Shown: one piece after another, positions 1 through 64,000 of the stretch
Position numbering within the stretch: the first letter of the stretch is position 1
Layout: each line of letters begins with the position of its first letter
Assembly: GCF_032444005.1 (NCBI RefSeq)
Contig: NC_091290.1
Span: 139,252,001 to 139,316,000 of the forward strand
DNA length: 64,000 nucleotides
Direction: 5' to 3'
Origin: Ranitomeya imitator
Lineage: Eukaryota
Notes under the pieces: generated by a model
Databases searched by the model: none
What the model was told of the DNA's origin: nothing
What the model saw: the letters and a program-made list of their open reading frames with translations, nothing else
Translations under genes and position numbers: made by a program

Positions 1-3000
1 AAACAAACTGGGAACCTCTGTCAGAAACGATGTTCTCCGGAATGCCATGTAAACGAACCACATGCTGGAAAAACAATGGCACCAAATCAGAGGAGGAGGG
101 CAACTTAGACAAGGGTACCAAATGGACCATCTTAGAGAAGCGATCACAAACCACCCAAATGACCGACATCTTTTGAGAGATGGGGAGATCCGAAATAAAA
201 TCCATAGAGATATGTGTCCAGGGCCTCTTCGGGACCGGCAAGGGCAAAAGCAACCCACTGGCATGAGAACAGCAGGGCTTAGCCCGAGCACAAATCCCAC
301 AGGACTGCACAAATGAACGCACATCCTGCGACAGAGACGGCCACCAAAAGGATCTAGCCACCAAATCTCTGGTACCAAAGATTCCAGGATAACCAGCCAA
401 CACCGAACAATGAACCTCAGAGATAACTCTACTCGTCCATTTATCAGGGACAAACAATTTCTCCGTTGGGCAACGGTCAGGTCTATTAGCCTGAAATTTT
501 TGCAGCACCCGCCGCAAATCAGGGGAGATGGCAGACAAAATTACCCCCTCTTTGAGAATACCCGCCGGCTCAGGCAAACCCGGAGAGTCGGGCACAAAAC
601 TCCTAGACAGGGAATCCGCCTTCACATTCTTAGAGCCCGGAAGGTACGAAACCAAAAAGTCAAAACGGGAGAAAAACAGCGACCAACGAGCCTGTCTAGG
701 ATTCAACCGTTTGGCAGGCTCGAGATAAGTCAAGTTCTTGTGATCAGTCAAGACCACCAAGCGATGCTTAGCTCCTTCAAGCCAATGACACCACTCCTCG
801 AATGCCCACTTCATGGCCAGCAACTCTCGATTGCCAACATCATAATTACGCTCGGCAGGCGAAAACTTCCTGGAAAAGAAGGCACATGGTTTCATCACCG
901 AGCCATCAGAACTTCTTTGCGACAAAACAGCCCCTGCTCCAATTTCAGAAGCATCCACCTCGACCTGGAACGGGAGCGAAACATCTGGCTGGCACAACAC
1001 AGGGGCAGAAGAAAAACGACGCTTCAACTCCTGAAAAGCTTCCACAGCAGCAGAAGACCAATTGACCACATCAGCACCCTTCTTGGTTAAATCAGTCAAC
1101 GGTTTAGCAATACTAGAAAAATTATTGATGAAGCGACGATAAAAATTAGCAAAGCCCAGGAACTTTTGCAGACTCTTCAGAGATGTCGGCTGAGTCCAAT
1201 CATAAATGGCCTGAACTTTAACAGGGTCCATCTCGATAGTAGAAGGGGAAAAAAATGAAACCCAAAAATGAAACCTTCTGAACACCAAAGAGACACTTTG
1301 ACCCCTTCACAAACAAAGAATTCGCACGCAGGACCTGGAACACCATTCTAACCTGCTTCACGTGCGACTCCCAATCATCCGAGAAGACCAAAATATCATC
1401 CAAGTATACAATCAAGGAATTTATCCAGGTACTCTCGGAAGATGTCATGCATAAAGGACTGAAATACTGATGGAGCATTGGAAAGTCCGAATGGCATAAC
1501 CAGGTACTCAAAATGGCCCTCGGGCGTATTAAATGCTGTTTTCCATTCATCGCCCTGTTTAATACGCACAATATTATACGCACCACGAAGATCTATCTTG
1601 GTGAACCAACTAGCCCCCTTAATCCGAGCAAACAAATCAGACAGCAGCGGCAAGGGGTACTGAAATTTGACTGTGATTTTATTTAGAAGGCGGTAATCAA
1701 TACAAGGTCTCAACGAACCATCCTTCTTGGCCACAAAAAAGAACCCTGCCCCCAATGGCGACGACGACGGGCGAATATGACCCTTCTCCAAGGATTCCTT
1801 TACGTAACTCCGCATAGCGGCGTGCTCAGGTACAGACAAATTAAACAGTCGACCTTTAGGAAACTTACTACCAGGAATCAAATCGATAGCACAATCACAA
1901 TCCCTATGCGGAGGTAGGGCACTGGACTTGGGCTCATCAAATACATCCCGGTAATCTGACAAGAACTCTGGGACCTCAGAAGGGGTGGATGATGAAATAG
2001 ACAGAAATGGAACATCACCATGTACCCCCTGACAACCCCAGCTGGACACAGACATAGATTTCCAATTCAATACTGGGTTATGGACTTGTAGCCATGGCAA
2101 CCCCAACACGACCACACCATGCAGATTCTGCAACACCAAAAAGCGAATATCCTCCTGATGCGCAGGAGCCAAGCACATGGTCAGTTGGGTCCAATACTGA
2201 GGCTTATTCTTGGCCAAAGGCATAGCATCAATTCCTCTCAATGGAATAGGACGCTGCAAGGGCTCCAAGAAAAACCCACAGCGCCTAGCAAACTCCAAGT
2301 CCATCAAATTCAGGGCAGCGCCTGAATCCACAAATGCCATGACAGAATAGGATGACAAAGAGCAGATCAAAGTAACGGACAAAAGAAATTTCGACTGTAC
2401 CGTACCAATGGTGGCAGAGCTAGCGAACTGCTTAGTGCGCTTAGGACAATCGGAGATAGCATGAGTGGAATCACCACAGTAAAAACATAGCCCATTCCGA
2501 CGTCTGTGTTCTAGCCGTTCAGCTCTGGTCAAAGTCCTATTACATTGCATAGGCTCAGGTTTATGCTCAGATAATACCGCCAAATGGTGCACAGTTTTAC
2601 GCTCACGTAAGCGTCGATCGATCTGAATGGCCAAAGACATAGACTCATTCAAACCAGCAGGCATAGGAAATCCCACCATGACATCCTTAAGGGCTTCAGA
2701 GAGACCCTTTCTGAAAATTGCTGCCAGAGCACATTCATTCCATTGAGTGAGCACAGACCACTTCCTAAACTTCTGACAATATATCTCTACCTCATCCTGA
2801 CCCTGACACAGAGCCAGCAAGATTTTCTCTGCCTGATCCACTGAATTAGGTTCATCATAAAGCAACCCGAGCGCCAGAAAAAACGCATCAATATCACATA
2901 ATGCAGGATCTCCTGGCGCAAGGGAAAATGCCCAGTCTTGAGGGTCGCCACGTAATAAAGAAATAATGATCTTTACTTGTTGAACTGGGTCACCAGAGGA

Positions 3001-3189
3001 GCGGGGTTTCCAAGCCAGAAATAGTTTACAATTATTTTTGAAATTCAGAAACTTAGCTCCATCTCCAGAAAATAACTCAGGAATAGGAATTTTAGGTTCT
3101 AACCTAGGATTCTGAACCACCAAATCTTGAATGTTCTGTACACTTATAGCGAGATTATCCATCAAAGAGGACAGACCCTGAATGTCCAT
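1..3189 (-). pseudogene. gag-pol of element A, frameshifted
   Basis: ATG at 3189 (MDIQGLSS). ORF 1396-3246 breaks at DKFL|DCILG. YLDD continues in frame 1218-1586. A second +1 shift lies in the T-run near 1250. Confidence 0.9.
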
Positions 3190-3314
3190 GTCTACACCTG
3201 TGTTCTGAACCACCCTGATGTCTAGGGGAAAAAAAAGACAAAACACAGTGCAGAGAAAAAAAAAATGGTCTCAGAACTTCTCTTTTCCCTCTATTGAGAA
3301 GCATTAGTACTTTG

Positions 3315-3324
3315 GGCCTCCAGT
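3315..3324 (-). promoter_or_regulatory. Self-priming primer-binding site of element A
   Basis: Minus-strand ACTGGAGGCC is complementary to LTR GGCCTCCAGT (minus, 10550-10559), 29 nt after TATTTAA. Confidence 0.8.
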
Positions 3325-4023
3325 ACTGTTATGAACAGGTGATTCAGAACCACAATGGACCTGGTGAATACGAGCACAGAAAATGACCTGATAGTTGCTA
3401 AACACATAGGACGAGCTCTGAGATGTGGGAACTCTGCTGACCGCAATCCCTAATCCTATCACACCACACTAGAGGTAGCCGTGGAGCGCTCCTGACCAGA
3501 CCTAGGCACCTCGGGCACAGCCTGAGAAACTAGCTAGCCCTGAAGATAGAAAAATAAGCCTACCTTGCCTCAGAGAAATTCCCCAAAGGAAAAGGCAGCC
3601 CCCACATATAATGACTGTGAGTAAAGATGAAAATACAAACACAGAGATTAAATAGATTTTAGCAAAGTGAGGCCCGACTTACTGAATAGACCGAGGATAG
3701 GAAAGATAGCTTTGCGGTCAGCACAAAAACCTACAAACAACCACGCAGAGGGCTGTTGTGGATTCTGTTTTTGGGCTCCCTCTGGTGGTTACAGATGTAC
3801 TGGGTGACTTGTGTTCTCTGCGGTCTCTGGTGTCCACCTGTTCTATCAGGATATGGGAGTTTCCTATTTAACCTGGCTTGCTTGTCATTTCCTCGCCGGC
3901 GATCAATGTAATCAGTGTGTCTTGTTACCTCTGCTTTCCGCTTCTGTAATCTTTTGTAATTCGGGGTTTCATCCTCGTTTTTCCTCTGGTCAGGTGGAAC
4001 CTTCTGATTGTCCTGGAGTGGAC

Positions 4024-4656
4024 ATGGTGGTGGATAGGTTGCATCAGATTTGGAGTCATGTGGTGGACAATTTGAAGTTGTCCCAGGAGAGGGCTCAGCA
4101 GTTTGCTAATCGCCGTCGCCGCGTGGGTCCTCGACTTCGTGTTGGGGACTTGGTGTGGTTGTCTTCTCGTTTTGTTCCTATGAAGGTCTCTTCTCCTAAG
4201 TTCAAGCCTCGGTTCATCGGTCCCTATCGGATCTTGGAAATTCTTAACCCTGTGTCGTTTCGTTTGGATCTCCCGGCATCGTTTGCTATTCATAATGTGT
4301 TCCATCGGACGTTGTTGCGGAGGTATGAGGTACCTGTTGTTCCTTCGCTTGAGCCTCCTGCTCCGGTGCTGGTGGAGGGAGAATTGGAGTATGTTGTGGA
4401 GAAGATCTTGGATTCTCGTGTTTCCAGACGGAAACTTCAGTATTTGGTCAAGTGGAAGGGTTATGGTCAGGAGGATAATTCTTGGGTGGTTGCCTCTGAT
4501 GTTCCTGCTGCTGATTTGGTCCGTGCATTTCATAGGGCTCATCCTGGTCGCCCTGGTGGTTCTCGTGAGGGTTCGGTGACCCCTCCTCAAGGGGGGGGTA
4601 CTGTTGTGGATTCTGTTTTTGGGCTCCCTCTGGTGGTTACAGATGGTACTGGGTGA
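4024..4656 (+). CDS. Putative stand-alone integrase C-terminus plus chromodomain ORF (210 aa) in the deleted tandem unit
   Basis: gacATGg at 4024 is in frame with ORF 3811-4656 and encodes GPY and the chromodomain. Expression is unknown. Confidence 0.35.
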   Translation: MVVDRLHQIWSHVVDNLKLSQERAQQFANRRRRVGPRLRVGDLVWLSSRFVPMKVSSPKFKPRFIGPYRILEILNPVSFRLDLPASFAIHNVFHRTLLRRYEVPVVPSLEPPAPVLVEGELEYVVEKILDSRVSRRKLQYLVKWKGYGQEDNSWVVASDVPAADLVRAFHRAHPGRPGGSREGSVTPPQGGGTVVDSVFGLPLVVTDGTG

Positions 4657-5351
4657 CTTGTGTTCTCTGCGGTCTCTGGTGTCCACCTGTTCTATCAGGA
4701 TATGGGAGTTTCCTATTTAACCTGGCTTGCTTGTCATTTCCTCACCGGCGATCAATGTAATCAGTGTGTCTTGTTACCTCTGCTTTCCGCTTCTGTAATC
4801 TTCAGGACAAGCTAAGTTTTTGATTTTCCTGTTCCACGTTTTGCTTTATTTTTTGTTTTAGTCCAGCTTGCAGTTATGTGATTCCTTGTTGCTGGTTGCT
4901 CTAGTGGGCTGATATGACTCCTCATGTTCCATGAGTTGGCACATGAGTTCAAGTAATTTCAGGATGGTTTTTTGTAGGGTTTTTCGCTGACCGCGCAGTT
5001 CACTTTTGTATCCTCTGCTATCTAGTTTTAGCGGGCCTCATTTTGCTGAATCTGTTTTCATTACTACGTATGTGCTTTCCTCTCATTTCACCGTCATTAC
5101 ATGTGGGGGGCTGCTATTTCTGTGGGGTGTTTCTCTGGAGGCAAGAGAGGTCTTTGTTTCTTCTAATAGGGGAAGCTAGTCCTTCGGCTGGCGTGAGACG
5201 TCTAGAATCATCGTAGGCACGTTCCCCGGCTACTGCTAGTGTTGTGAATTAGGTTCAGGATCGCGGTCAGCTCAGTTTCCATCACCCTATAGCTTGTTCT
5301 GTTTTTTTTGTGCTTGTCCTTTTGTGATCCCCTGCCATTGGGATCATGATA
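4602..5351 (+). repeat. Middle LTR of element B (750 bp)
   Basis: TGTTGTGG...CATGATA, preceded by a G-rich PPT. About 7 substitutions versus 9592-10341 by eye. Confidence 0.95.
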
Positions 5352-5353
5352 GT

Positions 5354-5362
5354 ATCGCCGGC
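5354..5362 (+). promoter_or_regulatory. Self-priming primer-binding site of element B
   Basis: ATCGCCGGC is the reverse complement of GCCGGCGAT at 9734-9742, 30 nt after TATTTAA. Confidence 0.8.
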
Positions 5363-5531
5363 CCGAAAAGTGGTAATCGTATTGGCTGAAGTAGGAGGAA
5401 AAGTAGTCTGAGGAAGTTTTTTTTTTTTTTTTTTTTCCTTCCCTCAGAGTTTGCTGCCTAGCCTTAATTGCAGCCTGGCTGCGTCTTACCTCCTCTTAAT
5501 CCTTGAATGGCTCTGACCTCAGCTGTTTATT

Positions 5532-8500
5532 ATGGACGTCCAGAGTTTGGCTTCCAGCCTGAATAATCTTGCTGCTAAGGTTCAAAATATACAAGATTTT
5601 GTTGTACATGCTCCTATGTCTGAACCTAGAATTCCTATCCCAGAGTTTTTTTCTGGAGATAGATCTAGTTTTCTGAATTTTAGGAACAATTGCAAGTTGT
5701 TTCTTTCTTTGAAATCTCGCTCCTCTGGAGACCCTGCTCAGCAAGTCAAGATTGTAATATCTTTCCTGCGGGGTGACCCTCAGAATTGGGCATTTGCATT
5801 GGCACCAGGGGATCCTGCGTTGCTCAATGTGGATGCGTTTTTTCTGGCATTGGGTTTGCTCTATGAGGAACCTAACCTAGAGATTCAGGCTGAAAAAGCT
5901 TTATTGGCTCTCTCTCAGGGGCAAGATGAAGCAGAAATATATTGTCAGAAATTTCGGAAATGGTCGGTGCTTACTCAGTGGAATGAGTGCGCCCTGGCTG
6001 CAAGATTCAGAGATGGCTTTTCTGAGGCCATTAAAGATGTTATGGTGGGGTTCCCTGCGCCTACAGGTCTGAATGAGTCTATGACTATGGCTATTCAGAT
6101 TGATCGGCGTTTACGGGAGCGCAAACCTGTGCACCATTTGGCGGTGTCTTCTGAACAGGCACCTGAGACAATGCAATGTGATAGAATTCAGTCCAGAAGT
6201 GAACGGCAAAACTATAGGCGGAAAAATGGGTTGTGTTTTTATTGTGGTGATTCAGCTCATGTTATATCAGCATGCTCTAAACGCACAAAAAAGGTTGATA
6301 AGTCTGTTGCCATTAGTACTTTACAGTCTAAGTTCATTCTGTCTGTGACTCTGATTTGTTCATTATCAGCCATTTCCGTCGATGCCTATGTGGATTCAGG
6401 CGCTGCCCTGAGTCTTATGGATTGGTCATTTGCCAACCGCTGTGGGTTTAGTCTGGAGCCTCTGGAAGTCCCTATTCCTTTGAAAGGAATTGACTCTACA
6501 CCTTTGGCTATGAATAAACCTCAGTACTGGACACACGTGACCATGCGTATGACTCCCGTTCATCAGGAGGTGATTCGCTTCCTGGTACTGTATAATTTAC
6601 ATGATGTCTTAGTGCTTGGTCTGCCATGGTTACAAACTCATAACCCAGTCTTGGACTGGAAAACGATGTCTGTGTTAAGCTGGGGATGTCAGGGGGTTCA
6701 TGATGATGCACCTCCGATTTCTATCGCTTCATCTACTCCTTCTGAGGTTCCTGTATTTTTGTCTGATTATCGGGATGTTTTTGAGGAGCCTAAGCTCAAT
6801 TCGCTTCCTCCTCACAGGGATTGCGATTGTGCTATAGATTTGATTCCTGGCAGTAAATTTCCTAAAGGTCGTTTGTTCAATCTGTCAGTGCCAGAGCATA
6901 CTGCTATGCGGGATTATGTTAAGGAGTCCTTGGAAAAGGGACATATCCGTCCATCTTCGTCTCCTTTGGGAGCAAGTTTTTTTTTCGTGGCCAAAAAAGA
7001 TGGTTCCTTGAGGCCTTGTATAGATTACCGTCTTTTGAATAAGATTACGGTCAAATATCAGTATCCTTTGCCTTTGTTGACTGATTTGTTCGCTCGCATT
7101 AAGGGGGCTAAATGGTTCACTAAGATTGATCTTCTGGGTGCGTATAATCTTGTGCGGATTAAGCAGGGTGATGAGTGGAAAACCGCATTTAATACGCCTG
7201 AGGGCCATTTTGAGTATTTGGTGATGCCTTTTGGACTTTCTAATGCTCCTTCTGTCTTCCAGTCCTTTATGCACGATATTTTCCGTGAATATCTGGATAA
7301 ATTTATGATTGTGTATTTGAATGATGTTTTGGTTTTTTCTGATGACTGGGAGTCCCATGTTCAGCAGGTCAGGAAGGTGTTTCAGGTCCTGCGGGCCAAT
7401 TCTTTGTTTGTGAAAGGTTCAAAGTGTCTCTTTGGAGTCCAGAAGATTTCTTTTTTGGGGTATATTTTTTCCCCTTCTACTATTGAGATGGATCCCGTCA
7501 AGGTTCAAGCTATTTGTGACTGGACGCAGCCTACATCTCTTAAGAGTCTACAGAAGTTCTTGGGCTTTGCTAATTTTTATCGTCGTTTCATAACTAATTT
7601 TTCTAGTGTTGTTAAGCCTTTGACGGATCTGACTAAGAAGGGTGCTGATGTTGCTGATTGGTCTCCTGCGGCTGTGGAGGCCTTTCAGGAACTTAAGCGC
7701 CGGTTTTCTTCTGCTCCTGTGTTGCGTCAGCCAGATGTTTTGCTTCCTTTTCAGGTTGAGGTTGATGCTTCTGAGATTGGAGCGGGGGCGGTTTTGTCAC
7801 AGAGAAGCTCCGATTGCTCGGTGATGAAGCCATGTGCGTTCTTTTCTAGAAAGTTTTCGCCCACTGAGCGGAATTATGATGTTGGTAATCGGGAGCTTTT
7901 GGCCATGAAGTGGGCATTTGAGGAGTGGCGTCATTGGCTTGAGGGTGCTAGACATCGTGTGGTGGTCTTGACTGATCACAAAAATCTGATTTACCTTGAG
8001 TCTGCCAAGCGTCTGAATCCTAGACAGGCTCGTTGGTCACTGTTTTTCTCCCGTTTCGATTTTGTGGTTTCATACCTGCCAGGTTCAAAGAATGTGAAGG
8101 CGGATGCTCTTTCTAGGAGTTTTGTGCCTGATTCCCCTGGAAATTCTGAGCCCACTGGTATCCTTAGGGATGGGGTGATTTTGTCCGCTGTCTTCCCAGA
8201 CTTGCGACGTGCTTTGCAGGAGTTTCAGGCGGATAAACCTGATCGTTGTCCGCCTGAAAGACTGTTTGTTCCGGATAATTGGACCAGTAGAGTCATCTCC
8301 GAGGTCCATTCTTCTGCGTTGGCAGGTCATCCTGGAATATTTGGTACTAGAGACTTGGTGGCCAGGTCTTTTTGGTGGCCTTCCTTGTCGAGGGATGTGC
8401 GTTTTTTTGTGCAGTCTTGTGAAGTTTGCGCTCGGGCTAAGCCTTGCTGTTCTCGGGCCAGTGGATTGTTGTCACCTTTGCCTATCCCGAAGAGGCCTTG

Positions 8501-9710
8501 GACGCACATTTCCATGGACTTTATTTCGGATCTCCCTGTCTCTCAAAAAATGTCCGTCATCTGGGTTGTGTGTGACCGCTTTTCTAAGATGGTTCATCTG
8601 GTCCCCCTGCCTAAGTTACCTTCCTCCTCTGAGTTGGTCCCTCTGTTTTTTCAGAACGTGGTTCGTTTGCATGGGATTCCGGAGAACATTGTTTCTGACA
8701 GGGGATCCCAGTTTGTGTCTAGATTTTGGCGGACGTTCTGTGCTAAGATGGGCATTGATTTGTCCTTTTCGTCTGCATTCCATCCTCAGACGAATGGCCA
8801 GACGGAACGAACTAATCAGACCTTGGAAACTTATTTAAGGTGTTTTGTTTCTGCTGATCAAGATGACTGGGTTACCTTTTTGCCGCTTGCCGAATTTGCC
8901 CTTAATAATCGGGCTAGTTCTGCTACCTTGGTTTCTCCTTTCTTTTGTAATTCGGGGTTTCATCCTCGTTTTTCCTCTGGTCAGGTGGAGCCTTCTGATT
9001 GTCCTGGAGTGGACATGGTGGTGGATAGGTTGCATCAGATTTGGAGTCATGTGGTGGACAATTTGAAGTTGTCCCAGGAGAGGGCTCAGCAGTTTGCTAA
9101 TCGCCGTCGCCGCGTGGGTCCTCGACTTCGTGTTGGGGACTTGGTGTGGTTGTCTTCTCGTTTTGTTCCTATGAAGGTCTCTTCTCCTAAGTTCAAGCCT
9201 CGGTTCATCGGTCCCTATCGGATCTTGGAAATTCTTAACCCTGTGTCGTTTCGTTTGGATCTCCCGGCATCGTTTGCTATTCATAATGTGTTCCATCGGA
9301 CGTTGTTGCGGAGGTATGAGGTACCTGTTGTTCCTTCGCTTGAGCCTCCTGCTCCGGTGCTGGTGGAGGGAGAATTGGAGTATGTTGTGGAGAAGATCTT
9401 GGATTCTCGTGTTTCCAGACGGAAACTTCAGTATTTGGTCAAGTGGAAGGGTTATGGTCAGGAGGATAATTCTTGGGTGGTTGCCTCTGATGTTCATGCT
9501 GCTGATTTGGTCCGTGCATTTCATAGGGCTCATCCTGGTCGCCCTGGTGGTTCTCGTGAGGGTTCGGTGACCCCTCCTCAAGGGGGGGTACTGTTGTGGA
9601 TTCTGTTTTTGGGCTCCCTCTGGTGGTTACAGATGGTACTGGGTGACTTGTGTTCTCTGCGGTCTCTGGTGTCCACCTGTTCTATCAGGATATGGGAGTT
9701 TCCTATTTAA
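5532..9710 (+). CDS. Gag-Pol polyprotein (gag, CCHC, protease, RT, RNase H, integrase, GPY/F, chromodomain) in a single open frame
   Basis: 1392 aa with CFYCGDSAHVISAC, VDSGA, RT (YLND variant), VDAS/TDHKNL/ADALSR, GHPG..C..C, MDF/SDRG/QTE, FIGPY and EYVVEKILDSR..YLVKWKGY. Confidence 0.95.
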   Translation: MDVQSLASSLNNLAAKVQNIQDFVVHAPMSEPRIPIPEFFSGDRSSFLNFRNNCKLFLSLKSRSSGDPAQQVKIVISFLRGDPQNWAFALAPGDPALLNVDAFFLALGLLYEEPNLEIQAEKALLALSQGQDEAEIYCQKFRKWSVLTQWNECALAARFRDGFSEAIKDVMVGFPAPTGLNESMTMAIQIDRRLRERKPVHHLAVSSEQAPETMQCDRIQSRSERQNYRRKNGLCFYCGDSAHVISACSKRTKKVDKSVAISTLQSKFILSVTLICSLSAISVDAYVDSGAALSLMDWSFANRCGFSLEPLEVPIPLKGIDSTPLAMNKPQYWTHVTMRMTPVHQEVIRFLVLYNLHDVLVLGLPWLQTHNPVLDWKTMSVLSWGCQGVHDDAPPISIASSTPSEVPVFLSDYRDVFEEPKLNSLPPHRDCDCAIDLIPGSKFPKGRLFNLSVPEHTAMRDYVKESLEKGHIRPSSSPLGASFFFVAKKDGSLRPCIDYRLLNKITVKYQYPLPLLTDLFARIKGAKWFTKIDLLGAYNLVRIKQGDEWKTAFNTPEGHFEYLVMPFGLSNAPSVFQSFMHDIFREYLDKFMIVYLNDVLVFSDDWESHVQQVRKVFQVLRANSLFVKGSKCLFGVQKISFLGYIFSPSTIEMDPVKVQAICDWTQPTSLKSLQKFLGFANFYRRFITNFSSVVKPLTDLTKKGADVADWSPAAVEAFQELKRRFSSAPVLRQPDVLLPFQVEVDASEIGAGAVLSQRSSDCSVMKPCAFFSRKFSPTERNYDVGNRELLAMKWAFEEWRHWLEGARHRVVVLTDHKNLIYLESAKRLNPRQARWSLFFSRFDFVVSYLPGSKNVKADALSRSFVPDSPGNSEPTGILRDGVILSAVFPDLRRALQEFQADKPDRCPPERLFVPDNWTSRVISEVHSSALAGHPGIFGTRDLVARSFWWPSLSRDVRFFVQSCEVCARAKPCCSRASGLLSPLPIPKRPWTHISMDFISDLPVSQKMSVIWVVCDRFSKMVHLVPLPKLPSSSELVPLFFQNVVRLHGIPENIVSDRGSQFVSRFWRTFCAKMGIDLSFSSAFHPQTNGQTERTNQTLETYLRCFVSADQDDWVTFLPLAEFALNNRASSATLVSPFFCNSGFHPRFSSGQVEPSDCPGVDMVVDRLHQIWSHVVDNLKLSQERAQQFANRRRRVGPRLRVGDLVWLSSRFVPMKVSSPKFKPRFIGPYRILEILNPVSFRLDLPASFAIHNVFHRTLLRRYEVPVVPSLEPPAPVLVEGELEYVVEKILDSRVSRRKLQYLVKWKGYGQEDNSWVVASDVHAADLVRAFHRAHPGRPGGSREGSVTPPQGGVLLWILFLGSLWWLQMVLGDLCSLRSLVSTCSIRIWEFPI

Positions 9711-10341
9711 CCTGGCTTGCTTGTCATTTCCTCGCCGGCGATCAATGTAATCAGTGTGTCTTGTTTCCTCTGCTTTCCCCTTCTGTAATCTTCAGGACAA
9801 GCTAAGTTTTTGATTTTCCTGTTCCACGTTTTGCTTTATTTTTTGTTTTAGTCCAGCTTGCAGTTATGTGATTCCTTGTTGCTGGTTGCTCTAGTGGGCT
9901 GATATTACTCCTCATGTTCCATGAGTTGGCACATGAGTTCAAGTAATTTCAGGATGGTTTTTTGTAGGGTTTTTCGCTGACCGCGCAGTTCACTTTTGTA
10001 TCCTCTGCTATCTAGTTTTAGCGGGCCTCATTTTGCTGAATCTGTTTTCATTACTACGTATGTGCTTTCCTCTCATTTCACCGTCATTACATGTGGGGGG
10101 CTGCTATTTCTGTGGGGTGTTTCTCTGGAGGCAAGAGAGGTCTTTGTTTCTTCTAATAGGGGAAGCTAGTCCTTCGGCTGGCGCGAGACGTCTAGAATCA
10201 TCGTAGGCACGTTCCCCGGCTACTGCTAGTGTTGTGAATTAGGTTCAGGATCGCGGTCAGCTCAGTTTCCATCACCCTAGAGCTTGTTCTGTTTTTTTTG
10301 TGCTTGTCCTTTTGTGATCCCCTGCCATTGGGATCATGACA
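9592..10341 (+). repeat. 3' LTR of element B (750 bp)
   Basis: TGTTGTGG...CATGACA after the PPT AAGGGGGGGTAC. Confidence 0.95.
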
Positions 10342-10844
10342 GAGGGCGCAAAAAGACCCTCCGCACCGACTAACGGTACGGAGGTGCTTCCTCTGCGTCC
10401 CAGAGCTTCCAGCAAGCAAGACAAACCAATATAGCAAGCTGGACAGAAAAAATAGCAAACAAAAGTAACACAAGCAGAACTTAGCTTTTGCAGGGCAGAC
10501 AGGCCACAAGAACGATCCAGGAGAGAGCAAGACCAATACTGGAACATTGACTGGAGGCCAGGAACAAAGAACTAGGTGGAGTTAAATAGAGCAGCACCTA
10601 ACGACCCAACCTCGTCACCTGAGGAAGGAAACTCAGAAGCCGCAGCCCCACTCACATCCACCAAAGGAAGCTCATGGACAGAACCAGCCAAAGTACCACT
10701 CATGACCACAGGAGGGAGCTTGACCACAGAATTCACAACACCCACCAATCAGCTGATAAGATTTTATAGTACTTATATGGTTCACTCTTGGGTGGAAACC
10801 ATTCATTTTACTTTGTAGTATATGACAGGTACTTGTATTTTTAA

Positions 10845-11240
10845 AGGAAATCTGTCAGCAGATTTTGACTACAGCATGTTGTAGGGGTAAAGACCCCGAT
10901 TCCAGGGACGTGTCACTTGCAAAGCTGTGTGCTGTAATTTCAGTACAATCAGTGTTTTAGCAGCAGGAAATTATCAAGGGAGGACTAGGTGTCCTGTGCC
11001 AGGCAGTCCAGCTAATCTGTGTAACCACACCCCCCACCACTGATTGGTAGCTTGCTGACAATGCACAGCAAGCTGCCAATCAGTGGTGTGGGTGGGATTA
11101 TAAAACAGCTCAGCATTCTGAGCACTGATACATCTACACCAGAGAAAATAGGGATTCTATGAAAACTGCAGCAAGAAGCCCAGTAAGTGACACATCACTG
11201 GAATCCGGGTCTCTGCCCTTACATCATACTGGTCTCACAT
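10845..11240. mobile_element. T2/TTAA-type MITE, right end lost
   Basis: TTAA-AGGAAATCTGTCAGCAG terminus with an internal inverted repeat; same family as 23843-24205. Confidence 0.55.
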
Positions 11241-12410
11241 CACATGAGAGATATCATAGTAGCTAGTCTTTTCCCACTAGCTCAGAGACAACTGGAAATT
11301 AGAGGTGGAAACTTCAGAGGTAAATACTGGTAAAAAAAAAAAAAAAAAAAAAGCAAAATCCAAGTTATATAATGGGCAAAGATAGGTTTATTCCTCATCT
11401 ACAGGCACATGACAGTCTGTATTATGCCACGTATTAAAGGGTTTGTTCGCTAATCTTAAAGTTTTTACTAATTCTTACCTCCCGGACCTCCATATTACTG
11501 CGGGCATCCTCCTGACTTCATGGGAGGTGTATAGTGACTGCTGACTATAGTGACTCTTACCGTTTCTTCCTACTTGGATGGAATGCTAAGGCTGCAGTCA
11601 ATCAGCAGCCACTGATTGGCTGCAGCAGTCACCTAACATACCCCAATCAGAAGAGTAAGCCATGCGATCAATTACAAATGTATCCATCACAACTAACAAT
11701 TACCCTGCAGATCTCGGCCATCCGTATTACATTAGTTTTATTTGTTTTAGGTTGAAATATGCAGAATTGATCCATTATAATGTATTTGTGAGCCACCGAG
11801 TGATAATATGCTTAAAGGGATAATTCAAGACGTGCAAACAAAGCTTCTTCACTGTGGGAAGTTATATTATTTTCTTGGATGCTTGGATACACCATTTCCC
11901 CCAGTTTCCAGTACTGGAAACTAAAAGGAAATTATGTGTACAAGCATCAAAGAAAATAATGTAACTTTCCAGAGTAAACTCACACTGAAGCCAAGAATGA
12001 ACCTCAGAATCACAAAAATGGACCTCAGGATTCCGCATCCGGAATGGAGCTGATGTGGGCATGCTCCATCTCTGCTGCATTCATTGTCTATGGGACTATG
12101 GGAAATAACAGAGTGCTCGAATCAACTTCAAGCTGGGGCTCGGGAGCCGCGACCAGACCTGTATTGGAAGGGGGAACGCGAACACCAAAGTCTGAGGATA
12201 CATTCAGCGGAAAAGTAATGCAGTGCAGAGACAAGAAGGATCACTGCACCACAATACACATTGCCGGTACCTGACGTCTGCGTGCCAGTTACAGACGGCG
12301 CATGGCGGTGACGTTATACGCACTGGCTATAGAAAAGGACACCCTATGTCGTGTAAGCAGGGGAAGGTGACAATCTTTATCTTAATGTGTTAGAGAACAG
12401 TGGCAAAACG

Positions 12411-13690
12411 GGGAGCATTATTACAGGATGGGCCAAGGAGTAGGGACATTATACCAGGAAGGGGCCCATGATGCGGGGCACGTATTACTGGAAGAATTCA
12501 AAATTGAGACATTACATCAGGATGGGGGACATTATTACTGGAAGAGGCCCAGGATGGATGACATATATTACTGGAACAGACCCAGAATGGAGACATTACA
12601 CCAGGATGGGGCCCATTATTACTGGAAGGGACTCAGCATGAGGGACATATATTACTGGAATGCGCCCAGGATGTAGGGAAATTATTATTGGAAGTAGCCC
12701 AGGATGGGTGACATATGTGACTGGAAGGGACCAGAATACAGACATTACACCAGGATGGTGGACATTATTTCTGGAAGAGGCCCAGGATAGGGGACATTAT
12801 TACTGGAAGGGGCCAAGGATGGAGGCATTATTACTGAAAGGGTCACAGGTTGGGGAACATTATTACTGGAATGGGTCCAATGTGGAGAATATTATACCAG
12901 GAAGGGGCCCATTATTACTGGAAGGAACCCAGGCTGGGGGATCTAAATTACTGGAAGGCTCCCAGGATGAGGACATTACACCAGGATGGTGGACATTAGT
13001 ACTGGAAGAGGCCAAGGATGAGGGATATTATTACTGCAAAGCACCGTAGATGGGGGGCATTATTACTGAAAGTGTCACAAGTTGGGAAACATTATTACCA
13101 GAAGGGGTCTTGGATGGAGGACGTTATACCAGCAAGAGGCCAAGGATGAGGGACATTATTACTGCAAAGCGCCGTAGATGGGGGGCATTATTACTGAAAG
13201 AGTCACAAGTTAGGGAACATTATTACCGGAAGGGGTCTTGGATGGAGGATGTTATACCAGCAAGAGGCCAAGGATGAGGGACATTATTACTGCAAAGCGC
13301 AGTAGATGGGGGGCATTATTACTGAAAGAGTCACAAGTTGGTGAACATTATTACCGGAAGGGGTCTTGGATGGAGGACGTTATACCAGCAAGAGGCCAAG
13401 GATGAGGGACATTATTACTGCAAAGCGCCGTAGTTGGGGGGCATTATTATTGAAAGAGTCACAAGTTGGGGAACATTATTACCGGAAGGGGTCTTGAATG
13501 GAGGACGTCATATCAGCAAGAGGCCAAGGATGAGGGACATTATTACTGCAAAGCGCCGTAGATGGGGGGCATTATTACTGAAAGAGTCACAAGTTGGGGA
13601 ACATTATTACCGGAAGGGGTCTTGGATGGAGGACGTTATACCAGGAAGAGGCCCAGAATGAGTGACATTAGTACAGGACATTATTACTTT
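12411..13690. repeat. ~21-bp CATTATTACTGGAAGG minisatellite with a 128-bp higher-order block (13016-13655)
   Basis: GGATGAGGG unit starts at 13016, 13144, 13272, 13400 and 13528. Confidence 0.9.
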
Positions 13691-14304
13691 ATGAGGGGGG
13701 GCAACACGTATGTCTTAATAGGATTTTGAATGCTACAAGGGCTAATACATCAGACCAACATGTAGGTTGGAGCCCAGGTCCAAATTTCATCTGAAGATAC
13801 CTGCCCTCGAAAATATATACTTTTAATAGCTCTCGGCTGGTTTATCTAATGTGCACACAAATGTACTGCATCAGCTTTTTTAACCTAATATGGGGTGACG
13901 ACATTCCCTTTAAATACAGAACCAATCACACCCACTCTTCACTATGCGATAACCTATCTCCAGTATGTGAATGATATGAAGGATTTCCACATTTTGCAGG
14001 ATAGGCTACAAGAAATCCTTTTGCACGTAAATTAGTTGCGCTGCTCATTATCTTGTTTATGTAAAACAAATGCAAATGCTGATGAATGAATTCTAGATAA
14101 TGGCACAGCACAGCGTGAACCCGCTCCTCTCCAGCAATGCAAAAACTGAAGTCACACGTCCTGAAGGCAGGTAGTATCCTGTTTTATTTCCACCATTTAG
14201 ATGCTGTGATTATTATGCCCACCTTATTTTATTTTTCTAATCAAAATCAGATAATGAAAAATACTTTTTTTTCTAGACTGTCTTTATTTGGTGATCTTAC
14301 ACGG

Positions 14305-14924
14305 GTCAGTCGTCCTGGTTCCTTTGCAGAGAAACAGCCCCAAAGCATGATGTTGCCACGCCCATGCTTCACAGTAGGTATGGTGTTCTTTGGATGCAAC
14401 TCAGCATTCTGTCTCCTCCAAACATGACAAGTTTTGTTTCTACCAAACAGTTCTACTTTGGTTTCATCAGACCACATGACATTCTCCCAATACTCTTCTG
14501 GATAATCCAAATACTGTCTAGCAATCTTCAGACGGGCCCGGACACGTACTGGCTTAAGCAGGGGGACACATTTGGCACTGCAGGATCTGAGTCCTTGGCG
14601 GCATAGTGTGTTACTGATTTTAGCCTTTGTTACGGTGGTCCCAGCTCTCTGCAGGTCATTCACTAGGTCCCCCCATGTGGTTCTGGGATTTTTGCTCACC
14701 GTTCTTGTGATCATGTTTACCCCACAGGGTGAGATCTTGCGTGAAGCCCCAGATCGAGGGGGATTATCAGTGGTATTGTATGCCTTCCATTTTCTTATTT
14801 TTGCTCCCGCAGTTGATTTCATCACACCAAGCTGCTTGCCAATTGCAGATTCAGTCTTCCCAGCATGGAGCAGGGCTACAATTTTGTTTCTGGTGTCCTT
14901 CGACAGCTCTTTGGTCTTCACCAT
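14305..14924 (-). pseudogene. Truncated Tc1 transposase (paired-like HTH plus first catalytic Asp)
   Basis: ORF 14247-14975; homology ends at EPGRL. Confidence 0.88.
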
Positions 14925-15008
14925 AGTGGAGTTTGGAGTGTGACTGTTTGAACTTGTTATCAGTATAACAGACACCTGTCCAAAACCTCAAACAGGAGCC
15001 ATTACTAC

Positions 15009-17606
15009 CAGAGGCGTAGCTAGAGCTTTTGCCGCCCGGGGCTGTTCCCGAGTTTGGCGCCCCCCCCCCCCCCAGCTCAATACACACAAAGGTTACCAAA
15101 AATGGTTTTCCTGTTTTGTAGAACTTAAACTGGGCCTAATGGTGTCACCCCCACATGCCACACCTGTGACTTAATACCACCACACCATGACCAGGCCACA
15201 TAGTGACCGAATAATACTACATACAAGGGACAAATACCACCGCACCATTTCCAGACCACATATTACCACCACATAGTGACTGAATACTACAATACTGATC
15301 AGTAATAAAAAAAAAAAAAACACAATACTATCACCATAAGTGCCAGTATTCACAGGAGATCTGTACTTAGTATGCAGTGTCTGTGTAGAGGTAATACAGA
15401 GATCACTGGTGACATTATACACAGGACCTCTATATAGTATACAGTGTATAGTGTCAGTGTATAGGTAACACTGACTCACCAGTGACGTCTCTAGGTGAAG
15501 TCCTTCATCTTTTATCCAGCACAGACCGCCATCATTCCTTCCAGCCAGGACTCGTTTCTGCAGGAAATAACACAGTTATCTCGAGCTCCGCTTGCAGAAC
15601 ACATTACTTAATTTTTCACAACTTCTACATTACACCACATGAAGAAAAAAAGGTGATATAGTGTCACTCTGCACAGTAACAGGACCGCCCCCCCATTTAA
15701 AACAGTATACTCAAAAAATAAAATAAATACATCACTGCAGTAACAATATCCCTTAATTATCCCCTATGGTAATAATATTCCCCACCCTGGCCCCGTTTAT
15801 CTCATTCCTGGCTCCAGCCATATGTTGTTGTATCCTGCCCTCATGAGTATCCATTCTACCCCATATGATCTCCCCATCCTGCCCCACCAGCCTCCATCGT
15901 ATCCGTCCTGCCCCATGATCCAATCCTGCCCCGTGTCTCCAATCATGCCCCGTATCTACATTCTGCCCATGCCTCAAGTCCTGCCCCCAGTGTGTCCAGC
16001 ATATTACCCCCATGTTGTCCAGCAATCTGCCCCAGTGTGTCCAGCATATTACCCCCAGTGTGTCCAGCAATCTGCCCCAGTATGTCCAGCATATTACCCC
16101 CAGTGTGTCCAGCAATCTGCCCTCAGTGTGTCCAGCAATCTGCCCCAGTGTCCAGCCTTTCCCCAGTGTGTCCAGCAGTCTGCCCCAGTGTGTCCAGCAT
16201 ATTACCCCCAGTGTCCAGCATTGCCCCAGTGTGTCCAGTATATTACCCCCAGTGTGTCCAGCAATCTGCCCCAGTGTCCAGCATTGCCCCAGTGTGTCCA
16301 GAAGTCTGCCCCAGGGTCTCCAGCATTGCCTCAATGTGTCCAGAAATCTGCCCCAGGGTCTCCAGTATTGCCCCAGTGTGTCCAGCAATCTGCCCCAGGG
16401 TCTCCAGTATTGCCCCAGTGTGTCCAGCATTCTGCCCCATAGTCTCCTGTACTGCCCCAGTGTGTCCAGCATTCTGCCCCATGGTCTCCAGTATTGCCCC
16501 AGTGTGTCCAGCAATCTGCCCCATGGTCTCCTGTATTGCCCCAGTGTGTCCAGCATTCTGCCCCATGGTCTCCAGTATTGCCCCGGTGTGTCCAGCAATC
16601 TGCCCCATGGTCTCCAGTATTGCCCCAGTATGTCCAGAAGTCTGCCCCAGGGTCTCCAGCATTGCCTCAATGTGTCCTGAGATCTGCCCCATGGTCTCCA
16701 GTATTCAGAGTGTCCAGCATTCTGCCCCATAGTCTCCTGTACTGCCCCAGTGTGTCCAGCATTCTGCCCCATGGTCTCCAGTATTGCCCCAGTGTGTCCA
16801 GCATTCTGCCCCATGGTCTCCAGTATTGCCCCAGTGTGTCCAGCATTCTGCCCCTAGGTCTCCAGTATTGCCCCAGTGTGTCCAGCATTCTGCCCCATGG
16901 TCTCCAGTATTGCCCCAGTGTGTCCAGCAATCTGCCCCATAGTCTCCTGTATTGCCCCAGTGTGTCCAGCAATCTGCCCCATGGTCTCCTGTATTGCCCC
17001 AGTGTGTCCAGCAATCTGCCCCATGGTCTCCTATATTGCCCCAGTGTGTCCAGCAATCTGCCCCATAGTCTCCTGTATTGCCCCAGTGTGTCCAGCAATC
17101 TGCCCCATGGTCTCCTGTATTGCCCCAGTGTGTCCAGCATTCTGCCCCATGGTCTCCAGCATTGCCCCAGCCCCAGACAGTCAGAAATAAAGAAAAAAAA
17201 AAAAAAGTAAAATCCTCACCTCTCCCGTTCCCAGCGCAGGTCCGGTGCAGTCAGCGTCTCTCCGGCTCTGCGACGCTCAGGACAGAGAGGCAGAGCGGCG
17301 CGCACAGTAGTGACGTCATCGCGCCCTCTGCTCTGAGACGTCGCAGAGTCAGAGGAGGCTGCAGCTGCCGGCGCCGCAGGAACCAGGAGAGGTGAGTATA
17401 GAGCGGGGGGCGGGGGCGGGGGCGGGACCCGGGGGTGGGGGGAGCTGGCCCTGGTCGTGGCGGCGGACGGCGCCGCCCGAAGATTTAAAGGGGCGTCTTT
17501 TTTTTTATTTTTTATTTTTTTATCTTCTTCTGCAGCGCCGGCCGCCCCCAGCATTGTGCCGCCCGGGGCGGACCGCCCCCCCCGCACCCCCCTTCCTACG
17601 CCACTG
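15009..17606. mobile_element. Non-autonomous hAT element with internal minisatellite
   Basis: TIRs CAGAGGCGTAG / CTACGCCACTG; perfect 8-bp TSD ATTACTAC at 15001-15008 and 17607-17614. Confidence 0.92.
15965..17171. repeat. 20-22-bp minisatellite (CCCCAGTGTGTCCAGCAATCTG / CCCCATGGTCTCCAGTATTG) forming 42-bp dimers
   Basis: Direct inspection; explains the 14-aa periodic spurious ORFs. Confidence 0.92.
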
Positions 17607-19077
17607 ATTACTACAGGTAATGAGTGGAGGACAGAGGAGCCTCTCAAAGAAGTTACAGGTCTGTGAGAGCCAGAAATCTTGCATGTTCTTAGGTGACCAA
17701 ATACTTATTTTCCACCATAATATACTAAATAAATCTTGCCAAATCAGACAAGGTGATTTCCTGGATTTGTTTTCTCATTTTGACTCTCATAGTTGTGGTC
17801 TACCTATGATGTCAATTACAGGCCGCTCTCATCTTTTTAAGTGGGAGAACTTGCACAATTGATGGCTGACTAAATACTTTTTTTCCCCCACTGTATATAC
17901 AGTATATATCTATATATATCTATTATATATATTATATTTGGGCAAAAAAAATTGACAGATTAAAAATTTGCAAGTAACATTTGAAAGGCATGAAAAATAA
18001 ATTCAAGGAAATGGACCGGATGTGGACTCGCACACTCACATTTTGGATCCACTTCAGTCTTTGCTGAGATAAACTGCACTAAAAACTTAGAATGTTTAAT
18101 GCTAGCAAAACTTCTGCTAAGTCCCTTTATCTTCCCCCAATGAAACACAATAATATTTGTGATGTCCACCATTTTTCAGCGGGACATTATCCCCGTTGTC
18201 TAATATTGGAAGAGACATGAATTAGACACAATGGCTCTTGTTTTCTGAAGCAGGATAATCTACATTAGGTAAATGTAGTGTGATCTGAATCTTGAATATT
18301 TACACACGGAGCTTGGAAAATATATTCACTTCCGGCATTAAAATGCCTATAGATTCTGTCTGCTTGGAAAAACACTGATGTGAAGACCAATTACTGACAG
18401 AGCAACGTCCCAATCATCTCTCCGGCTGCTGCTAATAGATAATATACGACACAAGTGAAACCATACATCAAGGAGAAAAAACGTGTATTTTCCAGCCTAT
18501 GTAAACATACTGTATGTACATAGTAATTTGCTGGGCTTTTGACAGTGTTCCGGTGGGAAGGAGACTTAATATTACTTCCAATGCTTATCTTGTTTCCTAT
18601 CCATATTTATTATTATATATCATGTAATAAAATAATTAACAGTGGAAATTGGAATCCCATGGCTCTTAATTTTTTTTCCCAATTGCTTCCAGGTCCGTAG
18701 ACTTCACTAAAATCCAGTCTATCTAAATGCACCGAAGGTCTTGTCTCTAGATCAATGGAGCTATGGGGTATTAAAAATGACCTCATGTGTAGACCTAGTG
18801 GCCACGAGTGGTACTGCATGCTCTCTGGCAGTACCACCCATGGCCACTATATAATGAATGGCGCTGTGCCACTTCAATCATCTGATCAATGGGTGGAGAT
18901 CTGGTAATTATGACCCAACCTCCTCACCCAAGGAATGCTATCAAAATCCGGCATATGTAAAGTCGCCCTTAAGAGGTCGTCATTTCCTATTACACTTTAG
19001 GTCTCTAGTATTAAAGGTAAAATGAGCAAAAGAGAGAACCTCCTACACGTGGCATGTAACTGTGTGATCGGTATTAA

Positions 19078-19659
19078 AGGGGTTCTCCGCTCATCAGTAT
19101 CTGTAAGAAGGACCCTCTGACAATAAGCAGATCATGGTGTTTCATCCTGCTCTGGGCCCTAGTGATCTATGGTGAAACCTTGCAGCAACTGTTTAGTTAC
19201 CCTGCAGCACCTCTACAGGAGAAATAAGGTATTGCAAGATTTTGTTTCATATCAATATGTTTTCAGGGTCATGCAGGACTGGACATCTCCTCCAGAGCGA
19301 GAGATGTTTTTTGCCTCAGCTCTCCACTGGGAGGGTTCTGAACTAAAGACCTGTATAACCATAAGATATTCAATGTGGGATCTGGCTCTGCTTGCTGATT
19401 TGCTCAGTTAACACATGATTGTTCAGATACTGTTGAAATCCAGGTGGCGCCAGGTTCTCCCCCACTCAAAAGCCCCAAAGCATCTTCAATGTCTGCATTA
19501 TAAACTTCCCTGATGAAAAAGCCAGGGCCCACCAGAGGATTTTCCGCTTCTCCGGTGGGCCAATCCATCCTTCTTGATGACCTATCATAAGTATAGGTCA
19601 TCATTGTTAAACCTCTTTAACTCAGGAGGATATTGTGTTTTCCAATCTGGACTTCCCCT
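19078..19659. mobile_element. T2/TTAA-type MITE (old)
   Basis: TTAA-AGGGG...CCCCT-TTAA termini. Confidence 0.45.
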
Positions 19660-21928
19660 TTAAATAAAGTAATTGTGATGCTGAAAGAGCTAACTGGGGA
19701 ACCACATTTCCAAATTCCCTGCAGTGCCCCCACAGGAGAAATAAAGCATTACACGGTGTCCTATCGGATCAATGTCCCGTTTGTGTAACACAAGGAGCCA
19801 GATAATTAATGGAGGTCCTAGATGAGGGACTCCACTTTTTCTAAACTTCTAATTTCACTTAAATTAGTTTTTTCTAAAGTTTCCAGTCCTATGAGTTGTG
19901 ACACTTGGAGGGTCTTGCTCCTACGAGGTCCATGTAAAGCATCACCCTTCTCCTATCAGCAGCTGCACTTTTAATTGCGTCCCATCCGTCTCTCTTTCCG
20001 TTCTCGTCTACTTCTCGGTTCATCTTTCATTTCTCCTCTCGGCGATCTAATTGGTTGCGGGCTGTAATGGTGAATTAAATGCATTGCACACAAAGCCGCC
20101 GCGCCTTCCAGTAATTAGTGCGAATTGTGGAAGCGTCACATTTAAATGAGTTAGCTCTGCAAGATGGATTCCCTTTGTGGGCCTCAAGTGAAATCATTAC
20201 AGGGTATAATTCTGGACCTGACACCAGACCGGGAACCATTTATTAGGGGAATTCAGAAAAAGGCTGAAAATAGCGCACGGCATAGACTGTAATATCCGAT
20301 GACGAATAAAAGCTATTGAATATAAATGACATTAATCTGCCTGGAGTTAATTAAACTGATGTGACTTGGAGCGAACCACATGCACACCAGGGATACAGAA
20401 CTTTTGTAGACTGAGCCAGAAGCCTATGAGTTCACTACGGTGGTCATTAAAGGATATGGACACTTGCCGAGGCAATTAAAAATCATTTTTACAATTGAGT
20501 TTTGTTAAAAATGTTGCACCGTTTGCCTTCCGTAGCATGGTCTATTGCAGAATGCGTTAACTGAGAATCCATCAGTGAGCTTTGTCTGAAGACAGAGTTT
20601 ATAACTTATTCATTCTTCTCAGCTCATTTATGATCACAAACTTACAACTCAAGTTTCCATGCGGCTCGGAAGAAGGAAGATAAGAGTTATTAACTCTCCC
20701 TTCAGATTAAGCTCGCTGATGGATTCTCGAAAGAGAGGGCAACAAGAAGCAGATTAACTATTGTAGTTGCATTAGAATTCTTGCAATAGTTGCTCCTTAA
20801 TTTTAGACAAATGGTGAGGTGGACTACTGGAGTTCTTGGCCTGGACGAGCGGTTGTAGTCAGCAAGATCCGATAAAGTTGCAGCAGTGAGATGGAGAGGA
20901 AGGATCAATGGAGGTTTGTGATGGCTACTGGTGGGGTAGAGCAATAGACCACAGGGAAGCGAGGGAGACTAATGGAGTAGTGCTGGGATAGCAGAAAAGC
21001 CTCTTAGATGTGGCAGAGCTCTATTTGTCAGAGAGTCCTGAGAAGCACTCGAACAGCAGAGATGAGCAGGTAGGAAGATAATTTTCAGTAATGATGTAGC
21101 AGAAATGAGTAGTTCAGATGCAGCTCTGTAGATGTAGCAGAGCCCAGCAAAGTAGCAGAGTAGAGTAGTTCAGGTGGCTCAAGTAAGGTAGCACAGTAAT
21201 GTAGACTCATGGATCTAATGATCAAAACCTAACTGCCTCATAGTTATATAGGAGACTGTCCCGTTAGGATCAGAGGCTCACAGTCGGTTTGTCAATCACA
21301 ATACTTACTTGGACAATGAACGTGTGAAACCAGCTTTATGAAGCAGAACCCAGTAATGTCCTAAGTAGTGGCAAGACCTCCAACTACCTGAATACTCAGG
21401 CGGCACACTGCAACCTTAACTGCTTATAAGCCCTGGAAGTGTGATCTCAGAGGTATGTGCTCACAATGTGAAGTGGACTCAATATGCCCAGATCCAGATG
21501 GGTACATGGTCCCCGGATGTCGGTGCAGCAGGCAGGTGCGGAGCAAGGACGTGGTACGCTCAGGAATATAGGGAGCAGATGGACGGATGCAGTGAAGTCA
21601 GGAAGGAAGAAGCAGGTTATCACAGTGTTCACAGGAGGTGGAGGAACCAATCAAGACTCTTGAAACACAATCCAGAGACACAAGTGTGTGTCCTATTGAG
21701 CATTAAGAAGGATCATAGAGATGACATCACTGAGCCAGGTATAAACAATTTTAATAATTTATTTAAAACCTTAGGTAACAAAAAAAGCCAAAAATCAAAA
21801 ACTGAATTTTTTTCCATTCTCATTTCTATGCAACATAATGCAATTGATTCCAAGACTTTTACAAGTACGGTAATCTGATCTTGGCACAAAGTTTGCATAT
21901 TTTGGAGCGTAACATCATTTTATAACTA

Positions 21929-23545
21929 CACTACCATAAAAATGTTTAGGGTCACCCAGACAATTTTGTGTTTTCCATGAAATCTCATACTTTTATTAAT
22001 CAAATGAGTTGCCAAAAGAATGCAAATTCTAGTCCAGACATTGACGAGGTTTGAAAAAAAGATTTTTATTTGAAATAATAATTTTCTCCTTGAAACTTTG
22101 CTTTCGTCAGAGAATGCTCCTTTGCAGCAATTCCAGCATTGCAGACCTTTGGCATTCTAGCAGTTAATTTGCGGAGGTAATCTGGAGACATTTCCCCCCA
22201 TGCTTCCAGAAGACCCTCCACAAGTTGGTTTGGCTTGATGGGCACTTTTTCTGCACCATACGGTCAAGCTGCTCCCACAACAGCTCAATGGGGTTGAGAT
22301 CTGGTGACAGCGCTGGCCGCTCCATTACAGATAGAATACCAGCTGCCGGCTTCTTACCTAAATAGATCTTGCATAATTTGGAGGTGTGCTTTGGGTCATT
22401 GTCCTGTTGTATGATGAAATTGGCTCCAATCAAGCGCTGTCCACAGGGTATGGCATGGCGTTGCACAATGGAGTGATAGCCTTCCTTATTCAAAATCCCT
22501 TTTACCTTGTACAAATCTCCCACTTTACCAGCACCAAAGCAACTCCAGCCCATCACATTACCTCCACCATGCTTGACAGATGGCGTGCACTCTTCCAGCA
22601 TCTTTCAGTTGTTCTGCGTCTCACAAATCTTCTTCTGTGTGATCCAAACACCTCAAACTTGGATTTGTCCGTCCATAACACTTTTTTTCAATCTTCCTCT
22701 GTCCAATGTCTGTGTTCTTTTGTCCATATTAATCTTTTCCTTTTATTAGCCAGTCTCAGATACGGCTTTTTCTTTGCCACTCTGCCCTGAAGGCCAGCAT
22801 CCCGGAGTCACCTCGTCACTGTAGACGTTGACACTGGCATTTTGCGTGTACTATTTAATGAAGTTGCCAGTTGAGAACCTGTGAGGCGTCGATTTCTCAA
22901 GCTACAGACTCTAATGTACTTGTCTTGTTGCTCAGTTGTGCAGCGCGGCCTCCCACTTCTCTTTCTACTCTGGTTAGAGCCTGTTTGTGCTCTCCTCTGA
23001 AGGGAGTAGTACACACCGTTGTAGGAAATCTTTGGTTTCTTGGCAATTTCTTGCATGGAATAGCCTTCATTTCTAAGAACAAGAATAGGCTGTCGAGTTT
23101 CACATGAAAGTTCTTTTTTTTCTGGCCATTTTGAGAGTTTAATGGAACCAACAAATGTAATGCTCCAGGTTCTCAACTAGCTCAAAGGAAGGTCAGGTTT
23201 ATAGGTTCTCTCATCAGCCAAACTGTTTTCAGCTGTGCTAACATACTTGCATAAGGGTTTTCAAGGGTATTCTAACCATCCATTAGCCTTCTTACACAGT
23301 TAGTAAACACAAAGTACCATAAGAACACTGGAGTGATGGTTGTTGGAAATTTGCCTCTATACACCTATGAAGATATTGCATTACAAACCAGACGTTTTCA
23401 GGTAGAATAGTCATTTACCACATTAACAATGTATAAAGTGTATTTCTGAATCATTTAATGTTAGCTTTATTGGAAGGAAAAAACTGTGCTTTTCTTTCAA
23501 AACTAAGGAAATATGTAAGTGACCCTAAACTTTTGAACAGTAATG
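21929..23545 (-). mobile_element. Tc1-family transposon, full-length but decayed (1.6 kb)
   Basis: Imperfect TIRs (...AAAAATGTTTAGGGTCAC / GTGACCCTAAACTTTTGAAC...), TA on both sides. Transposase fragments MARKKELSCETRQ, QQDNDPKHTS, SPDLNPIE. Confidence 0.9.
22164..23129 (-). pseudogene. Tc1 DD34E transposase pseudogene
   Basis: ORFs 22808-23176 (HTH) and 22164-22601 (DDE) are in different frames. Confidence 0.85.
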
Positions 23546-23842
23546 TATGTATTGTACACACTTTAAGGGGTAGTAGCTTAAGGCTCCCATATGCATCAGA
23601 TAGGACTCATCGATCCAGGAAAGATACAATGTGTATGGGGGCCTCTGAAGAATTATATTGGGGGCATAGGGATCAGCATGTTGGAATTCAAGCACCAGAT
23701 CCTTTCATTTCGCAGAGGGATGAGCCTTTGGCAGGGGGTCTGACAGCGTCTCTCTCATAGAGAACACAGGAGCGCTTATGAAGTTTACTCTTGTGTAGTC
23801 CAATTAGTAGACAGGATTAGAAATCAGTCCAGTTGTTTTTAA

Positions 23843-24205
23843 TGGGAATCTGTCAGCAGGTTTTGCAACATGATGTAGGGACTGTGACCCTGATTCCAGT
23901 GATGTATCAGTTAGTTTAATGGGTGCAGCAGTTGTGATACAATCACAGTTTTTTTCTGCTGAGATCTAGCAGAGCTCTAATGCTGAGCTGTGTATAACCC
24001 CGCCTACATCACTGATTGGCTGCTTTCAGCTAATCAGTACTCTGGGTGTGGTTAGACCAGGAGGCTTGAGACAGCTAGTCCTGTAGTGATAATCTGCTGC
24101 TGATAAAACACTGATTTTATTGAAACAGTAAGTGACACATCACTGGAATCAGGATCTCATGGTGTTCTCAGATTACATAACAAAAACCTGGTGATAGATT
24201 CCCTT
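23843..24205. mobile_element. T2/TTAA-type MITE
   Basis: TTAA-TGGGAATCTGTCAGCAGGTTTTG ... CAAAAACCTGGTGATAGATTCCCT-TTTAA, plus an internal inverted repeat. Confidence 0.7.
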
Positions 24206-25458
24206 TTAACCAGTTGATAGCCTAAGGGCTGGTGGCTTGTTCACATGCTGCGTGTTTTTGCTGCAATTTTTTTTAAATTGATCCTACAGTCTGCTCTGGA
24301 TCTAGAGTGCTATAAAACTGCAGGACCGTCCAGGATTTCAAACACATGGCTGCCTTTTTCCCAAAACAGTGCCACCACTGTCTACAGGAAGCATGTGGTA
24401 TTGCAACTTGGTCACCCATTACTGGAGCTAAACTGCAATACTTAGAACACACCATAAACAAGAGGTGGCGCTATTTTGGCGAGAAAGTAGCCATGTTTTT
24501 CCTATTTCTATCAGTTGGAGTAGTCATTGACGGCTATGTGATCATTATTCTCGTAAGGACTGCCAGTGCCAGATATAGTAGGTGCGCACACATATATACC
24601 AGTAGTTGTCGGCACAGGCGGCTTTAGCTAATGTGTGGCTAATAATACGGTGCTGCAGAAATGTTGATGCTTTAAAAATCTATAATCACTATACTAAAGA
24701 GAAGCTTGCAAACTCCAGGAATAAAAGCAGCATAATAAAGCGATGAGAATAAATTGGGGTAAATACCTCTGGATTTGGCGCAGACAGCCTTACAAATTCC
24801 GGTGACACAATAGGCGGCTCTGCGGGATGTGAATAATGACGTTATTTGTGTTTCTTGCTCACAAACAGAATCAAATAATAATTACACATTATTCAATCTA
24901 ATCAGCCGGCGGTGCGGACGACACATCTCTTATTATGATGGAAATACTGCGCGGCTGTAACGGGCCGCGGCGATCAGATACTTTCCCAAAGTTAATGTGT
25001 TATTACAGCCATTAGGAAACATTAGTAACAAAGGAATATCCACTCTAATGTCAGCGCCGCTCCTCTCCTCATCAATGTATTATAATCCCTTCATCTCTGT
25101 GATCCCACACATAAAACATAATCCCCGTCACATCAATCCTTCATCAAACCTATAGAGACCCTGAGTGAATGGACAGGTAGGAAAAGCAAAATCCCGTAAC
25201 TTTTCACAGAAAGAAAAAAATCATTAGTTAACAATTATTAACAACACTTCCCAGTTAAAATCTAAAAGAGTAGAAACAATTATTAAATCTTTACTATATT
25301 TTTACGTACAATACGAAGGCTGAGGGTTCTTTTAAAAGAAAAGCAGAACATTGTGGTAGATCCAATGTTGTTATACTTAGTATTGGAGTAGCCATAAAGT
25401 TACACAACTATGTATATAACTGGAGAAAACAACATAAACATATGTGGGACAAAATTCT

Positions 25459-27256
25459 CAATAATACTGCCCCTATGTACAAGAATATAACTACTATAAT
25501 ACTGCCCCTATGTACAAGAATGTAACTACTATAATACTGCCACTATGTACAAGAATATAACTACTATAATACTGCTCCCTATGTACAAGAATATAGCTAC
25601 TATAATACTGTCCCTATGTACAAGAATATAGCTACTATAATACTGCCCTATGTACAAGAATATAACTACTATAATACTGCCCCTATGTACAAGAATGTAA
25701 CTACTATAATACTGCCACTATGTACAAGAATATAACTACTATAATACTGCTCCTATGTGTAAGAATATAACTACTATAATACTGTCCCTATGTACAAGAA
25801 TATAGCTACTATAATACTGCCCTATGTACAAGAATATAACTACTATAATACTGCTCCTATGTACAAGAATATAACTACTATAATACTGCCCCTATGTACA
25901 AGAATATAACTACTATAATACTGCCCTATGTACAAGAATATAACTACTATAATACTGCCCCTATGTACAAGAATATAACTGCTATAATACTGCCCCTATG
26001 CACAAGAACATAACTACTATTACACTGCCGCTATGTACAAGAATATAGCTACTATAATACTGCCCCTATGTACAAGAATATAACTACTATAATACTGCCC
26101 CTATGTACAGGAATATAACTACTATAATACTGCTCCTAAGTACAAGAATATAACTACTATAATACTGTCCCCTATGTACAAGAATATAACTACTATAATA
26201 CTGCCCCTATGTACAAGAATATAACTACTATAATACTATCCCTATGTACAAGAATATAACTACTATAATACTGCCCCTATGTACAAGAATATAACTACTA
26301 TAATACTGCTCCTATGTACAAGAATATAACTACTATAATACTGCCCTATGTACAAGAATATAACTACTATAATACTGCCCCTATGTACAAGAATATAACT
26401 ACTATAATACTGCCCCTATGTACAAGAATATAACTACTATAATACTGCCCCTATGTACAAGAATATAACTACTATAATACTGCCCCTATGTACAGGAAAA
26501 TAACTACTATAATACTGCTCTTAAGTACAAGAATATAACTACTATAATACTGTCCCCTATGTACAAGAATATAACTACTATAATACTGCCCCTATGTACA
26601 AGAATATAACTACTATAATACTGCCCCTATGTACAAGAATATAACTACTATAATACTGCTCCTATGTACAAGAATATAACTACTATAATACTGCCCTATG
26701 TACAAGAATATAACTACTATAATACTGTCCCTATGTACAAGAATATAACTACTATAATACTGCCCCTATGTACAAGAATATAACTACTATAATACTGCTC
26801 CTATGTATAAGAATATAACTACTATAATACTGCCTCTATGTACAAGAATAAAACTACTATTACACTGCCCCTATGTACAAGAATATAACTACTATAATAC
26901 TGCTCCTATGTACAAGAATATAGCTACTATAATACTTCCCTATGCACAAGAATATAACTACTATAATACTGCCCTATGTACAAGAATATAACTACTATAA
27001 TACTGTCCCTATGTACAAGAATATAACTACTATAATACTGCTCCTATGTACAAGAATATAACTACTATAATACTGTTCCTATATACAAGAATATAACTAC
27101 TATAATACTGCCCCCTATGTACAAGAATATAACTACTATAATACTGCCCCTATGGACAAGAATATAACTACTATAATACTGCCCCTATGTACAAGAATAT
27201 AACTACTATAGTACTGCCCCTATGTACAAGAATATAACTACTATAATACTGCCCCT
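25459..27256. repeat. ~35-bp minisatellite TATGTACAAGAATATAACTACTATAATACTGCCCC (~50 copies)
   Basis: Direct inspection. Confidence 0.95.
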
Positions 27257-28074
27257 CGGAACATGGGTCTAAATGGTTAGGGCAATTTCCATGTCTGTTG
27301 CTCCATATAGTTACCTTTACATCATGTAACGTACATTCTACAGTAGATGTCGTTTATTTTCCTTTGTCATTTTCTTGGATTTCTTTGCAGGTTTTATTAT
27401 AGAATGTGCTACTGAACATGAATGGGGCTACTAATTGTCCGTGTTGCCAGGAGCAGGGACCACGGTGCAGGCTCACAGTACTGGGGGCGAATTGATTCTG
27501 GAGTCTAATGAATTGAATGTGCTCCTGGTTCCCCGGCTATGTACTTAGTTATAAGAGCACAGCTGGGTCCCCACCATAATTATCTTGAGGATTTGTTTTT
27601 TTGATGTCTTGTCTGGAGCCATCATCCCTCCATCAGTCAAGTGTAATCTTAACAAATGGTCTGAACATTGAAAAGACACATAGTCACAACTTATAGACTC
27701 GCAGCCTGTGATCGGCGCCCTGCCTTGGCTGTGTTTTGCACGGTGGTTGATATTTGCAGCTGGGGATCAGTGAACCTTTTGGGTTATTAATCTACAGGCT
27801 AATTTGTCAATGCCGACACTTAGGGAAGTCACAGCTCGTTATAGTCTCTTTCATTGAATGCAATCCTCAATCATTCCTTAGGTCTGCAGAGCTTTAGGAG
27901 ATGGGGTTCAGGAAAATCAGGGTGGGAAAAATAAGGAATAATGCCTATAATTTATTATTAGTGTTCTGGATTTTACATACACTATATGGAGAAAAGTATG
28001 TGCCCCTCCAGGAGCTTTCCTGTCCTCCTATCCTACATCCACAGTAATATGGAGTCACCAGTAATGTCCATCCA

Positions 28075-28130
28075 GTTATAGGCTGAACTGGATGGACAAA
28101 TGTCTTTTTTCGGCCTTACTAACTATGTTA
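28075..28130 (+). mobile_element. CR1-type LINE 3' tail
   Basis: GGCTGAACTGGATGGACAAATGTCTTTTTTCGGCCTTACTAACTATGTTA; the tail repeat resumes at 28972-28983. Confidence 0.65.
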
Positions 28131-28971
28131 GGCTGGTTTCACACTTGCGTTTTTATCTGCAACGTTTGTACCGCAAAAAAGCGCATGCGTTTTTTCCCCT
28201 ATGTTTAACATTAAAAACGCATGCGTTTTTTTATACGCGTTTGGTCGCATTTTTTAACGCATGCGTTTTTTTGCTGCATGCGTTCTTTGGCAGAAATGCA
28301 ACATGTAGTAATTTTCAGAGGCGTTTTTTTTACGCAAAAAAAGCATGCGTTCGTATGTGTTTTTTTGCGGCAAAAAATGCAAAAGAGTCAATGGAAACGC
28401 ATGCGTTTTTAAGCACATGCGTTTGGTTGCGATAAAAACGCATGCGTTTTTATAGAAGAAAAAAAACAGAAAACACACTGATATGCCACCCCCCACCATA
28501 AAGGTGATAAAGGGATCCTAACCCTAACCCTAACCCTAAAGGGATCCTAACCCTAACCCTAAAGGGATCCTACCCCTACCCCTACCCCTGACCCTACCCC
28601 TAACCCTAACCCTAACCCTAGGGATCCTAACCCTAACCTCACCCCTACCCCTAACCCTAAGGGTTAGGGTTAGGATCCCTTTAGGGTTAGGGTTAGGATC
28701 CCTACCCCTAACCCTAGCTATTTCTGTTTCTAGTGGGATTTTTACTTGATTTTGATGATTGGCAGCTGTCACACACTTCTCATCATGCGTTTAAAAAACG
28801 CAAACGCATGAAAAAACGCATGTAAACGCGTCAAAACACCACGTTTTTCTCATCACATCCAAAAACGCATGCGTCTAAAAACCGTAGCGTTTGCACGCGT
28901 TTACATGCGTTTTTCCACCATGCATTTTTTTTTAAACGCATGCGTTTTAAAACGCAAGTGTGAAACCAGCC
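28131..28971. mobile_element. PIF/Harbinger-type MITE carrying telomere-like repeats
   Basis: TIR GGCTGGTTTCACACTTGCGTTT / AAACGCAAGTGTGAAACCAGCC; TTA TSD on both sides. Confidence 0.9.
28516..28715. repeat. Interstitial (CCCTAA)n/(TTAGGG)n-like array in both orientations
   Basis: CCCTAA/CCCTAC runs and TTAGGG runs joined at GGGATCC palindromes. Confidence 0.9.
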
Positions 28972-30452
28972 TTACTATGTTACCTCTCTGCGGATGTGAA
29001 AACTTCCTTTCTTCTGGGAAGGGTTTTTACATTTTGGAGGCATTTGTGGGAATTTTTGCATCTTCGCCCACAAGAGCATTTGTGAGGTCAGACGCTGATG
29101 TTATGGGTTCACAATCTCCATTATTGGCATTGGATGTGGTTGAGGTCCAGACTCTGTTGGACCGCTCATGTTCCTTCCCCAAACCATGTCTATATGGACC
29201 TTGTGCACTGGGAGCAGTCATACATATATCCCTCCAGCACTCTATGGGTTAAGGGCATTGACTGCTCCAGAACATAACTTCTTGTCATTGTATATGGCAA
29301 TGGATGCAGCAATAGTCCCTTTAATAGTCCCTTTAATTACATCCCATTTTGCAGCCTTCACTGAGGATAAAGGAGCACATCCGCGTTATTAGTCCCAACT
29401 TGCAGCCGGATAAGAAGAAGTTCAGAGAGATAAAGTCATTGTCCCCAAGTGAATTGTAGGGAGTGTCAAGAAATCGAGTCCCTTCATTTCTCCGACCATT
29501 GGTCACCGACCCATTAAACTGCACGGCGAACAGAAGTGCGAGACGCTCCGTGAATCTTATTGAAAAGGCGTCTTTGTTCAGGTAATAACGAGGGGAGGTA
29601 AAAGGAGGCGACACTTTTATTTCTTGTGAAAACTAATTGGAAAGTCCAGGACTTCATTTTCTATTTACTTTGATAAAATTGGCGCAGTTAATCAAAAGTT
29701 TAGAAAACTCTCTGCAACTTTTCTTAGTCTGTTTTATGCTTACTTCTCCTGCCTTTTATTCTTCGTAAGGAAGAAAAAGTGAATGAATTGTATTTAGTTT
29801 TTTTTTCTTGACCCTGAAAGAATACGGACCCTTACAAGGACATTTTTTTTATTTAAATGATTGTATTTTGGGATCAAATACATTTTTGCAAATGAGTTTC
29901 AGTAAAATTTACAATTGTAAAATTAAAGGACTTTTCTCGATGTGCATCTTTATTAATTTTGTCTACGGGGTTAGTAATGGGGGTGTCTGATAGAAGTATA
30001 TCCATTATTAACCACTGGGTTTGATGTTATCAGACATAAAACAATTTACATTAACCCCAAAACTATTGCCAACGCACCAGGGCAAGAGAGAAGAGCCTAG
30101 GCTAAGCTCCAGAATAGACACATCTAATGGAAGCACAATTTCTGGGAGAGATGAGGGCCGTTTTTCTTAGTCTGAGAGGGGGCCAATATCTATGGCCCCT
30201 TCCTAGCCTATTAACAGCTTGCAGCTGTCTGTTTAGCCTTTGCTGGCTATTAAAAATAGAGAGGACCCTGCATCACTTTTTTTCTTTTGGTCCCCCTTTT
30301 AGTAATCAGTAAAGGCTACACAGACAGACGTGAGCTGTTATCAAAAGGCTGGGAACCTTTATGGTTCTTGGCCCCTTTCTAGAATAGTAACAACTGCCCC
30401 CCAGCTGTCTGTCTGCTTTCCCTCAGCTGGTTAGGAAAAATAAGGGGGACCC

Positions 30453-31251
30453 TGTTGTGAATTCTGTTGTCGGGCTCCCTCCTGTGGTCATGAATGGTAC
30501 TTCGGCTGGTTCTGTCCATGGACTTCCTCTGGTGGGTGTTTCTGAGTTTCACAGGTGACGAGGTTAATTCGTTAGCTGCTGCTCTATTTAACTCCACTTA
30601 GATCTTTGCTCCAGGCCACCTGTCAATGTTCCAGTATTGGTCTAGTTCACTCCTGGATCGTTCTTGTGACCTGTCTTCCCATCAGAAGCTAAGTTCCAGC
30701 TTGTATTTCTTTGGTTTGCTATTTTTCTGTCCAGCTTGCTATTTAATTTGTTGTCTTGCTTGCTGGAAGCTCTGGGACGCAGAGGGAGCGCCTCCGCACC
30801 GTGAGTCGGTGCGGAGGGTCTTTTTGCGCCCTCTGCGTGGTCTTTTTGTAGGTTTTTGTGCTGACCGCAAAGTAACCTTTCCTATCCTCGGTCTGTTCAG
30901 TAAGTCGGGCCTCACTTTGCTAAATCTATTTCATCTCTGTGTTTGTATTTTTATCTTACTCACAGTCATTATATGTGGGGGGCTGCCTTTTCCTTTGGGG
31001 AATTTCTCTGAGGCAAGGTAGGCTTTATTTTTCTATCTTCAGGGCTAGCTAGTTTCTTAGGCTGTGCCGAGTTGCATAGGGAGCGTTAGGCGCAATCCAC
31101 GGCTATTTCTAGTGTGTTTGATAGGTTTAGGGATTGCGGTCAGCAGAGTTCCCACGTTCCAGAGCTCGTCCTTATTATCAGTAACTATCAGGTCATTCCG
31201 TGTGCTCTTAACCACCAGGTCCATTATTGTCCTGACCACCAGGTCATAACA
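30453..31251 (+). mobile_element. Solo LTR related to element A (799 bp)
   Basis: TGTTGTGAAT...TCATAACA; collinear with the A LTR; flanks GACCC / GAACC (5-bp TSD with 1 mismatch). Confidence 0.92.
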
Positions 31252-31859
31252 GAACCCCACCCCATTTAAAAAAAAAATGATTTATTTAATACACATGATA
31301 CACAGATGGCGAGTGCTGACTACAACTGTCATCAGCGTCGCCTGGTTTTGCTGATCGCAACAAGACCAGGCGACAATGCTGAGAGTTGTAGTTGGCGCTA
31401 TTCCCAGGCGGCGTGTGCTGATTACAACTTTCATCGTTTGGTCTCACTGATCGCAATACATCAAAAACGTTACGTGTGAACAAACCCTATGATTTTGATC
31501 CTCAGAAGGAGTACATTTCAGCATCTAGTGGATGAGCCTCAAGATAAACTGGATATCTTCTCTGACAAGAGAAGGAATATTCTATGTGTTCCTAATTAGC
31601 AAACTTCGTCAACCTGTTACATTTCATGGTGCTTTAATCCTGTTACATTTCCCGTCTTATATCGGAGCTGCAGTAACCTGCTGAAATGTATAATTGATGT
31701 TAAAGTCTTTTTTTATAACACCAGTTAATTAATCCCATCCAAGCTACGGGAATGGAAATAAGACATAAAATTGATCTTCTCTGTGATGTGTCAGGTGAGC
31801 CGGGTACGGTGCCTCTCCAAAATATCACCATCCAATCAAACTGTAGCTGTGTGATCATT

Positions 31860-32570
31860 GCTGACAAATACATATGCAGCTTCTGGCAGGGGTGTACTAA
31901 CCCTCAATAAAAAAAATGTTGAAAACTTATTAGGAAACTACCAAAAAAATTATATGAAGGAAAAAAGATCCCGGCGTTTTGGTCTTGAAAAATGTGCCAC
32001 CTTAAAAAGACGTTGTGTGTATAAATCCCTAGGCTGTGAGCATCATTCCATGCTCCCATCGGCGTGCCCGCGACATGATCACGGGGTCCTGATGCATTGC
32101 CATGAACACTGAGGATTTGCTGAAGACAACTGTGCCTGTCCTCATGATCCTCCTGTGAACGCCGGCCCGTGGCCGCCGTTCATATAAGACTGTGATTTTT
32201 GCTGTACATAGCAATGTTGAAGCCCCGCTACGTAAAGCACAAGCGATCAGATGATCTCAGCTTCAAGTCCCCAAAGGGGACTAACAAATACAGTTAAAAG
32301 TAAAAAAGTTTTAAAAAATATGAAAGAATAAAAAATATATAAAAGTTAAAATCATAAAAAAGAAAACAATAAATATATAAAATATGCAAATATTTGGTAT
32401 TGCTTTGTTCATAAAAGCCCAATCAAAATCTAAAAGAAATCCGGTAAATGGCGTTACGAGAAAAAAAATAAAAATGGCAGAATTACGTTTTTTTGGCAAT
32501 AAAATGCAATAACAGGAGATCAAAACATCGTATCTGTCTCAAAATAATATTAATCAAAATGTCAGCTATG
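31860..32570. mobile_element. Degenerate fragment resembling the subterminal region of the piggyBac-like elements
   Basis: Weak resemblance to 49400-50300 by eye. Confidence 0.35.
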
Positions 32571-33180
32571 GGCGCACTGGGGTCCATGGGACAGGAGGTG
32601 TCCTAACTAAATGTATCCAATCAGCGGATTTCTTAAATATTTACAAATATTTATTTGCGGCTTCCTCCGCACATATAGTTTGGGTCAATGGGCGCTGTCT
32701 GTTATCAACTTGAGAAAAACATATTCTTTCTCTCTGATTTATTGATTTTTGCCATTCTTGATCCCGCAGATCAATGGACCTGCAAATGTAATTATGACAA
32801 TTTATAGATAATCAATACAGAAGACTATGCATGAATGTGCCCGTCACGAAAAGGAGAGGAAAGGTTCCTATGAGCTTGGATGTGAGTGTCTAGTGGAACG
32901 TGTAAGGAAGGAGCAGAGACCACTGTGAAATCTGCTTTAATATTACATGTATGCATTAATTCTTATTGCAAAAAATTGCTGAAATGCAAAAGTGAATACA
33001 TTTTCCCTTCAGTATATGTGCAGCAATTATCAGATTGTCGTCTTTTCGCACTAGTGATTTAGTCGCTTGTAGTTTATAAACATTCTGTCCCAAGTGTAAG
33101 AGAATTCAGTTCTTGGGCGTTGACTTTCTGCTGAGCTTGTGGTTCCACACAGAGACCAATCAGAAACTGTATTTTATTAA

Positions 33181-33648
33181 AGGGGCTGTCTACTACTTGG
33201 ATAACCCTTCCTCAATCACTATGTTTTCCCTGCCCTGGTAAAATATTAACACCTATACTCATCTCCTGTGCCGGCGTTATTCCAGCAGTGTCAGCATTCG
33301 CTCTCCCAGGGCTCACTTGACATTACATTGTTATGTCACGCAATCCCTGAGGCCATTCAGCGCTGTCTTCATTCTCCTCTCCTTCGAACATAATTGACAC
33401 CTGAAGGGAGTGAAAGCTGCTGTTCTTTCGCTTCCTCTTGATGTCTTGATTTGTTCTAGGAAGAGGAGAGTGAATCCAGCACCACTGGCCTCAGGGATCG
33501 CCTGACATAATGTCACATGAGCCCCGGGAGAGTTAGTGCAGACACTGCTGGAAAGACGCTGGCACCCGAGGGGAGCATAAGTTATTATATTTTACTATGG
33601 GGAAACAAAGGAATTCAGAAGGGAGGTAATGAGTAGTGGACAACCTTG
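33181..33648. mobile_element. T2/TTAA-type MITE
   Basis: TTAA-AGGGGCTGTCTACTACT ... AGTAGTGGACAACCTTG-TTAA. Confidence 0.6.
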
Positions 33649-34383
33649 TTAACAGCTGATGTATAAAAATGAAAGTCGGAAGGATGTAAAAACGGACATG
33701 GGGACGAAAATTGGACGATTTTTCCATAAGATATATCCGCCCCTGTACAGCCCCTTCTGAGGACACAATGATGCTTATCTACACACGATAAATGGCTCCT
33801 GCCATATCGCGCTCGCTGCCGACTGCAGGTGTAGGAATGGGCCCTCGGAGAGAAAAAATCCTTCCTCTGAATGAATAAATTCTGGACCTGCAAGATCACA
33901 GCCATTTCCTTGCCCTTGTGATAAGTAATGGTGCCAGCACTGCAGCTATGAATATCTTCCTGCAAGTGGGCCTGAGGGGGCCTTGTGTATTAGTGCGCTG
34001 ACTATGCTGCCATTATTGCACTCCTTGAAAGTAGCTAAAAGATGGCAGTAAATGGTTCCTGCAGTATGACAGGAGTTTTTCCGCAGCACTTTGGAAGATA
34101 ATTGCAGTAGTTGCCGGTGCGATCCCATCCTCCAGGAGAAGTGCTGCGCCGTTACATTTTACAACTTCTTATACAAGTTTAGGGGTTTTATTCTGTATTA
34201 TTAATCCAGACCTAAAGTGCATCTGTCTGGGAGATGTCAGAAACATATCAAAAATCGCACGGTGTCCCAGGAGAACCCTGATGTCAACAGGCAGAACTGA
34301 GACAAGGCATTTAGGACGCCAGGAAGATGGCACGTAAACAATTGGGATCCAAAGCAAAGAATATGGATTGTTAGCGTCATTGT

Positions 34384-34900
34384 ATGTCATCATCCTGTAC
34401 CCCGAGTGTTAGTGTCATCATCATCATCCTGTACCCCAAGTGTCAGAGTCATCATCCTGTACCCCAAGTGTCAGAGTCATCATCCTGAACCCCAAATGTC
34501 AGTGTCCTTATCCTGTACCCAAAGTGTCAGTGTCATCATCCTGTACCCAAAGTGTCAGAGTCATCATCTTGTACCCCAAGTGTCAGTGTCATCATCCTGT
34601 ACCCCAAGTGTCAGTGTCATCATCCTGTACACCAAGTGTCATTATCCTGTACCCCCCAAGTGTCAGTGTCATCATCCTGTACCACAAGTGTCAGAGTCAT
34701 CATCATCATCCTGTACCCCAAGTGTCAGTGTCATTATCCTGTCAGTGTCATCATCCTGTACCTCAAGTATCAGTGTCACAAACCTGTACCCCAAGTGTCA
34801 GTGTTATTATTCTGTACGATGAGTGTCAGTGTCTTCATCGTGTACGTTAATTGTCAGTGTCATAATCCTGCACCCCAAGTATCAGTGTCATTGTCCTCTA
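34384..34900. repeat. ~28-bp minisatellite GTGTCAGTGTCATCATCCTGTACCCCAA
   Basis: Direct inspection. Confidence 0.9.
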
Positions 34901-37052
34901 CCCAGGGCCGTACATACAAATCATGGGACAGAAAAGCAAAAGTCCAAGTTCGCCCCCATCACCTTCAAATGCTACTCCTTTTATGGACCCTGTACAGTAT
35001 GATTCACCCCCAAAATTCCCTTACACAGTGTGATCCCTCACAGTGAATTCTCCTACACAAATTGCTCCCACTGTACATCCCACATGCAGAGTATGAGGCC
35101 CCTACAATCAGGGTCGGACTTGCCTGGTGGGATATCCGGGAAATTCCTGGTGGCCCCTTGCTGTGAATGAGAGAGCTGGAGGGAGGAAAAAAAACCTGTA
35201 GGTTTTTAGGGGCAAGGGCCCTTTAAAAGCACAGGCAGAGTATGTTTAAAGGGCATGCATGCAGCGTTTGTTACCCGAATCGCCACGTTGTACGTCACGA
35301 TGAACGCTGATGTCACTGTCATGCGCCACGTGCACTCACGTCAGCCATTTTCACACTGGCTGAATGGTGGGGCAGGGAGCCAACAGCTCCCTGTTCCATC
35401 ATTGTATTCAACTCTGCCTTGTGAAGTAATAGCATTGAAACTGAGACAGTTTATCACCAGGACCCCCAGGGTATGGGTCCCCCAAGGTGCCTTTACCCCA
35501 GGCTTGTATTTCTTCGATTATAGAGAAAGGTTTAGAATCCCTGAATTTACAGATTATTTTTGCAGCACTCTTCACTATTTGACTCAACTTTCTGTTTGCT
35601 TTGCAACTCTGTATTTGCAAAACAGTTGCCAAGAATCCGCTTTTATTAAACCAGAAAAGGTCATTTTTATTGAAGGTTTCCATGAGAACAACAATAAATT
35701 AAATATTCTCGGCATTATCATTTTCCAGACGGATTTATTGGTATTGATTGAAGAGTGGCTGTAGTCAGTTTTCCGGGTGATCGGAGCACGCGATGTTCCA
35801 TCATTATCATTCTGTAAAGTTCTGGTTCGTGGTAGGAGACATCTCTCTGTTTTGTGTCGTGGTAAACCTGAAATCTCTTCTTCTCGTCGTCTCTGTTTTC
35901 AGACGCTTCATTTTCATTCTCCAAAAACATTTTGAAGTTTCAGAATAAAAGACGCTAAGAAAGAACAATTTGTACGCTGGCGTTCAGGGCTGTAGTGTTT
36001 GAACAATGTTGTGCTCACAAAGCCGGGGAAAATCTAATATATTCATGGCTACGGCAGCCGCCGCACCGTGTATACAAATCACATCTGATAACTCTCAATT
36101 ACCAGGATTTTTCCCTAAATAACAGAAGACCTAGATGTGAAGTTGTTTAACCCTTTCCCGACCCATGACGCCACGTAGGCGTCATGAAAGTCGGTGCCAT
36201 TCCGACCCATGACGCCTATGTGGCGTCATGGAAAGATCGCGTCCCTGCAGATCGGGTGAAAGGGTTAACTCCAATTTCACCCGATCTGCAGGGACAGGGG
36301 GAGTGGTAGTTTAGCCCAGGGGGGGTGGCTTCACCCCCTCGTGGCTACGATCGCTCTGATTGGCTGTTGAAAGTGAAACTGCCAATCAGAGCGATTTGTA
36401 ATATTTCACCTATTATAACGGGTGAAATATTACAATCCAGCCATGGCCGATGCTGAAATATCATCGGCCATGGCTGGAAATACTAATGTGCCCCCACCCC
36501 ACCGATCGCCCCCCCAGCCCTCCGATCTGGCCGGTACACTGCTCCGGCTCCCCTCCGTCCAGTGCTCCACTCCCCCCCGTGCTCTTGTCCGCTCCCCCCG
36601 TGCTCCAATCACCCCCCCCGTGCTCCAATCACCCCCCCTGCACTCCGATTCACCCCCCCCGGTGCTCCGTTCCACCCCCCCGTGCTCCATTCCAGCCCCC
36701 CCGTGCTCCATTCCACGCCCCCCCGTGCTCCATTCCACCCCTCCCGCACTCCGATTCCCCCCCCCCCGTGCTCCGATCCCCCCCCCGTGGTCCCCCCCAC
36801 CCCATCATACTTACCGATCCAGCCGGGGTCCCGTCCGTCTTCTCCCTGGGCGCCGCCATCTTCCAAAATGGCGGGCGCATGCGCAGTGCGCCCGCCGAAT
36901 CTGCCGGCCGGCAGATTCGTTCCAAAGTGCATTTTGATCACTGAGATAGATTATATCTCAGTGATCAAAATAAAAAAAATAATAAATGACCCCTCCCCTT
37001 TGTCACCCCCATAGGTAGGGACAATAAAAAAATAAAGAAATTTCTTTTTTTC

Positions 37053-37270
37053 NNNNNNNNNNNNNNNNNNNNNNNNNNNNNNNNNNNNNNNNNNNNNNNN
37101 NNNNNNNNNNNNNNNNNNNNNNNNNNNNNNNNNNNNNNNNNNNNNNNNNNNNNNNNNNNNNNNNNNNNNNNNNNNNNNNNNNNNNNNNNNNNNNNNNNNN
37201 NNNNNNNNNNNNNNNNNNNNNNNNNNNNNNNNNNNNNNNNNNNNNNNNNNNNNNNNNNNNNNNNNNNNNN
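37053..37270. other. Assembly gap (218 N)
   Basis: N run. Confidence 1.
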
Positions 37271-37273
37271 TTC

Positions 37274-37615
37274 GGTATGTTCACACGTATTCTGGTCCTC
37301 TGCGGATTTTTCTGCTGCGGATTTGATAAATCCGCAGTGCTAAACCGCTGCGGATTTATGGCGGATTTACCGCGGTTTTTCTGCGCATTTCACTGCGGTT
37401 TTACAACTGCGATTTTCTATTTGAGCAGTTGTAAAACCGCTGCGGAATCCGCACAAAGAAGTGACATGCTGCGGAATGTAAACCGCTGCCTTTCCGTGCA
37501 GTTTTTCCGCAGCATGGGCACAGCGATTTTTGTTTCCCGTAGGTTTACATTGAACTGTAAACTCATGGGAAACTGCTGCGGATCCGCAGCGTTTTCCGCA
37601 GCGTGTGCACATACC
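37274..37615. mobile_element. Harbinger-type MITE
   Basis: GGTATGTTCACACG ... CGTGTGCACATACC termini with internal TGCGG/CCGCA palindromes. Confidence 0.65.
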
Positions 37616-37625
37616 TTTAGAATTA

Positions 37626-37969
37626 GGCTATGTGCACACGGTGCGGATTTGGCTGCGGATCCGCAGCAGTGTTCCATCAGGTTTACAGTACCATGTAAAC
37701 ATATGAAAAACCAAATCCGCTGTGCCCATGGTGTGGAAAATACCGCGCGGAAACGCTGCGTTGTATTTTCCGTATCATGTCAATTCTTTGAGCGGATTCC
37801 GCAGCGTTTTACACCTGTTCCTCAATAGGAATCCGCAGGTGAAATCCGCACAAAAAACACTGGAAATCCGCGGAAAATCCGCAGGTAAAACGCAGTGCCT
37901 TTTACCCGCGGATTTTTCAAAAATGGTGCGAAAATATCTCACACGAATCCGCAACGTGGGCACATAGCC
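37626..37969. mobile_element. Harbinger-type MITE
   Basis: GGCTATGTGCACACG ... CGTGGGCACATAGCC; TTA TSD on both sides. Confidence 0.8.
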
Positions 37970-38125
37970 TTAGGGTTAGGGTTGGAATTAGGGTTGTGGT
38001 TATGGTTAGGGGTGTGTTGGGGTTAGGGTTGTGGTTAGGGGTGTGTTGCGGTTAGGGTTGTGTTTAGGGTTATGGCTACAGTTGGGATTAGGGTTAGGGG
38101 TGTGTTGGGGTTAGTGTTGGAGGTA
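37970..38125 (+). repeat. Degenerate (TTAGGG)n array
   Basis: TTAGGG units mixed with GGGGTGTG variants. Confidence 0.85.
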
Positions 38126-41100
38126 GAATTGAGGGGTTACCACTGTTTAGGCACATCAGGGGTCTCCAAACGCAACATGGCGCCACCATTGATTCCAGCC
38201 AATCTCGTATTCAAAAAGTCAAATGGTGCTCCCTCACTTCCGAGCCCTGACGTGTGCCCAAACAGTGGTTTACCCCCACATATGGGGTACCAGCATACTC
38301 AGGACAAACTGCGCAACAATTACTGGGGTCCAATTTCTCCTGTTACCCTTGTGAATCAAAAAAAATGCTTGCTAAAACATAATTTTTGAGGAAAGAAAAA
38401 TGATTTATTATTTTCACGGCTCTGCGTTGTAAACGTCTGTGAAGCACTTGGGGGTTCAAAGTGCTCACCACATATCTAGATAAGTTCTTTGGGGGGTCTA
38501 GTTTCTAAAATGGGGTCACTTGTGGGGGTTTCTACTGTTTAGGCACACCAGGGGCTCTGCAAACGCAACGTGACACCCGCAGACCATTCCATCAAAGTCT
38601 GCATTTCAAAAGTCACTACTTCCCTTCTGAGCCCCGACGTGTGCCCAAACAGTGGTTTACCCCCACTCATGGGGTATCAGCGTACTCAGGAGAAACTGGA
38701 CAACAACTTTTGGGGTCCAATTTCTCCTGTAACCCTTGGGAAAATAAAAAATTCTGGGCTAAATAATTATTTTTGAGGAAAGAAAACGTATTTATTATTT
38801 TCACGGCTCTGCATTATAAACTTCTATGAAGCACTTGGGGGTTCAAAGTGCTCACCACACATCTAGATAAGTTCCTTTCGGGGTCTAGTTTCCAAAATGG
38901 GGTCACTTGTGGGGGGTTTCTACTGTTTAGGCACATCAGGGGCTCTGCAAACGCAACGTGACGCCCGCAGAGCATTCCATCAAAGTCTGCATTTCAAAAC
39001 GTCACTACTTCAATTCCAAGCCCCGGCATGTGCCCAAACAGTAGTTTACCCCCACATATGGGGTATCACCGTACTCAGGAGAAACTGGACAACAAATATT
39101 GGGGTCAAATTTCTCCTGTTACCCTTGGGAAAATTAAAAAATTCTGGGCTAAATAATTATTTTTGAGGAAAGAAAACGTATTTATTATTTTCACGGCTCT
39201 GCATTATAAACTTCTATGAAGCGCTTGGGGGTTCAAAGTGCTCACCACACATCTAGATAAGTTCCTTTCGGGGTCTAGTTTCCAAAATGCGGTCACTTGT
39301 GGGGGGTTTCTACTGTTAAGCCACATCAGGGGCTCTGCAAACGCAATGTGACGCCCACAGAGCATTCCATCAAAGTCTGCATTTCAAAACGTCACTACTT
39401 CACTTCCGAGCCTCGGCATGTGCCCAAACAGTGGTTTACCCCCACATATGGGGTATCAGCGTACTCAGGAGAAACTGGACAACAACTTTTGGGGTCAAAT
39501 TTCTCCTGTTACCCTTGGGAAAATAAAAAATTGCAGGCTAAAAGATCATTTTTGAGAAAATAATTTTTTTTTTTTTTTCATGGCTCTGCGTTATAAACTT
39601 CTGTGAAGCACTTGGGGGTTCAAAGTCCTCACCACACATCTAGATTAGTTCCTTTGGGGGTCTAGTTTCCAAAATGGTGTCATTTCTGGGGGATCTCCAA
39701 TGTTTAGGCACACAGGGGCTCTCCAAACGTGACATGGTGTCCGCTAATGATTGGAGCTAATTTTCCATTTAAAAAGCCAAATGGCGTGCCATCCCTTCCG
39801 AGCCCTGCCGTGCGCCCAAACAGTGGTTTACCCCCACATATGGGGTATCAGCGTACTCAGGACAAACAGGACAACAATATTTGGGGTCCAATTTCTCCTA
39901 TTATCCTTGGCAAAATAGGAAATTCCAGGCTAAAAAATAATTTTTGAGGAAAGAAAAATTATTTTTTATTTTCATGGCTCTGCGTTATAAACTTCTGTGA
40001 AGCACCTGGGGGTTTAAAGTGCTCAATATGCATCTAGATAAGTTCCTTGGGGCGTCTAGTTTCCAAAATGGGGTCACTTGTGGGGAAGCTCCAATGTTTA
40101 GGCACACAGGGGCTCTCCAAACGCGACATGGTGTCCGCTAACAATTGGAGCTAATTTTCCATTCAAAAAGTCAAATGGCGCGCCTTCCCTTCCGAGCCCT
40201 GCCGAGTGCCCAAACAGTGGTTTACCCCCACATATGAGGTATCGACGTACTCGGGAGAAATTGCCCAACAAATTTTATGATCCATTTTACCCTACTGCCC
40301 ATGTGAAAATGAAAAAATTGAGGCGAAAAGAATTTTTTTGTGAAAAAAAAGTACTTTTTCATTTTTACAGATCAATTTGTGAAGCACCTGAGGGTTTAAA
40401 GTGCTCACTAGGCATCTAAATAAGTTCCTTGGGGGGTCTAGTTTCCAAAATGGGGTCACTTGTGGGGGAGCGCCAATGTTTAGGCACACAGGAGCTATCC
40501 AAACGCGACATGGTGTCCGCTAACGATGGAAATAATTTTTCATTCAAAAAGTCAAATGGCACTCCTTCCCTTCCGAGCCTTACCATGTGCCCAAACAGTG
40601 GTTTACCCCCACATGTGAGGTATTGGTGTACTCAGGAGAAATTGCCCAACACATTTTAGGATCCATTTTATCCTGTTGCCCATGTGAAAATGAAAAAATT
40701 GAGGCTAAAATAATTTTTTTGTGAAAAAAAAGTACTTTTTCATTTTTACGGATTAATTTGTGAAGCACCTGGGGGTTCAAAGTGCTCACTATGCATCTAG
40801 ATAAGTTCCTTGGGGCGTCTAGTTTCCAAAATGGGGTCACTTGTGGGGGAGCTCCAATTTTTAGGCACACGGGGGCTCTCCAAACGTGACATGGTGTCCG
40901 CTAAAGAGTGGAGCCAATTTTTGATTCAAAAAGTCAAATGGCGCTCCTTCCCTTCCAAGCCCTGCCGTGCGCCCAAACAGTGGTTTACCCCCACATATGA
41001 GGTATAAGCGTACTCAGGACAAATTGGACAACAACTTTCGTGGTTCAGTTTCTCCTTTTACCATTGGGAAAATAAAAAAATTGTTGCTAAAAGATAATTT
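38125..41100. repeat. ~381-394-bp tandem array (7-8 units) inside piggyBac-like element 1
   Basis: TCTAGATAAG-like anchor at 38475, 38862, 39252, 39639, 40033, 40415 and 40796. Confidence 0.9.
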
Positions 41101-42136
41101 TTGTGACTAAAAAGTTAAATGTTCATGTTTTCCTTCCATGTTGCTTCTGCTGCTGTGAAGCACCTGAAGGGTTAATAAACTTCTTGAATGTGGTTTTGAG
41201 TACCTTGAGGGGTGCAGTTTTTAGAATGGTGTCACTTTTGGGTATTTTCAGCCATATAGACCCTTCAAACTGACTTCAAATGTGAGGTGGTCCCTAAAAA
41301 AAATGGTTTTGTAAATTTCGTTGTAAAAATGACAAATCGCTGGTCAAATTTTAACCCTTATAACTTCCTAACAAAAAAAAATTTTGTTTCCAAAATTGTG
41401 CTGATGTAAAGTAAACATGTGGGAAATGTTATTTATTAACTATTTTGTGTCACATATCTCTCTGGTTTAACAGAATAAAAATTCAAAATGTGAAAATTGC
41501 GAAATTTTCAATATTTTCGCCAAATTTCCGTTTTTATCACAAATAAACGCAGAATTTATTGACCTAAATTTACCACTAACATGAAGCCCAATATGTCACG
41601 AAAAAACAATCTCAGAACCGCTAGGATCCGTTGAAGCGTTCCTGAGTTATTACCTCATAAAGGGACACTGGTCAGAATTGCAAAAAATGGCAAGGTCTTT
41701 AAGGTCAAAATAGGCTGGGTCATGAAGGGGTTAAGGTTACTATCTAAGCTAAAGGATACTTCTTTAATATCTTCTTCATCACCTTGTTCACCTGGCTGCA
41801 GCCTGCCCTGACATTTGACTACTGACTGTTGTTGGAGATCTCCATCTGCCCTGACCTTGGCCTGACTTGCCTTCGCCCCGAAACTGGTATTCACCTTCCT
41901 GAACAGGCCAAATTTTACAAGTCTGACCAGTGTCACTTTATGTGGAAATAACTCTGGAACGCTTCAAGGAATCCCACTCATTCTGAGACTGTTTTTCGTG
42001 ACATATTGTATTTTATGTTAGGGGTAAATTTAAATCGAAATTTTTAATGTTTAATTGTGAAAATATAAAAATTTTAGCAAAAAGTGTGAAAATGTTGCTA
42101 TTTTCAAATTTTCATCTTTAATATCCTTAAACCAGT

Positions 42137-42801
42137 TGTCACGCAGTGCCTTGAAACTGTGGTTGCTAACCAGGTCCCTAGACCTAGGGGTGCCCTAGTC
42201 TATCCCCTGAATTACTCCTGAGGGTGGAAACCCTGAATTCTCATGCCTTGCAATGCTCTTAGATCAACCCTTATCTGTCCCCACCCCCACCCAGGGAGGT
42301 GGGAAGTTGAAGTGTATAGGATAAAACTACCTAGACAAACCAGGAAAGATAGACAGGGGTAAATGAAAATAACAATCATATAAAATACACTCACCAAACA
42401 ACAGAATGTAACACAGGGGAGTTAAAGAGAGGAGAAACCAAATAGGAGAGGATGTGCACACAAACAAAACTCACAGCAACAATCTCCTGAACAAATCTCC
42501 AAACTCCAACCAGGAACTACACCTCCCACTCAAAACCAGGCAGTAAGAGCTAACACTGGCAATTCCAAGGTGCCAATTGCGAGCATATATAGCAGAGGGG
42601 AGTGGCAAACAGTGAACAGCTGAGACACTCCAGGCAGGATAGCTTAGGGAGCTTCAACTGAACAGATTAACCCTTGCACAGCCATCAATTAAAAAAACTG
42701 CACTGTTTAATAAGATGGTGAATACTACAAACCAGAACAGGAGTTCGTGAAACCAGACGCCGCAATCTTCTGTCTCCTCCCTGTGGCGGTATCCCTGTAC
42801 A
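42137..42801. mobile_element. Solo LTR (665 bp)
   Basis: TGTCAC...TGTACA with a perfect 5-bp TSD CCAGT (42132-42136 and 42802-42806). Confidence 0.8.
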
Positions 42802-43599
42802 CCAGTTAGTCATGCTGTACAAAATAATTTATAACAAACATTTCCCTACTGTTTACTTTTTATCAGCACAATTTTTGAAAAATATATTTGTAGAGATACG
42901 GGGTGAGTGGGTGCTCTCATCAGCTGGCCTGGCTGTCTTTAGAAAGACTGCATGGACCAGGGCTTATACCACTGAACGCCCGCTCTCTTTCCCCATGGGC
43001 AGAACACTACTCTGACAACACAGGGTGAGGATAAAACAGTGTGGCAATGATTTATTGAACCACCAACACAGAATAGCATATAGGACAGTCCCAGCAAATA
43101 ACCAAGATGGTGCAAATTACAGAGTCTCACCCTTCCGCTGACTCACTGGGATTAGAGCTGCTTCCCCGAATACTCCCACCAGTGGCTCTCCACTTTTGGC
43201 GAGCCTCGACAGGAAGGAGGTAACGACAAGCTTTGGAAGTTGACAGTCCATTGATATACAGTATCAGGCCAGGTGACTTGATTGTCCCAACCTGGATTCT
43301 ATAAATATCTTTGAGGATCAATGAGGTAGCTCTGTATTTCTTCAGTTGGAGTGAAGATGCCATGACTTCTGTAATTTAGACTGTCCTTTTTTTAGGTCAC
43401 AACTCCTCATTCCGGCACTCCTCCACAGGCTTGGGGAAGGTGGAAGGACACCATCCCTCAGTGCTGGTGTTCAAACAACATGCATAGATTGTCTTTCATA
43501 TTGCAGAGCACCAATGGTTTATCAACATATTAACATTTAGAATTGAGAGTCCTCAGTGGCTGATACCTTTTAATGGCTAACTGAAAAGATGGTAACAAA

Positions 43600-43640
43600 T
43601 TGCAAGCTTTTGAGACTACTCGGGTCCCTTCATCGGGCAA
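43600..43640 (-). ncRNA. Minimal type I hammerhead ribozyme, degenerate
   Basis: TTGC-CCGATGA-AGGGAC CCGAGTA GTCTC-AAAA-GCTT-GCAA; core U4C and G12A substitutions. Confidence 0.75.
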
Positions 43641-43874
43641 AGACTAATACAAATTATGAAGAATCACATATTAATGCAAAATACATCCCAGAAATAATGC
43701 CATAGATAAGACAGGTGATGTGAAGCAGAACTACCATTACGTGAGAGTGATAAACAGTTGTGTCCATAAATATTGGGACAGTTCATAGATAAGGAGTGTG
43801 AATGTTTTATTGTCCTCTGATTGGGGTCTGGTTCTGTGTTATGATGCCCCCAAACGGTTTGAGGAGCAAATTCC

Positions 43875-44170
43875 TTATTTGATGTAAAAAGACATAAATC
43901 CATGTGACACATTCATTCCTGCACTGAGAGTGTCAAAGGTCATCATCAGTTTATATTCCCAGACTCTTCTGTCTCTCTGAGATTTGAAATTACCTTTTAA
44001 TACAAGTAATCTCATGTCCATGGTGCTGTGATTAGGGAGACAAAAATGTTTGGCCACAGGTAGATCTATTCTTTTTTCTCTTATTGTGTGGCGATGAGAG
44101 TTCATCCTTGTTCTCAGTTTTTGCCCTGTCTCCCCTACATACAGACCCCCAGTTGGACATTTATGACAAA
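43875..44170 (-). pseudogene. C-terminal GIY-YIG endonuclease fragment of a Penelope-like element
   Basis: LYVGET motif with downstream conserved R, H, E and N residues in ORF 43875-44288. Confidence 0.88.
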
Positions 44171-44201
44171 CTAGATGGTGGCCCGATTCTAATGCATCGG
44201 G
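44171..44201 (-). mobile_element. Helitron-like 3' terminus abutting the Penelope fragment
   Basis: Minus strand: CCCGAT-GCATTAGA-ATCGGG hairpin, 7 nt, then CTAG|T. Confidence 0.55.
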
Positions 44202-45046
44202 TATTCTAGAAAATGTATGTAGTTTATTTATGAAGTTTTCAGAATAATGCAATTTATACACAGGATTCGGCTGGCCAGGCACGACCAATTAGCGAAACGT
44301 GGTTCAAATTCCTCCCCAATTCGCGGCCGGACTGCGCCTGTCGTTGACTGTTCACGGCCGGCCGGGCGTGACCAATCAGTGAAGCCAGGGCCGGCTCCAG
44401 GTTTTTGAGGGCCCCAGGCGAAAGAATCTCAGTGGCCCCCCTCTTTAACACATACCACGATTCATGATGCACAGATATAGCAGAGAAATATACCACAGCC
44501 AAGTAGCATATAACACAACCCACGTAGCATATAACACAGCCCACGTGGCATAGGCAGCATCAATAGTAAAAAGTTGGTCACACAGGGATCGTGGGATTCA
44601 CTCTAAATCATGGGTAAGCCTTTATGATTACTTTGGTGTATTTTGAGACTGGTGGCATGTTTACCTATGAAACTGTGTTATGGACTTAATGACAAGCTTT
44701 GTCTCTTTCACCTTGTGCATTGGCACATTAACTGGGCTTTTACTATGATGAATTTTACTTCTGTTCCCATGTACTCTCTGCTATACCACTAGTTTGTTCC
44801 TTGGATGTCTCCTGTATGTATTGTATTACGTTTTTTGATATATTTGTTCTTTCATATTTACTAAATAAATGAAATATATTATAATGATTTGTGAGATTTT
44901 GTGCTTACTCCATGTTTTTGGTTTGGATTTATCAGGGAGTATTCTTACACAAAAAAATTATTGTCTTGACGGTTTTGATGGAAGAGTGATAGTATTTTAC
45001 TCTTGGCCACAGTGTAACTTTGTGCTTTATGACCCGTTAAATAAAT

Positions 45047-46900
45047 GCTCCTGATGAGGCGGCGGATGGTCTCCTGAGGCATCTCCTCCCAGACCTGGAC
45101 TAAAGCATCCACCAACTGGACAGTCTGTGGTGCAAGGTGACGTTGGTAGATGGTGCGAGACATGATGTCCCAGATGTGTTCAATCGGATTCAGGTCTGGG
45201 GAACTGGCGGGCCAGTCCGTAGCTTCAATGCCTTTATCTTGCAGGAACTGCTGACACACTCTAGCCACATGAGGTCTGGCATTGTCCTGCATTAGGAGGA
45301 ACCCAGGGCCAACCACACCAGCATATGTGTCACGCCGTTTACTGCGATAAAGGGGCAGGACGGCGTACTGGAACCCGCACCTGTCACTGCCACTATAAGG
45401 GGCCCTGGCTTTCCCTTATCTCAGGGGTACCTATGAAGGTTAGGAGGCCTGAGCCGCCAGCGTATCCCTGTCTCCTGTGCAGGCCCTATCAGTGACCCCC
45501 TCTCCCCCCCAAGAGAGGTGGACTGCACCAGTGTATAAATATCACCATAACAGAGTATACAGACAAGGAAAAGGAAAACCACACTTAGCTTAATGCTGCA
45601 AGGCACAACACAGCAGGAAAAAACACTAGATACAACGGACACAGCTGTAGAACAATAGTTCCCAGCTAGCTCCTTCTCCCGGCTTGGTCGCTGAAGAATG
45701 AACTAACACCAACAGTCAGCTGATGAACCAGGTGACCTCTTAAAGGATGGAGGGAGTGGTCACTACAAACATCAGCCGACCCAGCAGCAATGCAATAACA
45801 TAAGCGGCCACCGGGGGGGGGGGGGGAAACTGCATTAACCCCCGATGACCAGAAAGGAAAAAAGGTCTAAAACTGAGGCAACCAGATCTGCCACAAATCC
45901 AAAATTGGATCGTGACAATATGGTCTCACAAGGGGTCTGAGGATCTCATCTCGGTACCCAATGGCAGTCAGACTACCTCTGGCGAACACATGGACGGCTG
46001 TGTGGCCCTCCAAAGAAATGCCACCCCACACCATTACTGACCCACTGCCAAACAGGTCATGCTGAAGGATTTTGCAGGCAGCAGATTGCTCTCCACAGAG
46101 TCTCCAGACTCTGTCATGTCTGTCACATGTGTTCAGTGTGAACCTGCTTTCATCTGTGAAGAGCACAGGACGCCAGTGGCGAAATTGCCAATCCTGGTCT
46201 TCTGTGGCAAATACCAAGCATCCTGCACGGTGTTGGCCTGTGAGCACAACCCCCATCTGTGGATGTCGGGCACTCAGACCATCCTCATGGAGTCGGTTTC
46301 TAACCGTTTCTGCAGACGCATGCACATTTGTGGCCTGCTGGAGGTCATTTTGCAGGCCTCTGGCAGTGCTCCTCCTGTTCCTCCTTGCACAAAGTCTGAG
46401 GTAGCGGTCCTGCTGCTGGGTTGTTGCCCTCCTACAGCCCCCTCCACGTCTCCTGGTGTACTGGCCTGTCTCCTGGTAGCGCCTCTAGCCTCTGCACACT
46501 ACGCTGACAGACACAGCAAACCTTCTTGCCACAGCCCGCATTGATGTGCCATCCTGGATGAGCTGCACTATCTGAGCCACTTGTGTGGGTTGTAGAGTCC
46601 GTCTCATGCTACCACGAGTGTGAAAGCACAACCAACATCCAAAAGTGACGAAAACATCAGCCAGAAAGCATTGGTACTGTGATGTGGTCTGTGGTCCCCA
46701 CCTGCAGAACCACTCCTTTATTGAGTGGGTCTTGATAATTGCCAATAATTTCCATTTGTCTATTCCATTTGCACAACAGCATGTGAAATTGATTGTCAAT
46801 CAGTGTTGCTTCCTAAGTGGACAGTTTGATTACACAGAAGTTTGATTTACTTGGAGTTATATTCTGTTGTTTAAATGTTCCCTTAACTTTTTGAGCAGCG
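45047..46900 (-). mobile_element. Tc1-family transposon, 3'-truncated and interrupted by a solo LTR
   Basis: [28 protein letters not shown] | AG..LMQDNARPH, SPDLNPIEHIW; terminus ...TTGAGCAGCG-TA at 46900. Confidence 0.9.
45328..45917. mobile_element. Solo LTR (590 bp)
   Basis: TGTCACG...CGTGACA with a perfect 5-bp TSD ATATG. Confidence 0.9.
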
Positions 46901-47628
46901 TATAATATATATATATATATATATATACATACACACAGCTATATGAAAAAGTGTGGGCACCCCTATTAATCTAGGAATCATATAGACCCAGAAAAAAATC
47001 TTTATTAAACTTGATTAAAAATGCCACCAACCTGTGGCTGCACCAAGAAAAAATATACAAAAAAACACAAAAACACCGTGAAAAAACTAGGGAGGGGAAA
47101 AAAAAAAAGACAAATCCCTAGAATATACCTAGGTCACGCCTACCTAACAGCGGGGGTTGGCACCCTATGGGGAAAGATGTGGCGCCCCCGCTCCGCGTCG
47201 GCTGAACCCTAGGGTCCCTGATAAACCCTAATGATCCCCAAAGGGTCCCTCTACCCACACAATGGTGTACTGAAGGTACCCCTCGAAGCTAGACATATAA
47301 CAACTATATCTAGGGAAGCCTCAAACCCCACACCTGTGAGTTAAAAACAATAAGAGAACATGCAGAGGGCTATTGACAGTCGCATGTTGCCACCCTCACG
47401 TATGATGTGTGACCTATGTGGCAACAAATACACACATTTGCGCAGATGATACTGCCTGTGCTTCAATCAAACCTGTGGGGGGCATGCCACTGCAAAACTC
47501 CACCCCACCATAACAAATGCAGATGAACATATCATGCCTCATGCCCCAAAATCCATTGACAAATACAGGCATATATATATAGCGATACTCATCATAACAT
47601 TCTGCGCCGTCAGCCCACTGTTCCTAAT

Positions 47629-47668
47629 AGCGTCAACGCGTTTCGCCTAGCTGGCTCATCAGGAGGCC
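47629..47668 (-). ncRNA. Minimal type I hammerhead ribozyme (left arm)
   Basis: GGCCTC-CTGATGA-GCC AGCTA GGC-GAAA-CGCGT-T-GACGCT. Confidence 0.75.
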
Positions 47669-48229
47669 CGATTTCTTATCATGTGTCTCGATGGTGCAAA
47701 GATGTCTAAAGGGTTCTGATGAATATTACCTCAGTTTTAAACAAAGTCCGCCGGAAAACCGCGCCACCCTCCACTTCCTGTGTAGATCCGGAAGCAGAAT
47801 GGATGCTCGGCTCTGATTGGTGAAGCAGGGAACTGTCTCTACGGTTGCGCACCATGGACCGCAATATGCGTGTCACCTCGTACCAAATACTGGCAATAAG
47901 TGTATCGTCACCTGCGCCTGCGCTCCCATGAGGGGCGCAATCCTGATTGGTGGACCGGGAAAAACATTGCTGCAGTTACGCAGCTCGTACATACCAGTTT
48001 GAGCTCTGATCGAGAGTGGGTGTATACAATGGCAAAAAACACCGCCCTTTTGCCTTGCTGCGGCTGCTTAGGTGCGCGCAGCCGCAGCAAGGCAAAAGGG
48101 CCTCTTCCGGATCTACACAGGAAGTGGAGGGTGGCGCGGTTTTCCGGCGGACTTTGTTTAAAACTGAGGTAATATTCATCAGAACCCTTTAGACATCTTT
48201 GCACCATCGAGACACATAATAAGAAATCG

Positions 48230-48269
48230 GGCCTCCTGATGAGCCAGCGAGGCGAAACGCGTTGACGCT
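48230..48269 (+). ncRNA. Minimal type I hammerhead ribozyme (right arm)
   Basis: GGCCTC-CTGATGA-GCC AGCGA GGC-GAAA-CGCGT-T-GACGCT. Confidence 0.75.
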
Positions 48270-50446
48270 ATTAGGAACAGTGGGCTGACGGCGCAGAATG
48301 TTATGATGAGTATCGCTATATATATATGCCTGTATTTGTCAATGGATTTTGGGGCATGAGGCATGATATGTTCATCTACATTTGTTATGGTGGGGTGGAG
48401 TTTTGCAGTGGCATGCCCCCCACAGGTTTGATTGAAGCACAGGCAGTATCATCTGCGCAAGTGTGTGTATTTGTTGCCACATAGGTCACACATCATACGT
48501 GAGGGTGGCAACATGCGACTGTCAATAGCCCTCTGCATGTTCTCTTACTGTTTTTAACTCACAGGTGTGGGGTTTGAGGCTTCCCTAGATATAGTTGTTA
48601 TATGTCTAGCTTCGAGGGGTACCTTCAGTACACCATTGTGTGGGTAGAGGGACCCTTTGGGGATCATTAGGGTTTATCAGGGACCCTAGGGTTCAGCCGA
48701 CGCGGAGCGGGGGCGCCACATCGTTCCCCATAGGGTGCCAACCCCCGCTGTTAGGTAGGCGTGACCTAGGTATATTCTAGGGATTTGTCTTTTTTTTTCC
48801 CCTCCCTAGTTTTTTCACGGTGTTTTTGTGTTTTTTTGTATATTTTTTCTTGGTGCAGCCACAGGTTGGTGGCATTTTTAATCAAGTTTAATAAAGATTT
48901 TTTTCTGGGTCTATATGATTCCTATATTGATAGAAGCCCATTTACATATATTTTTTTGAGAATTTATGCACCCCTATTAATCTTAACCCCTTTCTGCCAT
49001 TAGACGTACTATTCCGTCCATGTGGGGTGGGCCCTACTTCCCAAGGACGGAATAGTACGTCATAGGCGATCGGCCGCGCTCACGGGGGGAGCGCGGCCGA
49101 TCGCGGCCGGGTGTCAGCTGCTTATCGCAGCTGACATCCGGCACTATGTGCCAGGAGCGGTTACGGACCGCCCCCGGCACATTAACCCCCAGCACACCGC
49201 GATCAAACATGATCGCGATGTGCCGGCGGTGCAGGGAAGCATCGCGCAGGGAGGGGGATCCCTGCGGGCTTCCCTGAGAACCCCGCAGCAACGCGATGTG
49301 ATTGCGTTGCTCCGGGGGTCTCCTACCTTCCTCCCTGCAGCAAATCCCGGATCCAAGATGGCCGCGGATCCGGGTCCTGCAGGGAGGGAGGTGGCTTACC
49401 AAGTGCCTGCTCAGAGCAGGCACTTGGTAACGCTGCAGCGCTCTGAGACAGATCAGTAATCTGCCAGAGTGCTGTGCAAACTGGCAGATCACCGATCTGT
49501 ATTGTCCCCCCCTGGGACAAAGTAAAAAAAGTTTTTAAAAAAATTTACAAGTGTGTAAAAAAAAAAAAAATCCTAAATAATGAAAAAAAATATATATTAT
49601 TCCCATAAATACATTTCTTTATCTAAATAAAAAAACAAACAATAAAAGTGCACATATTTAGTATCGCCGTGTCCGTAACGACCCGAACTATAAAACTGTC
49701 CCACTAGTTTACCCCTTCAGTAAACACCGTAAGAAAAAAAAAAAAAAACGAGGCAAAAAAACAACGCTTTATTATCATACCGCCGAACAAAAAGTGGAAT
49801 AACACGCGATCAAAAAGACGGATATAAATAACCATGGTACTGCTGAAAGCGTCATCTTGTCCCGCAAAAAACGAGCCGCCATACAGCAACATCAGCAAAA
49901 AAATAAAAAAGTTATAGTCCTCAGAATAAAGCGATGCAAAAATAATTATTTTTTCTATAAAATAGTTTTTATCGTATAAAAGCGCCAAAACATTAAAAAA
50001 ATGATATAAATGAGGTGTCGCTGTAATCGTACTGACCCGAAGAATAAAACTGCTTTACCAATTTTACCAAACGCGGAACGGTATAAACGCCTCCCCCAAA
50101 AGAAACTCATGAATAGCTGGTTTTTGGTAATTCTGCCTCACAATAATCGGAATAAAAAGCGATCAAAAAATGTCACGTGCCCGAAAATGTTACCAATAAA
50201 AACGTCAACTCGTCCCGCAAAAAACAAGACCTCACATGACTCTGTGGACTCAAATATGGAAAAATTATAGCTCTCAAAATGTGGTAACGCAAAAAATATT
50301 TTTTGCAATAAAAAGCGTCTTTCAGTGTGTGACGGCTGCCAATCATAAAAACCCGCTATAAAAGTAAATCAAACCCCCCTTCATCACCCCCTTAGTTAGG
50401 GAAAAATAAAAAAATTAAAAAAATGTATTTATTTCCATTTTCCCAT

Positions 50447-50910
50447 TAGGGTTAGGGCTAGGGTTAGGGCTAGGGTTAGGGTTACGGNNNNNNNNNNNNN
50501 NNNNNNNNNNNNNNNNNNNNNNNNNNNNNNNNNNNNNNNNNNNNNNNNNNNNNNNNNNNNNNNNNNNNNNNNNNNNNNNNNNNNNNNNNNNNNNNNNNNN
50601 NNNNNNNNNNNNNNNNNNNNNNNNNNNNNNNNNNNNNNNNNNNNNNNNNNNNNNNNNNNNNNNNNNNNNNNNNNNNNNNNNNNNNNNNNNNNNNNNNNNN
50701 NNTTGGGACTAGGGTTATGGTTAGGGCTAGGGTTAAGGCTAAAGTTAGGGTTAAGGCTACAGTTAGGGTTGGGGCTAAAGTTAGGGTTAGGGTTTGGATT
50801 ACATTTGCGGTTGGGAATAGGGTTGGGATTAGGGTTAGGGGTGTGTCTGGGTTAGATGTGTGGTTAGGGTTACCGTTGGAATTGGGGTTAGGGGTGTGTT
50901 TGGATTAGGG
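50447..50910 (+). repeat. (TTAGGG)n-like array spanning an assembly gap (N 50488-50702)
   Basis: TTAGGG/CTAGGG units on both sides of the gap. Confidence 0.85.
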
Positions 50911-52740
50911 TTTCAGTTATAATTGGGGGTTTCCACTGTTTAGACACATCAGGGGCTCTCCAAACGCGACATGGCGTCCGATCTCAATTCCAGCCAATTC
51001 TGCGTTGAAAAAGTAAAACAGTGCTCCTTCCATTCCGAGCTCTCCCGTGTGCCCAAACAGGGGTTTACCCCAACATATGGGGTATCAGCGTACTCAGGAC
51101 AAATTGGACAACAACTTTTGGGGTCCAATTCCTCCTGTTACCCTTGGGAAAATACAAAACTGGGGGCTAAAAAATAATTTTTGTGGGAAAAAAATTTTTT
51201 TTTATTTTCACAGCTCTGCGTTATAAACTGTAGTGAAACACTTGGGGGGTCAAAGTTCTCACAACACATCTAGATAAGTTCGTTGGGGGGGTCTAGTTTC
51301 CAATATGGGGTCACTTGTGGGGGGTTTCTACTGTTTAGGTACATTAGGGGCTCTGCAAACGCAATGTGACGCCTGCAGACCATTCCATCTAAGTCTGTAT
51401 TCCAAATGGCGCTCCTTCCCTTCCGAGCCCTCCCATGTGCCCAAACGGTGGTTCCCCCCCACATATGGGGTATCAGCGCACTCAGGACAAATTGCACAAC
51501 AACTTTTGGGGTCCAATTTCTCCTGTTACCCTCGGGAAAATACAAAACTGGGGGCTAAAAAATAATTTTTGTGGGAAAAAAATTTTGTTTTATTTTTACG
51601 GCTCTGCATTATAAACTTCTGTGAAGCTCTTGGTGGGTCAAAGTGCTCACCACACATCTAGATAAGTTCCTTAGGGGGTCTACTTTCCAAAATGGTGTCA
51701 CTTGTGGGGGGTTTCAATGTTTAGGCACATCAGTGGCTCTCCAAACGCAACATGGCATCCCATCTCAATTCCTGTGAATTTTGCATTGAAAAGTCAAACG
51801 GCGCTCCTTCCCTTCCAAGCTCTCCCATGCGCCCAAACAGTGGTTTACCCCCACATATGGGGTATCAGCGTACTCAGGACAAATTGTACAACAACTTTTT
51901 GGTTCCAATTTCTTCTCTTACCATTGGGAAAATAAAAAATTGGGGGCGAAAAGATAATTTTTGTGAAAAAAAAAATGATTTTTTATTTTTACGGTTCTGC
52001 ATTATAAACTTCTGTGAAGCACTTGGTTGGTCAAAGTGCTCACCACACCTCTAGATAAGATCCTTAGGGGGTCTACTTTCCAAAATGGTGTCACTTGTGG
52101 GGGGTTTCAATGTTTAGGCACATCAGTGGCTCTTCAAACGCAACATGGCGTCGCATCTCAATTCCTGTCAATTTTGCATTGAAAGGTCAAACGGCGCTCC
52201 TTCCCTTCCGAACTCTCCCATGTGCCCAAACAGTGTTTTACCCCCACATATGGGGTATCAGAGTACTCAGGACAAATTGTGAAACAACTTTTTGGTTCCA
52301 ATTTCTTCTCTTACCATTGGGAAAATAAAAAATTGGGGGGCGAAAAGATAATTTTTGTGAAAAAAAAATGATTTTTTATTTTTACGGTTCTGTTTATAAA
52401 CTTCTGTGAAGCACATGGTGGGTTAAAGTACTCACCACACCTCTAGATAAGTTCCTTAGGGGGTCTACTTTCCAAAATGGTGTCACTTGTGGGGGGTTTC
52501 AATGTTTAGGCACATCAGTGGCTCTCCAAACGCAACATGGCGTCCCATCTCAATTCTCGCTTCCAAGCTCTGTTATGCGCCCAAACAGTGGTTTACCTCC
52601 ACATATGGGGTATCGGCGTACTCAGGACAAATTGTACAACAAGGTTTGGGGTCCATTTTCTCCTGTAACCCTTGGTAAAATAAAACAAATTGGAGCTGAA
52701 GTAAATTTTTTGTGAAAAAAAGTTAAATGTTAATTTTTAT
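50910..52740. repeat. ~390-bp tandem array (4-5 units), same family as 38125-41100
   Basis: TCTAGATAAG anchor at 51269, 51657, 52050 and 52442. Confidence 0.9.
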
Positions 52741-52924
52741 TTATAGTGGATGCTTTCCTGAAACGGAAAGTACTTGCAAGCAGCATAATACAAAGAATAG
52801 CAGGTTTACCCAGAATCCTTTGCAGTAGGCGGAGCTATGCAAATCATCTCTTTCCACCCCAGTCTAATCCACAGCGCTTGGAACCGCCAAGCGTGCAATG
52901 CTGCGGATTAGTTTCTAAATTTAC

Positions 52925-53005
52925 ACAGCCAACCAATTCCTACCTGTGGACACGTGTTTCGGGCTTTAGGCCCTCATCAGCACAGGGCTGGAATTGGTTG
53001 GCTGT
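52925..53005 (-). ncRNA. Extended type I hammerhead ribozyme with an intact core and GUC cleavage site at 52949
   Basis: ACAGCCAACCAATTCC-AGC-CCTGTG-CTGATGA-GGGC CTAAA GCCC-GAA-ACACGTGT-C-CACAGG-TA-GGAATTGGTTGGCTGT. Confidence 0.92.
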
Positions 53006-53050
53006 ATGGAGTGGGGCTCGATGAGCAAGCGATACATATGTGCTAGCCAC

Positions 53051-53228
53051 CTTAGGGAGAGACCCAAGTTGGGCTAAATGTAGTGGGACGAAAGAGACCG
53101 AAAAGCCCTCTACTTAAAGGAAATACATAGTGGATGCTTTCCTGAAATGGAAAGTACTTGCAAGCAGCATAATACAAAGAATAGCAGGTTTACCCAGAAT
53201 CCTTTGCAGTAGGCGGAGCTATGCAAAT
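53051..53228 (-). promoter_or_regulatory. Putative snRNA-type promoter (octamer plus GC box DSE; PSE-like motif)
   Basis: ATGCAAAT at 53221-53228 next to AGGCGG; CTCTCCCTAAG (minus) at 53051-53061. Confidence 0.5.
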
Positions 53229-54592
53229 CATCTCTTTCCACCCCAGTCTAATCCACAGCGCTTGGAACCGCCAAGCGTGCAATGCTGCGGATAAGTTTCT
53301 AAATTTACACAGCCAACCAATTCACACGTGTTCACAGGTAGGAATTGGTTGGCTGTGTAAATTTAGAAACTAATCCGCAGCATTGCACGCTTGGCGGTTC
53401 CAAGCGCTGTGGATTAGACTGGGGTGGAAAGAGATGATTTGCATAGCTCCGCCTACTGCAAAGGATTCTGGGTAAACCTGCTATTCTTTTTATTATGCTG
53501 CTTGCAAGTACTTTCCGTTTCAGGAAAGCATCCACTATGTATTTCCTTTAAGTAGAGGGTTTTTCGGTCTCTTTCGTCCCGCTACATTTAGCCCAACTTG
53601 GGTCTCTCCCTAAGGTGGCTAGCACATATGTAATTTTTATTTAAACATTCCAAAAATTCCTGTGAAACACCTGAAGGGTTAATAAACTTCTTGAATGTGG
53701 TTTTGAGAACCTTGAGGGGTGCAGTTTTTAGAATGATGTCACACTTGGGTATTTTCTATCGTATAAACCCCTCAAAATGACTTCAAATGAGATGTGGTCC
53801 CTAAAATAAAATGGTGTTGTAAAAATGAGAAATTGCTGGTCAACTTTTAATCCTTATAACTCCCTAACAAAAAAAAATTTTGGTTGCAAAATTGTGCTGA
53901 TGTAAAGTAGAAATGTGGGAAATGTTACTTATTAAGTATTTTGTGTGATATAGCTCTGTGATTTAATTGCATAAAAATTCAAAGTTGGAAAATTGCAAAA
54001 TTTTCAAAATTTTCACCATATTTCCGTTTTTTTTTCACTAATAAACGCAGGTAATATCAAATAAATTTTTACCACTACCATGAAGTACAATATGTCACGA
54101 GAAAACAATGTCAGAATCACCGGGATCCGTTGAAGCGTTCCAGAGTTATAACCTCATAAAGGGACAGTGGTCAGAATTGTAAAAATTGGCCCGGTCCATA
54201 ACGTGCAAACCACCCTTGGGGGTAAAGGGGTTAAGCTTAATGTTTTATAAAAATTGTTTTTTTGCAACAGCTATTTCAGTTTCATATATCTAATAACTGT
54301 TGGACACAGTAATGTTTCTGCCTTGAAATGAGGTTTATTGTACTAACGGAAAATGTGCAATCTGCATTCAAACAAAATTTGACAGGTGCATAAGTATGGG
54401 CACCCTTATCATTTTCTTGTTTTAAATACCCCTACCTACTTTTTACTGACTTACTAAAGCACTTTTTTTGGTTTTCTAACCTCATTGAGCTTTGAACTTC
54501 ATAGCCAGGTGTATGCAATCATGAGGAAAGCTACTTAAAGTGGTCACTTGCAAGTTGTTCTCCTGTTTGAATCTCCTCTGAAGAGTGGCATC

Positions 54593-55614
54593 ATGGGCTC
54601 CTCAAAACAACTGTCTAATGATCTGAAAACAAAGATTATTCAACATAGTTGTTCAGGGGAAGGATACAAAAAGCTGTCTCAGAGATTTAACATGTCAATT
54701 TCCACTGTGAGGAGCATAGTAAGGAAATGGAAGAACACAGGTACAGTTCTTGTTAAGGCCAGAAGTGGCAGGCCATGAAAAACATCAGAAAGGCAGAGAA
54801 GAAGAATGGTGAGATCAGTCAAGGACAATCCTCAGACCACCTCCAGAGAGCTGCAGCATCAACTTGCTGCAGATGGTGCCACTGTGCATCGGTCAACTAT
54901 ACAACGCACTTTGCACAAGGAGAAGCTGTATGGGAGAGTGATGCGAAAGAAGCCGTTTCTGCAAGCACACCACAAACAGAGTCGGCTGAGATATGCAAAA
55001 GCACATTTGGAGAAGCCAATTTCTTTTTGGAAGAAGGTCCTGTGGACTGATGAAACCAAGATTGAGTTGTTTGGTCATACAAAAAGGCGTTATGTATGGC
55101 GGCAAAAAAAACACAGCATTCCAAGAAAAACACTTGCTACCCACAGTAAAATTTGGTGGAGTTTCCATCATGCTTTGGGGCTGTGTGGCCAATGCAGGCA
55201 CCGGGAATCTTGTTAAAGTTGAGGGACGCATGGATTCCTCTCAGTATAAGCAGATTCTTGACAATAATGTTCATGAATCAGTGACAAAGTTGAAGTTACG
55301 CAGGGGATGGATCTTTCAGCAAGACAATGATCCAAAACACTGCTCCAAATCTACTCACGCATTCATGCAGAGGAACAATTACACTATTCTGGAATGGCCA
55401 TCCCAGTCCCCAGACCTGAATATCATTGAACATCTGTGGGATAATTTGAAGAGGGCTGTCCATGCTCGGCGACCATCAAACTTAACTGAACTGGAATTGT
55501 TTTGTAAAGAGGAATTTTCAAAAATACCTTCATCCAGGATCCAGGAACTAATTAAAAGCTACAGGAAGCGACTAGAGGCTGTTATTTTTGCAAAAGGAGG
55601 ATCTACTAAATATG
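54593..55614 (+). pseudogene. Tc1 DD34E transposase with one premature stop and one frameshift
   Basis: MGSSKQLSNDLK..; TGA at 54776-54778; frameshift in the A-run near 55110; TDET, QQDN-x34-E. Confidence 0.93.
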
Positions 55615-58600
55615 AATGTCACTTTTCTGGTGGGGTGCCCATACTTATGCACCTGTCAAATTTTGTTTGAATTCAGATTGCACATTTTCTGTTAGTACAA
55701 TAAACCTCATTTCAAGGCAGAAACATTACTGTGTCCAATAGTTATTAGATATATGAAACTGAAATAGCTGTTGCAAAAAAAACCCCAATTTTTATAAAAC
55801 ATTAAGCTTAAGATTAATAGGGGTGCCCAAACTTTTTCATATAACTGTATATACATGTGTGTGTGTATGTGTAGCTTTGTCACCTTAAAAGGAGGGGGGC
55901 CCAGACACATTTACTGCACAGGGGCCCCAAGCTGTCTGTGTCCGCCACTGAGCTATTGTATACATATTCCTTTTACATTCATGTTGTGTCCATATAAATG
56001 CCGTATTCCAGAGCACTTGACGCTAATCCACCATGCCGGATGCTGACAAGAGCTTCTGTTTCCATTCAGGTAAACACTGTAAACTAAATAACCCGGAGGC
56101 ATGTTCTGCATCATCTGACTGGCGGCATTATAGCTGGAGCGGACAGAAACGCAGACTGAATGAGATAATGGGCGGAGAGGGAGCTGTTATTGTGTATGCA
56201 GATGGTTTAGAGTATGTATATACTATATATATATATGCAAAAAAATACAGCAGCCTTTATAAGTGCTAAAATGTCTGCAAAGATTGAAGACATTTGAATG
56301 CATTGCGGTTATACAGAATACTCTTGTACAATGAGCGTATTTAGCACACAAATTGGTCAATTCATGAAAGCCCATCAGCCATAACAAGGCGACCTTTCGC
56401 TGATTGGACCCTAAATACAATATTTATCACGTTAAGCTTTTAGCTTGGGCGAGGCATGTTTAATACAGTATATATTAACTTTACAATCCCATCAAAGAAA
56501 GGTACGCCTAGTCATGGCTGGTGGGCTCTCATAAATTGGGCAATTTTTGCTCTAAGTATATTATATACGGTAGTATTGCTCTCCAAATGTCAAATATTAC
56601 ATGTTTGCAGACATCTTAGCACTTATAGAAATTGTTCTATTCTATTGTTTGAGGGTTATGCAGTCATAGCAGCTTGCACCTGTTCACACCTGCATTAATG
56701 TGTTGTGAAGTGCTGGTCATTTTTTTGTGCTTTTATATGTTTTATATATGCACGCATCGTAACTTTGCAAAAAGTTTAATAAGTTCAAATAGATCACTTA
56801 AAAACAATGAAATATATATTTGGGGGGAGAAGAGGGTGCATGGAAACGGTGTAGGGACCAGGACTCTCACATCACACAGAGTCTTTCAATTGGTTTTTTG
56901 GTTATGAGCACATGGAGTTTTTCCAGAAACTTAAGGTAATCTTTCCAAATACTCCTCCAAATCTCAAAACTCCTCCAAACTTGAAGTTTCAGCTCAGTGA
57001 CTGTGTGCACATGGAATCTAGTGTAAACTGAGCAGACTTTTGTGTTTGAGAAGTTCTGCAGTTTTTAGAAGAATTTGGAGAGTTTCTTCTCAATTTCTGG
57101 TTAGGTTCTGTTCTAAAACTCTGTGTGCATATAGCTAAATTCCACTCCAAAACTAAACACAAAAGACCCTATTAATGATTGATTTTCAGCCATTATTGGA
57201 GTAAATCCTCTCCATAAAAACTATAAAAAATGGTTATGTTACATCCAATGAGGTCACTATGTCACTAGTGGATGGTTTTTGATAAAATCATAACTAAGCG
57301 CCTGAGGCTTTTTTTTTTTGGCGTTAGTTTTACACTATAGGATTTCTGGTCTTGTCCTATATTTTAATCAGTTTGTTAATACAAACTGTACCCTGCAGCC
57401 ATGAAAATCTAATTTATGAAGAGTTTGCAGTTATTGGGATTCTTATTTTTTTGCAGCCAAATACATTTTATAATTTTTTTTTTTAAACAATTTCTCATAA
57501 GGAAAATCCACAGGAGTGGAGACCGATCCGAAACAAAACATGAACAGATCAATTTTGCTCTTTTTGCTTCCTTTAATGCTAATTAGGAAAACTGCCAAAC
57601 ACTGTAACTTCTGCTGACGCGGTTTGGTCAATCAGAGCTGCGGATCTCTTACTTTCCTACATTTGATCCAGGTATAACACTGCCAGGAAGGACATTAAGA
57701 TGATAACTTCTGCTATACTTAAAGGGAACCTGCTACCGTGATCTCTGATTGTTTAATCGTTTTTTTTTACCTATGTATTCGGTTACGGCCAGCTTCAGAC
57801 GAGGGTATTTTACGTATATCAGATAGCATACGGATAAAATATGGACTAATGATATTCAATAGGACTGTTCAGATAAACGTTTCATTACTCAGTTGTAACG
57901 TGCACTAACCTCTTCCGTTTTTTTGGGATATTTGGACGAGCAAAAAAATGGATGCCATGTGGATCATACGTATTACATCCATTTTATGCATTTTTTTTTC
58001 CTTGTATTTTTATTAACTGCTTATGCATAAAAACGGATGTAAAAAATGGACACATGGATGAAATAGAGGCGATAATATGGATACAAATTTTCCATTTATT
58101 TCTCTATGAAAAACAGCGATTCTTCATATATGATCGGCTGAACCTGCCCATACTCCTAAAACCCTCTGTTTGACATATAGAAGATATGTGCCAAGTACCA
58201 TTGCCTAATCCAACGAAACGTATGTTAACGCAGTTGATGGAAGTTTTTACAAGACGCCACCATGCTTCATCACGCTTCGATAGAAACCAATGGTGACTGT
58301 AAAGTTACTGGGACATTTTTTGTTCACGTCGTCCTCTGGGGTCAGACATCAGTCATTTCATTCCAGTGCCATGACAGAAAAGTTTGGGGCTAAAATGTAA
58401 TTTTGAGTAGCGTTCCTCCATTTACACTTATCTACGGAGACCATATCAGCCAATATTCAGTGTCCTCTAGGTGCTTTTGGGTTAGGAGGTGTTTCCATTC
58501 CGGGAGCGAGAAGGAATAGCATACACAACCTCTGGGCAGGTGGAGACAACCATGTAATCTCTCATCTGTCGTATTACACTCGGACCTAAAATATTCTTGT

Positions 58601-59394
58601 CTGCACCTATCCTTATTCTATCATCTTTGCCTCTCCTGGATCTCGGTCATTTATGGCTGCAGAGATATTACAGAATAGCTTTGCTGACTTATTTAGGATC
58701 ACGGACGTCGTATTGGTTATAGAATAACATGGACTTCATCCTTATGGATCTCACAGTGTAATGTACCGAAGAAAAAAGCAGAGAAGTTTATGTTAAATTA
58801 TTGCACATATTATGTCTTCGAGTCTGGTGTTGGCTTTGTGCCTGGACTTGTTCAATCTTCTGCCCTAATGGGCGAAGCACTTGTCAAGGTGCTTACGGTA
58901 ATTGACTGGGAATGGATAGGATGGAGAGCACGATTCTACTGGAGCATCGGCGCTTCCACCATCGGTTCTGCTTGTTAGTGTAGTGTACAGGGAGAAACAC
59001 GTTGGAGGAACGTCATGAAAAATCAGCAGTTTTAGTGTAAAAGTCCGTTACCATAGAACTCTGAATAATAATATTGGTAACACAGCACCAGCATATATTC
59101 CGCAATGCCTTACAAGAGGTCACATGTACAAAGAAAGCAGTCATTTCATAGTAAAAAAAAACCTAACAATTAGATGTGTTACTCGCCTACCCTGACTCCA
59201 ATGCCAGATCCCACCTAATCTTCTGCTATTCTTCAGCATGTCGGAGTAACATAGTAATCCGGAGCGTAGCATTAAGGTTAGCCACGCTCCCTGTTCTCAT
59301 AGTCCAGCCCTGGCGGTGGCATGCTACCTGAGTATTCAGCTAGTTGGCATACACTTTTACTTATATTTTACTGCTGCTCCTTGCTGATTTTCCC

Positions 59395-59587
59395 CACCAT
59401 TCTGTAGAATGTAAGCCCGCAAGGGCAGGGTCCTCGCCCCTCTGTATCAGTCAGTAATTGTTAGTTTGTTTACTGTAAGTGATATTTGTATTTTGATGTA
59501 ACCCCTTCTCATGTACAGCACCATGGAATCAATGATGCTATATAATAAATAATAATAATAATAATAATAATAAATAATAATAATAAT
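59395..59587 (+). mobile_element. L2/CR1-superfamily LINE 3' end with (TAA)n tail
   Basis: TAGAATGTAAGCCCGCAAGGGCAGGG...TGTACAGCACCATGGAATC...TATATAATAAATAATAAT. Confidence 0.75.
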
Positions 59588-59725
59588 CTTTCATACTGTG
59601 AGTCTCCTGACATTCTTAGCTTTTGCTATGCCACTGGATTCTGCTATAATGCTCTACTTTAATACATTGCTGGGCTCTGTTACATTGCCACAGTGACTCT
59701 CCATATCTACTCAAGTCTGCTAGAT

Positions 59726-59887
59726 CAGGGGTCCCCAACTCCAGTCCTCAAGGCCCACCAACATGTCATGTTTTCAGGATTTCCTTAGTCTTGCCCAGGT
59801 AATAATTGCATCACCTGTGCAATGCAAAGGAAATCCTGAAAACATGACATGTTGGTGGGCCTTGAGGACTGGAGTTGGGGACCCCTG
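59726..59887. mobile_element. 162-bp hAT MITE
   Basis: 61-bp perfect TIRs starting CAGGGGTCCCCAACTCC; 8-bp TSD TGCTAGAT / TGCTACAT. Confidence 0.92.
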
Positions 59888-60119
59888 TGCTACATCACTG
59901 ATCAGTGCTTGATCTTTACTGAGTCTCTTAATCCCCTCAGTTCAGCCACATCACTGAATCTTCTCTGCTGTGCCATTAATTTTACTCCGCTGCAATAAGA
60001 TGTGTATTTAAGGTACATTTAAATGTGTGGATGTTGGGAGTGAATTAGATATTCCTGGATAGTGCACCCACAGACATGGTACACCACAAGACAAGTATTT
60101 GTATTATAGAGGAGGTACG

Positions 60120-61085
60120 ATTTGGATGGTTGGTAGAATGGAGAGGAATGGATATGGTGGTAGGTGGAGTTGAGCGAGGGCAGCACTGTGGAGAGGAAGG
60201 TAGTGTAAATAGAGATGAAGAGGAAAGGTAGGGTAGCAAAGAACTGTGGAAAGGATGAATAAGGTGGTAGTAAAAGAAGAGGAGGAGATGTAGAGTGGTG
60301 CAGCACTATGGAGAAGATGGATATGGTGATAGAGGCGAAGAAGAGATGTAGGGTGGTGCATCACTGTGCAGAGGACGGGTAGTGTGGTAGACAGAAATGA
60401 GAAGGAGATGTAGGGCAGTGCAGCACTGTGGAAAGGACGGGTAGTGTGGTAGATAGAGATGAGAAGATGTAGGGTGATGCAGCACTGTGGAGAGGACGAG
60501 TAGTCTGGTGGACAGAGATGAGAAGATGTAGGGCGGTGCAGCACTGTGGAAAGGACGGGTACTGTGGTAGACAGAGAAGGAGATGTAGGGCAGTGCAGCA
60601 CTGTGGAGAGGATGGGTAGTGTGGTAGACAGAGAAGGAGATGTAGGGCAGTGCAGCACTGTGGAGATGATGTGTAGTGTGGTAGACAGAGAAGGAGATGT
60701 AGGGCAGTGCAGCACTGTGGAGAGGATAAGTAGTGTGGTAGACAGAGAAGGAGATGTTGGGCAGTGCAGCACTCTGGAGAGGATGGGCAAGATGGTAGAC
60801 AGAGAAGGAGATGTAGGGCGGTGCAGCACTGTGGAGAGGATAAGTAGTGTGGTAGACAGAGAAGGAGATGTAGGGCAGTGCAGCACTGTGGAGAGGATAA
60901 TTAGTGTGGTAGACAGAGAAGGAGATGTAGGGCAGTGCAGCACTGTGGAGAGGATGGGTAGTGTGGTAGACAGAGAAGGAGATGTAGGGCAGTGCAGCAC
61001 TCTGGAGAGGATGGGCAGGATGGTAGACAGAGAAGGAGATGTAGGGCAGTGCAGCACTGTGGAGAGGATGGGCAGGGTGGTAGAC
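60120..61085. repeat. 57-bp minisatellite, degenerate toward the left end
   Basis: GTAGTGTGGTAGACAGAGAAGGAGATGTAGGGCAGTGCAGCACTGTGGAGAGGATGG; gives 19-aa periodic ORFs. Confidence 0.92.
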
Positions 61086-64000
61086 AAATATGAGCCAGCT
61101 TGCTTACTTGCTATCAGGTTGGATTGTAACATTGAGATTGGATATCAGATCTGAAGACCGAATACTAGTGAGGTACCGTAATCAAAATGAGAATTAATCT
61201 GAGCATAAATAAGACTTTTGCCATTTCCACAGTAAAATAAAAAGATGGATTTAGAAGAATCCAATATGTTCTTGGCTTTAACACTTGCTAAACAAGCAGA
61301 TCCTTTGGACCATATAATGAACAATTGTAAAGCTGCGTAAGTTGATATTGGGGTCTCATTAGACGTTTTAACCAAACTGTCTACTTTAAATGTGGATCAT
61401 GCAATGTGCTGAATATTGGTTTATATAAAAAACACAGCAAAGAAGACATTTTACCATTGTGCACTGCAGCAGATCAAGGGATATAAAGTAAAATCACTCA
61501 TGTGAAAAAAATTCTATAAAAACACAAAGGTGACAAATTCTCCGTTGCTTTGGCTCCTGGATTGCTGAACAATTATTTGAGCAGCCTGCTAATAGCTCTG
61601 CATTGCAGTGACCTCTCCAAGATCAGCGGCGCCAGGTGAATAAATCGTCCAACTTTAAAGTGACTGCGTGAGCAGCGTTTTATACTTTCTTAACTTGTTA
61701 AATGACTAACGGACAATTAAATTGAGAGGTGAATCACATATTGCAGCATTAATTGCAATCAGCACAGTCTGAAGTGACAAGTGGGAAGCGTGCCCTTACA
61801 GGTGCACATTAGGTATGCCAGGTGTGCCCTGGGGCACTGTAATACCACACATCTGTGATATGGCACTTAAATAAAAAACAATTACCTCTGGTTCTTCTGT
61901 GTCTATTCCCATTCACTGTGGCAACAAGTATATATGTTCATACCTTTATGGAGAATTCACACCTGGGGAATTTGCTGCAAAAAAGTTCTTCAACTGTCCC
62001 ACACAAATCTAGGTGTTTCCCACCATATCAACTCCAAATTTTGGGACCCAGCACTAACCTGACTCTCTATAGCAGGGAAATATAGAATATATTATATATA
62101 GAAATATGCCCGAGCTGTCTTTGGCCTCATGTATAGTTCCATAATGGCTTCATGGCATAATGTTTGCCGGTGTGGAAAGAGGTGGGACAGCTAATGAAGG
62201 TCCTGTCAAAAGCTCCCAAACTCCAACGGTGGTGGAAAATGAAATGTCGGGGATTTGGTGTGACCATGAAATAGGGCAAGGTTGACCGGTACACCTCCCA
62301 GAAGCCATGCCAGTTGAAGTTGCTAAGTATGGGTATGATAAATACTAAAATGATCATACCGACAAACTAGAATTGGGAGAATCAATTCTAAATCAATTAA
62401 ATTTTATGGGATTCAATTTCAATGAATCTAGAAATATGGTGATGATCCTAAGGTTTGGGAAGTGGTGAAAAAAAACCCAATAAACTGTTATACTCACCTT
62501 TCTTTGGGTCTTCTCATCCCCGACCAAGTACCTCCTCTCCCAGTCCACTGTTCGCTCCCTTAAAAGTTTGTTCTCATTCTGAGGCTTCCAAGATCGACAT
62601 TGACTAAGCCTTACACCCTTATGTGGGGCACGTCAATGGAGTACGTAACGCCCCAACATCCGATTGCTACTCTTTGGCCTTATTCTCTTTTCGAGCCTTT
62701 TCTTACAATGTTGCTCTCACCTGGTTTCAAGATCACTCCTTAAGCCTTCTTCAGGTTCTGGGTTTTCTGGCATTGCTGTATGGCATGACGTAGTCACACT
62801 GGGCACGATGCACGTCATTAACACCATGGCATCAAGTTGGTAGTAGTGGAAGACCTGAAATGAGAATAAGGCTATAGACTAGTGACTGGCGGACAGGGTG
62901 CAGGCTCGGACTTGCCCACAGGAAGACAGGTGAATCCCCCGGTGGGCCTTCCCCATGCCCCTAAATGAGCATTAATTAGCATAGTTCACTTTTTGCAATA
63001 TGTACAAGAATCTCATCGTTCATTTATAATCTACCCAGTTTACTTGTGTATATAAGTATAGCTAAATTTGTGAAAAAGGGTCAGGAAAAATACAATGTAG
63101 TTGAACAGTGGGCACCTCAGAATGAATGTAACTGGTGGGTCCTTGATATCCCAGTCCGATACTGACTGGGTGGGTAGCAATGAATGACCTGGAAATAAAT
63201 AAGGCAGAAGCAGAACAATTGTGGGACAAAGCAGGAGGCAGCAATGGCCAGGAAAAACCCATAACGAAAATAAGGCCAATACGGAATTTTTGGAGAACTC
63301 TACAAGGAGAAGCAGAGGTAGCAGGAACCCAATATGAAAATGGGGCTGAAGAAAAATGATCTTGGCAGTGTTTGAATACTCAGAACGAGAGTAAGACATG
63401 TAGAATGCTTGTAGGACGGGACGGACAACAGCAACAGTGACGGAAAACGTGAAATGAGAAAGTAGAAGTGGAATAATTGCAGGAACAGTAATTAGGCCAA
63501 AGCAGGACACTCAAAGGATTGAGCAGAGAGTATCAGCGGTGGCAGATAACCCGTAACGATAGCAAGGTGGAAAAGGAACAATCGTAGGGCCAAAATCTGG
63601 AAAGAGAATAAGGCCGAGGTGGAATGATCATTGGACTGGGAAGGGTACAGTAATGGTGGTGGAAAATCCAGAAAAAGAATAAGGCCGACGTAGAACGATC
63701 AGAGAAAAGGTCAAAGAGGAGCAATTGGAGCACAGAGCGGGGAACGGTGGGATACTTATGGGGATGGCCGAGGAGATTTGAGTATATTTACTTATTGTTT
63801 TCATTTTAACTTCTTCGGACGAGATTCAATTTCCACCGAATTTATTGGATGTGAATAATATCTCTCCACCTGAAATTAGTGGATTTGTTACAGTCAAATT
63901 TCAGGAGATTTGATCTTTCTAGTGAATTTACGTGATTTTTAATTGCCATGATATGACGTAATGATTTTTACGTTTTGGCAGTGTACTGCATTCGTCACAG

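What the first reader, a model, noticed from the sequence alone, without database searches (positions are those of the whole stretch)
52744..53630. Satellite-2/retrozyme-like mobile RNA unit with an intact extended hammerhead in a frog-like genome
Seen: a 384-bp non-coding unit in partial tandem with a 13-bp AT-rich TSD. The type I hammerhead is canonical: CUGAUGA, 4-bp helix II, GAAA, palindromic helix III ACACGUGU, GUC site at 52949. Helix I is 6 bp, extended through an internal loop by a perfect 16-bp stem. Established: newt satellite 2 and metazoan non-LTR retrozymes are 150-400-bp tandem hammerhead units processed to monomeric or circular RNAs, and salamander hammerheads have internally looped helix I extensions. 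Inference: an anuran counterpart, recently retrotransposed, probably by a Penelope-type RT. I cannot confirm whether it has been described.
Basis: partly seen in the sequence, partly recalled or inferred. Interest (0 to 1): 0.9.

Follow-up and report, generated by a model that had tools for sequence, protein, structure and literature searches.

The report
Frog hammerhead retrozyme insertion, dead copy
This is one young, TSD-flanked insertion of a small non-coding mobile element that carries a self-cleaving hammerhead ribozyme, a kind of element already described in frogs and salamanders and very common in this genome, so it is a clean example and not a new thing.

Summary
Window 52744-53630 is an 887-bp non-coding insert between perfect 13-bp duplications of TAATTTTTATTTA. 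A paralogous empty site supports this. It has a 384-bp unit and, on the minus strand, a complete type I hammerhead: CUGAUGA, 4-bp helix II, GAAA, palindromic ACACGUGU, GUC with C17 at 52949, 6-bp helix I and a 16-bp extension. It is not a simple partial tandem. It is 1.5 direct units followed by a roughly 300-nt inverted arm, and the arms meet inside the hammerhead. Only one complete ribozyme is present, so this locus cannot release monomers. That layout, partial tandem plus adjacent inverted copy at an AT-rich target, is the published signature of Penelope-like element insertions. No Penelope RT lies in the window, so the mobilising enzyme is inferred. A public small-RNA library contains a contig in which the Illumina 5' adapter is joined exactly to the base after the predicted cleavage site. 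Head-to-tail 384-nt joints occur in two other runs. Non-LTR retrozymes are already described in amphibians (Cervera and de la Peña 2020), including 57 Xenopus families (Li et al. 2026). This scan's unchecked notes mention hammerheads 222 times in this genome. Verdict: real, correctly interpreted, known kind, low novelty.

The parts
52731..52743 (.). Left copy of the 13-bp target-site duplication TAATTTTTATTTA
   Evidence: Read directly. It is identical to 53631-53643. The paralogous empty site 41042-41235 has single-copy length.
52744..53127 (-). Complete 384-bp unit (copy 1). The ribozyme-sense RNA is the minus strand.
   Evidence: Direct repeat spacing of 384. Head-to-tail joints 'goes back 384/382' in runs X12 and X19.
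52925..53005 (-). The only complete type I hammerhead. The 16-bp helix I extension is 52925-52940 / 52990-53005 and helix I is 52943-52948 / 52980-52985. The core runs from CUGAUGA (52980-52974) to GUC (52951-52949). The scissile bond lies between 52949 and 52948.
   Evidence: I3; HH9 30.1 bits, full model; dimer forms an 8-bp helix III; 1 match against 0.03 expected. In one search the small-RNA 5' adapter is joined to 52948.
53128..53323 (-). Partial copy 2 (unit positions 189-384 in ribozyme sense). It ends 10 nt short of the cleavage site and has no catalytic core.
53324..53341 (+). Asymmetric 18-nt centre between the inverted arms: ACACGTGT-T-CACAGG-TAG. This is ribozyme-sense positions 171-188, spanning the scissile bond, with C17 changed to U.
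   Evidence: Read directly. There is no microhomology at the 53323/53324 joint.
53324..53630 (+). Inverted arm. The ribozyme-sense strand is on the plus strand. It covers unit positions 171-384 and then 1-93 (up to 95 if the 2 nt shared with the TSD are counted).
   Evidence: I1: 299 nt, 97% complementary; I2: 215 nt, 99%; 98.7% to copy 1.
53631..53643 (.). Right copy of the 13-bp target-site duplication
41042..41235 (+). Paralogous uninterrupted ('empty') version of the target site in a duplicated copy of the flanking repeat
   Evidence: the empty-site model, positions 7-199, aligns contiguously at 82%. One search confirms this.

Best explanation
This is a dead-end insertion of a 384-nt non-autonomous, hammerhead-bearing retroelement. 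That means a metazoan non-LTR retrozyme, the frog equivalent of newt satellite 2 and the axolotl retrozymes. It was made by target-primed reverse transcription of the Penelope-like type.

Proposed sequence of events:
1. A tandem source array elsewhere is transcribed on the ribozyme-sense strand.
2. Hammerheads of neighbouring units or molecules pair through the palindrome ACACGUGU into a double hammerhead. They cut after GUC to give 384-nt RNAs, which a tRNA ligase can circularise.
3. A PLE RT/GIY-YIG enzyme supplied in trans makes cuts staggered by 13 bp in an AT-rich target. It extends both DNA ends on retrozyme RNA.
4. One cDNA covers 1.5 units, so its template was multimeric or circular. 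The other covers 0.8 unit.
5. The two cDNAs were joined head to head inside the hammerhead.

What is shown: the anatomy, the TSD and empty site, the intact ribozyme core, an RNA 5' end at the predicted cleavage site, and head-to-tail junctions in other datasets. What is inferred: the identity of the RT, the twin priming, and circular RNA.

Because only one complete ribozyme survives here, this locus cannot yield monomers by double cleavage.
For: Anatomy of the insert:
- Direct repeat with 384 spacing plus 299-nt inverted arms.
- TSD and paralogous empty site.
- Non-coding.

Ribozyme:
- Full-length match to the Rfam HH9 architecture, E 3e-6 locally.
- Core motif found once against 0.03 expected.
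- Fold z = -7.1.
- The dimer forms the 8-bp intermolecular helix III: -95.3 against 2 x -42.3 kcal/mol.
- This matches the published 'canonical' metazoan type I design: helix I 6 bp, helix II 4 bp, short palindromic helix III, active as a dimer (PMC4209133; PMC7229834).

RNA evidence:
- Run X20 carries Illumina small-RNA 5' adapter sequence in its loose ends. I recognise the adapter from my own knowledge.
- One contig reads adapter...GATC directly followed by CACAGGUAGG on the minus strand. That places an RNA 5' end at 52948, the first base after C17.
- The RNA starts with C, not the U typical of piRNAs.
- X12 and X19 hold head-to-tail joints of 384 and 382+2 nt.
- No variant appears in the hammerhead region in any of the 4 runs.

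PLE link:
- Partial tandem plus adjacent inverted 5'-truncated copy is the described PLE insertion structure (PMC8557442).
- A purified PLE enzyme cleaves and extends both strands, prefers AT-rich 5'-ATT-3' and starts RT internally at two sites (PMC11167929).
- Here both outer ends fall in a UAUGUAU heptamer, 95 nt apart (p about 0.02).
- Contigs of other family copies in X17 and X20 break into unrelated flank at 53031 and 53041, the same end as the inverted arm.

Age: about 0.7% private substitutions.
Against: - No PLE RT or GIY-YIG ORF is in the window. Only Ty3/gypsy and Tc1/mariner ORFs were identified.
- The Rfam score is below every hammerhead family's gathering threshold.
- The adapter junction is a single Logan contig from an unknown family copy.
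- Standard small-RNA ligation needs a 5' phosphate, whereas hammerhead products carry 5'-OH. A kinase step has to be assumed.
- The other RNA runs are only guessed to be RNA.
- Neither arm ends exactly at the scissile bond. One stops 10 nt short and the other runs 9 nt past.
- Circular RNA was not and could not be shown from contigs.
- No sequence comparison with Repbase, Dfam, newt or axolotl units was possible.
Confidence: 0.8

Rival explanations
1. The insert is a heavily 5'-truncated copy of an autonomous Penelope-like element. The 384-bp unit would be that element's pseudo-LTR or 3' end, not an independent retrozyme family.
For: Li et al. 2026 find that 24 of 57 Xenopus retrozyme families match PLE termini. 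Most PLE insertions are 5'-truncated and keep one terminal repeat. The direct/inverted layout is the PLE layout.
Against: The left arm contains a unit-to-unit head-to-tail junction (53127|53128) with a 384-nt period and no ORF sequence between. The same 384-nt junction is present in two independent public runs. In a PLE the tandem period is the whole 3-4-kb element.
Confidence: 0.1
2. The structure arose at the DNA level. A piece of a hammerhead satellite, for example extrachromosomal circular DNA or break-repair filler, was captured at a double-strand break. The inverted arm would come from fold-back repair, with no reverse transcription involved.
For: Retrozyme units do form satellite-like arrays. 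Palindromic junctions can arise by fold-back repair. The junction at 53323/53324 shows no microhomology.
Against: A perfect 13-bp TSD with an empty paralogous site indicates staggered endonuclease cuts. The inverted arm's outer end coincides with a terminus used by other family copies. Scan notes report the same layout with 13-16-bp TSDs in many unrelated hammerhead elements of this genome (unchecked), and one more is present in this window.
Confidence: 0.06
3. The hammerhead is a decayed or chance motif, or the palindrome is an assembly artefact, with no biological activity.
For: The Rfam score is below gathering. In Li et al. 2026, eight of the nine Xenopus retrozyme dimers tested did not cleave in vitro.
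Against: All core positions are intact and both helices are complementary. The motif is expected 0.03 times per window. The adapter-joined RNA 5' end lies exactly at the site. The arms differ at several positions and the centre is asymmetric, unlike a chimeric-read palindrome.
Confidence: 0.04

Closest known systems
Metazoan non-LTR retrozymes (Cervera and de la Peña 2020, PMC7229834), including the vertebrate and Xenopus families of Li, Clavereau and Pollet 2026 (bioRxiv 10.64898/2026.07.22.740005)
   Same: A 150-450-bp non-coding unit in head-to-tail copies. A type I hammerhead that needs a dimer. TSDs longer than 4 bp. No LTR. Proposed PLE mobilisation. Amphibian average consensus length of 316 bp.
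   Different: This locus holds 1.5 direct units plus an inverted arm and only one complete ribozyme. By Li et al.'s definition (a hammerhead in every repeat) it is not an 'active' retrozyme. I could not check whether this 384-bp family is one of the catalogued ones, such as REP4_XT.
Newt satellite 2 and axolotl Rtz_331/Rtz_353 repeats
   Same: An amphibian tandem unit of about 330-350 bp, an extended type I hammerhead with an internal loop in helix I, a very weak palindromic helix III, and dimer-dependent cleavage.
   Different: The helix I extension here is a perfect 16-bp stem, and helix III is 2 bp with a 4-nt loop. The unit is 384 bp. Sequence homology was not tested because no reference sequence was available to the tools.
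Rfam Hammerhead_HH9 (RF02275), the intronic amniote hammerhead
   Same: It is the best Rfam match and aligns over the whole model: 6-bp helix I, internal loop, further stem, CUGAUGAG, 4-bp helix II with an A-rich loop, CGAAAC and GUC.
   Different: It scores 30.1 bits against a gathering score of 52. Helix III is shorter, and the genomic context is a mobile repeat, not a conserved intron. It is not a member of that orthologous family.
Penelope-like element insertions (Craig et al. 2021, PMC8557442; Frangieh et al. 2024, PMC11167929)
   Same: Partial tandem plus adjacent inverted truncated copy, a hammerhead in the repeat, an AT-rich target containing ATT, a TSD of variable length, and two alternative RT start sites.
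   Different: There is no RT/GIY-YIG ORF, so the element is non-autonomous. The two apparent start sites are 95 nt apart, not the 30-40-nt 'tail'.

Membership tests
Type I hammerhead ribozyme | Conserved core C3-U-G-A-N-G-A9, G12-A-A14, A15.1-U16.1 and H17 | tested here: met
   CUGAUGA, GAAA and GUC are all present and correctly spaced.
Type I hammerhead ribozyme | Helices I and II complementary, helix I open-ended, G10.1-C11.1 pair | tested here: met
   Helix I is 6 bp plus a 16-bp extension. Helix II is GGGC/GCCC.
Type I hammerhead ribozyme | Reaches the Rfam gathering score of a hammerhead family | tested here: not met
   There are no hits at gathering. The best is HH9 at 30.1 bits against 52. 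The shortfall lies in the short helix III and the long helix I.
Type I hammerhead ribozyme | Self-cleavage 3' of H17 | tested here: inconclusive
   One small-RNA-library contig joins the 5' adapter to 52948, exactly the 3' product. This is a single contig with no biochemical assay.
Metazoan non-LTR retrozyme | Short non-coding unit (150-450 bp) in head-to-tail repeats | tested here: met
   The unit is 384 bp, with 1.53 direct units here. 384-nt head-to-tail joints occur in X12 and X19. No ORF is present.
Metazoan non-LTR retrozyme | A type I hammerhead in each repeat unit (Li et al.'s 'active' definition) | tested here: not met
   Only copy 1 has the core. Copy 2 and the inverted arm are truncated at the ribozyme. 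This locus is an inactive copy of the family.
Metazoan non-LTR retrozyme | TSD longer than the 4 bp of LTR retrozymes, and no LTRs | tested here: met
   The TSD is 13 bp. The termini are not direct LTRs.
Metazoan non-LTR retrozyme | Unit-length linear and circular RNAs in tissues | not testable with these tools
   Only contigs were available. Head-to-tail joints cannot tell circles from tandems.
Penelope-like element (autonomous) | ORF with a telomerase-like RT and a GIY-YIG endonuclease | tested here: not met
   There is no ORF in the insert. The Pfam-scanned window ORFs are Ty3/gypsy and Tc1/mariner.
Penelope-like element (insertion signature) | Partial tandem with an adjacent inverted truncated copy, and an AT-rich target | tested here: met
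   (D1, I1, I2). The target is TAATTTTTATTTA. Compared with PMC8557442 and PMC11167929.
Newt satellite 2 | Sequence homology to the caudate satellite 2 unit | not tested
   No reference sequence is reachable with the tools. Only the architecture was compared, through the literature.

The most novel reading that the evidence does not exclude
The inner junction of this insertion may be a footprint of how the ribozyme takes part in transposition. Two cDNAs are primed from the two cut target strands. Both end inside the hammerhead, one 10 nt short of the scissile bond and one 9 nt past it, and they meet at the helix III palindrome.

This would be expected in two cases. The templates could be ribozyme-processed RNAs. 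Or the template could be an RNA dimer held by the ACACGUGU helix III and copied by a dimeric PLE enzyme, with a later small deletion stabilising the palindrome.

If the pattern recurs across families, as unchecked scan notes suggest, it would give the hammerhead a role in shaping PLE-type inverted structures. Frangieh et al. 2024 could not see such a role in vitro.
Probability: 0.2. Interest if true: 0.6.

Novelty: new member of a known kind. Interest (0 to 1): 0.22.

Why it matters
As a kind it adds nothing. Hammerhead retrozymes and their PLE link are published for amphibians, frogs included, and this genome is full of them.

Its modest value is as a well-preserved single insertion event. 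It has exact TSDs and an empty paralogous site. Both outer ends fall in the same heptamer, and the inner junction lies inside the ribozyme. A public small-RNA read-out of the predicted cleavage site also exists. Frangieh et al. 2024 reported failing to find such reads for an anole PLE.

A census of such young copies could test whether ribozyme cleavage or helix III dimerisation shapes PLE-type insertions.

Tried and rejected
- Rfam at gathering thresholds over the whole window gave nothing. Only the permissive local search recovered the HH9-like match. The strong miRNA-family hits there (MIR7533, mir-876) merely reflect the long inverted repeat and were discarded.
- Exact-match scans of the metagenome and prokaryote genome collections for the 32-nt ribozyme core found nothing, as expected for a vertebrate repeat.
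No family-level comparison was possible.
- A literature search for HH9 plus Xenopus returned nothing relevant.
- The bacterial promoter/terminator scan is irrelevant here and found nothing above chance.
- A snap-back (self-primed) origin of the inverted arm was considered. The primer end shows no complementarity to the required site, and other family copies share the arm's outer terminus. I rank it below twin priming but cannot exclude it.
- A MITE or foldback DNA transposon was rejected because the two termini of the insert are not inverted repeats of each other.
- Depth profiles from contigs (table 2) look like 5'-truncation gradients from the two ends. The tool warns that contig depth cannot rank parts of a stretch, so I did not rely on them.
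- Species identity was not established, because the run organisms are coded.

Full report
**What is in the sequence**

The stretch 52744-53630 is an 887-bp insert bounded by two perfect copies of TAATTTTTATTTA, at 52731-52743 and 53631-53643.

The flanks belong to a repeated region that occurs again around 38-41 kb of the window. A model of the empty site (left flank plus right flank with one TSD copy) aligns without interruption to 41042-41235 at 82% identity. Between conserved anchors, the paralogue has 30 nt where the filled site has 29 nt once one TSD copy is counted. The insertion and its 13-bp duplication are therefore real.

**Internal layout of the insert**

- A direct repeat with 384-bp spacing: 52743-52955 and 53127-53339.
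- A large inverted repeat: arms 53033-53331 and 53334-53632, 299 nt, 97% complementary. A second pair, 52743-52957 and 53324-53538, is 99% complementary.

Read on the ribozyme-sense strand, the parts are:
- Unit copy 1 (52744-53127, minus strand).
- Partial copy 2 (53128-53323, minus strand; unit positions 189-384).
- An inverted arm (53324-53630, plus strand; unit positions 171-384, then 1 to about 95).

No ORF of note is present.

**The ribozyme**

On the minus strand of copy 1, the sequence reads as follows:
- A 16-bp stem strand, AGC, then CCUGUG.
- CUGAUGA, GGGC-CUAAA-GCCC, GAAA, ACACGUGU, then C.
- The cleavage position.
- CACAGG, UA, and the other 16-bp stem strand.

All core positions are present. 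The 16-bp stem is perfect (I3).

Supporting numbers:
- The linear core pattern occurs once in the window against 0.03 expected.
- No Rfam family reaches its gathering score.
- A permissive local search aligns the full Hammerhead_HH9 model at 30.1 bits (gathering 52, E 3e-6) with the same topology.
- The 93-nt region folds at -45.5 kcal/mol, z = -7.1.

As a monomer, helix III is only 2 bp with a 4-nt loop and is not predicted to form. Two copies form an 8-bp intermolecular ACACGUGU helix, at -95.3 against 2 x -42.3 kcal/mol. This is the 'canonical' metazoan type I design that works as a dimer: helix I 6 bp, helix II 4 bp, short palindromic helix III (PMC4209133; PMC7229834).

Copy 2 and the inverted arm both stop at the ribozyme and lack the catalytic core. 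The locus therefore holds one hammerhead and cannot release a monomer by double cleavage.

**Evidence from public runs**

The unit is held nearly intact by 20 listed runs from 9 studies under several coded organism labels. Laying contigs of four runs on the unit gave four useful results.

1. Run X20 has loose ends that are the Illumina small-RNA 5' adapter. I recognise this adapter from my own knowledge, so X20 is a small-RNA library. It holds contigs on both strands.
2. One X20 contig reads, on the minus strand, adapter...CGATC followed directly by CACAGGUAGG.
   - The last two adapter letters happen to match 52950-52949, so the RNA 5' end is 52948. That is the first base after the predicted scissile bond.
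   - Only two adapter junctions are among the loose ends listed (four more were not shown). The chance that one hits that position and strand is of the order of 0.3%.
   - The RNA starts with C, not the U typical of piRNAs.
   - Caveats: it is a single contig from an unknown family copy, and ligation requires a 5' phosphate, which the ribozyme product lacks.
3. X12 and X19 contain head-to-tail joints of 384 and 382+2 nt. The 384-nt period therefore exists elsewhere, as tandem DNA, multimeric RNA or circles. Contigs cannot tell which.
4. Contigs in X17 and X20 leave the family sequence for unrelated flank at 53031 and 53041. These lie within a few bases of 53033, the point in copy 1 that corresponds to the inverted arm's outer end at 53632.

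No variant was reported in the hammerhead region in any run. The window copy differs from the majority at 4-5 positions. Two of these, 53039 and 53040, are shared by the inverted arm, so they are lineage markers and not post-insertion changes.

**Age**

Comparing the three segments gives about six private substitutions in about 880 nt (about 0.7%). Two of them are CpG transitions. The TSD is intact. The insertion is young but not brand-new.

**How it was probably made**

The window has no Penelope RT. The long ORFs that matched a Pfam family are Ty3/gypsy pol and Tc1/mariner transposase. The link to PLEs is structural.

- Craig et al. describe PLE insertions as partial tandems. An inverted 5'-truncated copy often lies immediately adjacent, giving inverted-repeat structures, and the hammerhead sits in the pseudo-LTR (PMC8557442).
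- Frangieh et al. show that a purified PLE enzyme cleaves and extends both target strands. It prefers AT-rich 5'-ATT-3' sites. It starts reverse transcription internally, at two sites that are not homologous to the target (PMC11167929).

The features here fit those descriptions:
- The target is AT-rich and contains ATT.
- The ribozyme-sense strands of the two arms point outward, as expected if each cut strand primed a cDNA.
- Both outer ends fall within a UAUGUAU heptamer of the unit, 95 nt apart. About 2% of random position pairs in the unit are this similar.
- The left cDNA spans 1.5 units, so its template was multimeric or circular, or the RT jumped between monomers.

The inner joint (53323|53324) has no microhomology. 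One arm stops 10 nt short of the scissile bond. The other runs 9 nt past it, through the palindrome, with C17 read as U.

A joint this close to the cleavage site has a chance of roughly 5-10%. It may be a footprint of ribozyme-processed or helix-III-paired templates, perhaps followed by a small stabilising deletion. It may equally be coincidence or an RT stop at the very stable helix I hairpin.

The second hammerhead element in this window has its inner arm ends about 165 nt from its ribozymes. The pattern is therefore not universal. Unchecked scan notes claim several more cases beside hammerheads.

**Comparison with what is known**

- Cervera and de la Peña (2020) defined metazoan non-LTR retrozymes. 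These are 150-450-bp tandem units with type I hammerheads and TSDs longer than 4 bp. [quoted passage not shown] The axolotl and other amphibians need dimeric ribozymes.
- Cervera and de la Peña (2014) counted about 9,000 minimal hammerheads in Xenopus tropicalis.
- Li, Clavereau and Pollet (2026) found non-LTR retrozymes in all seven amphibian genomes they sampled. They defined 57 Xenopus families and tied them phylogenetically to PLE pseudo-LTRs. One REP4 dimer cleaved in vitro, while eight other elements did not.
- This scan's own notes mention hammerheads 222 times in this genome. Several titles describe the same TSD-plus-inverted-arm layout (unchecked).

The element is therefore an ordinary member of a described kind. 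I could not test whether this exact 384-bp family is already catalogued.

**Verdict**

Novelty is low. The points of some interest are the adapter-mapped RNA end at the cleavage site and the junction inside the ribozyme. Both need a family-wide census and raw reads to mean anything.

Noticed in passing
window 46973-48967: A second, sequence-unrelated hammerhead-bearing insertion. Inverted arms are 47050-47794 / 48104-48848 (745 nt, 97%), with outer parts 46963-47106 / 48790-48933, and a 309-nt unique centre holding a 24-bp perfect hairpin. Hammerhead cores with CUGAUGA at 47662 (-) and 48236 (+) point outward. A 16-bp direct repeat GCACCCCTATTAATCT flanks the element at 46957-46972 and 48968-48983. 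The inner arm ends lie about 165 nt from the ribozymes.
   Followed up: partly
window 52837-52844, 53221-53228, 53437-53444: A perfect octamer ATGCAAAT (Oct-1 or snRNA distal-element type) occurs once in every copy of the unit. Four further occurrences lie in the rest of the 64 kb, about the chance level. From memory, newt satellite 2 is reported to use an snRNA-type promoter. I did not test this here beyond counting.
   Followed up: partly
window 51001-52556 and 38237-41404: A 393-bp tandem repeat (4 copies, 89% matches) ends about 190 bp upstream of the insertion. It has a paralogous array and matching right flank near 38-41 kb. That paralogue provided the empty-site comparison.
   Followed up: partly
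window 1399-3246 (-), 3811-4653 (+), 5532-9707 (+), 14250-14975 (-), 54993-55667 (+): The window is rich in transposable elements. There is a full Ty3/gypsy polyprotein with a chromodomain (1392 aa) and fragments of others. There are also Tc1/mariner (Sleeping Beauty-like HTH) and DDE_3 transposase remnants. No Penelope RT or GIY-YIG was found.
   Followed up: partly
window 52744-53127, laid on run X20: Small-RNA contigs map to both strands of the unit at high word depth. This suggests the family is a target or source of small RNAs (piRNA or siRNA type). The contigs give no size or phasing information.
   Followed up: no
window 37053-37270 and 50488-50702: Two runs of N (218 and 215 bases).
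   Followed up: no
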